Shown: positions 1 through 64,000 of the stretch, piece by piece | How positions within the stretch are numbered: the first letter of the stretch is position 1 | Layout of the letters: the number at the start of each line of letters is the position of its first letter | Assembly (NCBI GenBank): GCA_900759105.1 | Contig: CAAETY010000147.1 | Location: 7,431-71,430 of the forward strand | Length of the DNA stretch: 64,000 nucleotides | Source of the DNA: Peptococcaceae bacterium | GTDB lineage: Bacteria > Bacillota > Peptococcia > Peptococcales > Peptococcaceae | Reading direction: 5' to 3' | The notes under the pieces: generated by a model | What the model saw: the letters and a program-made list of their open reading frames with translations, nothing else | Told to the model about the DNA's origin: nothing | Databases searched by the model: none | Program-made: the position numbers and the translations under genes

Positions 1-426
1 GGAGGTGGAGGGGAGCGCCAAAGGGGTGATGCCGGTTTGCGCCAAAAGGTGTTCCTTATAAAGGGCTTCGGCCTTCTTGCCGGTGGTGACAACGGTGGTG
101 ATGTGTGGGTAACGCGCAAGAAGTCCCGCTACATCGTTTGGCACGGCGTCTGCGATGGTGCTATCGGCGGCACCTTCGATATCGCAGGCGGCAAGGACAT
201 CCCAAAGGGCAATATGGTGTCGGCGGGCAAAGTCGTGTGCCGCTTCGGGCGTGGTCGGCACCTCCTCCTGCCACAGCGCAGCCAAGGTGCGCCAGAACCG
301 ATTTTGCGGATGGCCGTAATACATCATGCGTGCGCGAGATTTGGGCGAGGGCATGGTGCCCAAAACAAGCACACGGCTCTCATCATCCACCCACGGCGCG
401 AGGGTGTGTTGGACACGCTCAGCCAT
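1..426 (-). CDS. UDG-superfamily DNA glycosylase (Mug/TDG-like DNA-deoxyinosine glycosylase); 3' end lies beyond the window
   Basis: Manual reverse translation from the ATG at 426 gives MAERVQHTLAPWVDDESRVLVLGTMPSPKSRARMMYYGHPQNRFWRTL... The G-x-M-P-S and HPxNRFW motifs match the Mug/family-2 UDG signature. The start lies 2 nt after the pncA-like stop. No in-window stop, so it is absent from the ORF track. Confidence 0.6.
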   Translation of the reverse strand, partial: MAERVQHTLAPWVDDESRVLVLGTMPSPKSRARMMYYGHPQNRFWRTLAALWQEEVPTTPEAAHDFARRHHIALWDVLAACDIEGAADSTIADAVPNDVAGLLARYPHITTVVTTGKKAEALYKEHLLAQTGITPLALPSTS

Positions 427-961
427 GGATAATGGCCATTTGGCAAGCGGCCATGGCATCCAGTGCGGTCCGGTGAGACTCTGGGGTGACACCGGCGCAG
501 AGGTCGGCGTTGATATAGATTGGCACATTTGGCAGGCTTGCCTTTACGAGCATGGCGTTGGAAATGACACAGATGTCAGTGCACACACCAACGATGGTAA
601 TTGAGGTAAATGGTTTTTCCATATTGGCACGTGCCAAGGCATGCGCAAGCATGGTAGCGCCGAAGGTATTCTTTTCGAAAGCCTTTGCCCCTTGCATGGT
701 GAGTGCTTTGGCAATTTCAGGGTTTAATTCCCAACCCACGGTGCCCTTGATGCAGTGTTCAACCGGCAAATAGTGCCCCTCTTGGGTTTCGAGGTAGTCG
801 CTTGCGTGGGTATCCATGGTGTAGTAAATAGGGCCGTGGTGACGGCGAATGCGTTCTACAACGGCAGGTACAATGGCTTGTGCTTCCTTATTGGCAAGGC
901 TACCGTCAATAAAGTCATTTTGCATGTCAATGACAATGAGTAAATCGTTGGTGGTTAACAT
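419..961 (-). CDS. isochorismatase-family cysteine hydrolase (nicotinamidase/pyrazinamidase-like)
   Basis: 180 aa; VIDMQNDF (Asp), conserved Lys and VGVCTDICV (Cys) of the cysteine-hydrolase triad; GGAGG RBS. Confidence 0.7.
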   Translation of the reverse strand: MLTTNDLLIVIDMQNDFIDGSLANKEAQAIVPAVVERIRRHHGPIYYTMDTHASDYLETQEGHYLPVEHCIKGTVGWELNPEIAKALTMQGAKAFEKNTFGATMLAHALARANMEKPFTSITIVGVCTDICVISNAMLVKASLPNVPIYINADLCAGVTPESHRTALDAMAACQMAIIHG

Positions 962-1056
962 AGGGTGTCCTCCTCAGGTGGTTTTTTTCTATTATATCAA
1001 TTAAACTGTCCACCGTCAGCATATTCGTCACTCGCGTACAATTATCCACGTATATG

Positions 1057-1085
1057 TTGCAAATTCTGCTGAGCTTTGGTAGAAT
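1057..1085 (+). promoter_or_regulatory. sigma70-like promoter TTGCAA-N17-TAGAAT
   Basis: -35/-10 hexamers with a 17-nt spacer, about 50 nt upstream of the 1136 start. Confidence 0.4.
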
Positions 1086-1135
1086 AGCAAATGCATGAGT
1101 TCATGCAAGAATAAAGAGGGGGGCTATAACCTAAT

Positions 1136-2359
1136 ATGGCTGAGAAGAAAAAAATTGGCTTGGTAACACGTCTCATCATCGGGATTGTTATCGGTCTCCT
1201 GCTTGGGATGGTTGTACCTGAGTTTGTCATCCGTGCGTTGGCAACTGCCGGGGCCATCTTTGGCAGCTATTTAAGTTACATTATTCCATTGATGATCGTG
1301 AGCTTTGTTGCAACCGGGATTGGGCACTTAACCAGCGGTGGTGCCGGCAAGCTTTTGCTTGCAACCGTGGCAATTGCATATTGCTCCACCATTATTGCCG
1401 GGACCTTTGCATATACTGTTGACAGTGCAATTTTCCCTAGCTTCATTACACCTGAAATCATCGCTAATTTCAAAGAAACCAGTGGTGTAGCGGTTGAACC
1501 GTACTTGGAATTCGTTCTTACTCCGGTTTTTGACGTAACCACCGCAATTGTGCTTGCATTTATTTTCGGGATTGGCATTATTACCCTTCGTAACACCAAA
1601 GAACACAACGAAGTGGCTGAATTAATGCTCAAACTCTTTGACGGCTTCCAAGCCATCATCAACCTCGCACTTTCTAAGACCATCTTGCCATTGCTTCCTT
1701 TCTACATCGGTATCACCTTCGCTAAGATGAGCTATACCGGTGAAGTATGGAGCGTACTCAAGGTATTCTGGAAGGTCTTTGTCATCATCTTGATTCTCCA
1801 CCTCATTTACTTGACCGTTGCATTCTGCATCGCCGGTGGTATATCCAAGAAGAGCCCACTCTTCCTCATGAAGAACCAAATCCCTGGCTACATGACTGCA
1901 GTTGGGACTCAAAGCTCTGCAATCACCATTCCTGTAAACGTGAAGTGTGCGGAAGCAAACGGCGTATCCAAGAGTATTCGTGAATTCGTTGTACCGCTTT
2001 GCGCAACCATCCACTTGGCAGGTAGTACCATTACCATCACCAGCTGTGCGACCGGGGTATTGATGATGAGCAACATGCCACACAACTTGAGCTTGATGCT
2101 TCCATTCATTTTCACCCTCGGCGTTGTTATGATTGCTGCACCGGGTGCACCGGGCGGCGCAATCATGAGTGCACTTTCCTTCTTGCCAATGATCGGCATT
2201 CCTGTAGAAGGTGCATTGGCATCCTTGATGATTGCCCTTTACCTTACCCAAGACTCCTTCGGGACTGCTTGTAACGTATCCGGTGACAACGCTATCGCTG
2301 TCATTATCGATACCTTAAAGGACAAAATTACCGGGACGAAGAGCGGCAAAGCTGCATAA
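1136..2359 (+). CDS. dicarboxylate/amino acid:cation symporter (DAACS family)
   Basis: 407 aa polytopic membrane protein; C-terminal N-V-S-G-D motif and re-entrant-loop G-rich segments typical of the GltP/SstT family. Confidence 0.7.
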   Translation: MAEKKKIGLVTRLIIGIVIGLLLGMVVPEFVIRALATAGAIFGSYLSYIIPLMIVSFVATGIGHLTSGGAGKLLLATVAIAYCSTIIAGTFAYTVDSAIFPSFITPEIIANFKETSGVAVEPYLEFVLTPVFDVTTAIVLAFIFGIGIITLRNTKEHNEVAELMLKLFDGFQAIINLALSKTILPLLPFYIGITFAKMSYTGEVWSVLKVFWKVFVIILILHLIYLTVAFCIAGGISKKSPLFLMKNQIPGYMTAVGTQSSAITIPVNVKCAEANGVSKSIREFVVPLCATIHLAGSTITITSCATGVLMMSNMPHNLSLMLPFIFTLGVVMIAAPGAPGGAIMSALSFLPMIGIPVEGALASLMIALYLTQDSFGTACNVSGDNAIAVIIDTLKDKITGTKSGKAA

Positions 2360-2369
2360 TTTGTTATCA

Positions 2370-2405
2370 AAAAGCGACTGTTTGCGAAAACAGTCGCTTT
2401 TTTTG
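2370..2405 (+). terminator. rho-independent terminator
   Basis: GCGACTGTTTGCGAAAACAGTCGC hairpin followed by a T7 run. Confidence 0.8.
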
Positions 2406-2642
2406 TTGGGTTTTGGCATAAAGTGGGCAAATACCCCTTGAATTATCGGTAAGAAACATTTATAATAAGTAAAAACAAAGATTATGAAAGAGAAAACGTA
2501 GGCCAGGGGGCCTACGGGAACATTGCAAATCGTTTGTTTTCTCAATCAATCCTTCTTCGTTTTATTTTCTGCTTATCACAGGAACGGCCCCAGAACATTC
2601 CCTTCAGACTGTTTTGGGGTCGTTTCACGTCATGGCAACAAT

Positions 2643-2686
2643 AAAAAAGCAGCGTTTTTTGCTTGTGCAAGAACGCTGCTTTTTTG
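2643..2686. terminator. bidirectional rho-independent terminator
   Basis: AGCAGCGTT...AACGCTGCT hairpin flanked by A6 and T5 runs; sits downstream of the minus-strand Crp/Fnr gene. Confidence 0.7.
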
Positions 2687-2690
2687 ATGG

Positions 2691-3359
2691 TTATTTTTTG
2701 TAGTCAATTTTTCGAATGCCTTGGGCATACTCTTGAAGCATGTCTTCATCGATGATTTCGATGCAATTGCCATTGTAGGCAATGCAGCCGGCGCTTCTGA
2801 GTGCAAGGATGATTTTGTTGGCGGTAATGCGGTGCATGCCCAAAAAACGGGCGATGTCAGCAACGCTGCAAAAACGTGAAAAGCGAAGCTTGCCGTCGAC
2901 TCTTTCCGAACGCTCAATGATAAAACTTGCCACGCGCGGTGCGGCTTGTCCTTTTTGTTTGGCCACGAAATTACTTACAAGGGTGGAATATTCGCCAAGC
3001 AGACGGTATAAGAGCTCCTTCATCACTGTCGGGTGACGATCGAGAAATTCGTCAAATTCTTCGGCAGTAAGGCGGTGCGCGCGAATTGGTGAAAGCGCAA
3101 TCATTTCACTGCTGCTAATGGTTGCTTGCGGGCTGCTGTATTGGATATAGGGGCCGACTAAGGAATAAACAGATTCTCCGGGTGTATATTCTTCAAAAAA
3201 GATATTTTCACCGGTGGTGGTGGTCATTTGACGCATACAGTTACCTTCTACAAGGTAGTAAACGTAGCTGGCCTCGTCATCGTAGCTGAGTAAGTGCTCT
3301 CCTTTGGCAAATTCGACGAGCGGATACGACATGAGTTCTTTTAAAGCGACTTCGTCCAT
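2691..3359 (-). CDS. Crp/Fnr family transcriptional regulator
   Basis: 222 aa; N-terminal cNMP-binding-like beta-roll and C-terminal HTH (RITANKIILALRSAG). Confidence 0.8.
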   Translation of the reverse strand: MDEVALKELMSYPLVEFAKGEHLLSYDDEASYVYYLVEGNCMRQMTTTTGENIFFEEYTPGESVYSLVGPYIQYSSPQATISSSEMIALSPIRAHRLTAEEFDEFLDRHPTVMKELLYRLLGEYSTLVSNFVAKQKGQAAPRVASFIIERSERVDGKLRFSRFCSVADIARFLGMHRITANKIILALRSAGCIAYNGNCIEIIDEDMLQEYAQGIRKIDYKK

Positions 3360-3650
3360 AAAAACTTCAAAACCTCCTGACGCATGATTTTTATTTCCTA
3401 TTATATAAGGATACCAGATTTTTGCGTTTGTATCAAACCAGACTGTTCCTAATTGGCCAAAAACTGCGTGATTTTTTCTTATTTGCGTGGTTTGTATGTG
3501 CTTGCAAGTGATTCATGCAATGAAGGTGGGAGGGTAACAGTATAATTGGGGATAAAGCATGGAGGGGTTTATCCCCTGTGGACATGGCGGCGATTCACGA
3601 AAATGCATAAAAATCTATTATTGCGGGTTAGTGTTAAATTAAAGGGCAAA

Positions 3651-3674
3651 AAATTAACGAGGGTTAATTATTTT
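3651..3674. promoter_or_regulatory. 24-bp conserved operator AAATTAACGAGGGTTAATTATTTT containing the palindrome TTAAC-N4-GTTAA (copy A)
   Basis: Perfect 5-4-5 inverted repeat. An identical 24-mer recurs upstream of the paralogous gene at 5389-5412. It lies about 80 bp upstream of a TAGAAT -10 box. Confidence 0.55.
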
Positions 3675-3852
3675 GCCGTAATCTTTGCGTTGTGACCGGG
3701 AAGTGTAGCATGGGCTACTGACAAATCCCTCTGCAAAGTGATAGAATGCTGATTGTCTAGCTGTGAGATAGAAATGATAAATAACCATTATGTACAGCTG
3801 GGACACTCTTTTTTTGATAAAAAGCAGAAGATGAAAGGATGAAAGTAAAAAA

Positions 3853-5331
3853 ATGAGTGCACAGAAGCAAAAACGTAATCTGTACCCTCTCCACGTAGTC
3901 GTTGGTTTTGCGATTATCGCGGCTTTCTGGATGATGCCACCAATCGAACCAATTACTGCCTTGGGGATGCGTTGTGCAGGCGCTTTCTTGGGTATGGTTT
4001 ACCTTTGGAGTGCGGTAGACACCCTTTGGCCAAGTATGGTTGGCCTTTTCATGTTGGCAATTTCCGGTTATGGTGGCGAAGCCGGCTTTAACGGCGTATG
4101 GATGCAAGCAGTCGGTGTATACACCGTTCTCTTGACCTTGTTCGCAATGGTACTTTTCGGTGCGATGGACGAAGTTGGCGATACCAAGTATATTGCGAAA
4201 TGGTTCCTCACCCGTTCTATCTTTAAGGGTCGTCCATTGGTATTTATGGCAGTGTTCTATGCAGCAGCCTTTGTTATGAGTGCTGTTTGCCAACCAATGA
4301 CCGCGCTCATCATTCTCTGGCCTGTTGCCAGAAGCTTGATGGACACCATGAATGTTACACGTGAAGACAAAATCTGGAAATTCTTCTTTGTTGGGATGTT
4401 TGCAGTTTCCACTTTGGCGCAACCACTCTTCCCATTCATGGGTGCTCAGCTCATTCCTTACTCTGCTTTCCAAAGTATGACTGCTGCCATGGGCAACCCA
4501 ATGACCATCCCAATGGCACAATATATGGTTGTTAATATGGTAATGACCACCCTCATCATGGCAGTTTTCCTTTTGGGTCTCAAGCTTTTGCGCGTGGATA
4601 TGTCCAAGCTCAAGGCCATTGACCCTGAAATGATCAAGAAGGAAATGGAACTTCCTCCAATGACCTTGCCACAAAAGCTTTATCTCCTTATGGTACCTGC
4701 ATTCTTGGTAATGATGCTCGTACCAAGCTTCTTCCCTGATTTTGCTATTTGCAAAGCCCTCAATATGATTGGGCCAATGGGGATTACCCTTCTTTGGGTT
4801 ATGCTCTTCTTGATTGTTCGTATTGATGGCAAGCCACTCTTGGACTTCAAGGAAGTAGCATATCATCAATTCAGCTGGGGCATCTTCTTTATGATTGCTG
4901 CTGCAGTATTTGGTGCAAACACCTTGTCCAATCCTGAAACCGGGATTCCTGATTTCTTGATTCAAGCATTGACCCCAATCCTCGGTGGTCGCAGTGAAAT
5001 GGTATTTGTTGCTATTCTCTTCACTACCGCATTGATTGTTACCAACTTTGCGAACAACGCTGCAATGGCAGTGGTGCTCATGCCGGTTGTACTCAACTTC
5101 TCCGATCAAATGGGTATCAACCCAATGCCTGTTGCAACCGGGGTTATTCTCATGGTATTCGTGGCAATGTTAACCCCTGCTGCATCTCCACACGCCGGGA
5201 TGATGCACGGGATGAAACCAATCTATTCCACCAAGGAAATCTTGAGCGTTGGTTTCCCTATTTGTATGATTGCGCTCTTGCTCTATATCTTTGTAGGGTA
5301 TCCACTTTGCAAGATTCTCATGGGCGTGTAA
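3853..5331 (+). CDS. ion-transporter-superfamily permease, paralog A (anion/organic-acid permease-like; family not assigned)
   Basis: 492 aa, about 12-14 TM helices, internal two-fold repeat with hairpin-like G/A-rich segments (TNFANNAAMAVVLMPV); about 80% identical to the ORF at 5584. Confidence 0.55.
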   Translation: MSAQKQKRNLYPLHVVVGFAIIAAFWMMPPIEPITALGMRCAGAFLGMVYLWSAVDTLWPSMVGLFMLAISGYGGEAGFNGVWMQAVGVYTVLLTLFAMVLFGAMDEVGDTKYIAKWFLTRSIFKGRPLVFMAVFYAAAFVMSAVCQPMTALIILWPVARSLMDTMNVTREDKIWKFFFVGMFAVSTLAQPLFPFMGAQLIPYSAFQSMTAAMGNPMTIPMAQYMVVNMVMTTLIMAVFLLGLKLLRVDMSKLKAIDPEMIKKEMELPPMTLPQKLYLLMVPAFLVMMLVPSFFPDFAICKALNMIGPMGITLLWVMLFLIVRIDGKPLLDFKEVAYHQFSWGIFFMIAAAVFGANTLSNPETGIPDFLIQALTPILGGRSEMVFVAILFTTALIVTNFANNAAMAVVLMPVVLNFSDQMGINPMPVATGVILMVFVAMLTPAASPHAGMMHGMKPIYSTKEILSVGFPICMIALLLYIFVGYPLCKILMGV

Positions 5332-5344
5332 GCAAACTGTAAAA

Positions 5345-5386
5345 TCTCGAACACTCGCTTCAATATCGAAGCGAGTGTTTTTTTGC
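5345..5386 (+). terminator. rho-independent terminator
   Basis: AACACTCGCTTC-aatat-GAAGCGAGTGTT hairpin followed by a T7 run. Confidence 0.8.
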
Positions 5387-5388
5387 AT

Positions 5389-5412
5389 AAATTAACGAGG
5401 GTTAATTATTTT
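5389..5412. promoter_or_regulatory. 24-bp conserved operator with TTAAC-N4-GTTAA palindrome (copy B)
   Basis: Identical to 3651-3674. Confidence 0.55.
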
Positions 5413-5583
5413 TGGACGAATTATGTCATCATTTAAAATGTGAAGTCTAGACTACTAATAAAAACCATTTATAAGTGCTATTATATGGCATACAGGGGGT
5501 GAGATTGAAACGATAAATAAAAATTATTCTCCCGTAGCAATTTTTCTTTATGTTTATCCTAAAAAGAGAGAGGATGAAAAAAG

Positions 5584-7065
5584 ATGAGTGAACAAAAACA
5601 AAAACGTAATCTTTATCCGGTTCATTTGGTAGTTGGCTTTGGCATCATGGCATTATTCTGGCTCATGCCACCAATTGAACCTATTACAGCACTCGGGATG
5701 CGCTGTGTTGGTGCGTTCCTTGGGATGGTCTATCTCTGGAGTGCTGTTGACACACTCTGGCCTAGTATGGTCGGGCTCTTCATGTTGGCAATTTCCGGTT
5801 ATGGCGGTGATGGTGGCTTTAACGGCGTGTGGATGCAAGCTGTTGGGGTATACACCGTTCTCTTGACCTTGTTTGCAATGGTACTCTTTGGTGCGATGGA
5901 TGAAGTTGGCGACACCAAGTACATTGCTAAATGGTTCTTGACCCGTTCTATCTTCAAGGGTCGTCCAATGGTGTTTATGGCAGTATTCTATGCATGCTGC
6001 TTCGTTTTGGCGGCAATCTGCTCTCCAATCACTTCTTTGATTATTCTTTGGCCTATCGCATTGAGCTTGATGGATTCTGTTAACATCACTCGCGAAGACC
6101 GTTTGTGGAAGTATTTCTTCGTAGGGATGTTTGCGGTATCTACATTGGCACAGCCATTGTTCCCATTCTTGGGTGCACAGCTCATTCCTTATGCAGCATT
6201 CCAAAGTATGACCGCAGCAATGGGCAACCCAATGACCATTCCTATGGGCCAATACATGGCTGTTGACCTTATCATGACTACTTTGGTAATGGCACTCTAC
6301 CTCGTTGTTTTAAGATACGTATTGCGTGTTGACATGTCCAAGTTAAAAGCTGTTGACCCTGCAATGGTAGAAGAACAAATGCCACTGCCTAAGATGAATT
6401 TCCAACAAAAGGCATTCCTCTACATGATTCCTTGCTATTTGATAATGATTCTTTTGCCTAACTTCTTCCCTAACAATCCTGTATCCGCCGGTCTTAACTT
6501 TATCGGGCCTATGGGGATTACCATTGTTTGGGTAATGATTTTCCTTATCGTTCGTTGGAACGGCAAACCTCTCTTGGACTTCAAGGAAGTTGCATATCGT
6601 CAATTTAACTGGGGTATCTTCTTCATGATCGCAGCAGCTGTATTTGGCGCAAATACCTTGTCCAATCCAGACACCGGTGTTCCTGCCTTCTTGATTAAAG
6701 CCTTGACCCCAATCCTCGGTGGCCGCAGTGAAATGGCATTCGTTGCCATCATGTTCACCACCGCATTGATTATCACTAACTTCGCAAACAACGCTGCAAT
6801 GGCCGTTGTACTCATGCCGGTTGTACTGAACTTCTCCAATGAAATGGGTATCAACCCAATGCCTGTTGCAACCGGGGTTATCCTCATGGTATTCGTTGCG
6901 ATGTTGACCCCTGCTGCATCCCCACACGCTGGCTTGATGCATGGGATGAAAAAGATTTACAACACCAAGGATATTCTTTCGGTTGGGTTCCCAATCTGTA
7001 TTGCGACCTTGCTATTGTACATTTTCATCGGTTACCCACTTTGCAAGGTGCTCATGGGTGTATAA
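5584..7065 (+). CDS. ion-transporter-superfamily permease, paralog B
   Basis: 493 aa tandem paralog of 3853..5331; it has its own promoter region and a leader containing the shared element GTGAGATTGAAACGATAAATAA. Confidence 0.55.
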   Translation: MSEQKQKRNLYPVHLVVGFGIMALFWLMPPIEPITALGMRCVGAFLGMVYLWSAVDTLWPSMVGLFMLAISGYGGDGGFNGVWMQAVGVYTVLLTLFAMVLFGAMDEVGDTKYIAKWFLTRSIFKGRPMVFMAVFYACCFVLAAICSPITSLIILWPIALSLMDSVNITREDRLWKYFFVGMFAVSTLAQPLFPFLGAQLIPYAAFQSMTAAMGNPMTIPMGQYMAVDLIMTTLVMALYLVVLRYVLRVDMSKLKAVDPAMVEEQMPLPKMNFQQKAFLYMIPCYLIMILLPNFFPNNPVSAGLNFIGPMGITIVWVMIFLIVRWNGKPLLDFKEVAYRQFNWGIFFMIAAAVFGANTLSNPDTGVPAFLIKALTPILGGRSEMAFVAIMFTTALIITNFANNAAMAVVLMPVVLNFSNEMGINPMPVATGVILMVFVAMLTPAASPHAGLMHGMKKIYNTKDILSVGFPICIATLLLYIFIGYPLCKVLMGV

Positions 7066-7087
7066 AACAGTCATCAATTAACTTTAA

Positions 7088-7119
7088 GTGCGCTGACTTG
7101 CTCAGCGCGCTTTTTTTTG
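7088..7119 (+). terminator. rho-independent terminator
   Basis: GCGCTGACTTGCTCAGCGCGC hairpin followed by a T8 run. Confidence 0.8.
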
Positions 7120-7142
7120 TGTCGTGAATAAGTGCTTGAAGC

Positions 7143-7182
7143 GCACAATAAAAGCGCACATCCTATCAATTGGGATGTGCGC
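7143..7182 (-). terminator. rho-independent terminator for azlD
   Basis: GCGCACATCC...GGATGTGCGC hairpin, T-rich on the minus strand. Confidence 0.6.
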
Positions 7183-7219
7183 TTTGGTATTGATGTAGAT
7201 GGTTGTGTTAATCGGGATA

Positions 7220-7519
7220 TTACAGGATGAGCTCAATTCCCAACACAACGGTGCAGCAAAAAACAGCCACTTGAAATAAGCTTTTGCCTTGCCATGCGGC
7301 GATGATACCCACTAAAAGCGCACAAGCACCGGCAATGGGTGTATCGGTAGCGTGCAAAATTGCCGGGAATGTCATGACGGCGAGGGTCACGTAAGGCACG
7401 TAGTATAAAAAGGAGTTTAAGGTTACATTGGTAATGGGCTTGCGAATGAGTGTCAAAGGCAGTACACGAATGAGATAGCTTACAATGGCAATCACTGCGA
7501 TATAAATGTAGATATTCAT
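7220..7519 (-). CDS. azlD: branched-chain amino acid transport protein AzlD
   Basis: 99 aa small hydrophobic protein immediately downstream of azlC. Confidence 0.7.
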   Translation of the reverse strand: MNIYIYIAVIAIVSYLIRVLPLTLIRKPITNVTLNSFLYYVPYVTLAVMTFPAILHATDTPIAGACALLVGIIAAWQGKSLFQVAVFCCTVVLGIELIL

Positions 7520-7521
7520 GC

Positions 7522-8286
7522 TTAGACCTCCTCGGGATCGTTATGAACCGGGAACAGGATGGCAGCGATGCCGGAAATAACCACGGTTAGAATGATGATG
7601 ACGGTGCCGCTTGAAAGGTCACGCAGCCATGGGAGCAGGGTGGACGCATAGCTTGCAATAAAGCTAATCAGCACAATGGCACCGATTAAATGGTTGTTGC
7701 GACAAGGTGGGATGATAATGGCAAGAAACATTCCAAAGAGCGCCACGCCCAACGCTTCAACAATCACTGCCGGCAGCACATCTCCGGCAATAATACCGCA
7801 GGCGGTGCCAATTGCCCAGCCCGGAGAGGCGATGGCAAAGGCGCCGTAATTATAGAATGGGTTGATATAGCCGGGGCGCGCGATGCTGATGCCAAAGATT
7901 TCATCGGTAATGCCAAAGGCAACGAGAAAACGATGGTAGAAGGGCGTATTTTCGGAAAAACGTTGGCTCAAGGCGGCACTCATCAGCATGTAGCGGGCAT
8001 TGGCAATAAGGCTCATAAGCGCCATTTGCGTGTAGGTGCCCAATGCAGCGATGACAGTGAGGGCAGCATATTGACCGGCAGAGGCATTGACAAGGGCACT
8101 CAACAGAAAGCCTTGCAGTGCGTCAAGACCAACGGCACCGGCTTGGATACCCAAGGAAAAGGCGACGGCGAAATAACCGAGGGCGATGGGGATGCCGTCA
8201 AGAAACCCTTCGCGGAAGGCGGTGAGATTATCTTGATATGAATAGATACCGTGTTTTTCTTTTGGCAGGGATTGAAGCGCTGACAT
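7522..8286 (-). CDS. azlC: AzlC family branched-chain amino acid permease
   Basis: 254 aa polytopic protein with AzlC-type sequence pattern; a 2-nt gap separates it from azlD. Confidence 0.75.
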   Translation of the reverse strand: MSALQSLPKEKHGIYSYQDNLTAFREGFLDGIPIALGYFAVAFSLGIQAGAVGLDALQGFLLSALVNASAGQYAALTVIAALGTYTQMALMSLIANARYMLMSAALSQRFSENTPFYHRFLVAFGITDEIFGISIARPGYINPFYNYGAFAIASPGWAIGTACGIIAGDVLPAVIVEALGVALFGMFLAIIIPPCRNNHLIGAIVLISFIASYASTLLPWLRDLSSGTVIIILTVVISGIAAILFPVHNDPEEV

Positions 8287-8394
8287 GAAAATGCCTCCTC
8301 TTTCTGTATAATAATGAAGCTTATGGCACCCATTATACGATTAGCGTTGACATTAGTAAAACGCATAATTATTATGAACGTATAAGGAAATGAG

Positions 8395-9279
8395 ATGAAG
8401 GGAAGTGTGCCCATGCTATCGAAATATGACATTTTTTGTAAAGTGGTTGAATACGGTGGCTTTACCAAGGCTGCCAACGCCATTAGCTATTCTCAGAGTG
8501 CGGTGAGCCAAACAGTGAAAAATTTGGAGCAAGAGCTTGATTTGACCTTGTTGAATCGTGGGAAGGACGGTATTCACCTAACCGGTGACGGCGAAGCAAT
8601 TTTTCCCTATATTCAAGGCATTGCCAACGCTGAAAAGGCACTGGTGCGCCGTCAAAAAGAATTGCACGGTTTGACAAACAGTGTCATTCGCATTGGCACA
8701 TTTACGAGTGTGAGCCGCAATTTGCTTCCGGGCTGGATGGTTGATTTTAAGGCGCTGTATCCGGATATTCGCTTTGTCTTGGAGCAAGGGGAGTACACGA
8801 CCATCAGCGAATGGGTGCAAAATGATGTGGTCGACTTTGGCTTTGTGAATATGCATGCCGCTCCTGATATGGAAGGGCAGCTGCTTTACACCGATGAAAT
8901 GTGTGCGGTGCTGCCGTTGGATCATCCTTTTGCAAAAAAAGAGGTGGTTAGCTTGCAGGCGCTTGCCGAGGAACCCTTGATTTTATTGGACGAAGGGGAA
9001 TTTAACAGTCCCTTGCGTGCCTTTGAGCAAGCGGGGCTTGAGCCGCAAATCGCCTATGAAGTGTATGACGATTACACCATCATCGCCATGGTTGAAAAGA
9101 AGCTCGGCATTTCTATGATGTATCGCAAGGTGCTCTGTGGCTACGAAGACCATGTGGCGTTGTGCCCGGTGGATGCAGACCTGAGCCGCCCGGTGGGCAT
9201 GATTTGGAATAACTGGGACACCCTTCCGATTGCCGCACGCCGTTTTATCGAATTTATTGCCAAGCAACCGATTGCGTAA
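8395..9279 (+). CDS. LysR family transcriptional regulator
   Basis: N-terminal HTH (FTKAANAISYSQSAVSQTVKNLE) plus a LysR substrate-binding domain; divergent from azlCD. The start may be at 8413. Confidence 0.85.
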   Translation: MKGSVPMLSKYDIFCKVVEYGGFTKAANAISYSQSAVSQTVKNLEQELDLTLLNRGKDGIHLTGDGEAIFPYIQGIANAEKALVRRQKELHGLTNSVIRIGTFTSVSRNLLPGWMVDFKALYPDIRFVLEQGEYTTISEWVQNDVVDFGFVNMHAAPDMEGQLLYTDEMCAVLPLDHPFAKKEVVSLQALAEEPLILLDEGEFNSPLRAFEQAGLEPQIAYEVYDDYTIIAMVEKKLGISMMYRKVLCGYEDHVALCPVDADLSRPVGMIWNNWDTLPIAARRFIEFIAKQPIA

Positions 9280-9328
9280 TTTAGCAAACGATTCAAACGC
9301 TTGCTTACTTATCGAGAAGCATAATATA

Positions 9329-9375
9329 AGCCCATTGTCTGTAGCATAGTCAGGCTACAGACAATGGGCTTTTGT
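9329..9375 (+). terminator. rho-independent terminator
   Basis: 18-bp stem AAGCCCATTGTCTGTAGC/GCTACAGACAATGGGCTT followed by TTTT. Confidence 0.8.
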
Positions 9376-9538
9376 ATGTAAATGGTGAAAGAAAAAAGGA
9401 AACGTTAAATTCTCCTAAAACTGTAGCCCAGACTATCGGCGTATTGAAAAAGTTCTTGCTATACTTAGTATAAAGTTCGTTGATAACGACGATGAAAGCT
9501 AAAACTATTGTAAACAATAAGAATCGGAGGATATTCGA

Positions 9539-11425
9539 ATGGCTGAAATCAAATATACACACAAAGACCATATCATTACCTTACAAAAGCAAAGCGAAGA
9601 AGCATTCCTCGCAGAATTTGCTGCCGGTGACTACACTCTCACCAACCCACTCGTAAAACTCAACCCTTACATCATTTGCCCACTCAGCGCAATGATTCTC
9701 TTCAAGACCCCACGTGCAGAAGAAGTAACCATTATCGTTCACGGTAAAGAAGCTGCAGGCGACATCTGCCACACCTTCCCTGCTGCTTACGAACACATTC
9801 TTCCTATCTACGGTCTTTATGCAGACTACGACAACCAAGTTGAAATCGTACTCCAAGACGGCAGCCGTCACACCGTAACCATCAAGACTGAACCAAAGAT
9901 GGAAGGCGTACCTGAATCCACTTCTTGCGACACCACCCCGGAATACATGGGTGACAACATGGTATTCCTCACCGCTTCCATGCGTTCCTTCCCTGTAGGT
10001 TATGACTACAAAGGTGATCTTCGTTGGTACTGCGTAGAAAACCTCGCATTTGACATCAAGCGTATCGCTAACGGTCACATCCTCGTTGGGACCGAACGTC
10101 TTGTGAAGATGCCTTACTTCACCACCGGTTTGTATGAAATGAACTTCGGCGGTAAAATCTTCAAAGAATATGTTATTCCATGCGGTGGTTATCACCACGA
10201 CCAATTCGAAATGGAAGACGGCAACATCTTGGCGCTCACCTTCGATTTCTACTCCGGCACTGTTGAAGACGTTTGCGTACTCTTAGACAGAAACACCGGC
10301 GAAATCTTGAAGAAATGGGATTACAAAAACGTGCTCCCACAACAAGGCCCTGGCTCCGGCAGCCAAACCGAAGAAGACTGGTTCCACAACAACGCTGTTT
10401 GGTACGACAAAAAAACCAACTCCTTGACCTTCTCCGGTCGTCACGAAGACGCTGTTATGAACATTGACTTCGAAACCGGCGAACTCAATTGGATTATCGG
10501 TGACCCGGAAAACTGGCCACAAGAATATGTGGACAAGTATTTCTTCACCCCTGTTGGCGATGGTGACTTTGACTGGCAATACGAACAACACGCTTGCGTG
10601 GTTCTTCCTGACGGCGATGTGATGATGTTCGACAACGGTCACTATCGTTCTAAGAACCCAGATAAATACTGGGCAAACCATGACAACTTCTCCCGTGGCG
10701 TACGTTATCGCATCAACACCGATGACATGACCATCGAACAAGTATGGCAATATGGGAAAGAACGCGGTGCGGACTTCTTCTCCCCATACATCTGCAATGT
10801 TGAATACTACGATGAAGGCCATTACATGGTTCACTCCGGTGGTATCGGCTACTTGGACGGCAAATGCTGCGACGGCTTTGCTGTTATGATGGCAATGCAA
10901 CCGGAATACAAGGATCGCGTGACCTTCAACTCCATCACCTGCGAATTGGTTAACGATGAAGTGGTATATGAACTCCATGTTCCTGCAAACCTTTATCGTG
11001 CAGAAAAATTGCCACTCTACTATGCCGGTGAAACCTTCGAACAAGGTGCAGGCGAATACGTAGGTGGCCTCATCGAAACCAAGACCACCCGCATGAAGAT
11101 GAAAGCTGAAGAAACCGGCGAAATCGTTCCGGATCATTATCAAGCAAACATCGTAGAAGAAGAAGACCGCTTCCTCTTCAACGCTATCTTCGAATCCGGT
11201 GAAATGGCACAGCTCTTGCTCATTGATGGCGAAGGCAACATCCGTCGTTACCCAATCGAGACCGTGACCCAAGAATTCACCGCAATGTGCGTAGGGACCT
11301 TCCAAAAGGCAGACCCACGTAACATCGATACCTTCATCAACAAGACCGGCCTTGTTGGTCCACAAACTGTGAAGCTCTTGTGCGAAGACAAGATTTACGA
11401 TACCGGTATTGTTGTTAACAAGTAA
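9539..11425 (+). CDS. aryl-sulfate sulfotransferase (ASST family, PAPS-independent)
   Basis: 628 aa; length and beta-propeller-like sequence features fit the AssT family. Confidence 0.7.
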   Translation: MAEIKYTHKDHIITLQKQSEEAFLAEFAAGDYTLTNPLVKLNPYIICPLSAMILFKTPRAEEVTIIVHGKEAAGDICHTFPAAYEHILPIYGLYADYDNQVEIVLQDGSRHTVTIKTEPKMEGVPESTSCDTTPEYMGDNMVFLTASMRSFPVGYDYKGDLRWYCVENLAFDIKRIANGHILVGTERLVKMPYFTTGLYEMNFGGKIFKEYVIPCGGYHHDQFEMEDGNILALTFDFYSGTVEDVCVLLDRNTGEILKKWDYKNVLPQQGPGSGSQTEEDWFHNNAVWYDKKTNSLTFSGRHEDAVMNIDFETGELNWIIGDPENWPQEYVDKYFFTPVGDGDFDWQYEQHACVVLPDGDVMMFDNGHYRSKNPDKYWANHDNFSRGVRYRINTDDMTIEQVWQYGKERGADFFSPYICNVEYYDEGHYMVHSGGIGYLDGKCCDGFAVMMAMQPEYKDRVTFNSITCELVNDEVVYELHVPANLYRAEKLPLYYAGETFEQGAGEYVGGLIETKTTRMKMKAEETGEIVPDHYQANIVEEEDRFLFNAIFESGEMAQLLLIDGEGNIRRYPIETVTQEFTAMCVGTFQKADPRNIDTFINKTGLVGPQTVKLLCEDKIYDTGIVVNK

Positions 11426-11522
11426 TGCCGTTCGGATACGGTCCGTCTAAATCCTTCAAATAAACAAATGCCCTGCTTTTCTTTCGAGAAAGGTAGGGCA
11501 TTGTTATCGTTGCCGACAGAAA

Positions 11523-11562
11523 AACAAGGGCCGAGGAGGGGGTTCCTCTAGCCCTTGTTTTA
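11523..11562 (+). terminator. rho-independent terminator
   Basis: AACAAGGGC...GCCCTTGTT hairpin followed by TTTT. A second, convergent hairpin at 11466-11505 probably serves the minus-strand genes. Confidence 0.7.
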
Positions 11563-11589
11563 CAGGAAAGCACCTTGTATGGAATTGTA

Positions 11590-11943
11590 TTACATAGCGA
11601 GAATGTTCAAGCGATCGATTTTGCCGTCTTCAGTGACGGATGAGAGGTAGGCGACCACCGGAACAGTCACGCCATTATACACGATAAAATACCAGGCAAC
11701 ATTGTCATCGGTGAATTTGACACCACTGACAGTGAATGGCCCTCTGTTCATCCCAAATTTGTGGTGATACATCATTTCAACAGCCATTTTGCCACAGAGG
11801 TGAACGGTATCATAGCCAATTCGGCGCCAGGAAGCGTCGTGAAGGACGCCGTTATCATCAAAGAGGTCGGCCATGCCGACATTGTCGCCGCGCTTTAAGC
11901 AGTCAATAAATTGTTCTAATAAAGTCATATCCGTTCCCTCCAA
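11590..11943 (-). CDS. NTF2/SnoaL-like protein (ketosteroid-isomerase-like fold)
   Basis: 117 aa; the N-terminal pattern LLEQFIDCLKRGDNVGMADLFDDNGVLHD parallels the KSI/SnoaL alpha+beta barrel; 1 nt downstream of the SDR gene. Confidence 0.5.
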   Translation of the reverse strand: MEGTDMTLLEQFIDCLKRGDNVGMADLFDDNGVLHDASWRRIGYDTVHLCGKMAVEMMYHHKFGMNRGPFTVSGVKFTDDNVAWYFIVYNGVTVPVVAYLSSVTEDGKIDRLNILAM

Positions 11944-12717
11944 TCAGAATCTTTCAGAACGTAAGAGGGCGTCAATCCCGCCGTCTACGAAAAGGATAAC
12001 ACCATTAATACCACTGGCCTTCTTGGAAGCCAAGAAGGTAATGCCGTTGGCGACTTCTTCTGCATCCAAGAATTCCTTGGTGCCGTAACGGGTTGGAATT
12101 GGGATAACCAACGCAGCCTCGCGTTGTGCATCGGTGAGCCCTCTGGTCATGGCAGTGGTGGTATTCCCCGGTGCAACGGCATTGAGGCGAAGTCCGTCAA
12201 CTGCCCAGGATGCACTCATGCGACGTACCCAGCGTGCCAAGGCAAATTTAGAGGAGCTATAGCAGGATGCTGCTTGTTCCGGCTTGGCAAGGTCGGCAAG
12301 CTCAAGACCACGCTCTTTGTTGCGCACATGGTTCAAAACGTGTGCCCAGTCCAAACGAACTGTCGCATTGGTGATAGAGTTGGAAGCGGTCATCACGCAA
12401 TTGCCCTTTTTCATTTTAAGAAGTTGGCGCAGACCCTCTGCCAATTCAATCGCAGCGTAGTAGTTCAAAGAGAAAATAACTCTAGGCGGTGCGGTTGGAC
12501 CAACCCCGGCATTGCAAATCAGACAATCAATACCATCTGGATAACGGTTTTTAACTTCTTGGATAGCGGCTTCAACCCCTTCTGGGGTTGACAAGTCTAC
12601 TTCGAAATCACCGTGTTTATAGTCAATGTTAAATACTTCGTGACCCTCTGCTTCAAGTTGTTGCTTGGCAGCTAAACCAATCCCGGCGCCACCACCGGTA
12701 ATTACATAAACGCCCAT
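11944..12717 (-). CDS. short-chain dehydrogenase/reductase, 3alpha-hydroxysteroid dehydrogenase/carbonyl reductase-like
   Basis: 257 aa; TGGGAGIG Rossmann motif; Y-x3-K (SSSKFAL...); C-terminal VDGGIDALLRSERF closely parallels the Comamonas 3alpha-HSD/CR C-terminus, and the length is the same. Confidence 0.7.
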   Translation of the reverse strand: MGVYVITGGGAGIGLAAKQQLEAEGHEVFNIDYKHGDFEVDLSTPEGVEAAIQEVKNRYPDGIDCLICNAGVGPTAPPRVIFSLNYYAAIELAEGLRQLLKMKKGNCVMTASNSITNATVRLDWAHVLNHVRNKERGLELADLAKPEQAASCYSSSKFALARWVRRMSASWAVDGLRLNAVAPGNTTTAMTRGLTDAQREAALVIPIPTRYGTKEFLDAEEVANGITFLASKKASGINGVILFVDGGIDALLRSERF

Positions 12718-13051
12718 CGTAAATCCTCCTTACAGCTTGTATCATCATTGCATGTTCAAATCGTTCTCGAAACGTTTCTGGTTGGAATTTGTTGTTGTAA
12801 TGGAGTATAATTCGGATTTCTTCATTCGTCAATATTTTCTGTGCTTTCCAAACAGTCTGAAAATTTATAATACGGATAAATGGCGTTCGAAATGTTAGAA
12901 TAAGATGCAGCATTTATGTTATTATTTGTAGATTTTATTGAAAAAAGGCAGAAAAATCCACATATAATGCGCAAAAGTACGCGTATAGAAAACAAAACAC
13001 AGATATGCACATGCATAATGGACAAAGTAAAAATTTCACAAAGTTAAAATC

Positions 13052-13092
13052 CCCGTATCCTAGCGTGAATACGGGGATTAAGTATATGTTGA
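13052..13092 (-). terminator. rho-independent terminator
   Basis: ATCCCCGTAT...ATACGGGGAT hairpin downstream of the patatin gene. Confidence 0.6.
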
Positions 13093-13118
13093 AATTTATG
13101 GTCATTCGGTATTTTTCT

Positions 13119-13994
13119 TTAGGCGTGTTCCATCCAGTCGAGCCATTCTTCCAGATGATTTTTTGCTTGTTCGCGACCCAGTGCCCAAGTTTTTTCCAAA
13201 ACCTCACGCTCATGATCGGTACGACTCACCGGCATGGTTTCCGGATAAAGCACCAAAGCGCGCCCATCGGCTTCCATTTTTTCAATGAGCGCCATTTGTA
13301 TATTGTATCGTTCGGCACGTAATTTCAAGGCCTCGGAAACTTTTGGATGGTCGCGGTAGAAGTATTTGGCGATTTTTTCACTGGTAGAGGTTTCGCGGCG
13401 ATACCCACGCTGGTGGGTTGGGAGGATGACAAAGCGTTCAATGCCGGCATCAATCGCCGGTTGAATTACAAAGCATTCGCGCACACCGCCGTCAACATAG
13501 CCGATGCCATCAATATAGGTCGGTGGCATCATCATAGGCAGTGAGCTGGAAGCACGGCAAATACGCATGAGGTCGCGGTAGCTGGAAATATCCGCTTGGT
13601 GCCAATAACGGATTTCACCGGTGTCTTGATTAAAGGCACTTAGCGCGATTTCTACGCCGCTATCGTGGAAAATGCGCCAATTTTCCTCCATCCCTTCTTC
13701 ATTGTAGAAAGCTTCTTCGTAGATGGAAAAGGAATTAAAATAGCCTTCACCGCGTAATAAGGGCTTCAAGCCTACATTGTTTGGATCGGAGGAAAGGTCG
13801 ATAAAACCTGTGCGCATACGTTCAATATTTTGCATGACATAGTTAACGGCAATGGTGGTGCCGGCGCTTACGCCGGTAACGTATGGAAATTTAATACCTG
13901 CTTCAAGCATCACCGAAGCCATACCACCGGTATAAACGGCACGCATACCGCCGCCTTCGCAGATGAGCGCCGTATTGGGAATGAAGTGCTGCAT
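13119..13994 (-). CDS. patatin-like phospholipase
   Basis: GGGMR oxyanion motif, GVSAG nucleophile elbow, and a downstream DGG Asp. Confidence 0.8.
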   Translation of the reverse strand: MQHFIPNTALICEGGGMRAVYTGGMASVMLEAGIKFPYVTGVSAGTTIAVNYVMQNIERMRTGFIDLSSDPNNVGLKPLLRGEGYFNSFSIYEEAFYNEEGMEENWRIFHDSGVEIALSAFNQDTGEIRYWHQADISSYRDLMRICRASSSLPMMMPPTYIDGIGYVDGGVRECFVIQPAIDAGIERFVILPTHQRGYRRETSTSEKIAKYFYRDHPKVSEALKLRAERYNIQMALIEKMEADGRALVLYPETMPVSRTDHEREVLEKTWALGREQAKNHLEEWLDWMEHA

Positions 13995-14169
13995 AAACAG
14001 AGCTCCTTTCAATCATAAAATGTGCAATACTGCACGTGGTTCGTGTTTATTATAGCACAATCCACTTGTTTACTTGCATTAAAAAGCCTGCCGCCGAAGC
14101 AGCAGGCGAGGGGGAGCAATGATCAATTGAATCGGTGGACGTTCGCATTTCATGCGCATGTCCACACGC

Positions 14170-14523
14170 TTATTTCTTCTTTTTGTCTTTTTTCTTTGCG
14201 TTCTTCTTCGCTTTTTTATCTTTTTTGGCTTTTTTAGCCTTTTTAGCAGTTTTTTTCTTTTTTGCTTTCTTTTTATCTTTTTTCTTCTTGTCCTTTTTGT
14301 CGTCCTTTTTCTTCTTTTTCTTGTCTTTTTTCTTTTCGACAAGTTCAGTTACCAAGACGGCAAGTGGCGCTTCTTCTGCCTGAGGGGCATCTTCAGCGCA
14401 TTCACCGGTCAAAGGAATGGCTGTTTCAGCAAGAATTTCTTCGGTGGTGTCTGCACATGGGGTATCGTTTACGCCTGCAATGATTTCCTCTTCAAGTCGT
14501 TCTTTTTCATTGATGGTAGACAT
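14170..14523 (-). CDS. acidic N-terminal / poly-lysine C-terminal intrinsically disordered protein
   Basis: 117 aa; good RBS (AAAAAGGAG) embedded in the end of the PPK2 gene; the start is 4 nt after the PPK2 stop; C-terminal roughly 55 residues are about 75% Lys. Confidence 0.5.
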   Translation of the reverse strand: MSTINEKERLEEEIIAGVNDTPCADTTEEILAETAIPLTGECAEDAPQAEEAPLAVLVTELVEKKKDKKKKKKDDKKDKKKKDKKKAKKKKTAKKAKKAKKDKKAKKNAKKKDKKKK

Positions 14524-14526
14524 GGT

Positions 14527-16062
14527 TTAGGACTCCTTTTTTTCTTTGCCTTGTGTGCTATCGTCTTTCAATGCTTTGGTGGCATCTTTTTCAAGATGCA
14601 CATTAACACCTTTCTTTTCAAGTGCCTTGGTTGCGGCTTCGACAAAATGTTTCAAAACCTCAATACGGGCATATTGCTTGTTCATTCCCGGAATAATCGT
14701 CCAAGGTGCATGAATGGTCGAGGTGCGTACAATCATGTCATTCATAGCGTCGGTATAATCATCGAATTTTTCGTGATTACGCCAATCCTCATCGGTAATT
14801 TTATAGGTTTTTTCCGGTGTGTTTTCGCGTTCTTTGAAACGCGCCAATTGCTCTTCCTTGTCGATGACGAGCAGGAATTTCAAAATAACGTAGCCGTCCT
14901 CAACGAGGGACTGTTCCATCTCGTTGATTTCCGAGTAGGCCTCTTGCCAACGTTCTACCGGTGTAAAGCCTTCGATACGTTCTACCATAACGCGCCCGTA
15001 CCAGCTGCGGTCATAAATGGTGAGATGACCGGGGATTGGGAAGGTTTGATAGAACCGCCAGAGATAATGGTGAGAAAGCTCGTATTTTGTTGGTGCGGCG
15101 GTTGTCGCCACTTGATAACTGCGTGGATCCATCAGACGTGTCAAACGTTTAATGCAACCACCCTTGCCGGCCGCATCGGTGCCTTCAAAGACAGCAATCG
15201 TTGGGATTTTGTGACGGTAGAGCTGATAAAGCAAATCAGCCGCTTGCTTTTGCAGTGGACGTAATTGTGCACGATATTCTTCTTCGCTGATGGACTTGCT
15301 TAAATCGACCAAATCCAACGGGCGGGTGATGGTTGGTGGCAACGGCTGCGTGCAGGATGGCGCCGGTGTGTTAAGATGCCATTGCAAGCTGTGAATCACA
15401 GTGACCAACACCTGCTGAGATGTGCGCTTTTTGTCCGGCCCGATTTCAATAACGCGCCATGGACAAGAAAGCGTTGATGTATGATTGATAATGCGTTCAA
15501 AATGATGACGGAATTTATCGTAATGCTTGAGCTGATGATGGTCAAAATCCGAAAGCATGTAACGACGATTTTCATCCTTGGAAATTTCCTCGATGTTTTT
15601 CTCCATATGCTCCTTGCTTTGGTCTAAGAAGATTTTGACAATCATACAGCCGTCATCGTTTAAAAGACGTTCTAAGAAGGAAATATCGCGAACGGCATGC
15701 ATAAATTCCACGTCATCCATATCAGGGTGGCGCATCAATTCACGGTAATAGCTGTGGTCAAAAATTCCAACTCGTCCATGAATAGGGAGCGATTGGAAGA
15801 AACGCCAAAGCATAGGGTGCTCCTTGTCTGTTTCCGTCGCATCCTTGAATTGCGAGAGATGGAAATAACGTGGGTCAATTTCACGTACAAGGTCATTTAA
15901 AATAAGCCCCTTGCCGGTGGCTTCCCAACCGGAAAGAACAATAAGCAAGCTGCGATCGGTATCCTTGAGCTGGCGCTGCAAAGTTCCCAAGAGCTCACCC
16001 AGTTCGGAGATTTCCATATCCATCATTGGATCGTCGATGGAAAAGGCCATTTTTCTGAGCAT
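14527..16062 (-). CDS. two-domain polyphosphate kinase 2 (PPK2; polyphosphate:AMP/NDP phosphotransferase)
   Basis: 511 aa with two PPK2 domains; canonical Walker A (FEGTDAAGKGG) in the second domain and a degenerate one (SGWEATGKG) in the first. Confidence 0.85.
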   Translation of the reverse strand: MLRKMAFSIDDPMMDMEISELGELLGTLQRQLKDTDRSLLIVLSGWEATGKGLILNDLVREIDPRYFHLSQFKDATETDKEHPMLWRFFQSLPIHGRVGIFDHSYYRELMRHPDMDDVEFMHAVRDISFLERLLNDDGCMIVKIFLDQSKEHMEKNIEEISKDENRRYMLSDFDHHQLKHYDKFRHHFERIINHTSTLSCPWRVIEIGPDKKRTSQQVLVTVIHSLQWHLNTPAPSCTQPLPPTITRPLDLVDLSKSISEEEYRAQLRPLQKQAADLLYQLYRHKIPTIAVFEGTDAAGKGGCIKRLTRLMDPRSYQVATTAAPTKYELSHHYLWRFYQTFPIPGHLTIYDRSWYGRVMVERIEGFTPVERWQEAYSEINEMEQSLVEDGYVILKFLLVIDKEEQLARFKERENTPEKTYKITDEDWRNHEKFDDYTDAMNDMIVRTSTIHAPWTIIPGMNKQYARIEVLKHFVEAATKALEKKGVNVHLEKDATKALKDDSTQGKEKKES

Positions 16063-16231
16063 AATCCTCAGTCCTTTACATTTATTTAATAAATCCTTGA
16101 TTTTTACTCAGTATATCATAAAGAATACGAGGCAGATAGCGAAAAATGGTAAAAAAATGACAAGATTCTGTTAAGTTCTCAACATGATAGAACCTGTTGT
16201 TGTAAAAATGAACATGCAAAAGAAGTGCACA

Positions 16232-16262
16232 AAAAAACGCCTCCCTAGCGGGAAGCGTTTTG
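16232..16262 (-). terminator. rho-independent terminator
   Basis: CGCTTCCC...GGGAGGCG hairpin, T-run on the minus strand, downstream of brnQ. Confidence 0.6.
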
Positions 16263-16274
16263 AATATAAACCAA

Positions 16275-17621
16275 TCAGTCGCTTTGACCTTCGTCGTAAA
16301 CTTCGAAAACAATTTCGCTGGTATCTTTGCGACGTGGGATGAAGGATGCAAGGATAGCACAAACAATAGCAGGAATCACCCAAGCTAAGCCAAAGCTTGC
16401 AAGTGGAAGCTTTTGTTCAAAGCCAACCAATGCATCAACCCAAGCACCACTAACGCCGAGGCTGCCCATGGTGGAGAGTGCATCGATGATACTGATCAAG
16501 AATGCCCCTACAACAGCGCCGATGTAAGCGTTTTTGTTTTTGATGTATTTGTCGAAGCAAGTGCAAACGGTCAATGCCATGAGCACTGGATATACCAAAT
16601 AGAGGAAAGGTACTGCCAAGTTGATGATTGCGGTAACCCCAAGCACGGAGATTAAGCAGGATACAACAACAGTGATAACAACAACGAGCTTATAGCTTAA
16701 TTTGCCACCGGACAATTCATTGAAGTATTGACCGGTAGTAACGCAAAGACCGACAGCGGTGGTTAAGCAAGCCAAGGTGATTGCTGCGGAGAGGCAGTAA
16801 GCACCAATGTTGCCGAGAAGACCTTGGGTCATGCCAACGAGCAAAGCACTACGTTCGATGTCAGCCGGGAAAGCGCCGGTGCAACCTGCGCCACCGAAGG
16901 TGAGACCGCAGTATACCAAGCCCAAAAGAACCGCTGCAATAACACCAGTGCGGATAGACATGGAAAGCTGCTCTTCGCGGTTGTTATAGCCACGTGCCAC
17001 AATATTGGAAAGTGCAACGCCGGCGAACATGGTAGCTGCCAAACCGTCCATGGTTTGATACCCTTCGGTGAAACCGCCTGCAAAGTTGTAGGCAGGATCT
17101 GCTGCAGTCCCCGGAGTCCCAACAGGATTAACAATAGCGGCAATAATAATGGAGAATAAGGTAAGGATTAAGAATGGGGTTAAGAATTTACCCAAACGGT
17201 CGACAACCTTAGAATTGTTAATGGAAAGAACAAGCGCGAAAGCAAAGAAGATGATGGAGCTTATGGTAATACTTACATTAGGAAGAATTGGGAATACCCC
17301 AACTTCATATACAGTTGCTGCGGTACGTGGGATTGCAAACATTGGCCCAATAGAAAGAACCACCACAAACCCTAATACGCGACCGAACGGACGCCCAACG
17401 TGGCGTGCCATGGTCATGATGGTACCGCCACTACGAAGTACTGCATATACAGCAAGTAATGGCAAACCAACACCGGTCAAAACGAAACCAATTAACACTG
17501 GTAGCCAGTTTTCGCCGGAATGAAGCCCCAAGTAAGGTGGGAAAATAAGGTTACCTGCCCCCAAGAACATAGAAAACAGGGCAAAACCAACGATCAGTGT
17601 GTCTTTTGTTTTGCGATTCAT
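16275..17621 (-). CDS. brnQ: branched-chain amino acid transport system II carrier (LIVCS family)
   Basis: 448 aa, 12 TM helices, N-terminal GAGNLIFPP signature. Confidence 0.85.
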   Translation of the reverse strand: MNRKTKDTLIVGFALFSMFLGAGNLIFPPYLGLHSGENWLPVLIGFVLTGVGLPLLAVYAVLRSGGTIMTMARHVGRPFGRVLGFVVVLSIGPMFAIPRTAATVYEVGVFPILPNVSITISSIIFFAFALVLSINNSKVVDRLGKFLTPFLILTLFSIIIAAIVNPVGTPGTAADPAYNFAGGFTEGYQTMDGLAATMFAGVALSNIVARGYNNREEQLSMSIRTGVIAAVLLGLVYCGLTFGGAGCTGAFPADIERSALLVGMTQGLLGNIGAYCLSAAITLACLTTAVGLCVTTGQYFNELSGGKLSYKLVVVITVVVSCLISVLGVTAIINLAVPFLYLVYPVLMALTVCTCFDKYIKNKNAYIGAVVGAFLISIIDALSTMGSLGVSGAWVDALVGFEQKLPLASFGLAWVIPAIVCAILASFIPRRKDTSEIVFEVYDEGQSD

Positions 17622-17996
17622 CTAAATAACACTCCCTTTTAATAAATTTTGTCGTGAATTCACGCAACCCATTTTTTTGATGATAGCTTGATAGTTATTC
17701 TGCGTCAAAAATGGATAAACTCGTCAGAATATGAAATATGTCCCCTTATCAAACATATAAGACATATTTTAGGGGATACTTTTGAAATTTGCAATAGAAC
17801 TTGATACTTTGATATATGAGATTCCTATATGGACTGTATAAGTACAGATTGTAGATAAAACAAACTGTACAAGAACAGACGTCTGTTTTAGAGAAATAAT
17901 CTCTTACGAACAGTGCTTGAATCAAAGGGAACACACCAGTATACTAAAGAAATAATCAAAAAATCAACATATAAAGTAAAACAGAGAGGACCTATT

Positions 17997-19004
17997 ATGA
18001 TACAGATTCAAGAAGCCATTCTTCATTTTTACGACGCTGCTGCATTGAGCGAAACCTTATCCGACACCACCTTGGACCTTCGCAGTGGGCTCATGGTAGA
18101 CTATTTGGCGCACCATATCGAACGCGGTCTCAAAGACCCCGCAGCAAGCCATGCCCAATTTTCCCAGACCAGCGCTGTGCCGGAACGTCTCAAAACCTTC
18201 ATTAAAGGGGATGAAGGACTGGTTGATTTCTCGAAATGGGCAGCGGGCCTGTTTTTTGGCGAGCTCCGCGACCTCGGGGTAGAAGAAAATTACCATTTGG
18301 CACTTGCGCGTTTTCACACAGAAATCGGCACCCCATATTTGGCAATTTTGGCCCTTGCCGATAAGCTTGCCTATACCCATCAGGTAGATGCCGCTGACGA
18401 TGGCACCCTTTCTGCCTCCATTGCTGTGCATCGCTCCATTATGCCACAGCCAACCCAACGTATTAAGGGGTATGCGTTTATTAATTTGGAAGACTTGGGC
18501 ATTCGCTTGTGTGACATCAAGGTAAAATTTGAAAAAGAAACCATTCTTCTATTTGAAGAAGTGCTTTTGGGTTGTCTGACTGAACCGTCAAGCCGTGAAA
18601 GCTACCGCCAGATTCGCCAAATGACTTTGGCCGTAGCGGACGACTATTCACAAGACGGTGTGGAAGCCTTTACACGCGCAAAAAAATTTCTCGCCGATAA
18701 CGCCGATAACAGCGACCTCGTTGATACCCACACTTTGGCTGAAAAGGTTTTTCCAAACTCCATTCAAATGCAAAACAGCTTTATGGGCGAAGTAAGCTAC
18801 GCAAATCTGCCGGAAAATCTCGTTTTGGAGCAAGAATTTGCTCGCAAGCAAACCGCTACCCACAAGCTCGTGTGCGACGGCGAAATCACCATCACCATTC
18901 CGGCCGAATGGTATGACGATCCCGACCGTGTGGAAATTCGTATGGAAAGTGACGGCACAACCACCATCACCTTGCGTGGCATTGAAACTATGACCGCTAA
19001 ATAA
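17997..19004 (+). CDS. putative nucleoid-associated protein (YejK/NdpA-like)
   Basis: The N-terminus MIQIQEAILHFYD resembles the NdpA N-terminus; about 335 aa from this Met. The ORF-track start at 17913 has no RBS. Confidence 0.4.
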   Translation: MIQIQEAILHFYDAAALSETLSDTTLDLRSGLMVDYLAHHIERGLKDPAASHAQFSQTSAVPERLKTFIKGDEGLVDFSKWAAGLFFGELRDLGVEENYHLALARFHTEIGTPYLAILALADKLAYTHQVDAADDGTLSASIAVHRSIMPQPTQRIKGYAFINLEDLGIRLCDIKVKFEKETILLFEEVLLGCLTEPSSRESYRQIRQMTLAVADDYSQDGVEAFTRAKKFLADNADNSDLVDTHTLAEKVFPNSIQMQNSFMGEVSYANLPENLVLEQEFARKQTATHKLVCDGEITITIPAEWYDDPDRVEIRMESDGTTTITLRGIETMTAK

Positions 19005-19292
19005 TGTGAAATTTGAATAATAAGAAATAAAAGTGTGCGAAGTGTTTGCCTATTATATAGGTAGGGAATTGCGGTTTTGCAGCAGTAGTAGTAACCGATG
19101 AAAAAGCACAACCACACAAAAAACATCAAATGCCAAACGGAATGTGCAGAATAACGCCATAACAGGCTTGCAGTTTTTAGCATTAAGGCCTGAAACAATG
19201 ACGGATTTTATGGCTAAAAATGATGCAAAATATAGCATTTTGCACCCTAAATGAACGGTAAATCAAGCGTGATGTAAACTGACGGCGGACAA

Positions 19293-19462
19293 ATATCCAC
19301 AGATATGAACACTGTTTTCCACAAAAACTGTGGAAAACCCTTCGGATAAGTGGTGAGTTTTCCACAAAATGCCGTGGAAAACTCGCTGTCATAAGGGGAA
19401 AACTCTCAAAGAATCCCGTAAAATCCCAAAATGTATCGTGTGGAAAATGTGGAAAGTTAAAA
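19293..19462. repeat. cluster of TGTGGAAAA / TTTTCCACA boxes (two palindromic pairs plus direct copies, and one ATATCCACA)
   Basis: TTTTCCACA-aaaact-TGTGGAAAA (19315-19337); GAGTTTTCCACA-aaatgcc-GTGGAAAACTC (19355-19384); GTGTGGAAAATGTGGAAAG (19438-19456); ATATCCACA at 19294. Confidence 0.5.
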
Positions 19463-19651
19463 ATAGGTAAACTTTGGAAAAGTATATTCGATATTAGTGT
19501 ATAAAGAATATTGTACATTTTTTCCGAATTTTATTGTCCGTCATGGTTGCATTTTTGTAATGCACACTTTATCATACAAGTACGTTCATATTTTATAGAT
19601 ACGGGCGTTCATCCAAATTGAATGTAGAATAGTAGAATGGGGGATATGAGG

Positions 19652-20674
19652 ATGAAATTTAAAAAGTGGGTTGCCGGGATGGTTCTCGGCAGCATGGTAG
19701 TATTAGGCGGGTGTGGCGGCGGAAATACCACCGCAGGCAGTGCGACTGCTGAAAAAGCCGCCGATTCGGATGCTTTGCAAGTGGGGATTGTTCAGCTTGC
19801 GGATCACGTAGCACTTGACCGTGCACGTCAAGGCTTTGAAGACGGTTTGGAAGAAGCCGGCTTTAAGATTGGCGAAGATGTCGTGATTGATTTCCAAAAT
19901 GCACAGGCAGACCAATCGAATTTGGACACCATTACAAAGCAATTCGCAAGTGACAAAAAAGACCTTGTGTGTGCCATTGCGACCCAAGCGGCCGTGCAAA
20001 TGGCAAGTGCAAGCAGTGACATTCCTATTGTAGGGACTGCGATTACCGACTACGAAGCAGCCAACCTTGTTCAATCCAATGACAAGCCGGGCGGCAATGT
20101 AACCGGTACCAGCGACATGAACCCTATTGCCGATCAAGTGGCATTGATGCAAAAGATGTTACCGGATATCAAGACTGTCGGGATTATCTACAGCTCTTCC
20201 GAAGAAAACTCTCGCATTCAAGCAGAAATGTATACCAAAGAATGTGAAAAGGCCGGTATCAAGGTTGAAGAAATGACCATTTCCAACGTCAACGAAATTC
20301 AACAAGCAGCGACCAGCTTGATTGGTAAAAAGATAGATGCCATTTATGTGCCAACCGATAACCTGATGGCAAGCGCGTTGACCACATTGACCGGCATTAC
20401 CAATGAAAAGAAAATTCCGGTATTTGGTGGCGAAGTGGCACACTTAAACAGTGGTGCACTGGCAACCGTAAGTATCGATTACTATGAGCTTGGCAAGCAA
20501 ACCGGTGCCATGGCAGCAAAGATTTTGAAGGGCGAAGCAACGCCTGATAGCATGCCAATTGAAATGCCGGAAGTGACCACCACAGCGATTAACAAATTGG
20601 CTGTAGACACTCTTGGCATTACTGTACCGGATGATTTGACCGAATTCGTGAGTGAATATAGTCAAGAAAAGTAA
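19652..20674 (+). CDS. ABC transporter substrate-binding lipoprotein, paralog 1
   Basis: Lipoprotein signal with LGGCGG lipobox; periplasmic-binding fold; about 85% identical to the next gene. Confidence 0.75.
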   Translation: MKFKKWVAGMVLGSMVVLGGCGGGNTTAGSATAEKAADSDALQVGIVQLADHVALDRARQGFEDGLEEAGFKIGEDVVIDFQNAQADQSNLDTITKQFASDKKDLVCAIATQAAVQMASASSDIPIVGTAITDYEAANLVQSNDKPGGNVTGTSDMNPIADQVALMQKMLPDIKTVGIIYSSSEENSRIQAEMYTKECEKAGIKVEEMTISNVNEIQQAATSLIGKKIDAIYVPTDNLMASALTTLTGITNEKKIPVFGGEVAHLNSGALATVSIDYYELGKQTGAMAAKILKGEATPDSMPIEMPEVTTTAINKLAVDTLGITVPDDLTEFVSEYSQEK

Positions 20675-20759
20675 TTGAGTAGGTAGTTACAGCAAGGTCT
20701 GTATTGAACCGGGCTGTGATGATAAATTTGTAGGATTTTGTAGAATGGAGGCAATCAAT

Positions 20760-21794
20760 ATGAAGTTAAAGAAATGGATCGCAGGTGTAGCGCTCGGTAG
20801 TATGATGGTTTTGGCAGGTTGCGGTGGAGCTGGTTCCACCACAGGAAGTACGGCAGATGAAGGCAGCGCAACTGCGGAAGCAAACAGTGATGCACTGCAA
20901 ATTGGGATTATCCAACTTGCGGACCACGTGGCACTTGATCGTGCACGTCAAGGCTTTGAAGACGGCTTGGAAGAAGCAGGCTTCAAAATCGGCGAAGATG
21001 TTGAAATTGAATTCCAAAATGCACAAGGTGACCAGTCCAACTTGGACACCATCACCAAACAATTTGCATCTGACAAAAAAGATTTGGTGTGCGCGATTGC
21101 AACACAAGCAGCTGTTCAGATGAAGAGCGCAAGCGCAGACATTCCAATTGTAGGGACCGCAATTACCGACTACGAAGCAGCCAAACTCGTTGATTCCAAC
21201 GAAAAACCGGGAGGCAACGTAACCGGTACCAGCGATATGAACCCAATTAAAGACCAAGTGGCATTGATGCAAAAAATGATTCCGGACCTTAAGACTGCCG
21301 GGATTATCTACAGCTCTGCCGAAGAAAACTCCCGCATTCAAGCAGATATGTTCAAACAAGAATGTGAAGCGCTTGGTATTGCGGTTGAAGAAATGACCAT
21401 TTCCAATGTTAATGAAATTCAGCAAGCAGCAACCAGCTTGATTGGCAAAAACATTCAAGCCATCTACGTGCCAACCGATAATATGTTGGCCAGTGCCATC
21501 ACCACATTGACCGGGATTACCAATGAAAAGAAAATCCCTGTATTCACCGGTGAAGTTGGTATGATGAGCGGTGGCGGCCTTGCTACTGTCAGCGTTGACT
21601 ACTACGAACTCGGGAAGCAAACCGGTGCGATGGCAGCAAAAATCTTGAAGGGTGAAGCAACCCCAGACAGCATGCCAATCGAAATGGCCGATGTAACCAC
21701 CACTGCAATCAACAAAGCAACTGTTGAAGCATTGGGCATCGAAGTGCCTGAGGACCTCAAAGAATATGTTCAAGACTACAGCGCTGAAGAATAA
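20760..21794 (+). CDS. ABC transporter substrate-binding lipoprotein, paralog 2
   Basis: Lipobox LAGCGG; GGAGG RBS 7 nt upstream of the ATG at 20760. Confidence 0.75.
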   Translation: MKLKKWIAGVALGSMMVLAGCGGAGSTTGSTADEGSATAEANSDALQIGIIQLADHVALDRARQGFEDGLEEAGFKIGEDVEIEFQNAQGDQSNLDTITKQFASDKKDLVCAIATQAAVQMKSASADIPIVGTAITDYEAAKLVDSNEKPGGNVTGTSDMNPIKDQVALMQKMIPDLKTAGIIYSSAEENSRIQADMFKQECEALGIAVEEMTISNVNEIQQAATSLIGKNIQAIYVPTDNMLASAITTLTGITNEKKIPVFTGEVGMMSGGGLATVSVDYYELGKQTGAMAAKILKGEATPDSMPIEMADVTTTAINKATVEALGIEVPEDLKEYVQDYSAEE

Positions 21795-21971
21795 CAGCCG
21801 GATATAGTTCAATACAAAACGAAGGAGTTAAGCCAACGCCTTCGTTTTGTTTGTTTATTCCGAAAATAATAATTTGCTCGTAAGATGTTAGGATAAATGC
21901 CTTTCTTATGCTATAATAGCTAATAGGTGTTACAAACATCTTATAATTTTCAATGTAAGATGGAGGATACT

Positions 21972-22847
21972 ATGGAACTCATTATGTCTACTGTCGCACA
22001 AGGGCTTTTGTGGGCAGTGCTCGCGATTGGTTTATTTTTAACCTTCCGTATTTTGGATATTGCAGACCTTTCGATTGAAGGCTCCTATCCGTTGGGTGGG
22101 GCGATTGCCGTTATGACAATTACAGCCGGTCGTTCACCGGTATTGGCCGTTGTTTTGGCCTTTTTGGGTGGCTGCGTTGCAGGCGCTGTAACAGGCTTTT
22201 TGCATACCAAGCTCAAGATTCCGGCGCTGTTGGCGGGGATTTTAACCATGATTGGTTTGTATTCTGTCAACCTTCGTATTATGGGTCGTGCAACCACATC
22301 CATTCTTGGGATGAACACGGTATACACTGCTTTTGAAGGCAGCATGAGCAAGGTAATGTCAACCTTTACCGTTGGTTTGCTTGTGACCGTACTTGTATGG
22401 GTGTTCTGCTATGTGTTTTTCGGTACCGAGCTTGGTGCGGCGATTCGTGCAACCGGGGATAACCCTCAAATGATTCGCGCGCAAGGGGTTAATACCGATA
22501 TTACCATTATCCTCGGCTTGGTGCTTTCCAATGGTTTTGTAGGGATTACTGGTGCGTTGATTTCACAATCCAACGGCTATGCCGATGTTGGGATGGGGAC
22601 TGGGGTCCTCGTTACCGGCTTGGCTTCCATCATCATTGGGGAAGTATTGTTTGGCACCCGTAGCTTCAAAAACTGGCTCATCAGCGTAGTTTTGGGGTCC
22701 ATCGCTTACCGTGCGGTGGTTGCCTTCGTGCTCTGGCTTGGCATGAATCCAAATGACCTCAAGCTGCTCACTGCTGTGATCGTTGCTGTTGCACTTGCGC
22801 TTCCATTGATTAAGAGCAAGATGCAAAAGATGTGTTCCAATGCGTAA
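21972..22847 (+). CDS. ABC transporter permease
   Basis: About 290 aa polytopic membrane protein; GGAGGA RBS. Confidence 0.75.
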   Translation: MELIMSTVAQGLLWAVLAIGLFLTFRILDIADLSIEGSYPLGGAIAVMTITAGRSPVLAVVLAFLGGCVAGAVTGFLHTKLKIPALLAGILTMIGLYSVNLRIMGRATTSILGMNTVYTAFEGSMSKVMSTFTVGLLVTVLVWVFCYVFFGTELGAAIRATGDNPQMIRAQGVNTDITIILGLVLSNGFVGITGALISQSNGYADVGMGTGVLVTGLASIIIGEVLFGTRSFKNWLISVVLGSIAYRAVVAFVLWLGMNPNDLKLLTAVIVAVALALPLIKSKMQKMCSNA

Positions 22848-22862
22848 TAGGGGGTCAGTACT

Positions 22863-23657
22863 ATGTTAGATATCAAATCCATTGAAAAAACCTTTAATGC
22901 CGGGACCGTCAACCAAAAGAAAGCGTTAAATGGTCTGAGCTTGCACTTGGATGAAGGCGACTTTGTTACCGTCATCGGGGGCAACGGGGCAGGCAAATCT
23001 ACCATGATGAATGCCATCGCCGGTGTTTTTCCTGTTGACAAAGGTGAAATTACTATAAATAATGTAAATGTAACAAAGTTTCCTGAGCATAAGCGTGCGC
23101 AGTATATCGGTCGCGTATTCCAGGACCCAATGATGGGCACTTGTGCCAATATGCAAATCGAAGAAAATCTCTCCATTGCGTCTCGCCGTGGGCAAACCCC
23201 GGGCTTGCGCTGGAGTGCACGTGCAAAGGACCGTGCCTTTTTTAAGGAACGTTTATCCATGCTCGGCTTGGGGTTGGAGGAACGTCTTACCGACCGTGTA
23301 GGGCTATTGAGTGGTGGCCAACGTCAAGCATTGACCCTTTTGATGGCAACCTTGAAGCGTCCGGATATTTTGTTGCTTGACGAACACACCGCTGCGCTTG
23401 ACCCAAAGACTGCAGCGAAGGTGCTTGAAATCACCGAACAAATCGTCGGTGAATACGGCTTTACCACCATTATGATTACGCACAACATGCGCGATGCCAT
23501 CAATCATGGCAATCGTTTGGTTATGCTCGACAGTGGGCGCGTGGTGGTTGATATCAAAAAAGCCGACTATCCAAACTTGTCCGTACAGGACTTATTACAA
23601 ATGTTTGAGAAGGCCAGCGGCGACGCTATGCTTAGCGATGGGTTGCTCCTTTCTTAA
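22863..23657 (+). CDS. ABC transporter ATP-binding protein
   Basis: Walker A GGNGAGKST, LSGGQRQ signature motif, Walker B LLLDE. Confidence 0.9.
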   Translation: MLDIKSIEKTFNAGTVNQKKALNGLSLHLDEGDFVTVIGGNGAGKSTMMNAIAGVFPVDKGEITINNVNVTKFPEHKRAQYIGRVFQDPMMGTCANMQIEENLSIASRRGQTPGLRWSARAKDRAFFKERLSMLGLGLEERLTDRVGLLSGGQRQALTLLMATLKRPDILLLDEHTAALDPKTAAKVLEITEQIVGEYGFTTIMITHNMRDAINHGNRLVMLDSGRVVVDIKKADYPNLSVQDLLQMFEKASGDAMLSDGLLLS

Positions 23658-23686
23658 TAAAATACTTTATGAGGTGAACAAAAGAA

Positions 23687-24889
23687 ATGATCGTATTAGT
23701 CATGAACAGCGGGAGCTCTTCTTTGAAGTTCCAGCTCATCAACATGGAAAACGGCGAAGTTATGTCCAAGGGTCTTGTAGAACGCATTGGTCTTGGCGGT
23801 ACCGCGGGCTTTGAAGTAAAAGCTAAGGGTGAAAAGTTGAAAAAGGACGTTACTGCAGATGACCACAAGCAAGCTGTGGCTCTCGTTGTAGACGCACTTA
23901 CCAAGGGTGACCTTGCAGTTGTTGACGATCTCAGCATGATCAGCGCTATTGGTCATCGTATCGTACAAGGTGGGGACTCCTTCCCTAAAGCAGCTGTTGT
24001 CGATCAACGCGTGAAGGACCTCGTTGAAGGTTACGGCGTAATGGCTCCACTTCATAACTACGCTGCACTCGCTGGCATCATCGCTTGCGAAGAAAACATG
24101 CCAGGCATTCCATCCGTGTGCGTATTTGACACTTCTTACCACATGACCATGGATGCAGCACACTACATGTATGCAATTCCTTACGAAGACTACGAAAACC
24201 TCAAGGTTCGTCGTTACGGCGCTCACGGCACCAGCCACAAGTATGTAGCTCGTGAAGCTGCTAAGGCGCTTGGTCGTCCAATCGAAGACCTTAAGATTAT
24301 CACCTGCCACCTCGGTAATGGTGCAAGTGTATCCGCAATCAACGGCGGTAAAGTAATGGATACCTCCATGGGCTTCACCCCACTCGAAGGTCTTGTAATG
24401 GGTACCCGTACCGGTGATATGGACCCAGCTGCAGTTCTTTACATCATGAAGAACAAGGGTTACACCCCAGACGAAATGGATACCTACGTAAACAAGAAAT
24501 CCGGTCTTCTCGGTGTAAGCGGTATCTCCAATGACTTCCGTGACATCGAAGCTGCTATGGACGAAGGCAACGAACGCGCACAACTCGCTTATGACATGTT
24601 CGCTCTCCGCGTGAAGAAGTACATCGGTGCTTACTACGCAGAACTCAACGGTTGCGATGCTATCGTATTCACCGCTGGTATCGGTGAAAACGACGACCGT
24701 GTTCGCGCTTCCATCTGCGCTGATCTCGAAGCACTTGGCATTGCTATCGATGCTGACAAGAACAGCGGTTGCCGCGAATTCCGTGACATTAGCGCTGAAG
24801 GTGCTAAGGCTCACGCTTTCGTTATCCCAACCAACGAAGAATACGCTATTGCTCTCGAAACTGTTGAAGCAATTTCCGAAGCAAAGTAA
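23687..24889 (+). CDS. ackA: acetate kinase
   Basis: 400 aa; N-terminal VLVMNSGSSSLKFQL and full-length AckA architecture. Confidence 0.95.
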   Translation: MIVLVMNSGSSSLKFQLINMENGEVMSKGLVERIGLGGTAGFEVKAKGEKLKKDVTADDHKQAVALVVDALTKGDLAVVDDLSMISAIGHRIVQGGDSFPKAAVVDQRVKDLVEGYGVMAPLHNYAALAGIIACEENMPGIPSVCVFDTSYHMTMDAAHYMYAIPYEDYENLKVRRYGAHGTSHKYVAREAAKALGRPIEDLKIITCHLGNGASVSAINGGKVMDTSMGFTPLEGLVMGTRTGDMDPAAVLYIMKNKGYTPDEMDTYVNKKSGLLGVSGISNDFRDIEAAMDEGNERAQLAYDMFALRVKKYIGAYYAELNGCDAIVFTAGIGENDDRVRASICADLEALGIAIDADKNSGCREFRDISAEGAKAHAFVIPTNEEYAIALETVEAISEAK

Positions 24890-24900
24890 GTTAAACCTCA

Positions 24901-24935
24901 AAAACAGCCTTCTTAGGAGGGCTGTTTTTTTTATG
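24901..24935 (+). terminator. rho-independent terminator
   Basis: AACAGCCTTCTTAGGAGGGCTGTT hairpin followed by a T8 run. Confidence 0.85.
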
Positions 24936-25056
24936 CGAAAATAATCACAAATGTTGCATGTAACCCCTTGACGCGAACCTTGTGAAAGATTACATTAAGT
25001 ATAGAATGTATTGATGATTCGTTATATTAAAAGTTATATTAAAAAGGGGATTTGAA

Positions 25057-26019
25057 ATGCAAAACGAAAACGAAAAAGAAAATGACAACGACAATAACGG
25101 TGGTGCGTTCGGTAGATTGGTGGTTTCGCTGATTTTGGCGATTGGTGTAATCTGTCTGATTGGTCTGATTGCCAACAGTGGAGAGGGGCGCATGAATATT
25201 CCCTATGGGAAAGAGGCGCGTGACTGCCAAGTCAGTGAAGAACGCATGGACAGTTTAGATAATAAATTGCGCGATTATGTGGCGCAAATTGACGGCCAAT
25301 GGAGCGTATACGTGAAGGACCTGCGCCATGGGCTGACCTTGAGCATGAATAATGAACCTATGTATGCAGCCAGCTTGATTAAAATCTATGTGATGGAAAG
25401 CACTTATGCGCATATGGATACGGTGCTCGACAATGCGTCTGCACTTTATGGGGAAGACGAGGCGCAGACAATCGTTGATATGCTGCTTGAAAATATGATT
25501 GCTCGCTCTGATAACGATTCCTTCAATGAATTGGTACGTTTGCACAGTGCAAACCATAGCTTTACCGAAGGAGCGGAAACCATCAATGCTTATTTAAGCG
25601 AACAAGGCTATAAGGATACCGTCATTTTCCATACCCTGCATCCGGCAGAATCTGAACCGGAAGCAATTTCTGATAATCCGGGTGATTTAAATGAAACCAG
25701 CGTGAAGGATTGCGGCTTGTTGTTGGATCGTATCTATAACAATGAATGCGTGTCCTACGATGCCTCTCAAGCCATGCTGTCATTATTAAGTATGCAAGAA
25801 AATGACACCAAGATTCATGCGGGCATTGCGGATGCGAAAAAAATTGTTAACAAAACCGGTGAAACCGATAAGCAACAGCACGATGTTGCCATTGTGTACA
25901 CCACAGACCGTGACTATATTCTTTGCATCATGTCAACTGCGTTGACATCAGAGGATGAAGAGGCAGGCGTGGAAAACGTGAAAAACGTGGCAAGCCTTGT
26001 CGGAAAAACGTTGACCTAA
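25057..26019 (+). CDS. membrane-anchored class A beta-lactamase-like serine hydrolase
   Basis: N-terminal TM helix; S-x-x-K (ASLIK), SDN (RSDNDS) and KTG (NKTGET) motifs appear in class A order. Confidence 0.6.
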   Translation: MQNENEKENDNDNNGGAFGRLVVSLILAIGVICLIGLIANSGEGRMNIPYGKEARDCQVSEERMDSLDNKLRDYVAQIDGQWSVYVKDLRHGLTLSMNNEPMYAASLIKIYVMESTYAHMDTVLDNASALYGEDEAQTIVDMLLENMIARSDNDSFNELVRLHSANHSFTEGAETINAYLSEQGYKDTVIFHTLHPAESEPEAISDNPGDLNETSVKDCGLLLDRIYNNECVSYDASQAMLSLLSMQENDTKIHAGIADAKKIVNKTGETDKQQHDVAIVYTTDRDYILCIMSTALTSEDEEAGVENVKNVASLVGKTLT

Positions 26020-26028
26020 CAATAAAAT

Positions 26029-26066
26029 AAGAGCACTTCGAAATCGAAAGTGCTCTTATTTTTTTA
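26029..26066. terminator. rho-independent terminator (probably bidirectional)
   Basis: AAGAGCACTTCGAAATCGAAAGTGCTCTT hairpin followed by a T7 run. Confidence 0.8.
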
Positions 26067-26495
26067 TGCTTTTTCAAAAATTTGGGCAACGCCATGCTCA
26101 TTGGGGCGGCGTTCGATATTGAGATCCAGGAGTTCTTGAATGACCAGCTCGGCAAGATAGAGAATACGGCAGCCATGGTTGAGATGTCCGGCGTAGGTGT
26201 GAGTGGTATCGGCAAGCACGCCGTGAAGGTGCACATCGCCATCGCAGATAAAGCCGTCAATAGCAACGACTTCACAGGAGGTGATACTGTGGTCGGTGAT
26301 AAAATCTATGGGATACTCGTTTCCTTGTACGACATTGAGGGAAGCACGGTCCAGTGTGGCGATACCAGTGAGAATGACGGCGTTGGCAACATGGTGCGCT
26401 TGCACCAAGGCTTCAATGCCTGCGATTAAATCCTCGCCCTGTTCCAGCTTCAAAATAAAGGTGCGACCGACTTGGTTGGAAATAAAGGTTTGCAT
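26064..26495 (-). CDS. PPC (DUF296) domain protein
   Basis: 143 aa; GRxFxLKLxxGEDL ... HLHxxL ... GHL pattern characteristic of the PPC domain. Confidence 0.6.
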   Translation of the reverse strand: MQTFISNQVGRTFILKLEQGEDLIAGIEALVQAHHVANAVILTGIATLDRASLNVVQGNEYPIDFITDHSITSCEVVAIDGFICDGDVHLHGVLADTTHTYAGHLNHGCRILYLAELVIQELLDLNIERRPNEHGVAQIFEKA

Positions 26496-26514
26496 AGGGG
26501 TTCCTCCTTTTATG

Positions 26515-27327
26515 CTATACGTCCTCGCCTAAGCGAAAGGCTTCCATCATTTTGGCAGTTAGACTCAAAGTGGCGTCGCTCATCGGTAAAAACTCACGCT
26601 CCATCCAAACCGCTTCGGAAAGCTCGTTTTGGTCCAAGACAATATCCGGACTGCCATCTAGGTCGCAAAAAAAGCCTACCAATAATGAGCGCGAAAATCC
26701 CCATGGTTGGTTGTCAAAGTAGCGGATGTTTTTGACACGAAGTCCCACTTCTTCCATAATTTCACGGCGTACAGCATCCTCTAAAGCTTCGCCGATTTCC
26801 ACAAAGCCGGCAATCAGTGCATAATTGCGGTAACTTCCATGGGCATAGCGGGATAATACCATGCGCTCTCCGTCTAAAATGCCGACAATAACAGCAATGG
26901 CAATATCCGGATAAATAATATGCCCACAATCAGGACAAACCAAAGCGCGTTCATCATCCTTGTGAATCAATGGTGTGGCGCAACGGCCGCAATAACGGTG
27001 GTCGTGGTACCATGTGGCAAGATGATGCCCTGTTACCATTGCAAAAGCGAGCCATTGCGGAAGCTTAGCACGTAAGGTGCGAATGTCGCAGTAGGTGAGG
27101 GTGTCTGTTTCGTCAACCGTCTCGCAGGCGAGATAAAAGCCGACATCGGAAATCGTAAAGAGAAATTGCGGTGGGGTGGTGGTAGAAATTGCTGATACTA
27201 ACGGCAAATCCGCTTCTCCCGAAAGCACTGCGCCATCACGATAACATAGCAATACATCCGTTTCAGGATTCGGTGTCTTGTTGGTATATTCGCAGTGATA
27301 CGTCTTATCGCCAATATGGTGTAGCAT
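26515..27327 (-). CDS. nudC: NAD+ diphosphatase NudC (NUDIX hydrolase with zinc ribbon)
   Basis: C-x2-C...C-x2-C zinc ribbon (CGRCATP...CPDCG) followed by the Nudix box REIMEEVG. Confidence 0.8.
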   Translation of the reverse strand: MLHHIGDKTYHCEYTNKTPNPETDVLLCYRDGAVLSGEADLPLVSAISTTTPPQFLFTISDVGFYLACETVDETDTLTYCDIRTLRAKLPQWLAFAMVTGHHLATWYHDHRYCGRCATPLIHKDDERALVCPDCGHIIYPDIAIAVIVGILDGERMVLSRYAHGSYRNYALIAGFVEIGEALEDAVRREIMEEVGLRVKNIRYFDNQPWGFSRSLLVGFFCDLDGSPDIVLDQNELSEAVWMEREFLPMSDATLSLTAKMMEAFRLGEDV

Positions 27328-27456
27328 GCGTGCGACCTCCTTTTGTTGGTACTTTTATTGTAGGAGGCGAATTGCGACATTGCAATAAGGCATGAAAGAA
27401 TCTGTGGCCAATACATTGCCTTTGGTGGATGTGGCCTGTAAAATAGATGAAAAGGA

Positions 27457-28272
27457 GTGATTGAGATGAAAAAGATAATGGCAACGATGCTTGCCGTTTT
27501 GATGTTTATTGGTTCCTTTGCTATTGCACAACCGAGTCAAGCACAGACTATGGAGGTGTTGATTGACGGGCTGACATTGGAAACCGACCAGCCGCCGATT
27601 GTTTACCAAAGTCGCACCATGGTGCCATTGCGTGCGATTTTTGAAGCCTTGGGCGCAAAAGTGACCTGGACAGCAGGCAGTGGCTCCATTTATTGCCGCC
27701 GAGATGGCGCGTCCATCAGCCTCAAGGTGAATGACAGCACCGCCTATATCAATGGGGAGCGTGTGACCTTGGATGTACCGCCGCTTGCTGTCAACGGACG
27801 TACCTTGGTGCCGGTGCGTGTGGTAAGTGAGGCCCTGGGCGCTACCTGTGAATGGGTGCGCGAATCGAATCGCGTATATATTACCTCCAACGACGGGTAT
27901 GTGGGCGTGATGCGTGTGGATTATGATGCGCTTCTGCCAAGCGAATTAAAGAAGGTATCACAGAGTGCATTGGGCGTTATTCATAATGTAAGAGCGATTT
28001 ACGAAAACACGTCACCGTATCCGATTGTGGACTACAAGCTGATTGGCTCAAACAAGGAAACCGGTAATCGTCACTATTTCACCTGCTATGATACCATCAT
28101 GCCGGGCGAGGATTCTCCAAGAATGGAGTCCTTGTTGGCCAGAGCTGAATATGTGGATGATATTCAATATCAAAAGCTGAGCGTGCAGTTGAAAACATCC
28201 TATGGAAAATTCCGCGTAGAGTATGATTGCAGATTGCAAGAAATTGAATCTGTGAATAAGGTAACAAATTAA
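27457..28272 (+). CDS. secreted protein with two copper-amine-oxidase-N (stalk) domains
   Basis: Signal peptide; repeats MVPLRAIFEALGAKVTW / LVPVRVVSEALGATCEW. Confidence 0.55.
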   Translation: MIEMKKIMATMLAVLMFIGSFAIAQPSQAQTMEVLIDGLTLETDQPPIVYQSRTMVPLRAIFEALGAKVTWTAGSGSIYCRRDGASISLKVNDSTAYINGERVTLDVPPLAVNGRTLVPVRVVSEALGATCEWVRESNRVYITSNDGYVGVMRVDYDALLPSELKKVSQSALGVIHNVRAIYENTSPYPIVDYKLIGSNKETGNRHYFTCYDTIMPGEDSPRMESLLARAEYVDDIQYQKLSVQLKTSYGKFRVEYDCRLQEIESVNKVTN

Positions 28273-28317
28273 GGCAGACATAAGCATACGACTGATTCAT
28301 TGGAAAGGAGTCTTAGT

Positions 28318-28569
28318 ATGGATGCAGGACTTGATATTGCCGTTGCGATGGACAACGCTGCAAATGTTGCGATGAACGAAGCCTTGAATTCAGAATGGGA
28401 TAACGCTAAAAATGCGGGACACGTTGAAGTATGTGATCCAATGGCGGAGGAAGCTGTTGAAGCATTTTGCGATACCTACGGACTGGTGTTGCCAACCTTG
28501 GCCCCATCCGAGTATGACCTCAAGACGCGCCGAGACACAACGCCGATGACCCAAGAACCAATCGAATAA
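28318..28569 (+). CDS. small acidic hypothetical protein
   Basis: 83 aa; GGAAAGGAG RBS; followed by the hairpin at 28574-28604. Confidence 0.35.
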   Translation: MDAGLDIAVAMDNAANVAMNEALNSEWDNAKNAGHVEVCDPMAEEAVEAFCDTYGLVLPTLAPSEYDLKTRRDTTPMTQEPIE

Positions 28570-28573
28570 TCGA

Positions 28574-28612
28574 CTGCCCCCACAATTTGATGATTGTGGG
28601 GGCAGTTGTGTT
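28574..28612 (+). terminator. putative terminator hairpin
   Basis: CTGCCCCCACAAT-ttgatg-ATTGTGGGGGCAG; the T-run is weak. Confidence 0.45.
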
Positions 28613-28648
28613 ATAATGAAGCGTATCAAAAAAGAAAGGAGCCTAGCC

Positions 28649-28900
28649 ATGACAAACCATCATCCCTATGCGGATATTTTGAACGCCACACGTCCCGAGC
28701 CGTCCTCACGTCATCCGCGTATGGAAACGCGAGAACGCGCCGGACAGTTTGGCTCCTTTGCAGCCTTAGTAGGCTATGAGAAAGCCGTTGCAGCACTTTC
28801 CGCACAGCTTGCCACCGGCAATTTGGCGCCGGAAGAAATCGACGCCTTTGTCGAAGCCTATTTCGGTGAAGTGCTCGGCCAAGAACCGCCGATGGAATAG
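28649..28900 (+). CDS. YolD-like small protein (possible)
   Basis: 83 aa; RBS AAAGGAG; the motif ERAGQFGSFAALVGYEKA resembles the YolD-family core R-A-x-QF-x-PFAAL-x-GY. Confidence 0.35.
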   Translation: MTNHHPYADILNATRPEPSSRHPRMETRERAGQFGSFAALVGYEKAVAALSAQLATGNLAPEEIDAFVEAYFGEVLGQEPPME

Positions 28901-29049
28901 CCTTGCCGCGGACGCGGTATATGCAAAATTACTAAACAGCCACTTGCGCAATCGCCCTATCATTGAACCCATTTGTCGTGTGTGATGACTGAAATATACC
29001 AATCTAAAATGCGTTATCCGATACAAGGACAACGCATTTTTCTGCAATG

Positions 29050-29142
29050 ATATGTGACAAATCCATGCAAAACAAGGAAATTGTCACACGAGATGGCTTG
29101 GTGTGTGACAAATTTACATAATTCGGTGGATTTGTCACATAT
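29050..29142. repeat. four TGTGACAAAT boxes; the outermost pair are perfect 15-bp inverted repeats
   Basis: ATATGTGACAAATCC (29050-29064) and GGATTTGTCACATAT (29128-29142) are exact reverse complements; inner copies at 29081-29090 and 29101-29115. Confidence 0.55.
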
Positions 29143-29198
29143 GTTTGCGATGGTTTTTTAATGAAGGGGTGTCGGGGAAAAATATTTTTGAAAAAATT

Positions 29199-29228
29199 TG
29201 TAACGAAATACGGTTTACGCCGTCTAAT
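29199..29228 (+). promoter_or_regulatory. ECF-type promoter TGTAAC-N16-CGTC
   Basis: AAC and CGTC elements with 16-nt spacing directly upstream of the ECF sigma gene; typical of autoregulated ECF promoters. Confidence 0.5.
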
Positions 29229-29246
29229 TGATGTAAAAGAAAAGAG

Positions 29247-29732
29247 GTGAGCACACTGGATATTGAAAAACTCTACCGAACCTATTATATGCAGGTCTAC
29301 GCCTATGCGATGACCGTGGTGAAGGATTCGAATGTGGCCGAAGAAGTGACCCAGCAAACCTTTGTAAAGGCGCTGAGTGCCGATTGCAAGGGCACGGCAA
29401 GTGCCTATACGTGGCTCTGTGCCATTGCCAAAAATGTCGCCAATGACCATTTTCGCGCCGCAAAGCGTATGGCACCATTGGCGGAAGCGGAGACGCAAGC
29501 AAGCGACTCGCTGCAAGCGGATGTGATTGCCCGAGCAAGTAGCTTGGAAATTCATCGCATTTTGCATGCGATGGAGGAGCCGTACAAGGAAGTGTTTGAG
29601 CTGCGCGTATTTGGTGAGCTTAGCTTTCGAGATATTGCCGATATTTTTGGCAAAACCGAAAGCTGGGCGCGTGTGACCTATCACCGTGCTCGCCTTAAAA
29701 TCAAAGAAAGGATGACGGATAATGACAGATAA
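29247..29732 (+). CDS. RNA polymerase ECF sigma factor
   Basis: 161 aa; sigma70 region 2 and region 4 patterns. Confidence 0.8.
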   Translation: MSTLDIEKLYRTYYMQVYAYAMTVVKDSNVAEEVTQQTFVKALSADCKGTASAYTWLCAIAKNVANDHFRAAKRMAPLAEAETQASDSLQADVIARASSLEIHRILHAMEEPYKEVFELRVFGELSFRDIADIFGKTESWARVTYHRARLKIKERMTDNDR

Positions 29733-30660
29733 AAAACTATCTTGCGTTGTGGTGCAGGATTTGCTACCACTTTATGTAGATGGCGTATGCAGTGATGAGA
29801 GCAAACACTTGGTGGAAGCTCATCTGGCGGAATGTGCCGATTGTCGCGCGCTCTGTACAGCGTTAAAAGAAAGTGAAGCGGAGACACTGTTTCAAGCTGA
29901 TACCAAGACGGTGCTAAGGGCTCATGCTAAGCGTCAATCTAAGCTTGCACTGGCGATGGGCGTGCTGATTGCAGTCTTTCTTACAGCGATAATGGGCGTG
30001 ATGCTCTATGTGACCTTGCGCGGTTGGAGCGATTGGCAAACCACGGTCACAGTGGGTGCTTCCTTGCTGCTTCTAGCCGGTCTTACGGCAGTGCCACTGC
30101 TTGCGAAAACAAAGCGCACGACAAAGGCCATTGTTTTTTCGACCTTGACGCTGGTTGCTGTTATTTATTGCGAGGAAATCTTTTTTAGCAATGACGGCTG
30201 GATGGAAATATTGCAGGTTATCACGGCAGTGATTTTTACCATTTCACTTTTCGGCTTTCCTTTTGTAGTGCGTCAGGCGGATTTGCCAATGCCACTGTGT
30301 AATCATAAGCTCTTTATCACCCTGCTTTGGGATTCGCTTTGGTTTGTATTCATGATGCTGCTCTTGGCCTTTGATGAACCAACAGAGATTGGTTTTGTGA
30401 TGGTAGCGACACTTTCTCTTGTGGCAGTGGCGTGGCTGATTGCCTTGACGGCGCGGTATTTGCCGGTGCATTGGCTCGCAAAATGTGGCGTGATGGTGGT
30501 GCTTGTGGCGATTTGGTTGGCGCTTGGCGTGCAATTTGGCTGGGCGATGTTTGACGGCGTCAAAAGTCCGGTGCTTGTCGGTGGTGTCGGCGTTGCAATG
30601 GGTGCGGTGCTTGCAATCATTGGTGCCATCATTGGCAATCGGGGAAAATGCAAACGCTAA
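29722..30660 (+). CDS. multi-pass membrane anti-sigma factor with N-terminal zinc-binding (ZAS, H-x3-C-x2-C) domain
   Basis: 11-nt overlap with the sigma gene; HLAECADCRALC motif; about 8 predicted TM helices. Confidence 0.65.
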   Translation: MTDKKLSCVVVQDLLPLYVDGVCSDESKHLVEAHLAECADCRALCTALKESEAETLFQADTKTVLRAHAKRQSKLALAMGVLIAVFLTAIMGVMLYVTLRGWSDWQTTVTVGASLLLLAGLTAVPLLAKTKRTTKAIVFSTLTLVAVIYCEEIFFSNDGWMEILQVITAVIFTISLFGFPFVVRQADLPMPLCNHKLFITLLWDSLWFVFMMLLLAFDEPTEIGFVMVATLSLVAVAWLIALTARYLPVHWLAKCGVMVVLVAIWLALGVQFGWAMFDGVKSPVLVGGVGVAMGAVLAIIGAIIGNRGKCKR

Positions 30661-30753
30661 AATAAAATATCGACCCCATGGGCAGCTTGGTGTATGATAA
30701 AAGAAATCACCGAGCTGCCTTTTTGGCTCGGCATTCAGTAGGAGGAATAATGA

Positions 30754-31371
30754 ATGAAAGTTTTAATGATTGACGGCAGCCCACGCAAAGACGGAAACGT
30801 AGCGACTGCCTTGGCTGAAATGGAAAAAACCTTTGTAGAAGAAGGCGTTGAAGTAGAAATCGTAAAAGTTGGCAACCAGCCTGTACAAGGCTGCATGGCA
30901 TGCGGCGCCTGCGCAAAGCTTGGCTGTTGCACAGTGGATGACGTGGTAAACGAGCTTGCGCCAAAGTTTGAAGCCGCTGATGGTTTGGTTGTGGCAAGCC
31001 CTGTCTATTACGCCAATGCCAACGCAACCCTCATTGCCACCTTGGACAGACTTTTCTACAGCAGCAAGTTTGACAAGACCATGAAAGTCGGCGCCAGTGT
31101 AGTAGCCGCTCGTCGCGGTGGTTGCTCTGCGACCTTTGACGAACTCAACAAATACTTTACCATCTCCGGCATGCCGGTGGCATCCAGCCAATATTGGAAC
31201 AGCGTGCATGGCCGTTTGCCTGGCGAAGCGGTACAAGATGTGGAAGGCATGCAAACCATGCGTGTGCTGGCTCGTAACATGACCTTCCTCATGAAGAGCA
31301 TTGCCCTCGGCAAAGAAGCCTTTGGCTTGCCGGAAAAAGAAGAAAAAACCCCATTTCACTTTGTGCGCTAA
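30754..31371 (+). CDS. flavodoxin-fold NAD(P)H-dependent FMN reductase / iron-sulfur flavoprotein-like
   Basis: 205 aa; MIDGSPRKDGN N-terminus typical of the NADPH-dependent FMN reductase fold; Cys cluster CMACGACAKLGCC. Confidence 0.6.
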   Translation: MKVLMIDGSPRKDGNVATALAEMEKTFVEEGVEVEIVKVGNQPVQGCMACGACAKLGCCTVDDVVNELAPKFEAADGLVVASPVYYANANATLIATLDRLFYSSKFDKTMKVGASVVAARRGGCSATFDELNKYFTISGMPVASSQYWNSVHGRLPGEAVQDVEGMQTMRVLARNMTFLMKSIALGKEAFGLPEKEEKTPFHFVR

Positions 31372-31391
31372 GCAAAAAGGAGGAATTCACC

Positions 31392-31748
31392 ATGGATCAA
31401 CAACTCAAAGATTACCTTGTAGAACACGTTAATGCCCTTGTTAATGCACCAATGACCTACGAAGGTACAAAAAAAGTCGGCGAAGAATGGCTCGCTGCCT
31501 TGGGAACCGATGCTGAAGCCGAAGCAAGCAAAAAGCTCATCGCTGAAGCAGAAGCAGATATCATGCCGATTGATGCACTCGTTAGCTTTGCTGAATCCGA
31601 TGCAGCAGTGGCTGCCTTTGGTGATGCAGCACCGGGCTTCTTGGCTCATGCCAAGAGCCTCAAAGAAGCCGGCGCACGCTACTGTGATTGCACAGCTTGC
31701 GCAGCCTGCGAAGCCATCCTCGCAAAGAAAGATGAACTTTTGGGCTAA
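31392..31748 (+). CDS. hypothetical small protein with C-terminal C-x-C-x2-C-x2-C motif
   Basis: 118 aa; GGAGG RBS; Ala/Glu-rich helical region followed by CDCTACAACE. Confidence 0.4.
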   Translation: MDQQLKDYLVEHVNALVNAPMTYEGTKKVGEEWLAALGTDAEAEASKKLIAEAEADIMPIDALVSFAESDAAVAAFGDAAPGFLAHAKSLKEAGARYCDCTACAACEAILAKKDELLG

Positions 31749-31761
31749 TCCCACACAAACG

Positions 31762-31798
31762 AAAACACCTCGCTAAGCTAAAAAGCGAGGTGTTTTTG
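31762..31798 (+). terminator. rho-independent terminator
   Basis: ACACCTCGCT...AGCGAGGTGT hairpin followed by a T5 run. Confidence 0.8.
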
Positions 31799-31897
31799 TC
31801 ATCATGAAAGAATGATATTAGAAACTTAAAATTTCCATTTTTTGAAAGCGACGCACTTAGGTTGTATAATAAAATCATCACGATAGGAGGAAAGAAA

Positions 31898-32404
31898 ATG
31901 GAACACATAAAAGATATGAACGTTGATATTTTTAAGCTCTTTGACGATCACTGGGCGCTTCTTACTGCAGGTACGCCGAAAGACTACAATACCATGACCA
32001 TTAGCTGGGGAAGCTTGGGTACCATTTGGGCACCGCGCGGAAACGGCAAGCAAATCGCAACCGTCTATGTAAAGCCAAGTCGCTATACCTTCGAATATCT
32101 GGAAAAAAGCGACTACTACACCATCAGCTTCTTCCCGGATAGCTATCATAAAGATATGGCCTATCTCGGCAGCCACTCCGGCCGTGACGGCGATAAACTC
32201 ACTGCCACAGACCTTACCCCTATAGAAAAATCCCATGGCACCATGGGATTTGCCGAAGCCAACCTCACCCTCGTTTGCCACAAGCTCTACAGCGACGCCT
32301 TCAAAAAAGATGGTATCCCACAGGATGTGGTTGATGCCTACTACAGCGGCGAAGACCCACACCATTTCTATATCGGTGAAATCGTAGACTTTGACGAACA
32401 ATAA
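31898..32404 (+). CDS. flavin reductase-like (FMN-binding split barrel) protein
   Basis: About 168 aa from the ATG at 31898 (RBS AGGAGG); family pattern LLTAGTPKDYNTMTISWGSLG. Confidence 0.6.
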   Translation: MEHIKDMNVDIFKLFDDHWALLTAGTPKDYNTMTISWGSLGTIWAPRGNGKQIATVYVKPSRYTFEYLEKSDYYTISFFPDSYHKDMAYLGSHSGRDGDKLTATDLTPIEKSHGTMGFAEANLTLVCHKLYSDAFKKDGIPQDVVDAYYSGEDPHHFYIGEIVDFDEQ

Positions 32405-32416
32405 GTGATTACACAC

Positions 32417-32453
32417 AAAAGCCGCTCTGCAACAACTCGCAGTGCGGCTTTTG
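32417..32453 (+). terminator. rho-independent terminator
   Basis: GCCGCTCTGC...GCAGTGCGGC hairpin followed by TTTT. Confidence 0.7.
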
Positions 32454-32634
32454 TATATGGTGCAGAAAAGTGCCAGCCCCCTCTGCCGTGCACCTGTGAC
32501 GAATCAATCCGTGAGTAACCGGTGGTCGAAGCGGTAAGACTGAAACTTGTCACTCTGCCGAGTGCGTCCCATCCTCACAAGCAAAGCGGCCCTTTCCCTA
32601 GAACCTCTGCCCAAAGACAAGGCGCGAGCATGGA

Positions 32635-33201
32635 TTATTGCATACACATGTCTACCAAATATGGTTGAATCTGTTCGCGGAAATCATCTACAGTCATATA
32701 GTCTTTGCCGTTACTGTGTAACATTTTGATATCTATACTTTCACCGTTGGCAATAAAATGCCCATTCAAATCAAAATAATATTTGAGATTTCCTTTGTTG
32801 GCATTGTAGCGATGCATCAAGGTGGTAATATCCACCCCCTTGAAATACTTTTCACTGCCCATATCGCCATTCCAGTTATGAACCTGATCCTTTACATAGA
32901 CAAAGGTTGGCTGGTCAATGCTAATCCCTTCCGGCAAACCGCCACCAAGTTCCTGATCATGGTATCCTTGTGGCACAAACTCAATACCCATGTTGGTGAT
33001 ACCAGACAATTCACGAAGCTGAACATAGGTGTGACCGCCATAGGTGATGGCATTGTTAATCTTCACCGGTGCACCGTTTACATAAGTTGGAAAAGTAAGC
33101 GGTTGAATCGGAGATGCCTCCGCAGCCCCAACTGGTGCCACGGCTCCCAAACCTACCACTGCCGCCAAGGCAAGGGCGGTCAAACGTTTTTTCATTTTCA
33201 T
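32635..33201 (-). CDS. secreted protein with N-terminal copper-amine-oxidase-N (stalk) domain
   Basis: AAGGAG RBS 8 nt upstream of the ATG at 33201; signal peptide MKMKKRLTALALAAVVGLGAVAPVGAA. Confidence 0.55.
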   Translation of the reverse strand: MKMKKRLTALALAAVVGLGAVAPVGAAEASPIQPLTFPTYVNGAPVKINNAITYGGHTYVQLRELSGITNMGIEFVPQGYHDQELGGGLPEGISIDQPTFVYVKDQVHNWNGDMGSEKYFKGVDITTLMHRYNANKGNLKYYFDLNGHFIANGESIDIKMLHSNGKDYMTVDDFREQIQPYLVDMCMQ

Positions 33202-33213
33202 AATAATCACTCC

Positions 33214-33396
33214 TTATCGCATGTTAATGCTGACCTTGAAATTTCCTAGAAAGAAAGCTAATAATAAAATACTGACTAATTCAAGAATTGACAGAAAAAG
33301 TAGTTCTAAACCATAACTGTAGAGTGTTTTCTCTGATTGTGAAATAGCTCCTTGGTGAATAAGAAATTCTGCTGTTTTTGTAATAAAATTAGTCAT
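33214..33396 (-). pseudogene. AgrB-like N-terminal fragment (truncated) or small membrane protein
   Basis: 60 aa; a hydrophilic 30-aa stretch (…TLYSYGLELL…) then one TM helix parallels the AgrB N-terminus; the stop falls where AgrB families continue; no downstream frame continues the AgrB pattern. Confidence 0.3.
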
Positions 33397-33509
33397 TGCT
33401 TCACCTCTTTTTCAACATATCATAAAAAAACAGCTTGTGCGAAAACATGACGTGAAATGCAAAAAAATTTCCCACCGGCCAAAAAACCGTGTGGGAAAGG
33501 TTGTGGATG

Positions 33510-34805
33510 TTAGTGACATAGCGCAAATTGAAAGGTAAAGAGGCCGTCCTTCCATGAAAATTCCGGCGTTACCTCGTAGTTCTCGAGGGCTTCGCGAATG
33601 TTGCGCATGCCGAAACCATGGTTGATTGAATCGGCTTTGGTGGTGCGCCAATCGCTGTGTTGCGGTGGCAAGGCGGTATTGGTGATTTTACAAAAGAGGG
33701 AGGTGGCATCTTGCACCAAGGTGAGGGTGATGGTTTTGTCAGCGTCTTGAGGAAGTTGGGCACAGGCTTCGAGGGCATTGTCCAGTGCATTGCCAAAGAT
33801 GACGCAAAGGTCATCCGGCGCAATCGAGAGTCGGTCGGCAATACGGAGCGAAGTCGTAAAGGCGATGCCCTTGCTTTGCGCCACTTCCTTTTTGGCATTT
33901 AGGATAGCATCCAAGGCGATATTGCCGGTATTGATGCCGGTACCGATGGCTTGCAGCTGGTCGATTAGGGAACGGATATAGTGCTTTCCGCCTGCAAGGT
34001 CACCCTGGTCCATATAGCCGTCAATGGCCAGTAGTTGATTGGTCATGTCATGCTTGAGGCGGCGCACCTCTGTTTGTTGGACAATAATTTCGTCCACATG
34101 CTTGAGTTGCCCTTTAAGTTGCTGCTCATACTGTGCTTTGCGTTGAAGCTCTAGGCTTTGGCGGGCAAAGCGTTCATATAAATATAGCACAAAAAAACTA
34201 CAAAAAATTAGGACAAAGGAGCAAATGCCTGCCATGGTGTTGTAGGTAAAGTCGTTGAGCTTGTAGGTCATCCAAAATAAGATAAAGACCACAAGGATAA
34301 CACCGGAAAAGAGAACAACAAAGAGAAGCCAGTAGATTTTGCCCAATTTAAAGTCGCGCATGTTACTTTTTACACGGATGGCATCACATACCATCAAACC
34401 TAAGGTCTTAGAAACGATGAGGCCCAGTAATAAATAGGAAGGGATTTGAACCGCTTCTTCAATGTTAATCTTAAAAATAAAAGAAATGCTATAGAGGACG
34501 CCTATTTCAATTGCAATTATAATAGCCATGCAAAAAATTGCAGCCAGACTTCGTTTGGGCAAGAGTCCTTTATAAAAATAATATGAAATACCGATAGCGC
34601 TTAAAATCATTCCAATATAATTGATGAATATATATAAGAAATAGTGATTAACAAGCCATATTAAGCCTCCCAATAAAACAATGCCCATTCCGTAGCGCCA
34701 AAGGGAAAGAGGGAATCGTCGCTCCATAAAGGCATCAAAAAGCATAAAAAACATCAAGGCTTCAATCCATCCGGTAAGGTTCATGGCAAGTTCGACAATG
34801 CTCAT
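33510..34805 (-). CDS. AgrC/ComD-like GHKL sensor histidine kinase (HPK10-type)
   Basis: 431 aa; 6-7 N-terminal TM helices and a C-terminal GHKL ATPase; 4-nt overlap with the upstream LytTR regulator. Confidence 0.75.
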   Translation of the reverse strand: MSIVELAMNLTGWIEALMFFMLFDAFMERRFPLSLWRYGMGIVLLGGLIWLVNHYFLYIFINYIGMILSAIGISYYFYKGLLPKRSLAAIFCMAIIIAIEIGVLYSISFIFKINIEEAVQIPSYLLLGLIVSKTLGLMVCDAIRVKSNMRDFKLGKIYWLLFVVLFSGVILVVFILFWMTYKLNDFTYNTMAGICSFVLIFCSFFVLYLYERFARQSLELQRKAQYEQQLKGQLKHVDEIIVQQTEVRRLKHDMTNQLLAIDGYMDQGDLAGGKHYIRSLIDQLQAIGTGINTGNIALDAILNAKKEVAQSKGIAFTTSLRIADRLSIAPDDLCVIFGNALDNALEACAQLPQDADKTITLTLVQDATSLFCKITNTALPPQHSDWRTTKADSINHGFGMRNIREALENYEVTPEFSWKDGLFTFQFALCH

Positions 34806-35506
34806 ACGGAATATTCCTCCTCTTTAAAATGTAAAAATGCTTGATTGAGATGGTCGCGATAGGCACGCCCCAAAGGGAGTGGTGTGGCACAATGGGTGAG
34901 GGTGACTTCGGTGTGACTAATGGCAGTGAGGTGGCTTAGATTGATAAGGCAGCGTTTGCTGATACGGCAAAAGCTTGTGTCCAGTTTTTCGGCCAAATCT
35001 TTGATGGGCTGGCGGATGGTATAGGTGGTATCGGCGGTAGTGTGAATATGAATACGGTGATCTTTGGCTTCAAAATAGAGTATCTCATCGTAACGCAATC
35101 GCACAGAGTGGCGACTGTCCTTGAAGGAAAAGACGCGTTGCCGGCGTTTGAAGCGATGGGCAAGATGCGCCAAGGCATCGTTTAATTCGTTGGAATTGAT
35201 GGGCTTGCGCAAAAACCACACCGGGTTGCATTTGAAGCACTCAAAGACGTATTGACTATAGGCAGTGACAAAGACCACCAGCACCGAGTCGTCAATGGCG
35301 TAAATGGCGTTGGCAAGGTCAAAGCCTTCCATTGTCTGTAGTTTCAAGTCCAAAAATAGCGCATCAAAACGCAAGCCCTGTTGCTCGTAGGCTGCCAATA
35401 AGGATTCGCCGGTTTCATAAACTTCTACCTCATACCCTTGAGCAAGCAAGGCGTTTTCAATTTGTCTAACATCGTCGTATTGGTCATCGCAAATGGCAAT
35501 GTACAT
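34802..35506 (-). CDS. LytTR-family response regulator (AgrA-like)
   Basis: Receiver domain (MYIAICDD...) plus a C-terminal LytTR DNA-binding domain. Confidence 0.85.
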   Translation of the reverse strand: MYIAICDDQYDDVRQIENALLAQGYEVEVYETGESLLAAYEQQGLRFDALFLDLKLQTMEGFDLANAIYAIDDSVLVVFVTAYSQYVFECFKCNPVWFLRKPINSNELNDALAHLAHRFKRRQRVFSFKDSRHSVRLRYDEILYFEAKDHRIHIHTTADTTYTIRQPIKDLAEKLDTSFCRISKRCLINLSHLTAISHTEVTLTHCATPLPLGRAYRDHLNQAFLHFKEEEYSV

Positions 35507-35678
35507 AAAATCCCTCCTATACAGCCATTTCTTAATAACGAGGCTATTATATACCCTGCTGTGGCAAGGTTGTCAAGTCCGGAGCAAATTGGGCGGCATT
35601 AAGAGCGCTTTTGTGGTTCAAAGAAAAAACACTCTACACATGTAGAGCGTTTTAGTATGCGATTTAAGAGCACATGGC

Positions 35679-36971
35679 TTACTGTCTGGTAAAGACCACT
35701 GCGCCCGGGGCGCCGCCGGTGCCTGGGAGGTAGTTCACGTCATAGCCCATGACCTCTGCGACAAAACGAATTGGAACCATGGTGCGGTTGTCGGCGCTGA
35801 CAAACGGTGTGGTGTCCATTTGGTAAACGGTGCCGTTAACGGCATAATTGTTGTAGCCGATGGACATGGTCAGCCGTGTATCGCCCATGGTGGTGGTGAT
35901 GGTTTGTACGGTGCTGTCATAGTCCACGCGAGCGCCCAAAAGCTCGCCGATGGCGCGGAATGGTACGAAGGTGCGATTATCCCTTACACATGGCGGGCTG
36001 TCGATTTCCATGGTACGACCGTCTACATTCATTTCATTGCTGCCGATGGTGAGGCGCACTTTTTCCGGTCGGTAGGTGTAGCTTTTGAGCGGAATGGTTA
36101 CCGGTGTTTCCGATAGAGAGCATCGGAGCTGGAGGGTGGCATCTTTTTCGATGGTGCCGTGTACCCTGAAACGGACAATGCCGTTGGCATCGGTGCGCAC
36201 CAGAACATTTGAAATAGAGAGGGACGCCGTGTTGGAGCTGATGTAAACAGGCACATCGCGTCCCACAGGTAGGCCGTTGTTGCGCAACAAGGCGAGCTGC
36301 ACCTCTGTTGGGGTGGCGGCACTGGCGTCAATGGAAATTGGTGTGGAGAGGGTTTGGTTGCGTGGGTTTGCAATTGGGAATGAATCCACGCTGATGCCGC
36401 GAATTTTGGTTGAAACAATCATCATGGCGACATCTGCTGCCGGGGTAGGGTTAACCTTGACGATGCGTGTGGCGCTGTTACCGCCGGTGAGCTCGTATGG
36501 CCAGTAGTTGGTGATAGCTTCCGGGTCAACGCTGCCGGTAGGCATATACAGCGTATGCAGGGTGTAGGTGCCGGTGGCGTCCAAGGTGAAGTTCATCTTT
36601 TGTGATTTGATAAGGGCGCGCGCATCCATAACAAACACGCCTTGGCGTGCAGTTTCGTGGATGTAAACGCCTTGGGGCACGGAAATACCGACCAAATCCA
36701 GACCGCTTGCGACAAGGTCATCGCCATCGGTGGCCCACACATAAACCTTTCCGGTAGGATTGGCAGAAAGGGCGTTGCCGTGGGCGTTTTTGAGGGTGAT
36801 GATGTAGTTAAAGCTTTGATACGGATCAACAACGGTATTGTTGGCGCCGGTCGTAACCACAGACTGGGATGGCGATACGTCGCTATCCGCTGCTAGGGCA
36901 GCTGTTGCCAAGCAGGGAATGGAAAAAAGCGCCAGCAGAAGCGCCAGAGATTGCAAGATGCGTTTTTGCAT
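35679..36971 (-). CDS. secreted protein: N-terminal Ig-like (Big-type) region plus two C-terminal copper-amine-oxidase-N (stalk) domains
   Basis: Signal peptide; C-terminal repeats FVPFRAIGELLGARVDYD / MVPIRFVAEVMGYDVNY. Confidence 0.55.
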   Translation of the reverse strand: MQKRILQSLALLLALFSIPCLATAALAADSDVSPSQSVVTTGANNTVVDPYQSFNYIITLKNAHGNALSANPTGKVYVWATDGDDLVASGLDLVGISVPQGVYIHETARQGVFVMDARALIKSQKMNFTLDATGTYTLHTLYMPTGSVDPEAITNYWPYELTGGNSATRIVKVNPTPAADVAMMIVSTKIRGISVDSFPIANPRNQTLSTPISIDASAATPTEVQLALLRNNGLPVGRDVPVYISSNTASLSISNVLVRTDANGIVRFRVHGTIEKDATLQLRCSLSETPVTIPLKSYTYRPEKVRLTIGSNEMNVDGRTMEIDSPPCVRDNRTFVPFRAIGELLGARVDYDSTVQTITTTMGDTRLTMSIGYNNYAVNGTVYQMDTTPFVSADNRTMVPIRFVAEVMGYDVNYLPGTGGAPGAVVFTRQ

Positions 36972-37074
36972 GGTAAGACCTCCTTTGGCTTTATTGTAAC
37001 AAATCGTGGGGTCAAGTTCCTTTCAATGTGATGACAAGAAAAGAACCATGCATTGGATGTGCATGGTTCAATGG

Positions 37075-38763
37075 TTAGCTAATTTGCTGAATAAAGAGAA
37101 TGGTTTTGTCAGCGCTCAAGGCATTTTTGCCGTAGCCGCTGATATAGTAGGAATGGTCGTTAATGCCATAGGTGCCGGCAAAATAACCATCGTCCATTCC
37201 GTAGAAATTGAACCCACTTGCATTTGCAGGGGCGTCGCCTACTTCAAGGGCAATGCCCAGCACTGCGGAAAGATCGGTCACACTCATGGATTCAGGGGCG
37301 TTTTTTATAACAAAACCCAAATCCGCCCATACCACACCGGTTGCAACAGCAGTGTTGGATGGGAAGGTTGGCATATCGGGAATTTCAACCTTATATTCCT
37401 TGTCTTCCTTATCTTCCTGCTGCTCCTGGGTGGTGCCGGTGTTTGGTTCGGTGGTAGTGGTTCCACCGGTGGTGCCGCCGTTGCCTGTGCTAGGCTCGGT
37501 GGTTGGCTCATTGGTCGTTTCACCCGGTGTAACAGGGCTGGTATTGGTAAGCGGCACAACCTTATACGCTTCGCCGTTGCTTTGATTGAGGGATACCGTA
37601 TTGTAGGAGGTGCCGGTGCTTTGCTTGAGCGGCACGGTTTCGCCGGAAAATTGAACGGCAAAGTTCCCGCCATCGGCACGGAAGATAATGTACTGGTCAT
37701 CACCCACAACACTCAAAGAGCCCGGACCGTAGGTGCCGGCAAGGTCAGCGTAGGTGCGGCCGACAATGTTAAAGGCTTCGGTGTTGACGGAAAGGCTGTG
37801 GGTCATGGTGCCGTCCTGCCCCACACGACCGGCAATATAACCGGATTCAAACGCCGGATTGGTAATAAGCCCACCATTTGCATCCTTGCTATCGGCCAAC
37901 TGAATGGTATCGGCATTTACAAGCACAAAGGTATAGGTGCTACCGGTTTCATCCTCGAAAATGTATTGGTTATCCTTGAAATTGAGCTGGTAAACCTTAT
38001 CCTCGATAGTCCAACGATAGCGACGGGTACCGATTTTTTCAATCACACTACCGGTGTTGTAGTGACGCCAATGCCCAACAATGGTATCTTCGGCAAGACT
38101 GGTATCCGGTGCGACAGTATCTGCATTTTTGACCTGAGCAGCCGGATCTACCGGCGCATTATTGCCAAAATGGCTGCTAAAAAGATAAACCGCTGCCAAT
38201 GCGGCGAAGACAATCCCGACAACAAGCGCGGCAATGGTCAGGATTTTTTTGCGCTTTTCGGGACTCATCCTTTTTATCAGTGGCTCCTCGATAGAAGAAA
38301 TATCAATATCATCGAGTGCCACTTCCTCATCAGAAACGGCATCATTTTCATCAAGGGCATCGTGTGGGATAGCATCTTTATCGGACGCTTCTAAAGTATC
38401 ATCATCGGCGTCAGCAAGGGTATCCTCTAAGATAGCATCCTCGTTGGAACTATCCAATGAGGCATCTTCGCTTACGGCGTCATCGATTTCAGCGGTCGCT
38501 GTATCGGTGGTAAGGTCGTCAGCCATTTCATTTTCCGGAGTGGCAATGTATGCGTCAATCGCATCCGGTGTTTCTTCGGCGTCCTCCGAAGGGGTATCTA
38601 TATCGTTGGCACTGCTTGCTTGATTGGATTCAGCCTCATCATGCAAATCCTCAAGCGGTGGCATGACACGGGTCAAATCACTGACCGACTCATCGAGCGG
38701 CTTGCCGCATTTGGTGCAAAAGAGCCCGTCTTGGTCTTCTGCCTGACAGTGTGGACATTTCAT
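37075..38763 (-). CDS. zinc-ribbon / acidic-linker / single-TM membrane protein with a large extracytoplasmic domain
   Basis: MKCPHCQ...CTKCG zinc ribbon, a roughly 150-aa Asp/Glu-rich disordered linker, the TM helix ILTIAALVVGIVFAALAAVYLF, and a 370-aa outside domain containing a Thr/Gly-rich linker. Confidence 0.55.
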   Translation of the reverse strand: MKCPHCQAEDQDGLFCTKCGKPLDESVSDLTRVMPPLEDLHDEAESNQASSANDIDTPSEDAEETPDAIDAYIATPENEMADDLTTDTATAEIDDAVSEDASLDSSNEDAILEDTLADADDDTLEASDKDAIPHDALDENDAVSDEEVALDDIDISSIEEPLIKRMSPEKRKKILTIAALVVGIVFAALAAVYLFSSHFGNNAPVDPAAQVKNADTVAPDTSLAEDTIVGHWRHYNTGSVIEKIGTRRYRWTIEDKVYQLNFKDNQYIFEDETGSTYTFVLVNADTIQLADSKDANGGLITNPAFESGYIAGRVGQDGTMTHSLSVNTEAFNIVGRTYADLAGTYGPGSLSVVGDDQYIIFRADGGNFAVQFSGETVPLKQSTGTSYNTVSLNQSNGEAYKVVPLTNTSPVTPGETTNEPTTEPSTGNGGTTGGTTTTEPNTGTTQEQQEDKEDKEYKVEIPDMPTFPSNTAVATGVVWADLGFVIKNAPESMSVTDLSAVLGIALEVGDAPANASGFNFYGMDDGYFAGTYGINDHSYYISGYGKNALSADKTILFIQQIS

Positions 38764-38960
38764 TGTATCATCTCCTTTGGTAAAGAGAACGTATTTAATC
38801 ACTTCATTATCCCAAAAAGTGACACTTATCGCAAGAGCCTATTATATTGGGATATGGTAAAAACAAGAAGACACTGCCTAGAGGTTTTTCTTGTGCTATA
38901 ATGAAAGCATAATACATAAAGCGCGCCGCCTGCACGACGCGGAAGGAAGGAGATTCTTTT

Positions 38961-39611
38961 ATGAACGAAGAAAAAACCCCGATGTCCTGTATTGATTGTC
39001 ACGTGCTCCATTGCCGTTACCCGGAAAAAGGCGAAGCACCGAAATTTTGCCTCACCGAAAATATTCCGGCGGAAACCCAACAACGTGCCATGGATTACCT
39101 CATGAGTCCGGAGGACAACCGTATCGCTGTCGCTGCCGCTGAAGTAGAATATGAAGGCTACTGCAAACGCACCCGCGTAGAAGAAATCATCGAATTTGCC
39201 AAAAAGATAGGCGCCAAAAAGCTTGGCATCGCAACCTGCATGGGCCTCATCGACGAAGCACAAATTCTGGCAAAAATTCTCCGCGCCAACGGTTTTGAAG
39301 TATATGGCGTAATCTGCAAAGTAGGCTCCAACAAAAAGAGCAGCATCGGCATCCCGGTAGAATGCGAAGAAATCGGGCCATACATGTGTAACCCTGTGCT
39401 CCAAGCCGAAGCATTGAACGACGCCAACACCGACCTCAACATCATCAATGGCCTCTGCGTTGGCCACGACAGCCTCTTTATCAAACACTCCAACGCCATC
39501 GTTACCACCGTTGTAACCAAAGACCGCGTACTCGGCCACAACCCATGCGTGGCACTCTATCAAGCAGACAAATACTTCAAGAAAAAATTCTTCCCTGAAG
39601 AAAACAAGTAA
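38961..39611 (+). CDS. Cys-rich putative metal-binding protein (DUF1847-like)
   Basis: 216 aa; strong RBS GGAAGGAGG; Cys-rich N-terminus CIDCHVLHC. Confidence 0.4.
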   Translation: MNEEKTPMSCIDCHVLHCRYPEKGEAPKFCLTENIPAETQQRAMDYLMSPEDNRIAVAAAEVEYEGYCKRTRVEEIIEFAKKIGAKKLGIATCMGLIDEAQILAKILRANGFEVYGVICKVGSNKKSSIGIPVECEEIGPYMCNPVLQAEALNDANTDLNIINGLCVGHDSLFIKHSNAIVTTVVTKDRVLGHNPCVALYQADKYFKKKFFPEENK

Positions 39612-40073
39612 TTGACAGAAGGAAGGGCTGACAGCATGCATTACAAAAATGCGACGATGGATGATTTTGATGTGGCGTTTGATTATATCGAAAAGCTCTG
39701 GACCTACAACACCTACGACAAGGATGTGATTCGTAAGGTGTATGCCGATGTGCTTAACGATGCCGATAGCTTTGCGTTCTTTCTTGTAGACGATGAAGGA
39801 GGCTATCACGGTTTTTGTCACGGCACCTATTTTAATACGTTCTGGCTTTCAGGCATGACCTGCTATGTTTCCAGTATTATCACCAATGAAGATGAACGTG
39901 GACAAGGCAACGGCATCAAGCTCATGGACCATGCTCGCGATCTTGCCAAGGAACGCGGCTGCAAAGGCCTTGTGCTCGATAGTGGCATGCCACGCACCCA
40001 AGCCCATCGCTTTTATGAAAAATACGGCTTCGAAAAAAGCTGTTACGGCTTTGACTATTACTTGGAGCCATAA
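39612..40073 (+). CDS. GNAT family N-acetyltransferase
   Basis: Acetyl-CoA-binding motif (R/Q)GQGNGIKLM and GNAT core; the start may be at 39636. Confidence 0.75.
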   Translation: MTEGRADSMHYKNATMDDFDVAFDYIEKLWTYNTYDKDVIRKVYADVLNDADSFAFFLVDDEGGYHGFCHGTYFNTFWLSGMTCYVSSIITNEDERGQGNGIKLMDHARDLAKERGCKGLVLDSGMPRTQAHRFYEKYGFEKSCYGFDYYLEP

Positions 40074-40120
40074 TGAACGACACCCCACCATGCGCCACAT
40101 GGTGGGGTGTTTTGTTGGAG

Positions 40121-41416
40121 CTATTTTTCCAAACTTTTTTCATCCAAGAGAAAATCGTAAATATTCATGGTAAGAATACCTTTTTCATCGTAATAAGTTG
40201 GGACGATATCTTTGGTAATAACAATTTTTTTGAAGGAGTCGTCAATTTTTTTGAAGGGACGAATTTCTTGGGTCCGCTTGGCATTATCCGGCAAGGCGTA
40301 GGCGGATTGGATGTAATAGCGTTCAGAGCCGAGGTTACAGACAAAGTCAATTTCCAATTGTTTACGCACGTTGTTGCCGTTTTCATTTTTTTCACTGGTT
40401 TCTACCACACCGATATCTACTTGATAGCCACGCATTCGGAGTTCGTTATAAATGACGTTTTCCATCGTGTGGGTTTGCTCAAATTGACGGAAGTTGATGC
40501 GAGCGTTGCGCAAGCCGAGGTCAGAGAAATAGTATTTTTTGGGTGTTTCTATATAAGCCTTGCCCTTGATATCATAGCGCATGGTGGCTTCAATGAGAAA
40601 AGAATCCTCAAAGTAATTTAGGTATTTTTTAAGGGTGTTTGCGGTTACCTTAACATTTTCCCTGCTTTTGAAGGTTTTTTCGAGTTTGGTAGGATTGGTG
40701 AGAGCCCCGATTGATGATGAGAGGATACTGAGAAGGTCTTCTAAGATATCCGGATTTTTCACACGATGGCGTTTGGTAATGTCACGCAGATAGATCTCAT
40801 CAAAGAGATTTTGTAGAGTAGCTGCCTTGTCAGCAGTGTCTTCGCGGAGTACTACCATCGGAATGCCACCGTAGAGCATATAATCACTGAGACCCATGTA
40901 GCGGTCACCCGGATATACACTCATAAATTCCGAAAAACTCAGTGGGTACATATGAATTTCATCACCACGCCCGGCAAATTCGGTGATGATATCTTTAGAA
41001 AGAAATTTGGCGTTGCTGCCGGTAACAAAGACGTCTATGTTATCCTTGCGAAGATAGCCGTTGAGAACACTTTCAAAGCAATCGAGAAGCTGGACTTCAT
41101 CCAAGAGAAGATAATACATGGCATCATCAGTTATTTTGCTTTGGATGTAGGACATGAATTTTTCCGGATTGGCGCCACGTTTTTCTTTTTCGAGCTTGAT
41201 GAGGCTATCTCCCATAGCACTAATATCCTCTGCGGCGTCAAAAGCAAAGCGGATAATGTGATCTGCAGGGACACCACTCTCCAAAAGGTGATGATAGAAG
41301 AGGGTGTTGAGCAAATAGGATTTACCACAGCGGCGAATACCGGTGATGATTTTAATGAGCCCATTACCCTTTTTTTGAATGAGCTTATTGAGGTATAAAT
41401 CGCGTTGTATTTCCAT
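40121..41416 (-). CDS. AAA+ ATP-binding protein (AAA_14 N-domain plus DUF4143 C-domain)
   Basis: Walker A GIRRCGKSYLL and Walker B LLLDEVQ; start assigned to MEIQRD with an AGGAGG RBS. Confidence 0.7.
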   Translation of the reverse strand: MEIQRDLYLNKLIQKKGNGLIKIITGIRRCGKSYLLNTLFYHHLLESGVPADHIIRFAFDAAEDISAMGDSLIKLEKEKRGANPEKFMSYIQSKITDDAMYYLLLDEVQLLDCFESVLNGYLRKDNIDVFVTGSNAKFLSKDIITEFAGRGDEIHMYPLSFSEFMSVYPGDRYMGLSDYMLYGGIPMVVLREDTADKAATLQNLFDEIYLRDITKRHRVKNPDILEDLLSILSSSIGALTNPTKLEKTFKSRENVKVTANTLKKYLNYFEDSFLIEATMRYDIKGKAYIETPKKYYFSDLGLRNARINFRQFEQTHTMENVIYNELRMRGYQVDIGVVETSEKNENGNNVRKQLEIDFVCNLGSERYYIQSAYALPDNAKRTQEIRPFKKIDDSFKKIVITKDIVPTYYDEKGILTMNIYDFLLDEKSLEK

Positions 41417-41547
41417 GAAAAGCCTCCTGTTTAGAAAGGATTTTTGCAACTAATTGCACTTTTGCTTCCTAAAACCACTTATTCGTATTGCTTTGACATC
41501 AAAAAAGACCATTCCGCGGGGAATGGTCTTTGTGATGAGAGGTATGA

Positions 41548-42759
41548 TTATGCCAATTTTTTGTCGAGGCATGCAGCGATGGCATCGAGGAATTGTTCGG
41601 AGTTTACTGCGTGCTTGTTTTCGATGGTGGAGAGGCCCATGAGGTCTTTGGTCATGGTGCCGTTTTCGATGGTTTCGATGGTTGCTGCTTCTAAGGCATC
41701 GGCAAATTTTTGTAAGTCTTCGAGGCCGTCTTTTTCGCCACGCTTGCGGAGGGCACCGGTCCAAGCAAAGATGGTTGCCACGGAGTTGGTGGAAGTTTCT
41801 TCACCTTTGAGGTGCTTGTAGTAGTGGCGTTGTACGGTGCCGTGTGCTGCTTCGTATTCGTAGTCGCCATCTGGGCTAACGAGGACGGAGGTCATCATAG
41901 CAAGGCTGCCGAATGCGGTTGCAACGAGGTCGCTCATGACGTCGCCATCGTAGTTTTTGCAAGCCCAGATAAAGCCACCTTCGCTACGTACAACACGTGC
42001 TACAGCGTCATCAATGAGGGTGTAGAAGTATTCAATGCCTGCTTCGTCAAAGCGTGCTTTGTAGTCGCGGTCAAATACTTCTTGGAAGATGTCTTTGAAG
42101 CGGTGGTCGTAGATTTTGGAGATGGTGTCCTTGGTTGCAAACCAAACGTCTTGCTTGGTGTCGAGGGCATAGGTAAATACAGCATTGGCAAAGCTTTCGA
42201 TGGAAGCATCGCGGTTGTGCATCCCTTGGATAACGCCCGGTGCGCTAAAGGTGAAGATTTCTTTTTCATCGGTGCGGCCGTCTTCGTATTCTACCTTGAG
42301 GCTTGCCTTGGCAGGGCCGTCAACGCGGAGTTCGCTGTTTTTGTAAACGTCGCCGTAAGCGTGACGCGCAACGGTGATTGGTGCTTTCCAAGTGCGTACG
42401 AATGGGTGGATGCCGTCAACCAGGATTGGGGCACGGAATACGGTGCCGTCCAAGATGGCACGGATGGTGCCGTTAGGGCTCTTCCACATTTCCTTGAGAT
42501 TGTATTCTTTAACGCGTGCAGCGTTTGGGGTGATGGTCGCACATTTTACACCAACGCCGTATTTTTTGATGGCATTAGCAGCATCAACGGTTACTTGGTC
42601 GTTAGTTTGTTCGCGATATTCCAAACCGAGGTCATAGTATTCGGTCTTGAGGTCCACATAAGGGAGGATGAGCTTGTCCTTAATCCAAGCCCAAAGGATA
42701 CGGGTCATTTCGTCGCCATCCATTTCGACAAGCGGCGTGGTCATTTTAATTTTTTCCAT
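41548..42759 (-). CDS. icd: NADP-dependent isocitrate dehydrogenase (eukaryotic-type, IDH1/2-like)
   Basis: About 403 aa; the N-terminus [13 protein letters not shown] matches the monomer-type IDH family. Confidence 0.9.
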
Positions 42760-42946
42760 CAATGAAAGACTCCTTTATCATAGTATTAACTTCATTTTAC
42801 TGTAATGGTAGGGGTTGGTGCAACTGCCAGAAAAGCACTTTTATTATTTCCGTAAGATGTTATAATTTAATTGATACCCCGCTTTTGCAATTAAGGGTAA
42901 ATGAGGACGGATGACGTGGTGTGTGACAATGACAGGAGGGTCATTG

Positions 42947-44155
42947 ATGAAAATGATAAAGAGCAAAAAATTATTGGCTGCAACCTTGGCGTTTTCCTTG
43001 ATGCTGACAAGCGCACCGGCGTTTGCTATGGAACAAGAGGCGTCGGTAGAGCCATCGACAGAAACGCAAACACCGGACCAATCCGAGGCTCAAGCGCCGG
43101 AAGTGACCTTGACCGTTCCGGCCTACAGCGATGGTCACTACGAAATGGATGGCACAATGGTTGTTAGTGGGCTCCTGCTGGTCAATAAACAATATTCCTT
43201 ACCGGCGGCGTATGCGCCAAGTCATGCCGGTGGTGCCGGTCAAAGCTCAGCCCTTTACGGCGAGGCCAATCAAGCGTTGCAGCGCTTTTTGGCAGATTGC
43301 AATGCGCAAGGCAACAGCATGTATGTGCTCAGCGCTTACCGCAGCTATAATGTACAATCCTGGCTTTTCCAAAATTACGCAGCGATGCACGGCACCGACA
43401 AAGCCAATACATTTTCTGCACGTGCCGGTCAAAGCGAACACCAAAGCGGACTTTCTTTTGACGTGGGGGATGCTCGTTACAGCGGACACAATTTGCAAAT
43501 CAGCATTGAACAATTTCCCGGTGTGCAATGGATGATGAAGCATTGCGCCGATTATGGGTTTATCTTGCGTTTTCCTAAAGGCAAGGAAAATATTACCGGC
43601 TATCAATATGAGCCATGGCATTTCCGCTATGTGGGCGTAAAAGCGGCGCAGGAAATTAAAGCGAGTGGTTTAACCTTAGAAGAATTCATCGGTGCCGTAG
43701 GGGATCGTAAGATTGCCCTCGGTCATAGCGATAACAATATGCACATTGACGGCGAGGGTAGCAAGGTATCCAGTTATACCATCGACCAATTGAACTATTT
43801 CCGTTTGCGCGATTTGGCTACCATCTTAAAGGGTACCGACGTTGCCTTTGAAGTGGGCTACGATGCGGAAAAGAAATTGATTTCCATTACCAGCCACACC
43901 GATTATACCGATAATCCAACCTTGATTCGTTTGGATCGCAACGATATTGCCGTGCCAAACACCTTGTCTGTCATGGTGGATGGGAAAATTGTGCAGCCAA
44001 AGGCCTACACGGTAGACGGCTTTACCTATTTTAAGCTTCGTGATTTGGGTGATTTATTGGGCTTTGGCGTATCTTGGGACAGCACGCTTCGCAGTATGGT
44101 GATTGATACCAAAGGAGCGCCACCAATTAAAAGCTTGATTGACGTAGAACAATGA
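42947..44155 (+). CDS. peptidase M15 (VanY-like D-Ala-D-Ala carboxypeptidase) with two C-terminal copper-amine-oxidase-N (stalk) domains
   Basis: Signal peptide; S-x-H-x2-G-x-A-x-D and EPWH zinc-site motifs; C-terminal repeats LNYFRLRDLATIL / FTYFKLRDLGDLLG. Confidence 0.75.
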   Translation: MKMIKSKKLLAATLAFSLMLTSAPAFAMEQEASVEPSTETQTPDQSEAQAPEVTLTVPAYSDGHYEMDGTMVVSGLLLVNKQYSLPAAYAPSHAGGAGQSSALYGEANQALQRFLADCNAQGNSMYVLSAYRSYNVQSWLFQNYAAMHGTDKANTFSARAGQSEHQSGLSFDVGDARYSGHNLQISIEQFPGVQWMMKHCADYGFILRFPKGKENITGYQYEPWHFRYVGVKAAQEIKASGLTLEEFIGAVGDRKIALGHSDNNMHIDGEGSKVSSYTIDQLNYFRLRDLATILKGTDVAFEVGYDAEKKLISITSHTDYTDNPTLIRLDRNDIAVPNTLSVMVDGKIVQPKAYTVDGFTYFKLRDLGDLLGFGVSWDSTLRSMVIDTKGAPPIKSLIDVEQ

Positions 44156-44217
44156 AGAAACGTCCACACGTTAGTGGATAAAAGCATACGATGTTTCAAT
44201 AGAAAGGATGAATAGAC

Positions 44218-44796
44218 TTGTTTGAACTCGAACACATTGCACAGGAGTTGGAAACCATTTTGCAAGAAATGGTGGAACGCCAAGCCCCTCAAGATGATGA
44301 TATCCTTGTGATTGGCTGCTCAACCAGCGAAGTTATCGGCAAACGTATCGGCAAGGCAGGGAGTCCGGAGGTAGCGGCAGAGCTGTTCCCGGTATTGCGT
44401 CGCTTTGCAGCCGACCATCATTTGCACCTTGCTTTTCAATGCTGTGAACACTTAAACCGCAGTCTTGTGGTGGAACGTGAAACCATGCGCCGCTTTGGAT
44501 TAACTGAAGTGAGTGCGGTGCCACACTACCATGCCGGCGGTTCAATGAGTAGCCATGCCTATCGCCATATGACCAACCCGGTATTGGTAGAAGGGGTGCA
44601 AGCAGGCTATGGCCTTGATATCGGCGAAACCATGATTGGTATGCATATGCGCCCGGTAGCGGTACCAATGCGCTTGGCACATCGTAGCATTGGCGAAGCC
44701 CGTGCCAACCCTAGCTTCTCTCGCCCACGCTTGATTGGTGGGGTGCGTGCACGCTACACCTTAGAAGACGCCGACGCTTTCGGAAAAGAAGACTAA
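44218..44796 (+). CDS. TIGR01440/DUF436 family protein
   Basis: 192 aa; conserved GCSTSEV...CCEHLNR pattern of this Firmicutes family. Confidence 0.55.
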   Translation: MFELEHIAQELETILQEMVERQAPQDDDILVIGCSTSEVIGKRIGKAGSPEVAAELFPVLRRFAADHHLHLAFQCCEHLNRSLVVERETMRRFGLTEVSAVPHYHAGGSMSSHAYRHMTNPVLVEGVQAGYGLDIGETMIGMHMRPVAVPMRLAHRSIGEARANPSFSRPRLIGGVRARYTLEDADAFGKED

Positions 44797-44799
44797 GTA

Positions 44800-44843
44800 A
44801 AATAGCCTATCCGTGCGCATATCAGCGCGGATAGGCTATTTTT
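44800..44843 (+). terminator. rho-independent terminator
   Basis: AATAGCCTATCCGTGCGC...GCGCGGATAGGCTATT hairpin followed by a T6 run. Confidence 0.85.
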
Positions 44844-45069
44844 TATGGGCATGAAAAAAATGACGGCTTAGGAAGTGTTTTCTAAGCCGCCGCTTTTAAA
44901 TGCAATATATGGGTGTGCCATCGGGTGGGTCCGATGGCAGTCACCCCAAAAGACTCTTGGCACAATTGAGTATGACTGCGTTTCTGTGTGTGTTGTATCT
45001 ATTATAGAAAGGATGCAGTTATAGGGTCTGTGAAGGATGTGCCGAGAGAAATAGGAAAATCGGATGATA

Positions 45070-45128
45070 TTGACACTATTATACGGTTTTCCTATACTAT
45101 ATTTAGTATAACCCGTTCACCCGTGAAC
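45070..45128 (+). promoter_or_regulatory. promoter TTGACA-N17-TATACT with two palindromic operators (TATACTA-TATT-TAGTATA; GTTCAC-CC-GTGAAC)
   Basis: Perfect 7-4-7 and 6-2-6 inverted repeats overlapping or just downstream of the -10 box, upstream of the MerR-family gene. Confidence 0.5.
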
Positions 45129-45157
45129 GAATCAAGATAAATTACGAGGATTATGCT

Positions 45158-45961
45158 ATGGATACCAAAAATTTATACCAAATTTCAGAGGTCGCGCATG
45201 CTTGCAATGTGTTGCGCAGTACCATTTTGCGTATGGAAGAAAAAGGTTTGCTGCATCCGTTTTATGTATCAGCGGAAAGCGGAAGGCGGTATTACGATAA
45301 CTATGATATTGCCAAGATTAATCACGTTGAGTATTTCAAGGAAATGGGCATGACGACAGAAGAAATTCGAATGTATTACACATCAAGTGATGGAGAGCAT
45401 GAAGTTTTGGCGCATTTGGAGGATAAACTTTATCTTTTGCAGCGCAGTGTCGAAGAAATGCGCTTGCGTGTGAACAGAACCGAAGACATGCTGGTGCAGT
45501 TGATTGACATGCCGACAGAATATTGCTGTGTGCAGCACAGCGAAGGCCGAACCTCACTTGATGTGAAAAAAACAGTGGATGCTTTCTGTAAATCGTGCAT
45601 CAAGCGTGGGGTGGTTATTGCACGGCGGCCGATGTTTGCGGTGCTCGAGAGTGATGTGTATATAACCAGAAATTTTGGCCAAGATCTATTTCCGTTTCAG
45701 GTCTGTATTCCCGTGGTACCGGAAAAGGCACCTGACGATGCGGTGGTGTTTCCGGCGTGCAAGGCATTGTCGGTCATTTATTATGGGGATTATCGCCGAA
45801 GCAACGACGCCTGGGAAAGATTGGTACAGGAGCTCAAGGCACGTGACTTGACGCCACAGGGATGGCCGCGGTCCATCGGCTTGGTAGCAGATTATTCGGG
45901 GCGAGAGCTTAAACGCGAGCGTTGGTGTACGCGCATTGCGGTGCCGGTGAGTGAGCCTTGA
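45158..45961 (+). CDS. MerR-family transcriptional regulator with C-terminal GyrI-like effector-binding domain (BmrR-like)
   Basis: N-terminal MerR HTH (YQISEVAHACNVLRSTILRMEEKGLL) and about 150 aa of GyrI-like C-terminal domain. Confidence 0.75.
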   Translation: MDTKNLYQISEVAHACNVLRSTILRMEEKGLLHPFYVSAESGRRYYDNYDIAKINHVEYFKEMGMTTEEIRMYYTSSDGEHEVLAHLEDKLYLLQRSVEEMRLRVNRTEDMLVQLIDMPTEYCCVQHSEGRTSLDVKKTVDAFCKSCIKRGVVIARRPMFAVLESDVYITRNFGQDLFPFQVCIPVVPEKAPDDAVVFPACKALSVIYYGDYRRSNDAWERLVQELKARDLTPQGWPRSIGLVADYSGRELKRERWCTRIAVPVSEP

Positions 45962-46082
45962 AAAGGACAGTGCTAAAATATATTGCGTCAATGAAGAAAT
46001 TGTTGTATGTCCCACCACCTTTCTATAGTATAATGAACGAAGAAATATTACTGCATATATCATAATTTGAGGAGGAATTTAT

Positions 46083-47069
46083 ATGTCAAATTATTCGCGT
46101 AAGCTTCCACGTGCTGAACTGAAAGCGGAAGCTAAGCAAGTGTTGCGACCGAACTGGGCAACGGTTTTGCTCGTCACACTAATCTACATGATTTTCATGG
46201 GCGTGGACAGCTATACCTATTCCCGTTATATTCCGGGAACCGAAAATGTCGCATCCTATTCTGTATCCGGTGCGGCAGGCATGTATGCGAGCTATATTGG
46301 TGAAAATATTGATATTGGTCGCATGCTGATTGGTGTACTCATTGCAATTGTTTCTGCTCTTTTGATTCAAGGGGTTATGGGCTATTGCTATACGGCGTTC
46401 TTTATTCGCATGGCAGAACACAAGGGCCAAAAAATAACCTTCGGGACCTTTGTGGAAGGATTTACCGATGCGGTTAAAGCCATTTTGGCATTTATTTGGC
46501 AATATATTTGGATTGCGATTTGGGGATTAACCGCTGTTCCGGGCGTTGTTTTATTGATGATTGGCGTTTTTGGCATTGTGGTGCCACAAGAAAACAACGG
46601 TGCATTGACTGCCATGGTGATTATTGGCATATTGCTGATCATTGCTTCAGCGGTGCTAATGACCATTGTGACCTTGCGCTACATGTTTATGTACCAAGTG
46701 ATTGCTGATGGTCGTGGCAAAGTTGGCGCACGTCAATCCATGCGTTACTCCATTGCGATTGCTAAAAACAATATTTGGGATCTCTTTGTGTTGATTCTCT
46801 CTTTCTTCCCATGGTTGCTTTTGAGTGTGTGCCTTTTCGGCTTGCCGTTCTTCTATGTCTTGCCTTATATGGAAGCGACCTATGCAGTTAGCTACCAATG
46901 GCTCCGCGATGAAGCGTTCCGTGCCGGTCGCTTGGACCCTGCGGCGCTGGGCTATGTTGCACAAGCCACTGCACCGGCGGTTGAAGTGCCACAAGCAATG
47001 CAAACACCAATGGCGACTGAAACACCGCTTGCCAATGAAGAGGCGAGCGATATGAAGGAGGACGAATAA
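46083..47069 (+). CDS. DUF975-like polytopic membrane protein
   Basis: 328 aa; about 6 TM helices; Ala/Pro-rich C-terminal tail. Confidence 0.45.
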   Translation: MSNYSRKLPRAELKAEAKQVLRPNWATVLLVTLIYMIFMGVDSYTYSRYIPGTENVASYSVSGAAGMYASYIGENIDIGRMLIGVLIAIVSALLIQGVMGYCYTAFFIRMAEHKGQKITFGTFVEGFTDAVKAILAFIWQYIWIAIWGLTAVPGVVLLMIGVFGIVVPQENNGALTAMVIIGILLIIASAVLMTIVTLRYMFMYQVIADGRGKVGARQSMRYSIAIAKNNIWDLFVLILSFFPWLLLSVCLFGLPFFYVLPYMEATYAVSYQWLRDEAFRAGRLDPAALGYVAQATAPAVEVPQAMQTPMATETPLANEEASDMKEDE

Positions 47070-48103
47070 TGAGCGAGTCCGACAATAGTCAATACATTCG
47101 CACCGACGAAATATCTGAGGATGTGCAGCAGTCGGTTTACAATCAACCGCCCCAAAAGAAAAAGAAACGCAGCAAATGGCTGGCGTTCTTTGTTGCAATC
47201 GGTATTTTGGTGGCATGCACAGCCATTGCCTGTGGATTATTTATAGGTGATAGCGCGCACGATGGCCCGTTTTCAAGTGGCGAAAAAAATGTTGTAATGA
47301 TTGACGTCAACGGTGAAATCACTGAAGAAGGCACAACCTACAATCAAAAATTTATTTTGAATCAAATCAACGAAGCCAAAAATGACAGCGATAATGAAGC
47401 TATTTTGCTGATGTTCAATACACCGGGTGGCAGCGTTTACGAGTGTGACGAAGTACACCGTAAGCTTGTTGAATACAAAAAAGAAACCAAACGTCCGATT
47501 TACGCATATTGTGAAGGCATGTGCGCATCGGCCGGGTATTATATTGCTACCACGGCGGATACCATCTATGCCAACCGCAATAGCTTGGTTGGTTCCATCG
47601 GCGTAATCTGTGGGCAGTTTGTCGATGCAAGCGGCCTGCTCGATAAGCTCGGTGTTCATGTGACAACCGTTCACAGCGGTGCCAACAAAACCATGGGCTC
47701 CATGTATGAAGCGCCAACCGATGAACAGCTAGCCATTATGCAAGCGATTTCCGACGAAGCCTATGAGCAATTTGTGGATGTGGTTGCTACAGGGCGTGAC
47801 ATGAGCGTGGAAAAGGTCAAAGCCCTCGCTGACGGCCGTGTGTATTCTGCCAAGCAAGGGAAGGCCAATGGCCTGATTGACCGGATTGGCACCATCGATG
47901 ATATGGATGCTCAAATTAAGAAGAATTTGGGCGATGACGTACGCTTTTATCACGAAGTATACGAACAAAGCCCCTATGCATCCCTCTTTAACAGCTTGAA
48001 GAGCTATCTCGACACACGCGGCATGTCCGGTGAATTGGCAAGCAGCGTCAAGACCATCGAAGGCATGCGCATCACCGAACCGATGTATCTCTATCAGCCA
48101 TAA
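47069..48103 (+). CDS. sppA: signal peptide peptidase SppA (S49, 36K type)
   Basis: N-terminal TM helix; S49 catalytic Ser context CEGMCASAGYYIA and conserved Lys. Confidence 0.8.
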   Translation: MSESDNSQYIRTDEISEDVQQSVYNQPPQKKKKRSKWLAFFVAIGILVACTAIACGLFIGDSAHDGPFSSGEKNVVMIDVNGEITEEGTTYNQKFILNQINEAKNDSDNEAILLMFNTPGGSVYECDEVHRKLVEYKKETKRPIYAYCEGMCASAGYYIATTADTIYANRNSLVGSIGVICGQFVDASGLLDKLGVHVTTVHSGANKTMGSMYEAPTDEQLAIMQAISDEAYEQFVDVVATGRDMSVEKVKALADGRVYSAKQGKANGLIDRIGTIDDMDAQIKKNLGDDVRFYHEVYEQSPYASLFNSLKSYLDTRGMSGELASSVKTIEGMRITEPMYLYQP

Positions 48104-48141
48104 GTTTTTACGAGCCACAGCCTTGCCTGTGGCTCTTTTTC

Positions 48142-48170
48142 TTGACTTTGTGTGGGCTTACGCATAAAAT
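48142..48170 (+). promoter_or_regulatory. sigma70 promoter TTGACT-N17-TAAAAT
   Basis: Consensus-like hexamers with a 17-nt spacer immediately upstream of the T-box leader. Confidence 0.6.
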
Positions 48171-48177
48171 AAAAGGA

Positions 48178-48397
48178 GCTATGAAGGGGCTTGTTGTGCC
48201 ATTCTTTACAGAGAGAGCCGGTGGTCGCTGTAAACCGGTTAAAGAAGGCATGATGTTCCACCCCGGAGCGTTGGCGTAATGGCCACGGTTGGCACCGTTA
48301 TCTGCTGCAAAGTGATGATGGCATATGCCGTCATAAACTGGGTGGTACCGCGGAACTTCTCCGTCCCTATGGATATAGGGACGGTTTTTTTATTTTT
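48178..48397 (+). promoter_or_regulatory. T-box riboswitch leader (tRNA-sensing antitermination)
   Basis: AGAGAGA (AG bulge) next to a short distal stem-loop GCCGG...CCGG; canonical T-box sequence AAACTGGGTGGTACCGCGG (48335-48353); terminator CCGTCCCTAT...ATAGGGACGG followed by T7 (48361-48397); candidate specifier UCC-A at 48257-48260. Confidence 0.8.
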
Positions 48398-48411
48398 GAG
48401 GAGGAATAGGC

Positions 48412-49926
48412 ATGAACATCCTATTAGAGGAACAGCTTTGCGACGAAGCCATGGATGCATTAAACGCTTCGGCAGCAGAGGTCGTTGTTGACCCGAGCCT
48501 TGCTGCTGTCGGCACTGCGGATGCGGTGATTTTGACCGGACGCAGTCCTGTCCCTGATGCCTTATATGATGAAAAATCCTTGTTGCGTGTCGTTGGCTGC
48601 TTAAATGCGAACAATGCAAATTTTGATTTATCTCGTGCGACCCGCGCCGGGCGCATGGTATTGGTGCCGCATTATGGTGAAGCCGCATCAGTGGCGGAAT
48701 ATGCCATGCGCGCCATGCTCGATATGGCACGTAACCGTGCAGACGGTGCCATCGAGCTCAAGGGCAAGACCATCGGCTTTTTGGGATTTCCTCCTTTGGC
48801 CGGGGAAATTGCCCAACGTGCCAATGCCTTTGGCATGAAGGGCTTGTGCTATGACCCGGAACTCAATCGTGGTCGTGCCATGCTGCACAATGTGGAACGC
48901 ACCAATTTGGTAGATCTCTTTGTGCGTAGCGATTTTGTGCTTTTGGTGCAGCCTGCAAGCGAGTGGAGCAAGGGGATGATTGGCAAGGATGAAATTCAGC
49001 TCTTGCAAAAAGGCGCCGGGTTGATTTGTCTTACCGACCCACAAATTTTCCGCTGGGATGAATTGGTCATGGCCCTTGATTGGGAGTATCTCAGTCATTT
49101 CGCCATCGACTTGCCACAAAATCGTGCGCACTTGGCACGTGAAGTAAAAAAATACGGTGCAGTGACCGTTAGCGAAGCGGCCAATACCCGTGAAGCCCGC
49201 TTGGCCAACCAAGTGGAAATGGCACAGGATGTAGTGGCTGCCCTTCGCGGCGAACAGGTTGAAACCGCTATCAACATCACACGTGTGCATCTTGCCAACC
49301 TGCGAGAAGGCGGCGAATGGTGTAACCTCGCCCATACCTTGGGGCTCTTTATGGGACAACGCATGAAAGGCCTTGGTGGCAAATGTATCATTACCGAAAG
49401 CGGCAATGTGCCTTGCACAGAAAGTGATGCCATAGTGGCTGCGCTATTGGAAGGCATGGCCAAGGGGCTCGGTGAAACCACCATTAACCGCATCAATGCC
49501 CTGCTTTGGGCCGAAGAAAACGGTCTCAATTTAACCATCGAAAAAAAACCGGATGCAGCGGAAAGCCGTCTGCACCTTTCGGTGGAAACCAAGGAAAGCC
49601 ACTTACAGGTGGCCGGTACCCGAAGCGGTGGCCAAGCGCTTATTGTGCAGGTAGATGATTATGTGGTGCATGCACAGCCACGCACCCATTTGTTGCTCGT
49701 ACCGCACATCAATCGTCCGGGCTTGGTTGGACAGATTGGGACATTGTTGGGCGAAAAAAATGTAAACATCGCAGAAATGGTGTTGGGGCACAAGCCGCAA
49801 GACCGTACCACTGCGTTAATGTGGATCCATATCGAAGAAGCGTTGGATAAATCCATCAGCGAAGAGAGCCGCAAACTCGCCAGCGTGCTCAATATGGAAT
49901 ATATTCATTTACCAAATCAAGATTGA
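48412..49926 (+). CDS. type-I D-3-phosphoglycerate dehydrogenase homolog (ASB+ACT domains) with degenerate NAD-binding and catalytic motifs
   Basis: 504 aa; 2-hydroxyacid-DH fold; Rossmann motif reads GFLGFPPLAG rather than GxGxxG; by-eye alignment puts Asp and Glu at the positions of catalytic Arg and His; C-terminal ACT (HLLLVPHINRPGLVGQIGTLLG). Confidence 0.6.
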   Translation: MNILLEEQLCDEAMDALNASAAEVVVDPSLAAVGTADAVILTGRSPVPDALYDEKSLLRVVGCLNANNANFDLSRATRAGRMVLVPHYGEAASVAEYAMRAMLDMARNRADGAIELKGKTIGFLGFPPLAGEIAQRANAFGMKGLCYDPELNRGRAMLHNVERTNLVDLFVRSDFVLLVQPASEWSKGMIGKDEIQLLQKGAGLICLTDPQIFRWDELVMALDWEYLSHFAIDLPQNRAHLAREVKKYGAVTVSEAANTREARLANQVEMAQDVVAALRGEQVETAINITRVHLANLREGGEWCNLAHTLGLFMGQRMKGLGGKCIITESGNVPCTESDAIVAALLEGMAKGLGETTINRINALLWAEENGLNLTIEKKPDAAESRLHLSVETKESHLQVAGTRSGGQALIVQVDDYVVHAQPRTHLLLVPHINRPGLVGQIGTLLGEKNVNIAEMVLGHKPQDRTTALMWIHIEEALDKSISEESRKLASVLNMEYIHLPNQD

Positions 49927-49948
49927 TTCTATTTAGGAGGGACTTTTA

Positions 49949-51214
49949 ATGTTAGATATTAAAGAAATGCGTCGTGACCCTGAACGTGTGGCAAAAGCTG
50001 TAGGCCGCCGTGGCAAAGAAATTGATATGAAGCCATTCCTTGAAGCCGATGAAAAGCGTCGTCAAATCATCGCCAAGGTTGAAGAATTACAAGCACAACG
50101 CAACGCAAAGAGCAAGGAAGTTGGCCAACTCAAGCGCAACGGTGAAAATGCCGATGCCCTCATGGCAGAAGTAAGCGCCATCAAGGCAGAAATCGAAAAA
50201 CTCGAAGCTTCCAAAGAAGAAGTGGATACCTTCGTAACCAACTTTGTGGCAAGCATTCCAAACATGCCAAAGGATGACATTCCGGACGGCGGCGAAGACG
50301 ATTATCATGTAGAACGCACCTGGGGCACCCCACGCGAATTTGCTTTTGAACCAAAGGCACACTGGGAACTCGGTGAAGCCCTCGACATTTTGGACTTTAA
50401 CCGTGCTGCCAAGGTAACCGGTAGCCGCTTTGTATTCTACAAAGGCTTGGCTGCACGCTTGGAACGTGCTGTTATCGCATTTATGATTGATATGCACACC
50501 GACAAGCACGGTTATACCGAACTCATTCCACCATACATGACCAACAGCACTTCTGACTTTGGTACTGGTCAATTGCCTAAGTTTGCAGAAGACATGTTCC
50601 ACTTGGAAAACACCGACTATTACCTCATTCCAACCGCTGAAGTGCCTGTAACCAACTATCACAGAGATGAAATCCTCACCGAAAAGGACCTTCCTGTAAA
50701 ATATTGCGCATTCAGCCCATGCTTCCGTTCCGAAGCAGGCTCTGCCGGTCGTGATACCCGCGGTATCATCCGTCAGCACCAATTCCACAAGGTTGAAATG
50801 GTAAAGCTCGCACATCCTGATCATTCCTGGGAAGAGCTTGAAAGCCTGACCCACGATGCAGAAGAAGTGCTTCAAGCATTGGGCCTTCCATATCGTGTGA
50901 TTACCTTGGCTGCCGGGGACATCGGTTTCAGCTCTGCCAAGACCTACGACATCGAAGTATGGCTCCCAAGCTACGGCAAATACCGTGAAATTTCTTCCTG
51001 CTCCAACTTTGTAGACTTCCAAGCACGCCGTGCCAACATCCGTTTCCGTGACAACGATGGCAAAGTACGCTACGTACACACCTTAAACGGCTCCGGCTTG
51101 GCTGTTGGTCGTACCGTTTCCGCTATTATGGAAAACTACCAAAACGAAGACGGCAGCATTACCATTCCGGAAGCACTCGTTCCTTACATGCACGGGTACA
51201 CTGAAATTCGCTAA
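49949..51214 (+). CDS. serS: seryl-tRNA synthetase
   Basis: 421 aa; N-terminal coiled-coil arm plus class II core motifs ([21 protein letters not shown]). Confidence 0.95.
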
Positions 51215-51236
51215 TTCGTAAGGAGTAATGGAATCA

Positions 51237-52637
51237 ATGAAAAAAGACTTGGATTTTACACGTATTCATCGATTCGTATTCGATGATTTACACATCATGC
51301 TCGACGTGAACAGTGGCTCTGTCCATGTAACCGACGAAGCGGTGGATGCCTTCCTCGATGCCCTGGAGGAAGGTCAAGCATGGGACGATGCCATTGCGAC
51401 CACCGCAAAAGCCTATGGCGAAGAAGACGCCAAGGACATTGCCGAAGGCATTGAAGCCTTGATTGACGAAGGCATGCTCTTTAGTGATGTAGATTTTGCT
51501 GATTATGTACCGCATACCCAACCAATCGTGAAGGCAATGTGCTTACACATGGCCCATGACTGCAACCTGCGCTGTGGCTATTGCTTTGCGGACACCGGCG
51601 CATATGGCGGCGGTCGTTCCTTGATGAGCCTTGAAGTCGGCAAGAAAGCCATCGACTTCCTCATGGAAGCAAGCAAGCACCGTACCCATGTGGAAATCGA
51701 CTTCTTTGGCGGCGAACCACTCTTGAACATGGATGTGTGCAAGCAGGTGGCAGCCTATGCCAAGGAAAAAGCCGCTGAAAAAGGCAAAATCGTAAAGATG
51801 ACCATGACCACCAACGGGGTGCTCTTGGACGATGAATGTGCAAAGTGGCTCAACGAAGAAGAAATGGACGCCGTACTTTCCTTGGACGGACGTCCGGAGG
51901 TACACGACAACATGCGTCGTTTTGCCGGCGGCCAACCAAGCTACGAAGTGTGCAAAAACCACTTCCAAAACTTTGTAAACAGCCGTGACCACAAGCAATA
52001 CTATCTCCGTGGCACCTATACCCACTTTAACCCTGATTTTGCACAAGATGCCATCCACATGGCAGATGATTTGGGCTTTGTAGAGCTTTCCTTGGAACCG
52101 GTTGTAGCACCGGCTGACATGCCTTATGCCTTGACCGAAGAAGACAAGCCAACCATTCTCGAAAACTACAACATTCTCGCACGCCACTATTTGGATCGCT
52201 GGCGCGAAGGCAAGGGCTACAATTTCTTCCACTTTAACGTGGACTTTACCGGTGGCCCATGCCTGCCAAAACGTTTGAGCGGCTGTGGCTCCGGCCATGA
52301 CTACTTGGCGGTTAGCCCGGAAGGGGACCTTTACCCTTGTCACCAATTTGTAGGCGAAGAAGATTACAAGATGGGGACCGTATTCACCGGCATTGAAAAA
52401 CCTGAAATTGCCGAACGCTTCCAAAAAGCCAACGTCCTCACCAAGCCAACCTGCATGAAGTGCTGGGCACGTTTCTTCTGCAGCGGTGGCTGCCACGCCA
52501 ACAACATTCGTTACGGCGGTGGCATTAACGAACCGTACGAATACGGCTGCGATTTGCAACGCAAGCGCATTGAAACGGCAATTTACGTACAAACCGTGAA
52601 AATGATCGAAAGCGCTGAAGGAGGCGAGGACCAATGA
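51237..52637 (+). CDS. radical SAM/SPASM peptide maturase, SCIFF-maturase (ScfB/CteB)-like
   Basis: About 466 aa; roughly 100-aa N-terminal RRE-like extension; CNLRCGYC radical SAM cluster; C-terminal SPASM C-x2-C-x5-C-x3-C (CMKCWARFFCSGGC); strong recalled similarity to thioether-forming SCIFF maturases; ATGA overlap with pheA. Confidence 0.6.
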   Translation: MKKDLDFTRIHRFVFDDLHIMLDVNSGSVHVTDEAVDAFLDALEEGQAWDDAIATTAKAYGEEDAKDIAEGIEALIDEGMLFSDVDFADYVPHTQPIVKAMCLHMAHDCNLRCGYCFADTGAYGGGRSLMSLEVGKKAIDFLMEASKHRTHVEIDFFGGEPLLNMDVCKQVAAYAKEKAAEKGKIVKMTMTTNGVLLDDECAKWLNEEEMDAVLSLDGRPEVHDNMRRFAGGQPSYEVCKNHFQNFVNSRDHKQYYLRGTYTHFNPDFAQDAIHMADDLGFVELSLEPVVAPADMPYALTEEDKPTILENYNILARHYLDRWREGKGYNFFHFNVDFTGGPCLPKRLSGCGSGHDYLAVSPEGDLYPCHQFVGEEDYKMGTVFTGIEKPEIAERFQKANVLTKPTCMKCWARFFCSGGCHANNIRYGGGINEPYEYGCDLQRKRIETAIYVQTVKMIESAEGGEDQ

Positions 52638-53500
52638 GTGGTCTTTTGCCATCCTTTGCAGAACCTGTAAAAAAACCGCGCATTGCATTCCAAGGCATTG
52701 AAGGCTCCTTTAGCGATGGCGCTTGCCAAAAGGTGTTTGGCTCTGACGTTGAACGTGTCGGCATGCCACACTTTCAATATGTGGTAGAAGGCGTATGCAG
52801 CGGAGAATATGATTACGGGGTGCTCCCAATCGAAAACTCTTCCACAGGGAGCATTAACGATGTGTATGATTTGCTCAACGAAAACCCATGTTACATTGTG
52901 GGTGAAACATCACTTGAAATCACCCAAAACCTCATGGCTGTGCCGGGCACCAAGCTTGAGGATGTGGCCTATGTATACTCTCATCCCCAAGGCCTCGGCC
53001 AAAGCCAACGCTTTTTGATGCAGCACAATATTGAACCGCGCCCTTATGCGGACACTGCCATGAGTGCACGCTACATCGCCGAAACCCGCCCGGCAGACGG
53101 GGCGGCCATTGCTTCCAAGCAAGCGGCGGAAGTGTACGGCTTGGAAATTTTGGTGCCGCATGTAAACTTTAACTTTTCAAATATCACCCGTTTTGTGGTT
53201 ATTCGCAAAGAACCGGAAATCACCCCAAACCAAAATAAGGTGAGTGTGGTCTTTAAGACTGCGCACCGTCCGGGGGCACTGTTGGAAGCCTTGCGATTTG
53301 TCGCGGAAGCACACATCGACATGAGCCGCATTGAATCTCGCCCGGTCATTGGTAAACCTTGGGAATACAGCTTCTATGTGGATCTCTTGGGTCACTGGGA
53401 TGATGAAAACTTTATGTACTGCTTGGAACAGATGCAAGCAGTAACGGAAGATTTCCGCGTGCTCGGCACCTACGAAGCCGCAGAAACACACTATCTCTAA
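52634..53500 (+). CDS. pheA: prephenate dehydratase (PDT plus ACT)
   Basis: 288 aa; PDT domain plus C-terminal ACT; ESRP motif. Confidence 0.85.
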   Translation: MSGLLPSFAEPVKKPRIAFQGIEGSFSDGACQKVFGSDVERVGMPHFQYVVEGVCSGEYDYGVLPIENSSTGSINDVYDLLNENPCYIVGETSLEITQNLMAVPGTKLEDVAYVYSHPQGLGQSQRFLMQHNIEPRPYADTAMSARYIAETRPADGAAIASKQAAEVYGLEILVPHVNFNFSNITRFVVIRKEPEITPNQNKVSVVFKTAHRPGALLEALRFVAEAHIDMSRIESRPVIGKPWEYSFYVDLLGHWDDENFMYCLEQMQAVTEDFRVLGTYEAAETHYL

Positions 53501-53519
53501 ATCGAAAGGAGACATCACC

Positions 53520-54455
53520 ATGAAAGATCTCTTTTCCCACGTTGTCGGCGAAAACAACGTGAAACTCAACGAACCCCTTAGCGCCCACACTACCTTCCGC
53601 ATTGGTGGCCCTTGTGATGCAATGGCTTTTCCACATAGTGTGGATGAACTCGCAGCTGTGGTGCGCATTTGCAAGCGTGAAGGCTTGGATTATTTTGTGC
53701 TTGGAAAGGGTAGCAATATCCTTGTTGCCGACAAGGGCGTGCGCGGTGTGGTCATTGCCACCGAGTGCTTGCGCGCTCTCTTTATTCAAGACAATGCCGT
53801 TTGTGCCAGCGCAGGCCTTTCCCTCATCAATGTGAGTAAGGCTTGTGCCGAGCTTGGTTTGAGCGGTCTTGAATTTGCCAGTGGTATTCCCGGGAGCATC
53901 GGCGGTGCAGCGTATATGAATGCCGGTGCTTATGACGGTGAAATGAAGGATGTTGTTACCAGTGTGACCGTGCTTGATGCAAGCGGTAACATCCGTGAAA
54001 TCCATGCTGATGACATGCAATTTAGCTATCGCCATAGCCGCCTCAAGGAGGAACCCCTTGTTTGTTTGGCGGTGACGATGCAACTCAAGGACGGCGACAA
54101 GAAGGACATCCTTGCCCATATCGCAGACCTTTCCGAACGCCGTAGCAGCCGTCAACCTTTGGAGCTTCCAAGTGCCGGGAGCACCTTCAAACGCCCAACC
54201 GGCTATTATGCAGGGCCACTCATCATTGAAGCAGGCCTGCAAGGCTACACCGTGGGCGGCGCCCAAGTCAGCACCAAGCATGCTGGCTTTGTCGTGAATG
54301 TGGGCGATGCCACCGCTGATGACGTGATTCGCCTCATCCATCACGTACAACAAACCGTCAAGGCTCACCACGGCGTGGACCTTGAAACAGAAGTACGCTT
54401 TATCGGAAAGTGGGATGACCATCCGCTCTATCATGAGATTTTGCGTGCCGAATAG
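53520..54455 (+). CDS. murB: UDP-N-acetylenolpyruvoylglucosamine reductase
   Basis: 311 aa; FAD-binding PCMH fold; N-terminal HTTFRIGGP motif. Confidence 0.9.
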   Translation: MKDLFSHVVGENNVKLNEPLSAHTTFRIGGPCDAMAFPHSVDELAAVVRICKREGLDYFVLGKGSNILVADKGVRGVVIATECLRALFIQDNAVCASAGLSLINVSKACAELGLSGLEFASGIPGSIGGAAYMNAGAYDGEMKDVVTSVTVLDASGNIREIHADDMQFSYRHSRLKEEPLVCLAVTMQLKDGDKKDILAHIADLSERRSSRQPLELPSAGSTFKRPTGYYAGPLIIEAGLQGYTVGGAQVSTKHAGFVVNVGDATADDVIRLIHHVQQTVKAHHGVDLETEVRFIGKWDDHPLYHEILRAE

Positions 54456-54467
54456 CATACAAATGTA

Positions 54468-54509
54468 AAATAACCCTGTTTCCTATCGTGGGAAACAGGG
54501 TTATTTTGT
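54468..54509 (+). terminator. rho-independent terminator (left copy of the 29-bp repeat)
   Basis: CCCTGTTTCC-tatcgt-GGGAAACAGGG hairpin followed by ATTTTGTG. Confidence 0.8.
54474..54502. repeat. 29-bp direct repeat CCCTGTTTCCTATCGTGGGAAACAGGGTT (left copy)
   Basis: Identical to 57356-57384. Confidence 0.9.
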
Positions 54510-54713
54510 GTTGTAGCATATCTTCCTACTTATTAAGCGCATCCAACTTTTCAAAATTGCATCTAATTGCAAATCATCCATGCGATTGAGTTTATTTTTG
54601 ATTTCACCCAGGCTCTGTTGTATCTCTAAACAAGATGAGCGAATTTGAATCACCATCACCAATGTTATTACAAGTAGTATTGGTACAACAACCCAAAAAA
54701 TTAATTCTAGCAT
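54501..54713 (-). CDS. small single-TM protein with coiled-coil tail (island cargo)
   Basis: 70 aa; TM helix FWVVVPILLVITLVMVI; AT-rich gene; immediately downstream of the secreted-protein gene. Confidence 0.45.
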   Translation of the reverse strand: MLELIFWVVVPILLVITLVMVIQIRSSCLEIQQSLGEIKNKLNRMDDLQLDAILKSWMRLISRKICYNTK

Positions 54714-54731
54714 TTTAATTATCCCCTTTGT

Positions 54732-55652
54732 TTAAGCGAGGTATTGAGCATGTCCTTCTTCACTACCCTTTCCGGAAAATGAAATAGATCCTACATTAAA
54801 AGAAACCTCCACTGTACCGGGTGTCCAACTATGAAAGTAATATGCATTAATTAAAATCGTTCCGGAGGTCACAGGGCTGGCATTCGCCACAAAAGCTTTA
54901 CCAGCCTGACAATACTGTGGACTCCAAGATGTGGCATGTAACATTTCAATATCAAATTTCACATTACCATTACTTGTATATACAGGGTAGATGCGTTTAT
55001 TGGTATCCTCTAAATATCCATTCTCATCTTTATATATTAATTTGGCAGTGCTAGAACCTTGAACTACATAGCCATTAGAAATACATGCAGCAATTGGATC
55101 TGTATATTTTACACTTGGTGCACTATCCCAATGCCAGTAAATATTGTAATTACATTGTCCTGATGTACGAGAAACACTTGCTATATTAAATGCCAATTTC
55201 GAAGAGGCCGCTCTTACATCGGCATCTGATAGGTTTTCATAATTTCCTGATTTAATATTAGCGATAGCTTCTTTGGAAAGTCCTTTACTCACTAGTGCTG
55301 TCTTAGAAAGTTTCGCAGCATTATCTAAGACAATCTTTTTAGTACTTTCCGTTCTCAGCTTTTTTATATCATTTTCTTCCATTTTAAGATTTATTAATTC
55401 TTTGTCAGACATTTTTTTCATTTCTTCAATAGAATCAATTTCATAGCGTATTGACGCACCAGGTAGACTTGCAATCTCTTCATAAGTCAGGGTATCGTCG
55501 TTTGCTAAAAAGCCCTCATAAGTGCTATCCATTTCCAAAACTTGTGTCATATGAGAATTTTGTGCTGTAGCTGCACTTAGTGGTAATGCTAAACTCATCA
55601 TTAATAATACACTACATCCAAGCGCTACTGTTCTTCTTAATGTTTTTTTCAT
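54732..55652 (-). CDS. secreted hypothetical protein (island cargo)
   Basis: 306 aa; signal peptide with an AxA-type cleavage site; low-GC codon usage unlike the surrounding genes. Confidence 0.5.
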   Translation of the reverse strand: MKKTLRRTVALGCSVLLMMSLALPLSAATAQNSHMTQVLEMDSTYEGFLANDDTLTYEEIASLPGASIRYEIDSIEEMKKMSDKELINLKMEENDIKKLRTESTKKIVLDNAAKLSKTALVSKGLSKEAIANIKSGNYENLSDADVRAASSKLAFNIASVSRTSGQCNYNIYWHWDSAPSVKYTDPIAACISNGYVVQGSSTAKLIYKDENGYLEDTNKRIYPVYTSNGNVKFDIEMLHATSWSPQYCQAGKAFVANASPVTSGTILINAYYFHSWTPGTVEVSFNVGSISFSGKGSEEGHAQYLA

Positions 55653-55948
55653 CGTGATAACCTCCTTGCAAAATAAAAAATAAATATTCTGAATTATTCG
55701 TGGCCACCACCTCTTTATTTTTAATCAACTTCATTTGCACATAATCAGCTATTAGACATTGATTTCGGATACCTAGATATTACCGAACGCTGTGCAAAAA
55801 ATACTTAATCGAGTATGTTTATTCTATTTTAACAAAATTCGGTAAATTTGTAAACGAATAACAAACGGTTCTACTATTTTTCGAGATTGTTATCGATGCT
55901 AATCTGAAAAATGTCAATAGTTCCTGTTGAAGATAGATAAAATTAAAG

Positions 55949-57349
55949 GCTCTTCACGGATTTCGGTTGGAAAATAAAATAATTACAAAAACACGAGCAT
56001 GCCTCATACTGTAAGTATCCACACAAACCAGTAAAGGGAGGACATGCTCGTGTTTGATTTAGAGTTTAATGAACTAGACATGCTTTGTCAAGATAACCAC
56101 AGAGATGATACTTCTATAATTGTACAACCCGAAAAACATTCTATACCTTCTTCCTGTCCGCATTGTGGTTCTAAAATGTATCGTCATGGACTATATACGA
56201 GAAAATTGAAAGATATGCCCGTTTATCCAGATACTTCCTATACACTGATTATTAAAGCACAACGTTACCGTTGTCCACATTGTGGTTGTTCTATACGGCA
56301 GGAAATTTCTCATCGTTATCCAGGTACTAATATCACCAAACGTGCAGCTGCTTGGATTAAAGCTTCTTTGAACGCTAAATTTCCGGTGTCTCAGATTGAA
56401 GATATTACAGGAATTCATTGGGATACTATTCGTAAAATTCAAGAGGAACTCATTTCTCAAGCATTGAATGAGTATGAAAATTTACAGGTTAAAAACGGAT
56501 ATAAACCAAAGTATCTTGCAATAGATGAATTTGCGATTCGTAAAATGCACAAGTACGCTACTTGTGTCATGGATTTAGAAAAGGGGCATGTTATTTGGGC
56601 AGGATTAGGTAGAGCAAAGGCAGATTTTGAATATTTCTTCAAGGATATCCCTACATCTTATCTCGAACAAGTCGAGGTAGTTGCTATGGATATGAACGCT
56701 TCCTACAATCTTCTTGTTGAACAATATTTGCCACAAGCAACGATTGTCTATGATTGTTATCATATGCAAGCACAATTTGGAAAAGTGGTGCTTGGAGAAA
56801 CTCGTTTGGAAGCTGTCAAAGCACATCGCAAACAGGCTGAGCAACTCACTACACAAGCTGCGTGTGAAACGCAGGATGAAACAAGAAAAGTGTTGAAAGC
56901 ACAAGCCAAAGAAGAAAAACGAATATCAAGTCTACTCAAGAACAGTAAACAGCTCAAGGATAGTGAACAACAAAAATTAGCAACCATAGTGGAAAGCCAC
57001 GAAGAAGTGGCTATTTGCTATGCGATGAAAGAAGAAATGATGCGATTATATGAATTGAGAGATGAACAACAAGCGAGAACTGAATGGTTAAATTGGTTTG
57101 TGGCAGCAAAAGCAAGTGGTATTCCTGCCCTAGTAAAGTTTGCACAGTTAAAAGAAAAACGCTTACTGGGATTAGTCGCACATGCGACTATCCCGATAAG
57201 CACAGGTAAATTAGAAGGATTCAACAACGTTATACAGACTGCCAAGAGAACTGCTTATGGTTATCTGAATAATGAATTCTTCCTTAGGCTGATAAGATAT
57301 CTATCGCTACCGAAGGGATGAATTCCAATCGAAATCCGCGATGAACCAA
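55949..57349 (+). mobile_element. ISL3-family insertion sequence
   Basis: Terminal imperfect 25-bp inverted repeats GGCTCTTCACGGATTTCGGTTGGAA (55949-55973) and GGTTCATCGCGGATTTCGATTGGAA (reverse complement of 57325-57349) bracket the transposase ORF. Confidence 0.8.
56044..57321 (+). CDS. ISL3 family transposase
   Basis: 425 aa; N-terminal zinc-finger (CPHCGS...CPHCGC) and a DDE domain of ISL3 type. Confidence 0.9.
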   Translation: MLVFDLEFNELDMLCQDNHRDDTSIIVQPEKHSIPSSCPHCGSKMYRHGLYTRKLKDMPVYPDTSYTLIIKAQRYRCPHCGCSIRQEISHRYPGTNITKRAAAWIKASLNAKFPVSQIEDITGIHWDTIRKIQEELISQALNEYENLQVKNGYKPKYLAIDEFAIRKMHKYATCVMDLEKGHVIWAGLGRAKADFEYFFKDIPTSYLEQVEVVAMDMNASYNLLVEQYLPQATIVYDCYHMQAQFGKVVLGETRLEAVKAHRKQAEQLTTQAACETQDETRKVLKAQAKEEKRISSLLKNSKQLKDSEQQKLATIVESHEEVAICYAMKEEMMRLYELRDEQQARTEWLNWFVAAKASGIPALVKFAQLKEKRLLGLVAHATIPISTGKLEGFNNVIQTAKRTAYGYLNNEFFLRLIRYLSLPKG

Positions 57350-57355
57350 AAAAGG

Positions 57356-57384
57356 ACCCTGTTTCCTATCGTGGGAAACAGGGT
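57356..57384. repeat. 29-bp direct repeat (right copy); also the terminator hairpin for the minus-strand Fe-S oxidoreductase gene
   Basis: Identical to 54474-54502. Confidence 0.9.
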
Positions 57385-57393
57385 TCTTTTACG

Positions 57394-58602
57394 TTACAGC
57401 ACTTGGCTGATATGCAAAACCTTCAAATCCTTGTGGCGTTGCTCGAGCTTGCCGAGCTGCATCAAGCAGCTTGGACATTCTGCTACGACAATGTCAGCGC
57501 CGGTGGCTTTGAAATCTTGGTATTTCTTTTCGAGGATTTTTGCGGAGGTATCCGGGAAATCAAGCTGGAAGGTGCCGGCGCCGCCACAGCACATAGTGGT
57601 GTTGGCAGCAGGCAGATACGTCACAGCTTGCTCCAACAGGGCTTGCGGCTCTTTGTGAATGCCTTGGCCACGGTTAAGGTGGCAGGAGGCGTGATAGGTT
57701 ACGCGCAATTCCTTGTGGGGGGTTGGTGTATAGCCCACCGCATAGAGGTATTCGCTCAGACCCATGACTTTCTTGCTAAAGGCACGGGCGCGGTTTTTCA
57801 TAGCCGGGTCATCGCTAAACAAATCGCCGTATTCCTTGAGCATGGCGCCACAGCTGCCGCAATCGGTAACAATCAAATCATAGTCCTCGAGCGCGGCGAT
57901 GTTCCTTTTGGCGAGGGCCTTGGCTTCATCGGTCATCCCATGGGAATGCTGCGGAAGCCCACAGCAATCCACCGTAGGAACCTCGGTGGTGCGGCCTGTT
58001 TTTTCCAATAGCGCTACGCTTGCTGAAGCAGCATCCGGGAAGAAGAGCTTCATGGCGCAGCCCTTGAAATAGGCAATGCGCTTGACATTGCTGACATCCA
58101 CATCGCTTCGTGGTGCCACCTTGTTGAAGTTAGCCGGGCCGCCGCTAATCGGTGCCTTGTGGTTTGTTGGCAAAAGGCCGCGCGTCAGGCGTGGAAATTG
58201 CAGGGTTTGCGCCAAGGCAATGGCCGGACGTCCGATTGTTTTGAGGGGACGATTGGCCATCCCGCTGCCGACAAGGCGTGTTTTCAGCGGTAGCCCGTAA
58301 TCATCGCGCAACCATTGGCGCACTTCAATCATGGCTTGGTCGGTCATGACCTTGCCCGGGCAAACCTCGGTGCAAGCTTTGCAAAGCAAGCAATAATCAA
58401 GGGCTTCACGCAATGCTTTTTCACCGCCGTCGAGCTTCCCTTCCAAAAAGGCGCGGGCAATCGCAATTTTGCCGCGGGCAGCGGCACGATCAATGTGATT
58501 GACCTTGTAGAGGGGGCAGACCGTGGTGCAGGCGCCGCAACGGTCGCATTTTTCGACGATGGCTTTGAGTTTTTCGGTGTGTTCGTGGTTCATGGCACTC
58601 AC
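57394..58602 (-). CDS. (Fe-S)-binding oxidoreductase subunit, GlcF/LutA-like (two 4Fe-4S motifs plus two CCG domains)
   Basis: C-x2-C-x2-C-x3-CP motifs (CDRCGACTTVCP; CLLCKACTEVCP) and two CCG-type Cys clusters. Confidence 0.75.
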   Translation of the reverse strand: MSAMNHEHTEKLKAIVEKCDRCGACTTVCPLYKVNHIDRAAARGKIAIARAFLEGKLDGGEKALREALDYCLLCKACTEVCPGKVMTDQAMIEVRQWLRDDYGLPLKTRLVGSGMANRPLKTIGRPAIALAQTLQFPRLTRGLLPTNHKAPISGGPANFNKVAPRSDVDVSNVKRIAYFKGCAMKLFFPDAASASVALLEKTGRTTEVPTVDCCGLPQHSHGMTDEAKALAKRNIAALEDYDLIVTDCGSCGAMLKEYGDLFSDDPAMKNRARAFSKKVMGLSEYLYAVGYTPTPHKELRVTYHASCHLNRGQGIHKEPQALLEQAVTYLPAANTTMCCGGAGTFQLDFPDTSAKILEKKYQDFKATGADIVVAECPSCLMQLGKLEQRHKDLKVLHISQVL

Positions 58603-59999
58603 CGATTAAAAATCTTGCCCGGATTTAAGATATTATTGGGATCAAGCGCCTTTTTGATCACCATAGAAGCATCAATTACCGTTTTTTCAAGGGCAATCTC
58701 AATGTATGGCTGTTTGGAAATGCCAATGCCGTGCTCCCCACTGAGCATGCCACCGCAATCAACGGCGGCTTGGAAAATTTCGCCCACACATTCATGCACC
58801 TTTTCCTTCATACCCGGCTGGGACAAATCAGTCAAGATGGATGGATGCAAATTGCCGTCACCGGCGTGGCCAAAAATAGAAACCATGAAGCCATAGCGGT
58901 TGCAGATTTCGACAATCTTTTTGGAAATAGCAGGCAATTCAGAGCGTGGCACAGTGATGTCTTCGCCCACACGGTCCGGTGCCAACACCTTGATTGCAGT
59001 GCTGAGCTTGTTACGCAGGCTCCACAGGCGTGTGCGTTCGGCATCGCTTGCAGCAAGAGTGAAATCGAGGGCGCCGTCGGCGCGGCAAACGTCCTCAAGG
59101 GTTTGCATGTCACTGGCGCAAATTTCCTCCGTGGCACCGTCAAGGTCAAAGACGAGCATCGCTCCTACCTCCGGTGCAATCGGAAAATCGTTAAACTTGG
59201 CGGTGGCGTCACAGCTGAGCTTGTCCATCAGCTCAGCCGCTGTTGGCGTAACGCCGCTGCGCAAGCAATCGCCCACAGCGGTGCAGGCATCCTCTACTGT
59301 GCGGAAGGTGGCAATGGCACTGCGCACATATTTTGGACGACCGATGACCTTGAGGGTTGCTTCGGTGATAATGCCCAAGGTTCCCTCAGACCCCACAAAA
59401 AGTTGGGTCAAGTTGTAGCCCGTTACATTCTTGATAAGCTTGCCGCCGGTATGGATGATATCGCCGTTTGCGAGTACTACCTCCAGCCCGACCACGTAGT
59501 CGCTGGTCACACCGTATTTAACCGCACGAATACCGCCGGCATTTTCAGCGATGTTACCGCCAATGGTAGAGTAGAGATAAGAAGAAGGTTCCGGTGGATA
59601 GTAGAGCCCATTGTCCGCACAGAACTCGTGCAGTACCTTGGTGCGAACCCCCGGTTGCACACGAACCATGAGATTTTTTTCGTCCAGTTCGAGGATTTGA
59701 TCCATTTCATCCAAGCTGAGCACAATCCCGCCTTGCACGGGAATGCTTCCACCGCTGCGACCACTGCCGGTACCGCGGCAAACCACCGGAATGCGGTGGG
59801 CATTGGCATACCGTAGCAGCTGAGATACCTCCTGGGTGGTGTGCGCCTTGCAAACAAAATCCGGCGTTTGCGCCACATCAAGCTCCTCAGGTGAAGCATC
59901 GTAGCTGTAGCCAAAGCAATCGAGTGGCTCGTGAAGCACACGCTCTTTGCCGAAAATATCTTGTAACGCATGTAAATGCGCAGGTTTGTTATCAATCAT
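58599..59999 (-). CDS. FAD-linked oxidase (GlcD / D-lactate dehydrogenase-like)
   Basis: FAD-binding PCMH domain (RGTGSGRSGG) plus FAD-oxidase C-terminal domain; 4-nt overlap with the Fe-S subunit. Start assigned to MIDNK, since the upstream ATGs sit on a TATAAT box with no RBS. Confidence 0.75.
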   Translation of the reverse strand: MIDNKPAHLHALQDIFGKERVLHEPLDCFGYSYDASPEELDVAQTPDFVCKAHTTQEVSQLLRYANAHRIPVVCRGTGSGRSGGSIPVQGGIVLSLDEMDQILELDEKNLMVRVQPGVRTKVLHEFCADNGLYYPPEPSSYLYSTIGGNIAENAGGIRAVKYGVTSDYVVGLEVVLANGDIIHTGGKLIKNVTGYNLTQLFVGSEGTLGIITEATLKVIGRPKYVRSAIATFRTVEDACTAVGDCLRSGVTPTAAELMDKLSCDATAKFNDFPIAPEVGAMLVFDLDGATEEICASDMQTLEDVCRADGALDFTLAASDAERTRLWSLRNKLSTAIKVLAPDRVGEDITVPRSELPAISKKIVEICNRYGFMVSIFGHAGDGNLHPSILTDLSQPGMKEKVHECVGEIFQAAVDCGGMLSGEHGIGISKQPYIEIALEKTVIDASMVIKKALDPNNILNPGKIFNR

Positions 60000-60286
60000 G
60001 CGAATCCGACCTTTCATATAATGATGGAATTTGCTAGGGTTCATTATACCACTGTTGGGTGGGGATAGATGTAAGGAATTTTGTTAAGAAACAGTATAAA
60101 TGGCGTTTGCTGTGTGTTTTGCCCATGAAGGATATTTATGATATCAGAACATAATGCGTGAGTATAAAATATAAGCATTTTGTGAATAAATGAGCTTGTT
60201 ATAGCCTGTGTGTGTGCGCTATGGTATAATAGACTTATATAAATAGTAAGAAAATTTTGCCAAAACGCATGAGAGGAGAGAGAACA

Positions 60287-61879
60287 ATGAAAAGGTCTTT
60301 TTTAACAAGCCTATGCCTGGGTGCGGCATTGGTTGTGGCAGCGATGCTTCCGCAAGCCGGCTGGGCGGCAAGTATAGACGTCAATGGGCACGTGATTGAC
60401 AAGGGGGTAGAAATTGTCAAAGGCACCACCATGATGGATCAAGCCAATTTGCAAGATGTGATGAAACTCAACGTGAAGCTGGACAAAAAAGCATTTACCC
60501 TCAAAAATGACGATGCAACCGTCATCATCGAAGGTACCGTTGGGCAAAAGTCCATGACTGTGAATGGCAAAAAGGTCAGCTTGTCTGCAGCATCAATTGT
60601 GAAGGACGGAAAGCTCTGGTTGCCACTTCGTCCACTGATGGAAACCTTCGGCACAGTTGATTGGGATGGCAGCAGCAAGCGCGTGCGTGCGTATTTTGAC
60701 TATACCGCATACAACAAGCTCAAAGATGCCAAGGAAGCCAAAAACACCGTTAAATATGAAATTCCGGCAAACAGCGGTATGGGCTGGGATGAGTCCGATT
60801 ACGCTATTGATTGTGATGAAACCCTCGGCGTTCTTCGAGAGGTCTACAAGAACAATAATCTCGTAAGCATTAATAACGGCGCCGGTCCGGTGATTCAAGT
60901 GGTCCATGATACGTACAAAATTATCCCGGTGGATACCGGACATGCTGCATACTATGTCGATGAAGAGGCGCTTGTGTGGCAAGAACGCCCGGCGTTCACG
61001 CCAACTGACCAAGACCGCATCTACCTGTATATCCAAGCGCGCAAGGACGGTGCCAAGCCGGTTTGCGTGGAGGAATGTGCCGTTAACAACGCCACTGCTC
61101 GTATCAACGATGCGTTTTACAACAACGGTAAACTGATTTGGAGCGTCGTTGAAGATGATAAGCAGCAAGTCACCATCAAATACTACGACGTTGACACCGA
61201 AAAAACCGTGGTGCTCGATGAAATCAGTATGCCAAATATCGTTAAATATGGATTCTGTATGGCAGCTGTCAGCATCGGTGATCATTATGCGGCCGCTGTT
61301 GTGCAGGTTGCTAGCATGGATATTGGCGATTGCGGGGACCTGTATCGTTATGACCTTGAAACCGGCGAGAAAAAAGCCATTGGCCGCGGCTACAATATGA
61401 AAAAGCCGGAAATCTATGGCGACAATTTGATGGTTGTTGCAACATCCGGTGGCTTTGAAATGAAGTCTGAATCCGTTGTTGTGCCATCCGACCTTTGGTG
61501 CTATGACCTTCAAAAGGATGAATGGCGTTACAAAGTCAGCGCCAACCTTCCAAGCCTGCCAAAGGGCGACTATCAACAGCGCACGCCAATGCGTCTGAAT
61601 GACAATCATCTGGCATTGAACCTCTATGGTGCGGATCGTGCCTATGATTTCACCATTCTCGATGTCGATAAAGGCACTGTGGCCGTCGCTGAAAACCAAA
61701 AGGGACGCGCCCTGCGCACCATCGGACAAGGCTCCCTTGAAAATGCCCTCGATACCGAGGAGACCGTGTTGTGCGACATCCGCCCATGCAGAAAGGGTAA
61801 CGTTGCCTACGCCACGGTTGCAAGCGTTGTCAAAGAAAATCTGCAGCTGACTGTGTATCCGATTTACTTTGAATGGTAA
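60287..61879 (+). CDS. secreted protein with N-terminal copper-amine-oxidase-N (stalk) domain and a large C-terminal domain
   Basis: AGGAG RBS; signal peptide; LWLPLRPLMETFGTVDWD stalk motif. Confidence 0.55.
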   Translation: MKRSFLTSLCLGAALVVAAMLPQAGWAASIDVNGHVIDKGVEIVKGTTMMDQANLQDVMKLNVKLDKKAFTLKNDDATVIIEGTVGQKSMTVNGKKVSLSAASIVKDGKLWLPLRPLMETFGTVDWDGSSKRVRAYFDYTAYNKLKDAKEAKNTVKYEIPANSGMGWDESDYAIDCDETLGVLREVYKNNNLVSINNGAGPVIQVVHDTYKIIPVDTGHAAYYVDEEALVWQERPAFTPTDQDRIYLYIQARKDGAKPVCVEECAVNNATARINDAFYNNGKLIWSVVEDDKQQVTIKYYDVDTEKTVVLDEISMPNIVKYGFCMAAVSIGDHYAAAVVQVASMDIGDCGDLYRYDLETGEKKAIGRGYNMKKPEIYGDNLMVVATSGGFEMKSESVVVPSDLWCYDLQKDEWRYKVSANLPSLPKGDYQQRTPMRLNDNHLALNLYGADRAYDFTILDVDKGTVAVAENQKGRALRTIGQGSLENALDTEETVLCDIRPCRKGNVAYATVASVVKENLQLTVYPIYFEW

Positions 61880-61975
61880 TGCTGCCGTTCTTGGTGAAAA
61901 AAATGACAGCGAGTACATTCAAGGAGATATCGAAGCACCAATACTCGTGATTGAATGATAAAGAGGAGAAATGAG

Positions 61976-62146
61976 ATGATTGCATTGTTGTATGCCTTGT
62001 TTACAGCGCTGATGCTTTGCTTGATTTTCATGCGTGTGCGCGATGAACGGTTGACGCTTTCTGATGAAATCAAGGCGTTGCAAAATGAAGTGGCTGCCTT
62101 GCGTAAGGAACTCGAGCAGAATCAGACGACTCAGAATCAACAATAA
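61976..62146 (+). CDS. small membrane protein with C-terminal coiled coil
   Basis: 56 aa from the ATG at 61976 (RBS AGGAGA); one TM helix, then LQNEVAALRKELEQ. Confidence 0.4.
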   Translation: MIALLYALFTALMLCLIFMRVRDERLTLSDEIKALQNEVAALRKELEQNQTTQNQQ

Positions 62147-62155
62147 CTATACCCA

Positions 62156-62191
62156 AAAAGAAAAGCACCTTGCGATTGCAAGGTGCTTTTT
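62156..62191. terminator. bidirectional rho-independent terminator
   Basis: GCACCTTGC-gatt-GCAAGGTGC hairpin flanked by an A-run and a T-run. Confidence 0.8.
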
Positions 62192-62197
62192 ATGTGC

Positions 62198-63091
62198 TTA
62201 TTTGTCGGTGCGTGGTTTGCCCCAATAGAAGAGTGCCACACAGCCCGGACCGCTGTGACTGCTAAAGGTCACGCCCAGCGGACGGATTTGCAAATCGGAA
62301 AGGTTTGGCACTTTTTCGCGGATGAGAGCGGCGGTTTCCATGGCCAGCGCCGGATCCGTATGAGAAATAATCAGCTTGCCGCGGTAGTTAAAACCGCCGA
62401 CAGCGAGCTCACCAATGTGTTCCACGGCACGTTGCACCGCTTTTTTCTTGGTGCGGATTTTGTCGCTCATGACAATGCGTCCCTTGGTGTCACCGACCAT
62501 GATGGGGCAAATCTTTATCTTTTGCGCCAAAAGCCCCACATAACGTGGAATGCGTCCGCCCTTGATAAAATGGGTCAAATCGTGGCTAAAGAAAAAGTGC
62601 TCCACCTCCAAACGGTGCTCTTCAATCCAATCGCGCACTTCTTCGATGTTTTTGCCGGCCTTGCGCATAAGCGCCGCTTCTTCGACAATCATCCCGTAAC
62701 CGCAGGAGCCGCCAAGGGAATCCACCACAATGACTTTGCGCTCCGGAAATTCCTCCATAAGATGATGCGCTGCTAAATTGGCTGCGTTGAACGTACCGGA
62801 CAAGCCACTGGATACGGTAATGTGCAAAATATTGCGCCCTGCTTCGAGGAAGGGACGAAAGAAATCTTTATATTCGCCGACACTGATTTGAGATGTTTTG
62901 ACATCACGACCGGCGCGCTGGGCATCCAAAAGTGCTTCGGCGCTCAAGGTTTGCCCGAAATCATCGAGGTAGTCTTTGCCGTCAAGAATGATATGGAAAT
63001 AAATGGTTTCGACATCAAGTGCCGCTAAGTCCTCTTTGGCGTAATCGACAGGGGAACAGCAGCTAATCACATAATTATTCAAGAAAGACAC
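62198..63091 (-). CDS. DegV family fatty-acid-binding protein
   Basis: 297 aa; DegV/EDD-fold N-terminus SPVDYAKE... and full-length architecture. Confidence 0.8.
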   Translation of the reverse strand: MSFLNNYVISCCSPVDYAKEDLAALDVETIYFHIILDGKDYLDDFGQTLSAEALLDAQRAGRDVKTSQISVGEYKDFFRPFLEAGRNILHITVSSGLSGTFNAANLAAHHLMEEFPERKVIVVDSLGGSCGYGMIVEEAALMRKAGKNIEEVRDWIEEHRLEVEHFFFSHDLTHFIKGGRIPRYVGLLAQKIKICPIMVGDTKGRIVMSDKIRTKKKAVQRAVEHIGELAVGGFNYRGKLIISHTDPALAMETAALIREKVPNLSDLQIRPLGVTFSSHSGPGCVALFYWGKPRTDK

Positions 63092-63301
63092 TCCGTTTCA
63101 TTTAGTGCTAAAGGTATACGCTATAGTATAACATTGTAATGGAGCGGTATATAGAAATCAATATGATTACAAATAATCTTGAAAATAAGATGAAAATCAC
63201 TGTCATTTTGTGTGAAGGGGGATTGACAAAGGCCTGTCGGGCTCGTATCATGAACATATGAACAAGTGCTCATATGTAAATATGAATGAGGTGAATGACG
63301 A

Positions 63302-63682
63302 ATGAATGTACAAGAACAAGAAAGCGTTGATGCTTGCAAAACCCACCACCAGCGTGAGGATTTTGTGGACCATACCAAACAAAATTTACCGGAATCCGGC
63401 GTTATCGGCGCCTTGGCAGAGCTTTTCAAAAGCCTGGGCGATCCAACGCGCGTGCGCATTTTGTGGGCATTGAGCCTGCACGAAATGTGCGTGTGTGAAT
63501 TGGCGTCATCGTTGGAAATGAATCAATCGGCGGTGAGCCATCAGCTGCGTTTGCTCAAAAACGCGCGCTTGGTGCGTGCGCGCCGTGAAGGGCGCAGTAT
63601 CTATTATTCCTTGGCAGACGCCCACGTATCCTTGCTCTTTTCTCAAGGGCTGGAACACGTTCAAGAAAGGAGGGAGGACTAA
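63302..63682 (+). CDS. ArsR/SmtB-family metalloregulator (CadC-like)
   Basis: HTH (ELASSLEMNQSAVSHQLRLL); CVC metal-sensing motif in alpha-4 (HEMCVCELA); N-terminal Cys. Confidence 0.8.
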   Translation: MNVQEQESVDACKTHHQREDFVDHTKQNLPESGVIGALAELFKSLGDPTRVRILWALSLHEMCVCELASSLEMNQSAVSHQLRLLKNARLVRARREGRSIYYSLADAHVSLLFSQGLEHVQERRED

Positions 63683-64000
63683 TGCGCTACAGCTATCGAT
63701 TGGACGGATTAAGCTGTGCCCATTGTGCCTCGGTCATTGAACGTGAGGTGCAGGGCTGGCAGGATGTCAAAAGTGCCAACTTAGATTTGATGAGCAACAA
63801 ATTGGTGGTAGAAACCGATACCGATGCACAGGCCTTTACAGAAAAGGTGAAGGACTGCGTGTATCGCATAGAATCCAAGGTCAAGGTGGTGCCGTTGGCC
63901 GGTGCGACAGTGGCAAAAGCACCACAAGGCGTGCATGACGCGCATCACACACACGACCACGCCCACACTCACGGTGATGGGTGCGATTGCGGCCAGGACC
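63682..64000 (+). CDS. heavy-metal-translocating P-type ATPase (CadA/ZntA-like), N-terminal part; continues beyond the window
   Basis: Manual translation: MRYSYRLDGLSCAHCASVIEREV... HMA domain with a CxxC motif, then a His-rich stretch and a CDCG motif; TAATG overlap with the arsR-family stop. Confidence 0.7.
   Translation, partial: MRYSYRLDGLSCAHCASVIEREVQGWQDVKSANLDLMSNKLVVETDTDAQAFTEKVKDCVYRIESKVKVVPLAGATVAKAPQGVHDAHHTHDHAHTHGDGCDCGQD

Follow-up and report, generated by a model that had tools for sequence, protein, structure and literature searches.

Members of the Crp/Fnr superfamily combine an N-terminal, cNMP-binding-like β-roll with a C-terminal Crp-type winged helix-turn-helix (HTH). 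CRP proper contacts cAMP through Gly-Glu and Arg-Ser/Thr residues, carries a recognition helix of the form R-E-x-x-x-R and binds TGTGA-N6-TCACA; FNR proper ligates a [4Fe-4S] centre with three N-terminal and one central Cys. For NtcA-like specificity, the first base contact of the helix is expected to come from Arg and the second from a hydrophobic residue, and the target is a GTA-N8-TAC site at -41.5. CprK of Desulfitobacterium (Peptococcaceae) combines the dehalobox TTAAT-N4-ATTAA with a phenolic effector. Class I activator sites are centred near -61.5, -71.5, -82.5 or -92.5 of the mapped transcription start site (TSS), and the E. coli ansB promoter carries FNR at -41.5 and CRP at -91.5, comparable to the class III CRP promoters of the Busby-lab literature.

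Two described proteins bear on the sites considered here. NssR of Campylobacter jejuni, a Crp/Fnr-family activator with A180/Q181, recognizes TTAACnnnnGTTAA (TTAAC-N4-GTTAA); an Arg at position 180 tends to go with G as the outer base of the half-site (PMC1274295). When NtcA is bound to DNA, its R186 makes a hydrogen bond to the invariant G of GTA, which lies 7 bp from the axis, as the structure shows (PMC11850224).

Gene content of the locus

The window, a 64-kb stretch of DNA from an uncultured gut Peptococcaceae bacterium, encodes a 222-aa Crp/Fnr-family regulator (2691–3359, minus strand) divergent from permease 1 (492 aa; 3853–5331, plus strand), which is followed by permease 2 (493 aa; 5584–7065, plus strand). 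The initial annotation had described such a regulator beside tandem paralogous permeases about 80% identical; Pfam supports the regulator, and the permease proteins share 81% identity. Profiles and homolog names suggest permeases of the SLC13/CitMHS type (IT superfamily). Permeases 1 and 2 match PF03600 (CitMHS) with 66 and 61 bits (cutoff 31.9), their scores against TIGR00785 ‘dass’ (55 and 53 bits) fall far under its cutoff of 198.6, and NCBI names their homologs ‘SLC13 family permease’. Separate promoters, as previously proposed, are borne out by an extended -10 element for each gene and by a strong terminator-like hairpin between them (5349–5380, plus strand; a stem of 13 pairs and then a run of T), which is predicted to end the permease-1 transcript. 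Another terminator-like hairpin lies 3' of permease 2 (7086–7112).

Further along, a LysR-type protein gene (8395–9279), conserved and syntenic, precedes a gene for an arylsulfate sulfotransferase (ASST, 628 aa; 9539–11425, plus strand; Pfam Arylsulfotrans, 2.3e-102, and Arylsulfotran_N). Inspection of the ASST N terminus revealed no signal peptide. The permease–ASST neighbourhood recurs in several gene orders and taxa, and regulator orthologs adjoin permeases in loci L001–L009, L012, L014 and L068–L086.

Regulator specificity and the GTAG box

The regulator belongs to the Crp/Fnr superfamily, with cNMP_binding and HTH_Crp_2 domains (PF00027, 29.0 bits, cutoff 27.5; PF13545, 41.9 bits, cutoff 27). 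Its profile matches the solved structures of GlxR, CRP, DNR, CooA, NtcA and FNR, all distantly. Assignment to FNR proper was rejected: Cys residues occur at 41, 164, 192 and 199 only, without an N-terminal cluster, and the NCBIfam Fnr model, whose cutoff is 228 bits, gives a score of 20.5. With E. coli FNR (TTGAT-N4-ATCAA) it has family membership and the 5-N4-5 site architecture in common, whereas the half-site sequence is unlike. CRP proper was likewise rejected, given the helix R-I-T-A-N-K and the lack of an R-S/T motif aligned after GE (hhalign); TGTGA-N6-TCACA is absent at the promoters. CprK comes from the same bacterial family, also adjoins its targets and also uses an AT-rich 5-N4-5 palindrome, but its profile match to the regulator is not significant (E 0.08–0.16), its box differs at position 5, and reductive dehalogenase genes are absent here.

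The recognition helix reads M175-H-R177-I178-T-A-N181-K182. Profile alignment places R177-I178-T-A-N181-K182 on NtcA R186-V187-T-V-T190-R191 and on CRP R180-E181-T-V-G-R185, so that Arg occupies the CRP-R180/NtcA-R186 position and Ile the next (180/181). R177/I178 thus corresponds to NtcA R186/V187. An Arg at the CRP-180 position reads an outer G (PMC11850224, PMC1274295), and the regulator therefore fits a GTAG site, not a TTAAC site. As an NssR/FNR-like binder of TTAAC boxes it was rejected, since NssR has A180/Q181 (rule of PMC1274295).

A matching palindrome, GTAGY-N4-RCTAC, is centred near -42.5 of the predicted TSS. GTAG box 1 (GTAGCATGGGCTAC, 3705–3718) abuts a -35-like CTGACA (3718–3723) and lies upstream of the extended -10 TG-a-TAGAAT (3739–3747, plus strand; predicted TSS near 3754); a promoter scan returned CTGACA-18-TAGAAT at 10/12, with TG present. 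Box 2 (GAAGTCTAGACTAC, 5442–5455) precedes TG-n-TATTAT at 5476–5484 (TG 5476–5477, hexamer 5479–5484). Box 3 (GTAGCCCAGACTAT, 9423–9436) belongs to the ASST promoter and precedes TG-c-TATACT, with its -10 at 9460–9465. From box centre to -10 hexamer the distance is 30.5 bp at all three, the permease and ASST promoters thus sharing both box and spacing. GTAG-like sites in the window alone are not above chance (4 vs 2.78 expected); what speaks for the box is where it sits and its conservation between genomes.

Among 28 distinct permease promoters, conservation peaks at the GTAG box, where it extends to positions 4–6 and the central bases (GTAGYC-YR-GRCTAC). It is found 5' of permease orthologs in L001–L010, L012, L014, L017, L061, L081, L082 and L084 and in metagenome loci L068–L079, and 5' of ASST in seven other loci (L001, L003–L006, L012, L014). 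Every locus with the regulator next to the permease has kept it, as have a few related promoters. Box and helix together make it most likely that the adjacent regulator binds primarily at the GTAG box. The initial annotation had missed this palindrome, which is common to the window and to the loci that lack the TTAAC box.

The mode of action suggested by these promoters is activation. As is usual for promoters that depend on an activator, the orthologs mostly combine a poor -35 region with an extended -10 element. The box, which does overlap the -35 region, could instead serve a repressor, and the CTGACA of the permease-1 promoter is a fairly good -35. We consider this very improbable: it fits poorly with the weak -35 regions of the orthologs and with a centre-to-(-10) distance fixed at 29.5–30.5 bp. 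Comparable distances are given for NtcA, FNR and CRP class II promoters (PMC3898017).

NtcA offers a model for the predicted activator. Its helix R-V-T-V-T-R aligns with R-I-T-A-N-K of the regulator, and the GTAG box reads GTA-N8-TAC at a class II position, as does the NtcA box at -41.5. The profile match is weak (E 2e-4; hhalign probability 96%). NtcA is cyanobacterial and controls nitrogen metabolism, whereas the present host is a Firmicute with a regulon of transport and sulfotransfer and no PipX/2-oxoglutarate context. The predicted NtcA-like specificity is a resemblance in mechanism, not orthology to NtcA.

The upstream TTAAC element

Both permease promoters carry a second element, 50–51 bp upstream of the GTAG box. 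The 24-bp sequence AAATTAACGAGGGTTAATTATTTT is identical at 3651–3674 and 5389–5412 and contains the perfect palindrome TTAACGAGGGTTAA (3654–3667 and 5392–5405; TTAAC and GTTAA around GAGG) in Crp/Fnr-type 5-N4-5 geometry, as initially annotated. The arms reach 7 bp (AATTAAC/GTTAATT; 3652–3669 in element 1). Counted from the palindrome centres (3660.5 and 5398.5), the -10 hexamers begin 81.5 and 80.5 bp downstream. Relative to the TSSs predicted from the extended -10 hexamers they fall near -93.5 (permease 1) and -92.5 (permease 2), in agreement with the class-I-like distance of roughly 90 bp put forward earlier. The exact pattern TTAACNNNNGTTAA (TTAAC-N4-GTTAA) occurs twice in 64 kb, whereas 100 shuffles that preserved dinucleotides averaged 0.07 ± 0.26 and never gave 2; tolerating one mismatch yields an unremarkable count (3 vs 2.13 expected).

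Half-sites and spacing are identical to those of the NssR motif (PMC1274295). The adjacent regulator has R/I where NssR has A180/Q181, and no NssR-like gene was seen in the window. The element lies near -92.5, at -41.5 only in L009, and the genomic context gives no hint of nitrosative stress.

No more than three close lineages retain the TTAAC box, besides one distant paralog promoter (there at -41.5). Its arms persist in L001, L068, L081 and L082, and the spacers of the closest relatives vary (GAGG, GTAG, CTAG, CTGG, GTGG), as expected for a protein-binding site. The offset between the TTAAC and GTAG starts is 50 bp in eight promoter instances and 51 bp in one. No TTAAC palindrome is present 5' of orthologs in L002–L008, L012, L014 and L084. 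These loci retain the divergent regulator at 44–76% identity, up to 76% in L084, and its helix is that of the window, DIARFLGMHRITANKIILALR, except in L014 (MHRITVNK). An identical helix with or without the TTAAC box counts for GTAG as the regulator's site. Conservation of the palindrome upstream of orthologs, on which the initial annotation had staked its interpretation, is therefore largely missing: paralogs, promoters, element and geometry stand, and the regulator as obvious TTAAC binder does not, with both its R/I helix and this distribution against it.

A revised form of that interpretation, essentially the earlier idea with the overlooked proximal site added, would let one regulator bind both GTAGY-N4-RCTAC and TTAAC-N4-GTTAA (relaxed KTARY-N4-RYTAM). 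On this view the window's permease promoters belong to class III, one activator occupying tandem sites near -42.5 and -92.5. The boxes do have the frame xTAxC-N4-GxTAx in common, resemble each other in the central bases (C-Y-R-G; CTAG or CTGG), and keep a constant spacing of 50–51 bp. A second Crp/Fnr gene was found neither in the 64 kb of the window nor, beside a TTAAC box, in the compared loci. L009 has a single regulator gene nearby, flanked by a GTAG-box promoter on one side and, on the other, by a permease-paralog promoter carrying the TTAAC box alone, 29.5 bp before TG-n-TATAAT. Such a class II distance predicts a working class-II-type operator in the clade. Shared frame and L009 arrangement keep a single protein of relaxed specificity among the candidates. 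We nonetheless regard it as rather unlikely. Positions 1 and 4 of each half-site distinguish the two boxes, symmetrically; in our mapping onto the 14-bp frame these are the reported specificity positions G3 and A6 (PMC1274295), so both G-to-T/A changes fall where specificity is determined, and the G-reading Arg is kept. Hybrid half-sites are absent among about 45 GTAG and 8 TTAAC sites, which come from few lineages and are phylogenetically non-independent. The TTAAC box is also missing from most genomes with the identical helix, including L084 (76%).

The element might also serve a non-Crp protein, such as the LysR-type product of 8395–9279 or another dimeric HTH protein, or it might be a relic under no selection, its two copies homogenized by gene conversion. 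The element contains T-N11-A, the LysR gene is syntenic, and few lineages have this sequence; recent gene conversion could explain the 24-bp identity of the two copies, spacer included, which is seen in the window only. Against a LysR binder, the gene is equally present in loci without the element. Invariant arms around differing spacers in L001, L068, L081 and L009 argue for selection on half-sites, and the 5-N4-5 geometry, the position at -41.5 (L009) or about -92.5 and the identity to the NssR consensus all fit a Crp/Fnr-type protein. Both variants appear improbable. The TTAAC element is most likely a putative, lineage-restricted upstream operator for a second Crp/Fnr-type input, judged by its geometry and conservation; with no second gene in the window or loci, this factor is hypothetical.

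Proposed control of transport and sulfotransfer

The regulator probably activates from the GTAG box, the TTAAC box providing a separate input for a second Crp/Fnr-type factor. A regulator dimer on GTAGY-N4-RCTAC (NtcA-like GTA-N8-TAC), near -42.5, would replace the weak -35 element in class II activation, and the two permease promoters and the ASST promoter would form one activator-dependent regulon with ASST as third member. The trigger would be a small-molecule effector, possibly an aryl or phenolic substrate, and neither cAMP nor an O2-labile Fe-S cluster. The TTAAC element, 50–51 bp upstream, may have been gained only in the window's lineage; its binder would have NssR/FNR-like specificity, no Arg at CRP-180 and a gene outside the window. 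It would co-activate both permease promoters and not the ASST promoter, as in ansB. The likeness to ansB and class III CRP promoters is that some 50 bp separate a class II from a class-I-like dimer site, both of Crp/Fnr type; proteins, boxes and organism differ, and co-activation is presumed here. The regulon is most likely an ordinary but informative activator-dependent one.

A candidate small RNA (sRNA) of about 150 nt, conserved, structured and complementary to the permease-1 leader, adjoins the regulator. Its gene (2438–2626, plus strand) is convergent with that of the regulator, with a promoter TTGAAT-17-TATAAT (2438–2466) and a transcript of about 2473–2626 containing a hairpin (2497–2516), a 39-nt invariant CU-rich region (2540–2578) and a terminator-like hairpin (2585–2622). 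In the covariation analysis, 95.7% of cells are paired and 10/21 pairs are compensatory, a level reached in 0/500 shuffles; the MFE z is -6.56, and no Rfam family matched. The invariant region is complementary to the leader stretch GATAAAAAGCAGAAGATGAAAGGATGAA (3815–3842, plus strand), which spans the Shine-Dalgarno sequence. The predicted duplex (-24.2 kcal/mol) compares with -14.8 ± 2.3 for shuffled leaders, 0/100 being as good. Own promoter and terminator, covarying structure and conserved seed, all sequence-based predictions, are as expected of a base-pairing sRNA.

Tentatively, and with considerable doubt, these elements may combine into a three-layer module controlling substrate import for a cytoplasmic, PAPS-independent arylsulfotransferase in gut Peptococcaceae. 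An undescribed Crp/Fnr subfamily reading GTA-N8-TAC would turn on two SLC13-type permeases and ASST from about -42.5; an NssR-like Crp/Fnr-type factor, acting from about -92.5, would feed in a signal of its own at the permeases and not at ASST; and the undescribed sRNA of about 150 nt would pair with the permease-1 leader and Shine-Dalgarno. If the three-layer arrangement holds, the effector and the permease substrates would identify the sulfate donors and acceptors that bacterial arylsulfotransferases use in nature.

Two boxes at the permease promoters

The locus, from an uncultured gut Peptococcaceae bacterium, is built around a divergent arrangement: a Crp/Fnr-family regulator of 222 aa (2691-3359, minus strand) stands next to two tandem CitMHS/SLC13-type permeases, permease 1 (3853-5331, plus strand) and permease 2 (5584-7065, plus strand). 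Beyond them lie azlDC (7220-8286, minus strand), a LysR-type regulator (8395-9279, plus strand) and an arylsulfate sulfotransferase gene (ASST; 9539-11425, plus strand). The initial annotation described the permeases as paralogs with separate promoters, and both points are confirmed. The proteins are 81% identical, a terminator-like hairpin of 13 pairs (5349-5380) intervenes between the genes, and each gene has its own extended -10, TG-a-TAGAAT (3739-3747) for permease 1 and TG-c-TATTAT (5476-5484) for permease 2.

Comparison draws on 67 genome loci with permease relatives, 13 metagenome loci with regulator relatives, and further contigs. The nearest genome locus is L001 (UMGS1590), with a permease identity of 96%. 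L001-L009, L012, L014 and L068-L086 retain this gene order, a divergent regulator and then one or two permeases, with regulator identities to that of the window of 44%-82%.

The identical 24-bp elements reported upstream of the two permeases are real: AAATTAACGAGGGTTAATTATTTT occurs at both 3651-3674 and 5389-5412. Its exact palindrome, TTAACNNNNGTTAA (the TTAAC box, TTAAC-N4-GTTAA), has two copies in 64 kb, only at these two elements, against 0.07 expected. The proposed distance of about 90 bp also holds, the palindrome centres lying at ~-93.5 and ~-92.5 from the starts predicted off the -10 hexamers. Conservation at orthologs is partial: the box is found at the equivalent position only in L001/L068 (one species) and L081/L082, where it stands ahead of each of the two permeases, its arms unchanged and its spacer GTAG, CTAG, CTGG or GTGG, and it is missing from the equivalent promoter position in L002-L008, L012, L014 and L084. 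L009 has a solitary TTAAC box, TTAACCTGGGTTAA, 29.5 bp ahead of a permease paralog's TG-n-TATAAT, a class II position. Upstream of that permease, ~1.5 kb without long ORFs (L009:787-2300) contains repeated terminator-like units and a decayed permease 3' fragment (about 2090-2210).

A second palindrome, GTAGY-N4-RCTAC (the GTAG box), is present at the permease promoter beside the regulator wherever a regulator of the window type adjoins, and also at a few related permease promoters (L010, L017, L061). Its left half is often GAAGY and its centre usually C-Y-R-G. In the window it lies at 3705-3718 (GTAGCATGGGCTAC, permease 1), at 5442-5455 (GAAGTCTAGACTAC, permease 2) and at 9423-9436 (GTAGCCCAGACTAT), 30.5 bp ahead of the ASST gene's TG-c-TATACT; ASST is likewise preceded by the box in L001, L003-L006, L012 and L014. 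When 28 distinct promoters are aligned on the box, no other block has as high an information content. From its centre to the -10 hexamer downstream is 29.5-30.5 bp, which puts it near -41.5/-42.5, and it stands in for mostly poor -35 hexamers. The count of GTAG-like sites within the window shows no excess (4 versus 2.78 by chance), so the case for the box comes from its fixed position and cross-genome conservation. In all nine composite promoters the TTAAC box is upstream, its start offset from the GTAG box by 50 bp (51 bp at permease 1 of the window). The initial annotation had picked out the auxiliary, lineage-specific box and overlooked the primary, conserved one.

Between regulator and permease lie ~490 bp of intergenic DNA in the lineages of the window, L001 and L081, compared with ~245-275 bp in most of their sisters. 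Where this region is short, its one GTAG box is at the same time some 60 bp (an approximate figure) away from the start predicted for the regulator itself; in the long version (window 3360-3650; L001:590-880; L081) the box is apart from that start, and the additional DNA carries a TATAAT (3541-3546) and then a hairpin with a 9-bp stem (3551-3579). In most syntenic loci, permease 2 and ASST are separated by the conserved azlD-azlC genes (minus strand) and the divergent LysR-type regulator (7220-9279 in the window), and this stretch has neither box.

Probable assignment of the boxes to regulators

The regulator is one of a small subfamily, with 32 clusters at >=58% identity and only 13 loci in a regulator-profile scan of metagenomes. 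It is not FNR proper, as it lacks the FNR Cys cluster and scores far under the Fnr, FixK and FtrB equivalog cutoffs; nor is it CRP proper, having neither a CRP-type cAMP motif nor a CRP-type helix. Its similarity to CprK is not significant.

Profile alignments, with PDB 2XGX as the NtcA reference sequence, place the recognition helix R177-I178-T-A-N181-K182 against R186-V187-T-V-T190-R191 of NtcA and R180-E181-T-V-G-R185 of CRP. In the NtcA-DNA crystal structure, base contacts are made only by R186, V187, T190 and R191, with R186 forming a hydrogen bond to the G that is invariant in GTA-N8-TAC, 7 bp off the dyad (PMC11850224). Rodionov et al. found that residues 180 and 181 (CRP numbering) co-vary with two half-site bases, and they remarked that NssR (A180/Q181) recognises TTAACnnnnGTTAA (PMC1274295). 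Both boxes, GTAG and TTAAC, fit the frame xTAxC-N4-GxTAx. What sets them apart is a symmetrical change at positions 1 and 4 of the half-site; by our own mapping, these would be Rodionov's two co-varying bases. No hybrid GTAG/TTAAC half-sites occur among the sites collected across loci.

The adjacent regulator had been named as the obvious binder of the TTAAC box. This is probably wrong: the box is gained and lost while the helix, itself NtcA-like, is unchanged, and the loci listed above as lacking the box, save L014, all have the recognition helix exactly as in the window, DIARFLGMHRITANKIILALR. The same constancy, together with the helix alignment and the half-site differences, leads us to predict the GTAG box as the site of the adjacent regulator. 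The TTAAC box would most likely be bound by a different Crp/Fnr-type protein.

Among known systems, the closest parallel to two proteins acting at one promoter is the ansB promoter of E. coli, where FNR occupies -41.5 and CRP -91.5. The main weakness of the two-factor model is the missing gene for the TTAAC-box protein: a search of the window and all 90 fetched loci gave only the known regulator and a paralog with an NtcA-like 'RVTVT' helix. The rival is a single protein that binds both boxes, making these class III promoters; it needs no second gene, but the box comes and goes beside a constant helix, and we hold it to be rather unlikely. Two different proteins remain the preferred reading. 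The paralog with the NtcA-like helix, a second Crp/Fnr paralog (L011, L017, L018, L061, L049), is ~27% identical and has the helix VHRVTVTN, closely like RVTVT of NtcA. The same MAGs hold additional permease copies, and the paralog lies upstream of these; in L017 and L061, GTAG(T/C)CTGGACTAA lies ahead of the permease near it.

A candidate small RNA and the permease leaders

In convergent orientation directly 3' of the regulator is a candidate non-coding sRNA gene of ~150 nt (2438-2626, plus strand). It also occurs in L002-L007, L012, L068 and L081, which entered the alignment described below, and at L009:1790-1960. Nine loci have in common a TTGaAT-17-TATAAT promoter, a first hairpin, a 39-nt near-invariant stretch and a terminator-like hairpin. 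The CU-rich stretch (2540-2578; TCTCAATCAATCCTTCTTCGTTTTATTTTCTGCTTATCA) has 38 consecutive columns identical in 9/9 loci. In the nine-locus alignment 95.7% of cells pair, with compensatory changes in 10/21 pairs; 500 shuffles and the slid registers all fell far short of this. With an MFE z-score of -6.56, the predicted fold leaves the 3' portion of the invariant stretch single-stranded. No Rfam family matches the candidate.

Permease-1 leaders contain a motif, GATAAGCAGAA(A), to which the invariant stretch is complementary. For the window, a duplex is predicted over 3815-3842, Shine-Dalgarno included, at -24.2 kcal/mol versus -14.8 +/- 2.3 in shuffled leaders (0/100 as good); in this comparison with shuffles, seven of nine permease-1 leaders reach 0.04 or less. 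Duplexes with permease-2 and ASST leaders are mostly not significant. This pattern suggests that the candidate sRNA may exert antisense control of permease 1. In an unrestricted RNAduplex search, the best duplex of the sRNA seed in the window (-32.2 kcal/mol, 27450-27475) falls on another gene, 27457-28272, at its ribosome-binding site and start; there the 5' end of the seed is complementary to TGATTGAGA.

Other explanations of the long leaders were rejected. For a riboswitch or T-box, Rfam gave nothing at E <= 1 across 2300-7300, and no match at gathering score in five related loci, including the serS-linked ones. For a leader peptide, the reading frame in the 5' UTR differs between the paralogs and is not conserved. 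RNAalifold found no consensus structure on the MAFFT alignment because the 3' stems are misaligned there, and a covariance model from permease-2 leaders matched close relatives only, without recovering the window.

Folded one by one, the leaders (~100 nt) have a hairpin at 3757-3804 and about 5496-5536 in the window, and also in L002-L012 and L069-L079; its stem sequence varies by lineage and its AT-rich loop (..ATAATAAAT..ATTAAT..) is retained. Its mean MFE z is -2.55 (21 leaders), significant in sister lineages and weak in the window (z = -1.7 and -0.2).

The ASST link and the place of the predicted regulon

ASST adjoins permease relatives in varied gene orders and taxa (L014, L020, L023, L029, L049, L067); the pairing recurs in Peptococcaceae, Desulfotomaculum and one Lachnospiraceae genome, with the permease directly followed by ASST in a Desulfotomaculum species (L049) and the Lachnospiraceae genome (L067). 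Inspection of the window ASST sequence reveals no signal peptide. Since anionic aryl-sulfate donors and phenolic acceptors would have to be imported for an enzyme in the cytoplasm, we infer that the permeases may carry ASST substrates or products. Permease orthologs at ~65% identity lie downstream of serS with no ASST nearby (345-410 bp in two lineages, L087:6591-7000 and L089:6656-7000, with neither a T-box nor any other Rfam family there); they were dropped as a guide to substrate, and the aryl-sulfate/phenol inference is accordingly confined to the ASST-linked clade.

According to a 2026 review (PMC13426309), it is still unknown what the PAPS-independent arylsulfotransferases of bacteria do physiologically and which substrates they use in nature. 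The locus offers a compact handle on the ASST role, bringing the enzyme together with two co-regulated anion-type permeases, a sensor-regulator and the operator predicted for it.

The permease and ASST promoters belong to a known kind, Crp/Fnr-dependent promoters, and the regulon, ASST link and sRNA are new, moderate findings within known types of system. The sRNA candidate is an addition with unusually clean covariation. The specificity rules of the family, relating residues 180/181 to half-site positions 1 and 4, can move an 'obvious' operator to another protein. The locus is a new, well-defined Crp/Fnr instance from an uncultured gut lineage, and it leaves the view of how Crp/Fnr promoters function unchanged.

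Follow-up and report, generated by a model that had tools for sequence, protein, structure and literature searches.

In Caulobacter crescentus, the kinase Ppk1 ends in a 22-residue positively charged C-terminal tail that is needed for its association with polyphosphate (polyP) granules and for normal granule production (PMC3806658). In Pseudomonas, the Lys-rich protein AlgP resides on polyP granules, whose number and spacing it shapes, and the granule fraction is also enriched for the two-domain Ppk2C (PMC9239181). Lysine-dense stretches are more generally able to bind polyP non-covalently (PMC12077175, PMC12345225). Gel shifts dependent on polyP have been obtained with 9 or more K per 20 aa that include a run of 4 (PMC12077175), and such motifs, PASK or Lys-dense, are reportedly rare in the model bacteria that are commonly studied (PMC12345225). 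The polyP-binding proteins associated with lysine polyphosphate modification (KPM) or PASK motifs carry their Lys-rich patches on polypeptides with other functions, namely EngA, SrmB, YihI, RNase R, Nsr1 and Top1 (PMC12077175, PMC12345225). An analogous logic for a different storage polymer is seen in PhaM of Ralstonia eutropha, a small accessory protein which binds the PHB granule, the enzyme PhaC1 and DNA (PMC3556143). PhaM, however, serves another polymer and enzyme than the protein described below, shows no homology to it and is not a diblock polyampholyte. The C-terminus of PhaM is Lys-rich. A further set of candidate polyP-granule-associated accessory proteins, the "phosins", is built on the CHAD domain, which is folded, helical and His-rich.

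The locus considered here lies in the window, i.e. the whole 64-kb stretch of Peptococcaceae DNA that was analyzed, and combines a two-domain PPK2 with a 117-aa protein consisting of an acidic head and a poly-lysine tail. Like the Caulobacter tail, the small protein places a short, non-catalytic polycation alongside a polyP-metabolizing kinase. Unlike that tail, which consists of 22 residues in cis on a PPK1, it is a separate, coupled polypeptide with an additional acidic head, its partner is a class II PPK2, i.e. a polyP consumer, and the two show no sequence homology. With AlgP and PhaF, which are histone H1-like KPAA-repeat proteins, it shares a Lys-rich, low-complexity C-terminal domain. 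AlgP, however, has a helical N-terminal domain of 124 aa, contains KPAA repeats rich in Pro and Ala, and binds DNA, with no ppk linkage reported in PMC9239181; the small protein has a proline-free, 72% Lys tail (0 Pro), an acidic head predicted to be disordered, strict linkage to PPK2, and neither homology nor a family match to the AlgP/PhaF group. The small protein is not a CHAD phosin either, having neither a CHAD domain nor any other Pfam match at E <= 0.01. In contrast to the KPM/PASK proteins, in which the Lys tract is an appendage to another function, here half of the protein consists of it, and no association of that protein is visible other than the one with a polyP enzyme. The Caulobacter Ppk1 tail, AlgP and the binding of polyP by lysine already exemplify the underlying principle, while the family itself and its coupled diblock arrangement are new.

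The PPK2 gene and its coupled small ORF

The upstream gene of the pair (14527..16062, minus strand) encodes a 511-aa protein matched by the Pfam model PF03976 in two separate stretches (E 3.9e-118), and its residues 5-483 align with residues 9-496 of the two-domain class II enzyme PA3455 (PDB: 3CZP) over the full length (E 3e-105), in agreement with the two-domain PPK2 proposed in the initial annotation. The closest solved homologue is Ppk2C. The protein scores 536.4 bits against the NCBIfam equivalog TIGR03708 (polyphosphate:AMP phosphotransferase), for which the curated cutoff is 547.65, and its close homologues are named phosphate--AMP phosphotransferase by NCBI. The C-domain contains the Walker A motif FEGTDAAGKGG, corresponding to FEGNDAAGKGG in 3CZP, whereas the N-domain has SGWEATGKG in place of NGIEGAGKG, with the catalytic D replaced by E as in PA3455. 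The DRSWYGRV motif is also retained in this alignment, so that the protein displays an active-type C-domain, an N-domain lacking the catalytic Asp and a Gly after DRSWY. The glycine following the Walker B DRSWY is the signature residue of class II PPK2 enzymes (PMC8776046), and G367 would correspond to this glycine if the PDB chain has a tag offset. The core of the enzyme is predicted by AlphaFold2 (AF2) with pLDDT >90. Its final ~26 residues form a charged extension, and such C-terminal extensions are present on all Peptococcaceae PPK2s compared but on none of the outgroup versions.

The small ORF (14170..14523, minus strand) begins immediately downstream, the coding-strand junction reading GAA AAA AAG GAG TCC TAA ACC ATG. 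As had been noted initially, the start lies 4 nt past the PPK2 stop, i.e. the ATG begins at the fourth base after a 3-nt spacer, and the ribosome-binding site is embedded in the 3' end of the PPK2 gene, with the Shine-Dalgarno (SD) sequence AAGGAG (14533..14538, minus strand) lying within the final codons of PPK2, at a distance of 9 nt from the ATG. SD-like sequences are found at all orthologous junctions (AAGGAGG, GGAAG, AAAGGGG, AAGGAG and AGGGAG), 5-14 nt and mostly 6-10 nt before the start. The gap between the two genes varies among orthologues (-8, -4 in the form of an ATGA overlap, 3, 6, 14, 15, 23 and 29 nt), the genes overlapping in two instances. A stop-codon readthrough fusion was considered, given that PPK2 and the small ORF share a frame in the window. 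Several orthologues, with gaps of -8, -4, 14, 23 and 29 nt, are out of frame with PPK2, and the window junction is therefore not a readthrough device. The small ORF is tightly, and probably translationally, coupled to the two-domain PPK2.

An intrinsic terminator (14086..14107, minus strand) with a 9-bp stem containing 7 G-C pairs, a TTCG loop and a T run lies 63 nt past the stop of the small ORF and closes the pair; in the loci L098 and L099 a similar GC hairpin with a T run follows the orthologous ORF. On the 5' side, a terminator-like hairpin behind the upstream brnQ gene (16241..16255, minus strand) marks the other boundary. With terminators at both ends, PPK2 and the small ORF form a two-gene unit. 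A promoter-like site 5' of PPK2 (TTAACA, 17 nt, TACCAT; 16146..16174, minus strand) was detected with low confidence by a consensus scan (9/12 matches), in which such sites were no more frequent across the region than expected from shuffling. No RNA family was found in an Rfam search of positions 13000-18000, which indicates that there is no riboswitch or leader in this segment. Two further ORFs overlapping the region, an antisense ORF of 370 aa (14152-15264, plus strand) and an alternative-frame ORF of 87 aa, were set aside as by-products of the AAA/AAG run.

Architecture and distribution of the small protein

The tail (residues 64-117; 14173..14334, minus strand) comprises 54 aa, of which 39 are K, 7 D and 6 A, giving a net charge of +32. 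At 72% Lys (39/54) it is as Lys-dense as the initial annotation had recognized, although slightly below the ~75% given there. Its density peaks at 15 K in 20 residues, the longest run being 6 K. By the operational definitions of KPM (at least 9 Lys in 20 aa with at least 4 consecutive) and of PASK-type windows (20 aa with at least 75% D/E/S/K; PMC12077175), which delineate a class rather than a homology family, it exceeds the required values, with 35 of the 98 windows of the protein being PASK-type. The Lys codons of the whole ORF are a mixture of 24 AAA and 16 AAG, with no A run longer than 7, and the DNA repeat periods (9, 12, 18, 21 and 27) are all multiples of 3. Orthologous tails likewise mix AAA and AAG with no A run >8, as is expected of a translated Lys tract. 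They carry charges of +18 to +37 and reach a peak of 13-16 K per 20 aa in every case, while their length ranges from 42 to 105 residues, with 30 in L005, a within-species deletion variant. The tail is rendered by AF2 as a single long helix (pLDDT 82-95), which at a net charge of +32 would probably need a polyanion for stability.

The head (residues 1-63; 14335..14523, minus strand) bears out the strongly acidic N-terminus described earlier, with 17 D/E against 2 K/R and a net charge of -15. It is predicted to be disordered and evolves fast. The original description of the whole protein as disordered is accordingly consistent with the head (pLDDT 44-57 when the small protein is modeled alone) and not with the predicted helix of the tail. 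Orthologous heads are only ~25-40% identical, yet most have a net charge of -15 to -32, the exceptions being L097 (-7) and L095 (0). Within this variable region the family alignments A1 and A5 revealed a short conserved motif (residues 28-41, EEILAETAIPLTGE; 14401..14442, minus strand) with the consensus [ILV][LI][VI]-x-G-[ST]-E-[ND]-A-I-[ILP]-x-[DE], in which E33, A35 and I36 are invariant or nearly so. The core pattern [DE]xAI[ILVP] is present in 13 of 15 lineages as opposed to 2-11% of shuffled heads. The head is, as judged from these alignments, not featureless and carries this single short motif. When an artificial chain (PPK2+T+small protein) was modeled, the head did not dock confidently on PPK2 (head pLDDT <50), the alignment supplied being shallow and unpaired; divergent small proteins were left out of it, as MAFFT had misaligned them over PPK2.

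Intact copies of the small ORF, always directly 3' of PPK2, are kept by no fewer than 16 lineages of gut Peptococcaceae that are uncultured, and the loci with such a copy are the window, L001-L009, L010-L019, L092, L093, L095 and L097. The initial annotation had named absence or loss of frame in close relatives as grounds for refutation; this check does not refute it, the ORF being present and intact in every crown-clade relative examined. As for its suggestion that the pairing be sought in other genomes, the arrangement is kept across the gut Peptococcaceae clade but absent beyond it. A survey of 80 PPK2 loci in GTDB species genomes revealed K-dense ORFs in Peptococcaceae alone, where they are always directly downstream of or fused to PPK2, and none was detected on either flank of the 69 PPK2 loci from other taxa. 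Hence, the pairing is confined to a single uncultured clade of gut Peptococcaceae and is not a general feature of PPK2. In L090 and L094 the small ORFs that precede PPK2 encode HTH/sigma-like proteins and are unrelated. Within the 64-kb window no other ORF is K-dense. When 1.84 billion proteins were searched exhaustively with HMMER, only 11 clusters of the family were retrieved, all of 67-142 aa, and every member whose context was read adjoins PPK2, with none found elsewhere. No match was obtained in Pfam (E <= 0.01), NCBIfam, PHROGs, PADLOC or a plasmid collection, and a profile search of the PDB recovered only the KKE/D tails of the nucleolar protein Nop56, a compositional similarity. The gene is unannotated, and the database deposition of its product reads "hypothetical protein". 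These proteins constitute a new family of PPK2-coupled acidic-head/poly-Lys-tail proteins, defined by location immediately 3' of a two-domain PPK2, by a motif of the type [ILV]3-x-G-S-E-N-A-I-I in an acidic head, and by a tail reaching 13 K or more in 20 aa. All three features are found in the window protein; position and tail density are retained in all lineages and the motif core in 13 of 15.

Comparisons involving L013, L014 and L015 yielded dN/dS values of 0.27-0.46 for the head, 0.07-0.10 for the tail and 0.02-0.05 for PPK2. Between these tails there are 8-11 synonymous and 6-7 non-synonymous differences, the synonymous changes being largely AAA/AAG exchanges because the tail is mostly made of Lys codons. 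Even where PPK2 has diverged to 64% identity, the start, the SD, the motif and the architecture of charges are conserved. This pattern of substitution and conservation indicates that the small ORF is a genuine gene on which purifying selection acts. Several metagenomic variants (P0007, P0008, P0024 and others) have frameshifted tails, which may be assembly artefacts or may mean that the tail is dispensable in some strains.

A basal lineage offers a fused counterpart. The 603-aa protein P0053, seen on 5 contigs, combines a PPK2 that is 59% identical with a 118-aa C-terminal extension that is acidic and then K-rich, in the same topology as the in-cis C-terminal tail of Caulobacter Ppk1, and no small ORF follows PPK2 at these loci. 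An initial "Rosetta stone" interpretation of this fusion was downgraded to that of an analogous fusion, as hhalign detected no homology between the extension and the small-protein family, at an hhalign probability of 0.4. The extension is an analogue of the small protein and may be a coincidence; nevertheless, the attachment of an acidic and Lys-rich segment to PPK2 in a sister lineage suggests that such a module is functionally tied to PPK2.

Functional interpretations

Given the above observations, the small protein is somewhat more likely than otherwise to be a PPK2-dedicated polyP-binding adaptor. PPK2 and its partner would be made from one mRNA by coupled translation; the tail, with its net charge of +32, would bind the polyanionic substrate polyP electrostatically and multivalently, while the hydrophobic motif of the head would contact PPK2 or another partner. 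The small protein would thereby tether or concentrate PPK2 on polyP chains or granules, which could raise the local substrate for polyP-driven phosphorylation of AMP to ADP or control the site at which PPK2 acts. The tight coupling to the enzyme gene favors such an enzyme-specific adaptor over a bulk granule scaffold, which refines the initial proposal of a polyP-binding or scaffolding partner or granule component. As a lysine tail binds any polyanion, including DNA, RNA, ribosomes and teichoic acids, it is the gene context alone that points to polyP. Further points against the adaptor reading are the lack of confident head docking in the AF2 chain, the frameshifted tails of several variants, and the absence of any gene for PPK1, PPX or a CHAD protein from the 64-kb window.

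This breadth of binding leaves room for a general polyanion-binding, histone H1-like protein associated with the nucleoid or ribosome, for which the adjacency to PPK2 would be inherited synteny and which would at most bridge polyP and the nucleoid, as proposed for AlgP. We consider this unlikely, despite the DNA binding of the Lys-rich tails of AlgP, PhaF and PhaM (PMC9239181, PMC3556143), the ribosome- and translation-related nature of the Lys-rich polyP binders of E. coli (PMC12345225), the compositional resemblance to the Nop56 tail as the sole PDB similarity, and a nearby gene for an NA37 nucleoid-associated protein (17913-19004). The small ORF lacks a promoter of its own and always lies -8 to +29 nt from PPK2, an odd arrangement for an abundant chromatin protein. 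Moreover, it is never found apart from PPK2, in the sister lineage PPK2 itself bears an equivalent tail, and the absence of proline from the tail distinguishes it from H1-like KPAA or PAKKA repeats.

Rather less probable still is a role as a regulator of PPK2 and not a tether, in which the acidic head would mimic polyP in the positively charged substrate channel of the enzyme or neutralize its own tail, and capture of the lysine tail by polyP would relieve or alter the inhibition, so that polyP consumption would be gated by a charge switch. PPK2 enzymes have in common a substrate channel with many positive residues (PMC8776046), the head is acidic in all lineages except L095 (mostly net -15 to -32, and -7 in L097), its motif would suit a specific contact, and coupled translation fits a near-stoichiometric regulator. 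However, AF2 gave no docking signal, the first segment of the divergent L095 version is net-neutral, and the available evidence does not distinguish inhibition from recruitment, the idea overlapping largely with that of an adaptor.

With a similarly low probability, the small protein might be viewed as a genetically encoded amphiphile for an inorganic condensate, in a family that perhaps arose by fission of the disordered C-terminal tail of PPK2. The lysine block may be buried in Mg-polyP granules with the acidic block outside as a charged brush, which may limit granule fusion and size and repel DNA, while the motif may dock PPK2 at the granule surface. Two features suggest that such a fission gave rise to a subunit translated on its own, namely the TAA-ACC-ATG junction of the window, where both ORFs share a frame, and the fused or charged tails in basal lineages.

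Finally, a spurious or decaying ORF, i.e. an A-rich, low-complexity 3' region of the PPK2 transcript that is open by chance, would accord with the low-complexity repeat, length polymorphism, frameshifted assembly variants and lack of a Pfam or NCBIfam family, but is highly improbable in view of the purifying selection on a tail with abundant synonymous change (dN/dS 0.07-0.10), the start, SD, motif and charge pattern conserved to 64% PPK2 identity, the mixture of AAA and AAG with A runs <=8, and the terminator placed behind the small ORF and not ahead of it.

Implications for polyphosphate biology

To our knowledge, well-defined protein partners are scarce in polyP biology, especially in Gram-positive anaerobes. 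PPK2 enzymes are widely used for ATP regeneration. For the adaptor reading favored here, genome context alone nominates a compact candidate polyP partner of 117 aa, separable into two blocks and linked to one enzyme. The small protein makes it possible to ask whether a poly-Lys tail is sufficient to target an enzyme to polyP and whether an acidic counter-block tunes the binding; the kinetics of PPK2 under tethering are open to the same approach and would be of practical relevance through ATP regeneration. The locus is also a clean case of a fast-evolving disordered protein in which what is conserved is a charge pattern and one short motif rather than the sequence itself.

The PPK2 gene and its probably translationally coupled neighbor

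The polyphosphate kinase 2 (PPK2) under study is a 511-residue protein encoded on the minus strand (14527-16062), in which two matches to PF03976 (E 3.9e-118) mark it as a two-domain version of the enzyme. It aligns end-to-end with PA3455/PPK2C, the class II two-domain protein of PDB: 3CZP (E 3e-105), and this alignment reveals retention of the C-domain Walker A motif FEGTDAAGKGG and of DRSWYG, together with a replacement of the N-domain catalytic aspartate by glutamate that is shared with PA3455 (class II features as in PMC8776046). The top NCBIfam model, TIGR03708 (polyphosphate:AMP phosphotransferase), is matched with 536 bits, slightly below its cutoff of 547.65.

Directly 3' of PPK2 lies a 117-residue ORF (14170-14523, minus strand), and the junction reads GAA AAA AAG GAG TCC TAA ACC ATG. 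The initial annotation, which placed the start of this ORF 4 nt after the PPK2 stop with a ribosome-binding site inside the end of PPK2, is borne out by the 3-nt spacer and the AAGGAG situated within PPK2, 9 nt 5' of the ATG. Terminator-like hairpins follow the upstream brnQ (16255-16241, minus) and the small ORF (14107-14086, minus; 63 nt past it, with a 9-bp stem, 7 G-C pairs and a T run); as they bound both ends of the pair, the two genes form a bicistronic unit. The orthologous pairs are separated by -8, -4 (ATGA), 3, 6, 14, 15, 23 or 29 nt, with a Shine-Dalgarno-like sequence at each junction, a geometry typical of translational coupling. A readthrough fusion of the two products was ruled out because many of these gaps are out of frame.

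Downstream of the pair is a gene for a patatin-like phospholipase with a DUF6363 domain (13119-14012, minus), which has its own promoter-like TATAAT past the terminator and remains close to PPK2 in nearly every Peptococcaceae locus, the basal L090, L091 and L094 among them. A gene for an NA37/YejK-type nucleoid-associated protein (17913-19004, plus), two genes from PPK2 and divergent from brnQ, retains its synteny in L001-L009, and an arylsulfotransferase (9539-11425, plus) with its adjoining LysR regulator (8395-9279, plus) does so in L001-L008. Elsewhere in the window are tandem paralogue pairs of CitMHS-family transporters (3853-5331 and 5584-7065, plus) and ABC_sub_bind substrate-binding proteins (19637-20674 and 20745-21794, plus), and an ISL3-family transposase (DDE_Tnp_ISL3 with a zinc ribbon; 56044-57321, plus). 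Three proteins with a copper amine oxidase N-terminal-like domain (Cu_amine_oxidN1; 27457-28272, plus; 35679-36971, minus; 42911-44155, plus), one as a fusion with a VanY D,D-carboxypeptidase, look like cell-envelope proteins. Three large minus-strand ORFs of 575, 331 and 306 residues (37075-38802, 38826-39821 and 54732-55652) have no Pfam matches, and no ppk1, ppx or CHAD gene was found within the 64 kb.

A conserved acidic/poly-lysine diblock protein

The small protein combines a 63-residue head with a net charge of -15 (by composition count) and a 54-residue tail with 39 lysines (72%), 7 aspartates and 6 alanines, amounting to a net charge of +32 and a peak of 15 lysines per 20 residues; no other ORF of the window is K-dense. 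The earlier description of a two-domain PPK2 followed by an acidic-head/Lys-tail ORF holds on every material point. Twelve relatives emerged from a word-indexed search of 5.8 billion proteins and 20 from a profile search; all have 67-146 residues and the same layout, and one is deposited as 'hypothetical protein [Peptococcaceae bacterium]'. Across lineages the head has a net charge of mostly -15 to -32 (exceptions being L097 with -7 and the divergent L095 with 0), and the tail one of +18 to +37, with 13-16 lysines per 20 residues in all.

Head identity between lineages is only about 25-40%, and family alignments show a single conserved motif, a hydrophobic triplet followed by G-[ST]-E-[ND]-A-I-[ILP] and acidic residues (EEILAETAIPLTGE, residues 28-41 of the window version), in which A35 and I36 never vary and E33 almost never does. 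Its core, [DE]xAI[ILVP], is present in 13 of 15 lineages versus 2-11% of shuffled heads, and some heads (L016, L019, L092) have a second copy. The 191-residue orthologue of L095 (3039-3614 of that locus) has four QPLVKKEE-like repeats, two poly-Lys tracts that are set apart and follow different segments, and a motif reduced to AVVLVEASED. In one subclade (L013, L014, L015; also P0013-P0019), the tail ends in a conserved acidic C-terminus, KP[VA][ED]AVED or AQPAVVVED, and P0017 has lost nearly the entire Lys tail in frame while keeping this cap. With the family alignment as input, AlphaFold2 assigns the head a pLDDT of 44-57 and models the tail as one helix (pLDDT 82-95), which, given its net charge of +32, would be plausible only if neutralized by a polyanion. 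Appending the small protein to PPK2 in silico left the head undocked (pLDDT <50), which, with so shallow and unpaired an alignment, does not speak against docking.

Pairwise Nei-Gojobori estimates give a dN/dS of 0.27-0.46 for the head and, where dS is unsaturated, 0.07-0.10 for the tail (8-11 synonymous versus 6-7 non-synonymous differences, mostly AAA/AAG exchanges, as Lys codons make up most of the tail), against 0.02-0.05 for PPK2. The small-ORF frame is thus translated and under selection, with the head evolving 5-10 times faster than the enzyme. The repeat periods of the tail DNA are multiples of three, AAA and AAG are interleaved, and A runs do not exceed 8 in any orthologue. Tails are frameshifted in several assemblies (P0007, P0008, P0021, P0023, P0024, P0147, P0148; L098 and L099 2001-2441), with K/R-richness persisting in the shifted frame. 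The shift in P0024 stems from a 73-nt deletion within the repeat, by comparison with L014, that two samples share unchanged; it could be an assembly repeat collapse or a real allele, and is a minor caveat. Two ORFs that overlap the Lys tail, a 370-residue antisense Phe-rich one (14152-15264, plus) and an 87-residue K/R-rich one in an alternative frame (14079-14342, minus), were rejected as genes, being mechanical by-products of the AAA/AAG run.

Phyletic distribution and origin

A scan with PPK2, one genome per GTDB species, yielded 80 loci. The closest 11 (88-59% identity) are all from uncultured Peptococcaceae MAGs of gut-type samples, and an acidic-head/poly-Lys ORF lies directly 3' of PPK2 in 10 of them, two of these being cut by contig ends. 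Examining the context of other family members and PPK2 homologues brought in L001-L009, L092, L093, L095 and L097, in all of which the small gene comes after PPK2. No K-dense ORF was found on either flank of the 69 PPK2 loci of other taxa, among them Atopostipes, Aerococcus, Alkalibacterium, Lachnospiraceae, Peptoniphilus and Methanomicrobiales. When 1.84 billion cluster representatives were searched exhaustively with the head profile (HMMER), no more than 11 proteins reached E <= 1e-3, every one of them small. The family is therefore a narrow one, and within this sampling it does not occur apart from PPK2.

A charged, low-complexity C-terminal extension of 10-118 residues past the catalytic core is common to all Peptococcaceae PPK2s (14527-14604, minus, in the window; P0027-P0053), whereas the outgroup enzymes of Atopostipes, Aerococcus and Jeotgalibaca stop at the core. 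In an approximate neighbor-joining tree of the PPK2 core, lineages lacking the small gene branch off basally within the Peptococcaceae clade, and the separate gene is found in the crown clade. P0048 (L090) has a K/E-rich tail of 63 residues, P0049, P0050 and P0052 have charged tails of 50-64 residues, and P0051 a short one. The PPK2 of P0053 (L020/L094; five contigs) bears a 118-residue extension that is first acidic and then Lys-rich, with no small ORF downstream in its contigs. In the window PPK2 and the small ORF share a frame, with only TAA-ACC between them. This pattern fits an origin of the small gene by fission of, or recruitment beside, a disordered enzyme tail. As the P0053 extension and the small-protein family show no homology in hhalign, the fusion is a functional analogue whose status as a homologue is unproven.

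A probable polyphosphate adaptor of PPK2

The comparisons establish a co-transcription geometry, strict PPK2 linkage, purifying selection, conserved charge blocks and motif, and an analogous in-cis tail where the gene is absent. We somewhat favor the view that the small protein is a PPK2-specific polyphosphate adaptor. Non-covalent polyphosphate binding by Lys-dense stretches scales with lysine density, positives having 9 lysines in 20 residues, 4 of them consecutive (PMC12077175; also PMC12345225), and the tail lies far above the density of those stretches. Caulobacter Ppk1 joins polyphosphate granules only with its positively charged C-terminal tail (PMC3806658), and in Pseudomonas both the Lys-rich AlgP and Ppk2C, a two-domain enzyme, associate with granules (PMC9239181). 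By analogy, the tail would bind polyphosphate, and contact with PPK2 would most naturally fall to the head motif. The acidic block may keep the tail off nucleic acids until displaced by polyphosphate, or may act on the positively charged substrate channel of PPK2.

A general H1-like DNA- or RNA-binding role is unlikely, given that the gene lacks a promoter of its own and is linked exclusively to PPK2, that P0053 carries an in-cis analogue on the enzyme, and that Pro/Ala repeats are absent. Somewhat less probable still is a charge-switch regulator of PPK2, a reading that overlaps with the adaptor model. A spurious ORF, by far the least probable alternative, is excluded by selection and conservation.

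As an adaptor, the small protein would act like the Ppk1 tail, AlgP and KPM sequences, yet it belongs to none of them: it lacks the KPAA repeats and helical N-domain of AlgP and the domain of CHAD proteins, and Pfam, NCBIfam and PDB profile searches found no detectable homology to known systems. Full-text literature searches turned up no account of a Lys-rich protein coupled to PPK2, and a published survey of PPK2 gene neighborhoods covered domain-bearing neighbors only (PMC11968564). The meeting of a polycationic segment with polyphosphate is a known principle; what is new is a dedicated, translationally coupled, acidic/poly-Lys diblock partner of a class II PPK2, along with its conserved motif and the fused/unfused pattern. 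Clade-restricted and conceptually unsurprising, the PPK2-partner hypothesis is a clean and cheap one for polyphosphate biochemists.

Follow-up and report, generated by a model that had tools for sequence, protein, structure and literature searches.

T-box control of serine genes is already in the literature for serA and serC (PMC8002221). A Ser-specific T-box leader precedes serA of Paenibacillus polymyxa, and Ser T-boxes ahead of serC in Desulfitobacterium hafniense and C. thermocellum are cited in the same paper (PMC8002221). The operon described here lies in a 64-kb window, the whole stretch of DNA that was analysed, from an uncultured gut Peptococcaceae. It resembles the Ser T-box leaders of serS, serA and serC in Firmicutes in its full leader architecture, in its switch between terminator and antiterminator and in the presence of serS among the regulated genes, and it shares the Ser specifier UCC with the reported clostridial leaders. 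Its gene order also matches that of two T-box-serC-serA-serS loci (L002, L007). Unlike these Ser T-box operons, it has no serC, an apparently dead paralogue occupies the serA position, and three genes unrelated to serine (scfB, pheA, and murB) are appended. The T-box switch is ordinary; the new part is the SerA copy, whose sequence predicts that it is catalytically dead and which is here called pseudo-SerA. Overall, we consider it fairly probable that the locus is a serine-specific T-box operon of derived form in which pseudo-SerA is an inferred non-catalytic, serine-binding regulator.

Leader, genes and transcript of the unit

All elements listed in a first-pass annotation of this DNA were found, in place or within one base. 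The 5' boundary of the unit is the intrinsic terminator (48112..48135, + strand; a 9-bp stem with 6 G-C pairs, then TTTTTCTT) of the upstream gene sppA (47069-48103), which matches Peptidase_S49 and TIGR00706. The consensus promoter proposed ahead of the leader is a sigma-70-type TTGACT-17 nt-TAAAAT sequence on the + strand (48142..48170), which agrees with the consensus at 10 of 12 positions and is the best match in the region. Its main support is its position, because promoter-like matches as a class are no commoner here than in shuffled sequence (7 found vs. 7.8 expected). The -35 TTGAC is aligned in five of seven related leaders in alignment A3.

The leader (48172..48371, + strand) is a T-box RNA element. 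With 104.2 bits, its alignment to RF00230 exceeds the gathering score of 93 (E = 6.4e-22) and covers model positions 1-219, so that the earlier description of a full leader holds over the full length of the model. It contains stem I with the GA/K-turn motif, specifier loop, AG bulge and distal loop, followed by stem II/IIA-B, stem III, the T-box sequence and the antiterminator. The AGAGA of the AG bulge and the GGGTGG.A.CGCGG core of the T-box sequence are invariant in alignment A3. The distal loop of stem I reads GGUCGCUG here and GGUUGGUG in relatives, a difference at two positions that counts against the favoured reading. The T-box sequence and antiterminator (48335..48367, + strand) were placed by the fold of 48336-48372 together with the covariance-model alignment, and consist of GGG (48340-42), the 7-nt bulge UGGUACC (48343-49), an inner helix, and CCC (48365-67). 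The leader terminator (48361..48397, + strand) is a 10-bp hairpin with 6 G-C pairs at 48361-48384 followed by a U-tract (T7), with a folding energy of -20.5 kcal/mol (z = -2.45). Only one of terminator and antiterminator can form at a time, as CCGUCCC is the 5' arm of the former and the 3' arm of the latter.

Transcription would start at the promoter at 48142-48170, and the UCC specifier would pair with the anticodon of tRNA-Ser. The free NCCA end of an uncharged tRNA-Ser would pair with the UGGU bulge and stabilise the antiterminator, allowing RNA polymerase to read on, while with charged tRNA-Ser the 48361-48384 hairpin would terminate transcription. The read-through transcript is predicted to end at a closing hairpin at 54467-54507.

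Five co-directional genes follow on the + strand, as tightly coupled as first described, with gaps of 19-22 nt, an ATGA start/stop overlap between scfB and pheA that is read directly, and SD sites at the junctions. Pseudo-SerA, a PGDH homologue (48412..49926; SD GAGGAGG at 48398-48404), is followed by serS for seryl-tRNA synthetase (49949..51214; SD AGGAGG 8 nt upstream; TIGR00414 547 bits vs. a cut-off of 302), the product of which matches both PF02403 (N-terminal coiled-coil) and PF00587 (class II core). The serS sequence shows no difference from that of MEE0229282.1, which is annotated 'Peptococcaceae bacterium'. The third gene, scfB (51237..52637; TIGR03974 597.2 bits vs. a cut-off of 425), has an alternative start at 51228, but SD spacing and the relatives make the ATG at 51237 the more likely one. 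pheA (52634..53500) encodes a prephenate dehydratase with an ACT domain (PF00800 191.8 bits; PF01842 24.1 bits) that falls just below the NCBIfam equivalog cut-off (NF008865, 214 bits vs. 219). The last gene is murB for UDP-N-acetylmuramate dehydrogenase (53520..54455; SD AAAGGAG; NF010480 370.7 bits vs. a cut-off of 259), with the FAD_binding_4 and MurB_C domains. The closing hairpin (54467..54507), a bidirectional terminator, has a 17-bp stem (AAAATAACCCTGTTTCC...GGAAACAGGGTTATTTT). A second copy of this hairpin lies at 57350-57401.

A search for internal terminators within the unit returned none above chance-level matches, and none after serS. Tight gaps or overlap, an SD site for each gene and the lack of an intervening terminator make read-through into the distal genes probable. 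The transcript would thus cover pseudo-SerA and serS and probably also scfB, pheA, and murB. The T-box might instead govern only the first two genes, with scfB-pheA-murB merely lying downstream under an internal promoter of their own. This would suit the core conserved across the family, which is only T-box-pseudoSerA-serS (L088, L094, L095), and the nature of murB as an essential housekeeping gene, and there are weak promoter-like matches within serS (50459-50487) and pheA (52841). However, such matches occur at chance frequency relative to shuffled sequence, the serS-scfB gap of 22 nt (13 nt with the longer scfB start) contains nothing beyond an SD site, serS has no terminator behind it, and the tight junctions are likewise kept in L084-L087. 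An internal promoter is therefore somewhat unlikely, and transcription of all five genes from the T-box promoter is the preferred reading.

By HMM score the maturase is a true ScfB, and it does not belong to the exception family NF040492 'not_ScfB' (491.8 bits vs. 855). Like ScfB and CteB, the SCIFF ranthipeptide maturases described by TIGR03974, it keeps the cysteine motifs: CX3CX2C is present as CNLRCGYC and the SPASM cysteines align with those of SCIFF-linked homologues (TIGR04085 68 bits). The N-terminal peptide-recognition region is also kept. It is 52-59% identical to ScfBs with a neighbouring SCIFF gene, which are equally close to one another. Unlike the genes for ScfB and CteB, this scfB sits between serS and pheA under a T-box, with no adjacent SCIFF gene. 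Searches for a SCIFF peptide gene (PF13165/TIGR03973) found none in the 64-kb window or in L081-L090 (best E = 0.03 or weaker, chance level), and seven related loci had none within 8 kb; as positive controls, L091-L093, each with the usual scfA-scfB pair, match each other at E = 1e-22 to 1e-31. The first-pass label of an orphan SCIFF-type radical SAM enzyme is borne out for the enzyme type, with 'orphan' meaning only that the gene is unlinked to a SCIFF gene within the window.

The degenerate SerA homologue

Pseudo-SerA shares the substrate-binding, nucleotide-binding, ASB and ACT domains of type I PGDHs (M. tuberculosis SerA1, PDB 1YGY/3DDN/3DC2; TIGR01327). Its AF2 model (pLDDT 90) has the type-I four-domain fold including ASB and ACT, and the top Foldseek matches of this model are M. 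tuberculosis PGDH 3ddn, 1ygy and 3dc2 (E = 1e-38 to 1e-39). PF19304 matches at 45 bits and ACT at 21.5 bits, the latter below the ACT cut-off. Unlike type I PGDHs, it scores only 243.5 bits against the TIGR01327 equivalog cut-off of 454, below the D-3-phosphoglycerate dehydrogenase threshold, and the motifs for catalysis are gone. GxGxxG, which binds NAD, reads GFPPLA, and the catalytic Arg, Glu and His are replaced by Asp, Asn-Arg and Ser, with NCARGG changed to CLTDPQ, DVFxxEP to IDLPQNR, and TPHLGAST to TVSEAANT. The substrate-phosphate motif is replaced as well, and about 14 residues are deleted ahead of the nucleotide-binding domain. The first-pass view of a degenerate PGDH homologue was therefore correct. 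Loss of the catalytic residues is family-wide, and the motifs that took their place are conserved in turn (LTDP, FAIDLP, EAANT-EAR). The basal members P0025, P0201, and P0203-P0205 keep GLGNVG and the YDP aspartate.

The family retains the ACT loop motif PH-x-N-[RK]-PG and the Asn of the VNI motif (PH-x-N-[RK]-PG...VNI), which we take to be the serine site formed by H344, N346, and N364 in E. coli SerA. The H344A/N346A substitution is a known feedback-resistant SerA mutant (PMC9612172). Conservation is not confined to the ACT domain and peaks at residues 121-260, formerly the Rossmann/active-site region. The family comprises ~15 representative clusters at 50% identity, with a full-length ORF in every lineage (31 to 100% identity). 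Between strains, 24 synonymous and 2 non-synonymous differences give a pN/pS of 0.024, as low as in serS, scfB, and pheA. These data indicate that pseudo-SerA is a catalytically dead, strongly conserved SerA copy under strong purifying selection.

Pseudoenzyme paralogues that regulate their active counterparts include the ACT-type small subunit of acetohydroxyacid synthase and the trypanosomatid AdoMetDC prozyme. Like these, pseudo-SerA appears dead, is under selection and keeps ligand-binding and oligomerisation domains, and its relatives have a catalytic short SerA without an ACT domain. The likeness is one of analogy and not of membership. We infer that pseudo-SerA binds serine and acts as a regulator without catalysis, and that it is produced along with SerRS when the charged fraction of tRNA-Ser drops. 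It would most likely act as a partner, either of the short SerA that lacks an ACT domain or of SerRS. Intact short SerA and SerC are encoded near the pseudo-SerA locus in L084 and L090; neither short serA nor serC was found in the 64-kb window, so their presence in the window's own genome is assumed from the relatives. The linkage of pseudo-SerA to serS could be no more than a legacy of the ancestral operon, in which case it would say little on functional partnership.

A bolder proposal, put forward tentatively, is that the dead SerA is a dedicated sensor of free L-serine through its ACT domain, which either joins the short SerA in a hetero-oligomer or associates with SerRS, and that in the window's subclade its signal also gates the SCIFF maturase. 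The circuit, which otherwise responds only to the charging of tRNA-Ser, would thereby gain free serine as an input, and in that subclade the maturation of ranthipeptides and the synthesis of Phe and of the cell wall would be tied to serine status. The peptide of the gated maturase would then be encoded elsewhere or lost.

The conservation peak in the former nucleotide-binding/active-site region would likewise be compatible with the gain of another ligand or of a different catalytic activity. On this view the homologue would not be a serine-binding ACT regulator; its nucleotide-binding cleft, now remodelled, could hold a new ligand and make it an enzyme or a sensor, for example an NAD(H) or metabolite sensor like CtBP-type members of the superfamily, as the nucleotide-binding residues kept by the basal members may suggest. 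This is unlikely, as most members including that of the window lack GxGxxG, no known catalytic motif is in place, and the ACT-site residues are conserved as well. A decaying serA relic with no function of its own, which could be read from the loss of every catalytic and substrate-binding motif and from the position of serA that the homologue holds in the ancestral operon, is very improbable given the intact ORFs, the conserved replacement motifs, the low pN/pS and the confident AF2 model. A non-catalytic, serine-binding regulator remains the favoured assignment.

Relatives and origin of the operon

Ten related arrangements were examined. In all of them serS comes immediately after the pseudo-SerA gene, and all but L090 gave a Ser T-box match. 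L081-L086 have the five-gene order of the window, with pseudo-SerA 53-100% identical, and in L087 (37% identical) GcvH replaces PheA. L088, L094, and L095 consist of the T-box-pseudoSerA-serS core and have no pheA in the operon. A serC-serA-serS order with intact serA occurs in L002, L007, and L013, with a T-box ahead of it in L002 and L007; the contig of L013 ends about 60 nt upstream of serC, with the leader region outside the sequence.

As other Clostridia carry T-box-serC-serA-serS with an intact serA, the comparison indicates that the window operon is a derived form of this known arrangement, conserved across a clade. The scfB-pheA-murB tail was added later, within one subclade. The placement of a radical SAM maturase and murB in a synthetase T-box operon had been singled out as unusual; scfB-pheA-murB do lie downstream of the T-box, but the grouping is not a one-genome oddity. 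In the lineage of the window, the long SerA would have lost NAD binding and catalysis, with a separate short SerA and SerC doing the chemistry. Strong selection would then have preserved the dead copy together with the ASB domain, the ACT domain and the ACT-site residues, and the three distal genes would have joined the 3' end later.

The specifier codon

T-boxes were found in the window and in ten related loci (L001, L084-L088, L094, L095, L002, and L007) at 86-121 bits; the match in L089 repeats that of L088 and was not counted separately. The covariance model places the specifier UCC (Ser) at 48257..48259 on the + strand, with the conserved purine A next at 48260, and the antiterminator folds with its GGG/UGGUACC/CCC elements intact. 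All eleven leaders compared have UCC with a purine after it, including UCC-A/G in L094, L095, L002, and L007, and T122, C123, and C124 are invariant in alignment A3. The specifier is thus serine, at the UCC-A (48257-48260) named as the candidate in the first-pass annotation, which had left the codon open because of an overlapping UUC and a GAAGGCA segment. Both occur, but neither is conserved, and the covariance model and the relatives settle UCC. The cognate tRNA-Ser is presumably the GGA isoacceptor.

Most leaders have UGGC as the T-box bulge, and the window has UGGU; both forms agree with G73, the base found in the two tRNA-Ser genes 3' of serS in L088. The discriminator of tRNA-Phe is A73, with which the C of UGGC cannot pair, so the bulge supports tRNA-Ser over tRNA-Phe. 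A leader that reads UUC (Phe; 48256-48258), or UUC and UCC as a dual Ser/Phe specifier, would explain pheA in the operon and could point to the U that precedes UCC in nine of the eleven leaders and to the two-codon T-box known in Clostridium acetobutylicum, but it is scarcely credible: UCC-A is in the codon-plus-purine register while the base after UUC is C, L084 (CUCC) and L085 (GUCC) lack UUC and still have pheA, L088, L094, L095, L002, and L007 have UUCC in operons without pheA, and the UGGC of most leaders does not fit A73. The GAAGGCA segment, likened to Gly-type specifier loops, is present at 48244-48250, one base from its annotated position (48245-48251). It was rejected as a specifier, as its place is the 3' strand of stem I and its sequence differs from one relative to the next.

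A dead SerA paralogue under selection

The five-gene T-box operon noted in the first-pass annotation is real and its interpretation as a whole holds, with a standard serine T-box and a confirmed gene order. The novelty lies in a family of conserved but dead SerA proteins and in an ScfB that, with no SCIFF gene linked to it, lies within a tRNA-synthetase operon. The first gene (48412-49926, + strand) encodes a 504-aa PGDH homologue, pseudo-SerA, whose motifs were compared with those of M. tuberculosis PGDH (1YGY/3DDN) and of a set of genuine PGDHs. The NAD-binding motif GLGRIG is replaced by GFPPLA, and the motifs carrying the catalytic Arg (NCARGG), Glu (DVFxxEP) and His (TPHLGAST) by CLTDPQ, IDLPQNR and TVSEAANT, respectively. 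Furthermore, ~14 residues are deleted ahead of the nucleotide-binding domain and the substrate-phosphate motif (GRAGVGVDNID) is lost. The protein scores 243 bits on TIGR01327, below the cut-off of 454, and together with the replaced motifs this bears out its earlier description as a degenerate PGDH. The name 'phosphoglycerate dehydrogenase', expected from automatic pipelines for this gene, is wrong. From 17 family members AlphaFold nevertheless predicts the structure with confidence (pLDDT 90), and a structural search with this model ranks the four-domain enzymes of M. tuberculosis first (E = 1e-38 to 1e-39).

The replacement motifs are themselves conserved family-wide (LTDP-IFRWDELV-ALDW-YL, FAIDLP, EAANT-EAR), as are the ACT loop PH-x-N-[RK]-PG and a downstream VNI. 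Residues of this loop and of VNI presumably correspond to His344, Asn346 and Asn364 in the L-serine site of E. coli SerA. The H344A/N346A variant is the standard feedback-resistant E. coli SerA mutant (PMC9612172). Between the window and conspecific contigs, pseudo-SerA carries 24 synonymous and 2 non-synonymous differences, a pN/pS of 0.024 (serS 0; scfB 0.047; pheA 0.047; murB 0.118), and therefore the gene is not decaying. Such strong selection makes it unlikely that pseudo-SerA, for all its lost catalytic residues, is a functionless relic.

A profile search of 1.84 billion representative proteins, clustered at 50% identity, found ~15 clusters of the dead type at 320–851 bits, with true PGDHs starting at ~310 bits. 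In basal members GLGNVG is still present, whereas the catalytic Arg and Glu are already gone. In a contig profile search with pseudo-SerA the matches listed were nearly all true PGDHs, reached 31% identity at best and included neither the species of the window nor a complete genome. No PGDH pseudoenzyme turned up in a literature search. Judged by sequence, pseudo-SerA represents a small family of type-I PGDH paralogues that are catalytically dead and had not been described before. In three database entries (P0002, P0017, P0022) gene callers have extended the pseudo-SerA ORF upstream through the T-box leader, and the extended N-termini read '...HKLGGTAEF...', the T-box sequence in translation. 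The start sites of these public entries are wrongly annotated.

The serine T-box leader

The leader is a standard, textbook T-box. RF00230, the Rfam T-box model and the sole Rfam family matched in the 64-kb window, aligns over its whole length at 48172-48371 with 104.2 bits (E = 6.4e-22; gathering score 93). Upstream lie sppA (47069-48103; Peptidase_S49, TIGR00706), its own terminator (48112-48135), and the promoter TTGACT-17-TAAAAT (48142-48170), which fits the consensus better than any other site in the region, although shuffled sequence yields hits of this kind at least as often. The last helix of the leader is a 10-bp terminator with six G-C pairs followed by T7 (48361-48384; -20.5 kcal/mol, z = -2.45). 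When its 3' arm is removed the fold yields the antiterminator, consisting of GGG, the 7-nt bulge UGGUACC, an inner helix and CCC, and the terminator 5' strand doubles as the antiterminator 3' strand. An SD sequence, GAGGAGG, lies 7 nt upstream of the ATG at 48412. These positions and the RF00230 score support the layout first read from the sequence for 48142-54509, namely a promoter, a T-box leader and five genes. The distal loop of stem I (48224-48231) reads GGUCGCUG, where the Rfam consensus and all related leaders have GGUUGGUG; the two changes also occur in the conspecific contigs L081-L083 and are therefore not sequencing errors.

The alignment to RF00230, which the first-pass annotation had proposed as a check, also places the specifier. 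The 3' side of the specifier loop is GAUG-U-UCC-A followed by the closing CCCC helix, giving the codon UCC at 48257-48259 with the conserved purine A at 48260. The same covariance model was used to score the leaders of ten related loci (L001 114 bits; L088 108; L087 97.7; L084 90.4; L086 89.7; L085 86.5; L094 90.4; L095 110.7; L002 121.5; L007 116.1). UCC followed by A or G stands in the same register in all 11 leaders, and T122, C123 and C124 are invariant in alignment A3. The serine codon that had been only a candidate is thereby confirmed.

A phenylalanine or dual specifier can be rejected. U precedes UCC in nine of the 11 leaders; L084 has C there and L085 has G, yet each of these two loci contains pheA. 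Several UUCC leaders, in turn, have no pheA in the operon, and the presence of UUC is therefore unrelated to that of pheA. At the variable position of the T-box bulge the leaders have U or C. Two tRNA-Ser genes 3' of serS in L088 end ...CUCUCC-G, giving a discriminator G73 that pairs with either base. The discriminator of tRNA-Phe is A73, which cannot pair with C. Model register, non-conservation and the discriminator-base match rule out both UUC (Phe) and the GGC (Gly) within GAAGGCA, and serine specificity is settled. The GAAGGCA segment is present as described earlier, but one base from the position then assigned; it occupies 48244-48250, where it forms the 3' side of stem I, and varies from leader to leader. 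No tRNA genes were found in the window.

Operon extent and an ScfB without a linked SCIFF gene

Pseudo-SerA is followed by serS (49949-51214; TIGR00414, 547 bits), the radical SAM/SPASM gene scfB (51228 or 51237 to 52637), pheA, encoding prephenate dehydratase with an ACT domain (52634-53500), and murB (53520-54455; 371 bits, cut-off 259). The pseudo-SerA TGA is separated from the serS ATG by 22 nt containing AGGAGG, and the serS TAA is followed by AAGGAG and an scfB ATG, more probably the one at 51237 than that at 51228, given the SD spacing and the N-termini found in relatives. scfB and pheA overlap at ATGA, with GAAGGAGG lying within scfB, and 19 nt containing AAAGGAG separate the pheA TAA from the murB ATG. 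Terminator-like hits within the unit are all short and at chance level (11 observed, 8.6 expected), and a 17-bp hairpin follows murB (54467-54507), beyond which the next gene is on the opposite strand. Co-transcription of all five genes is therefore likely. An internal promoter serving scfB, pheA and murB is a rather improbable alternative to a single transcript.

The murB hairpin also borders a ~2.9-kb segment (54467-57401) flanked by two 87% identical copies of the 52-nt terminator hairpin (54467-54518 and 57350-57401). Inside are a 70-aa membrane ORF (54501-54713, - strand), a 306-aa ORF without a Pfam or NCBIfam match (54732-55652, - strand) and an ISL3 transposase (56044-57321, + strand). 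The conspecific contigs L081-L083 have only ~600 nt at this place, and the segment is therefore a strain-specific insertion beside the hairpin.

The scfB product passes the ScfB equivalog TIGR03974 (597 bits, cut-off 425), fails the 'ScfB-related orphan' exception model (492 vs. 855), and retains all cluster cysteines as well as the N-terminal region for peptide recognition. ScfBs of the operon type are 63–86% identical to each other and 51–61% to SCIFF-linked homologues (L091-L093), which are themselves only 51–56% identical to one another. These features mark it as an ordinary ScfB, predicted to be functional. Regex and Cys-density scans of six frames and tblastn found no SCIFF-like ORF in the 64-kb window or within 8 kb in related loci; the tblastn queries were three real SCIFF peptides, whose mutual matches at E = 1e-22 to 1e-31 served as positive control. 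The earlier label of orphan maturase is accurate for the window and the flanks of its relatives. A protein-level search with a SCIFF query gave 5633 clusters, and among the ten with NCBI sources looked up none was traceable to the MAG of the window. The precursor is probably encoded elsewhere in the genome, but it may have been lost, or ScfB may have a new substrate. Sequence and surroundings show a genuine ScfB that has no SCIFF gene linked to it in the regions searched and forms part of an aminoacyl-tRNA-synthetase operon. What SCIFF peptides do in the cell is, to our knowledge, not yet clear, and so a lineage whose maturase would be regulated by tRNA-Ser charging, or would act with no precursor gene beside it, is a promising starting point.

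Origin and probable role of pseudo-SerA

The window SerRS is identical to MEE0229282.1 from an uncultured gut 'Peptococcaceae bacterium', and pseudo-SerA in L081-L083 is 100% identical within the same T-box and gene order. All five genes also recur in L085, L084 and L086 (pseudo-SerA 60%, 56% and 53% identical). L087 (37%) has a 124-aa gene resembling GcvH, the glycine cleavage H protein, between scfB and murB (5414-5788), where the window has pheA. The operon of L088/L089 (32%) comprises T-box, pseudo-SerA, serS, two tRNA-Ser genes and tRNA-Arg, and that of the more distant L094 and L095 T-box, pseudo-SerA and serS only. Pseudo-SerA lies directly 5' of serS in every arrangement examined and a Ser T-box was detected in all but L090. 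The invariant core is therefore the Ser T-box, pseudo-SerA and serS, with intergenic distances of -14 to +34 nt, and gene order indicates that the scfB-X-murB tail is a later acquisition. L088 additionally carries cas1 and cas2 (1657-2875) ~1.4 kb upstream of its T-box and a run of N (masked sequence) just 5' of the leader.

Three loci from Clostridia outside the family, recovered by the contig profile search with pseudo-SerA, contain serC, a long SerA with all catalytic motifs intact, serS and tRNA genes (L002 5263-9988; L007 5347-9808; L013 60-4201). A UCC-G T-box precedes serC in L002 and L007, and the L013 contig breaks off ~60 nt upstream of serC, before a leader could come into view. This arrangement looks like the ancestral form of the window operon. 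Published work already places serA under the control of a T-box, and likewise serC of Desulfitobacterium and C. thermocellum (PMC8002221), and the window operon would descend from this known T-box-serC-serA-serS arrangement. L084 and L090 encode, a few genes upstream, an intact 300-aa SerA without ACT/ASB domains adjoining SerC (L084 3600-5601; L090 180-2177; both - strand), just upstream of DUF975-sppA. The matching place in the window (42.9–46 kb) has VanY, DUF436 and a MerR regulator instead. Queried by tblastn, the relatives' short SerA and SerC have no match in the window at E <= 1e-3, pseudo-SerA included, and no catalytic serA or serC was found anywhere in the 64 kb. The simplest history has three steps, in which a T-box-serC-serA-serS operon came first, a short SerA with SerC would then have taken over catalysis, and the long SerA would have been retained as a non-catalytic protein.

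Uncharged tRNA-Ser would stabilise the antiterminator, and read-through would then raise the levels of SerRS and of a SerA paralogue that has no catalytic function and would bind serine. In the subclade of the window, ScfB, PheA and MurB would probably rise as well. We infer a regulatory role for pseudo-SerA, acting together with either the short SerA or SerRS, because the ACT/ASB and dimerisation domains are retained, selection is strong and pairing with serS is obligatory. A new ligand or chemistry is a less probable alternative, favoured by conservation being highest in the remodelled cleft. As a regulator, pseudo-SerA would be a clean natural example of an enzyme turned probable regulator within its original operon, and it would allow experiments on whether ACT/ASB domains regulate a minimal SerA in trans.

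A minor observation concerns the ancestral-type loci, where RF04351 ('Plastid-psbl-rps4 3'UTR') matches the antisense of tRNA-Ser-sized bacterial tRNA genes at 41–67 bits (gathering score 68; L002 10412-10467, L007 11376-11428, L013 4466-4522, all - strand). The model looks to have captured a reverse-complemented tRNA and is hence a likely source of false positives.
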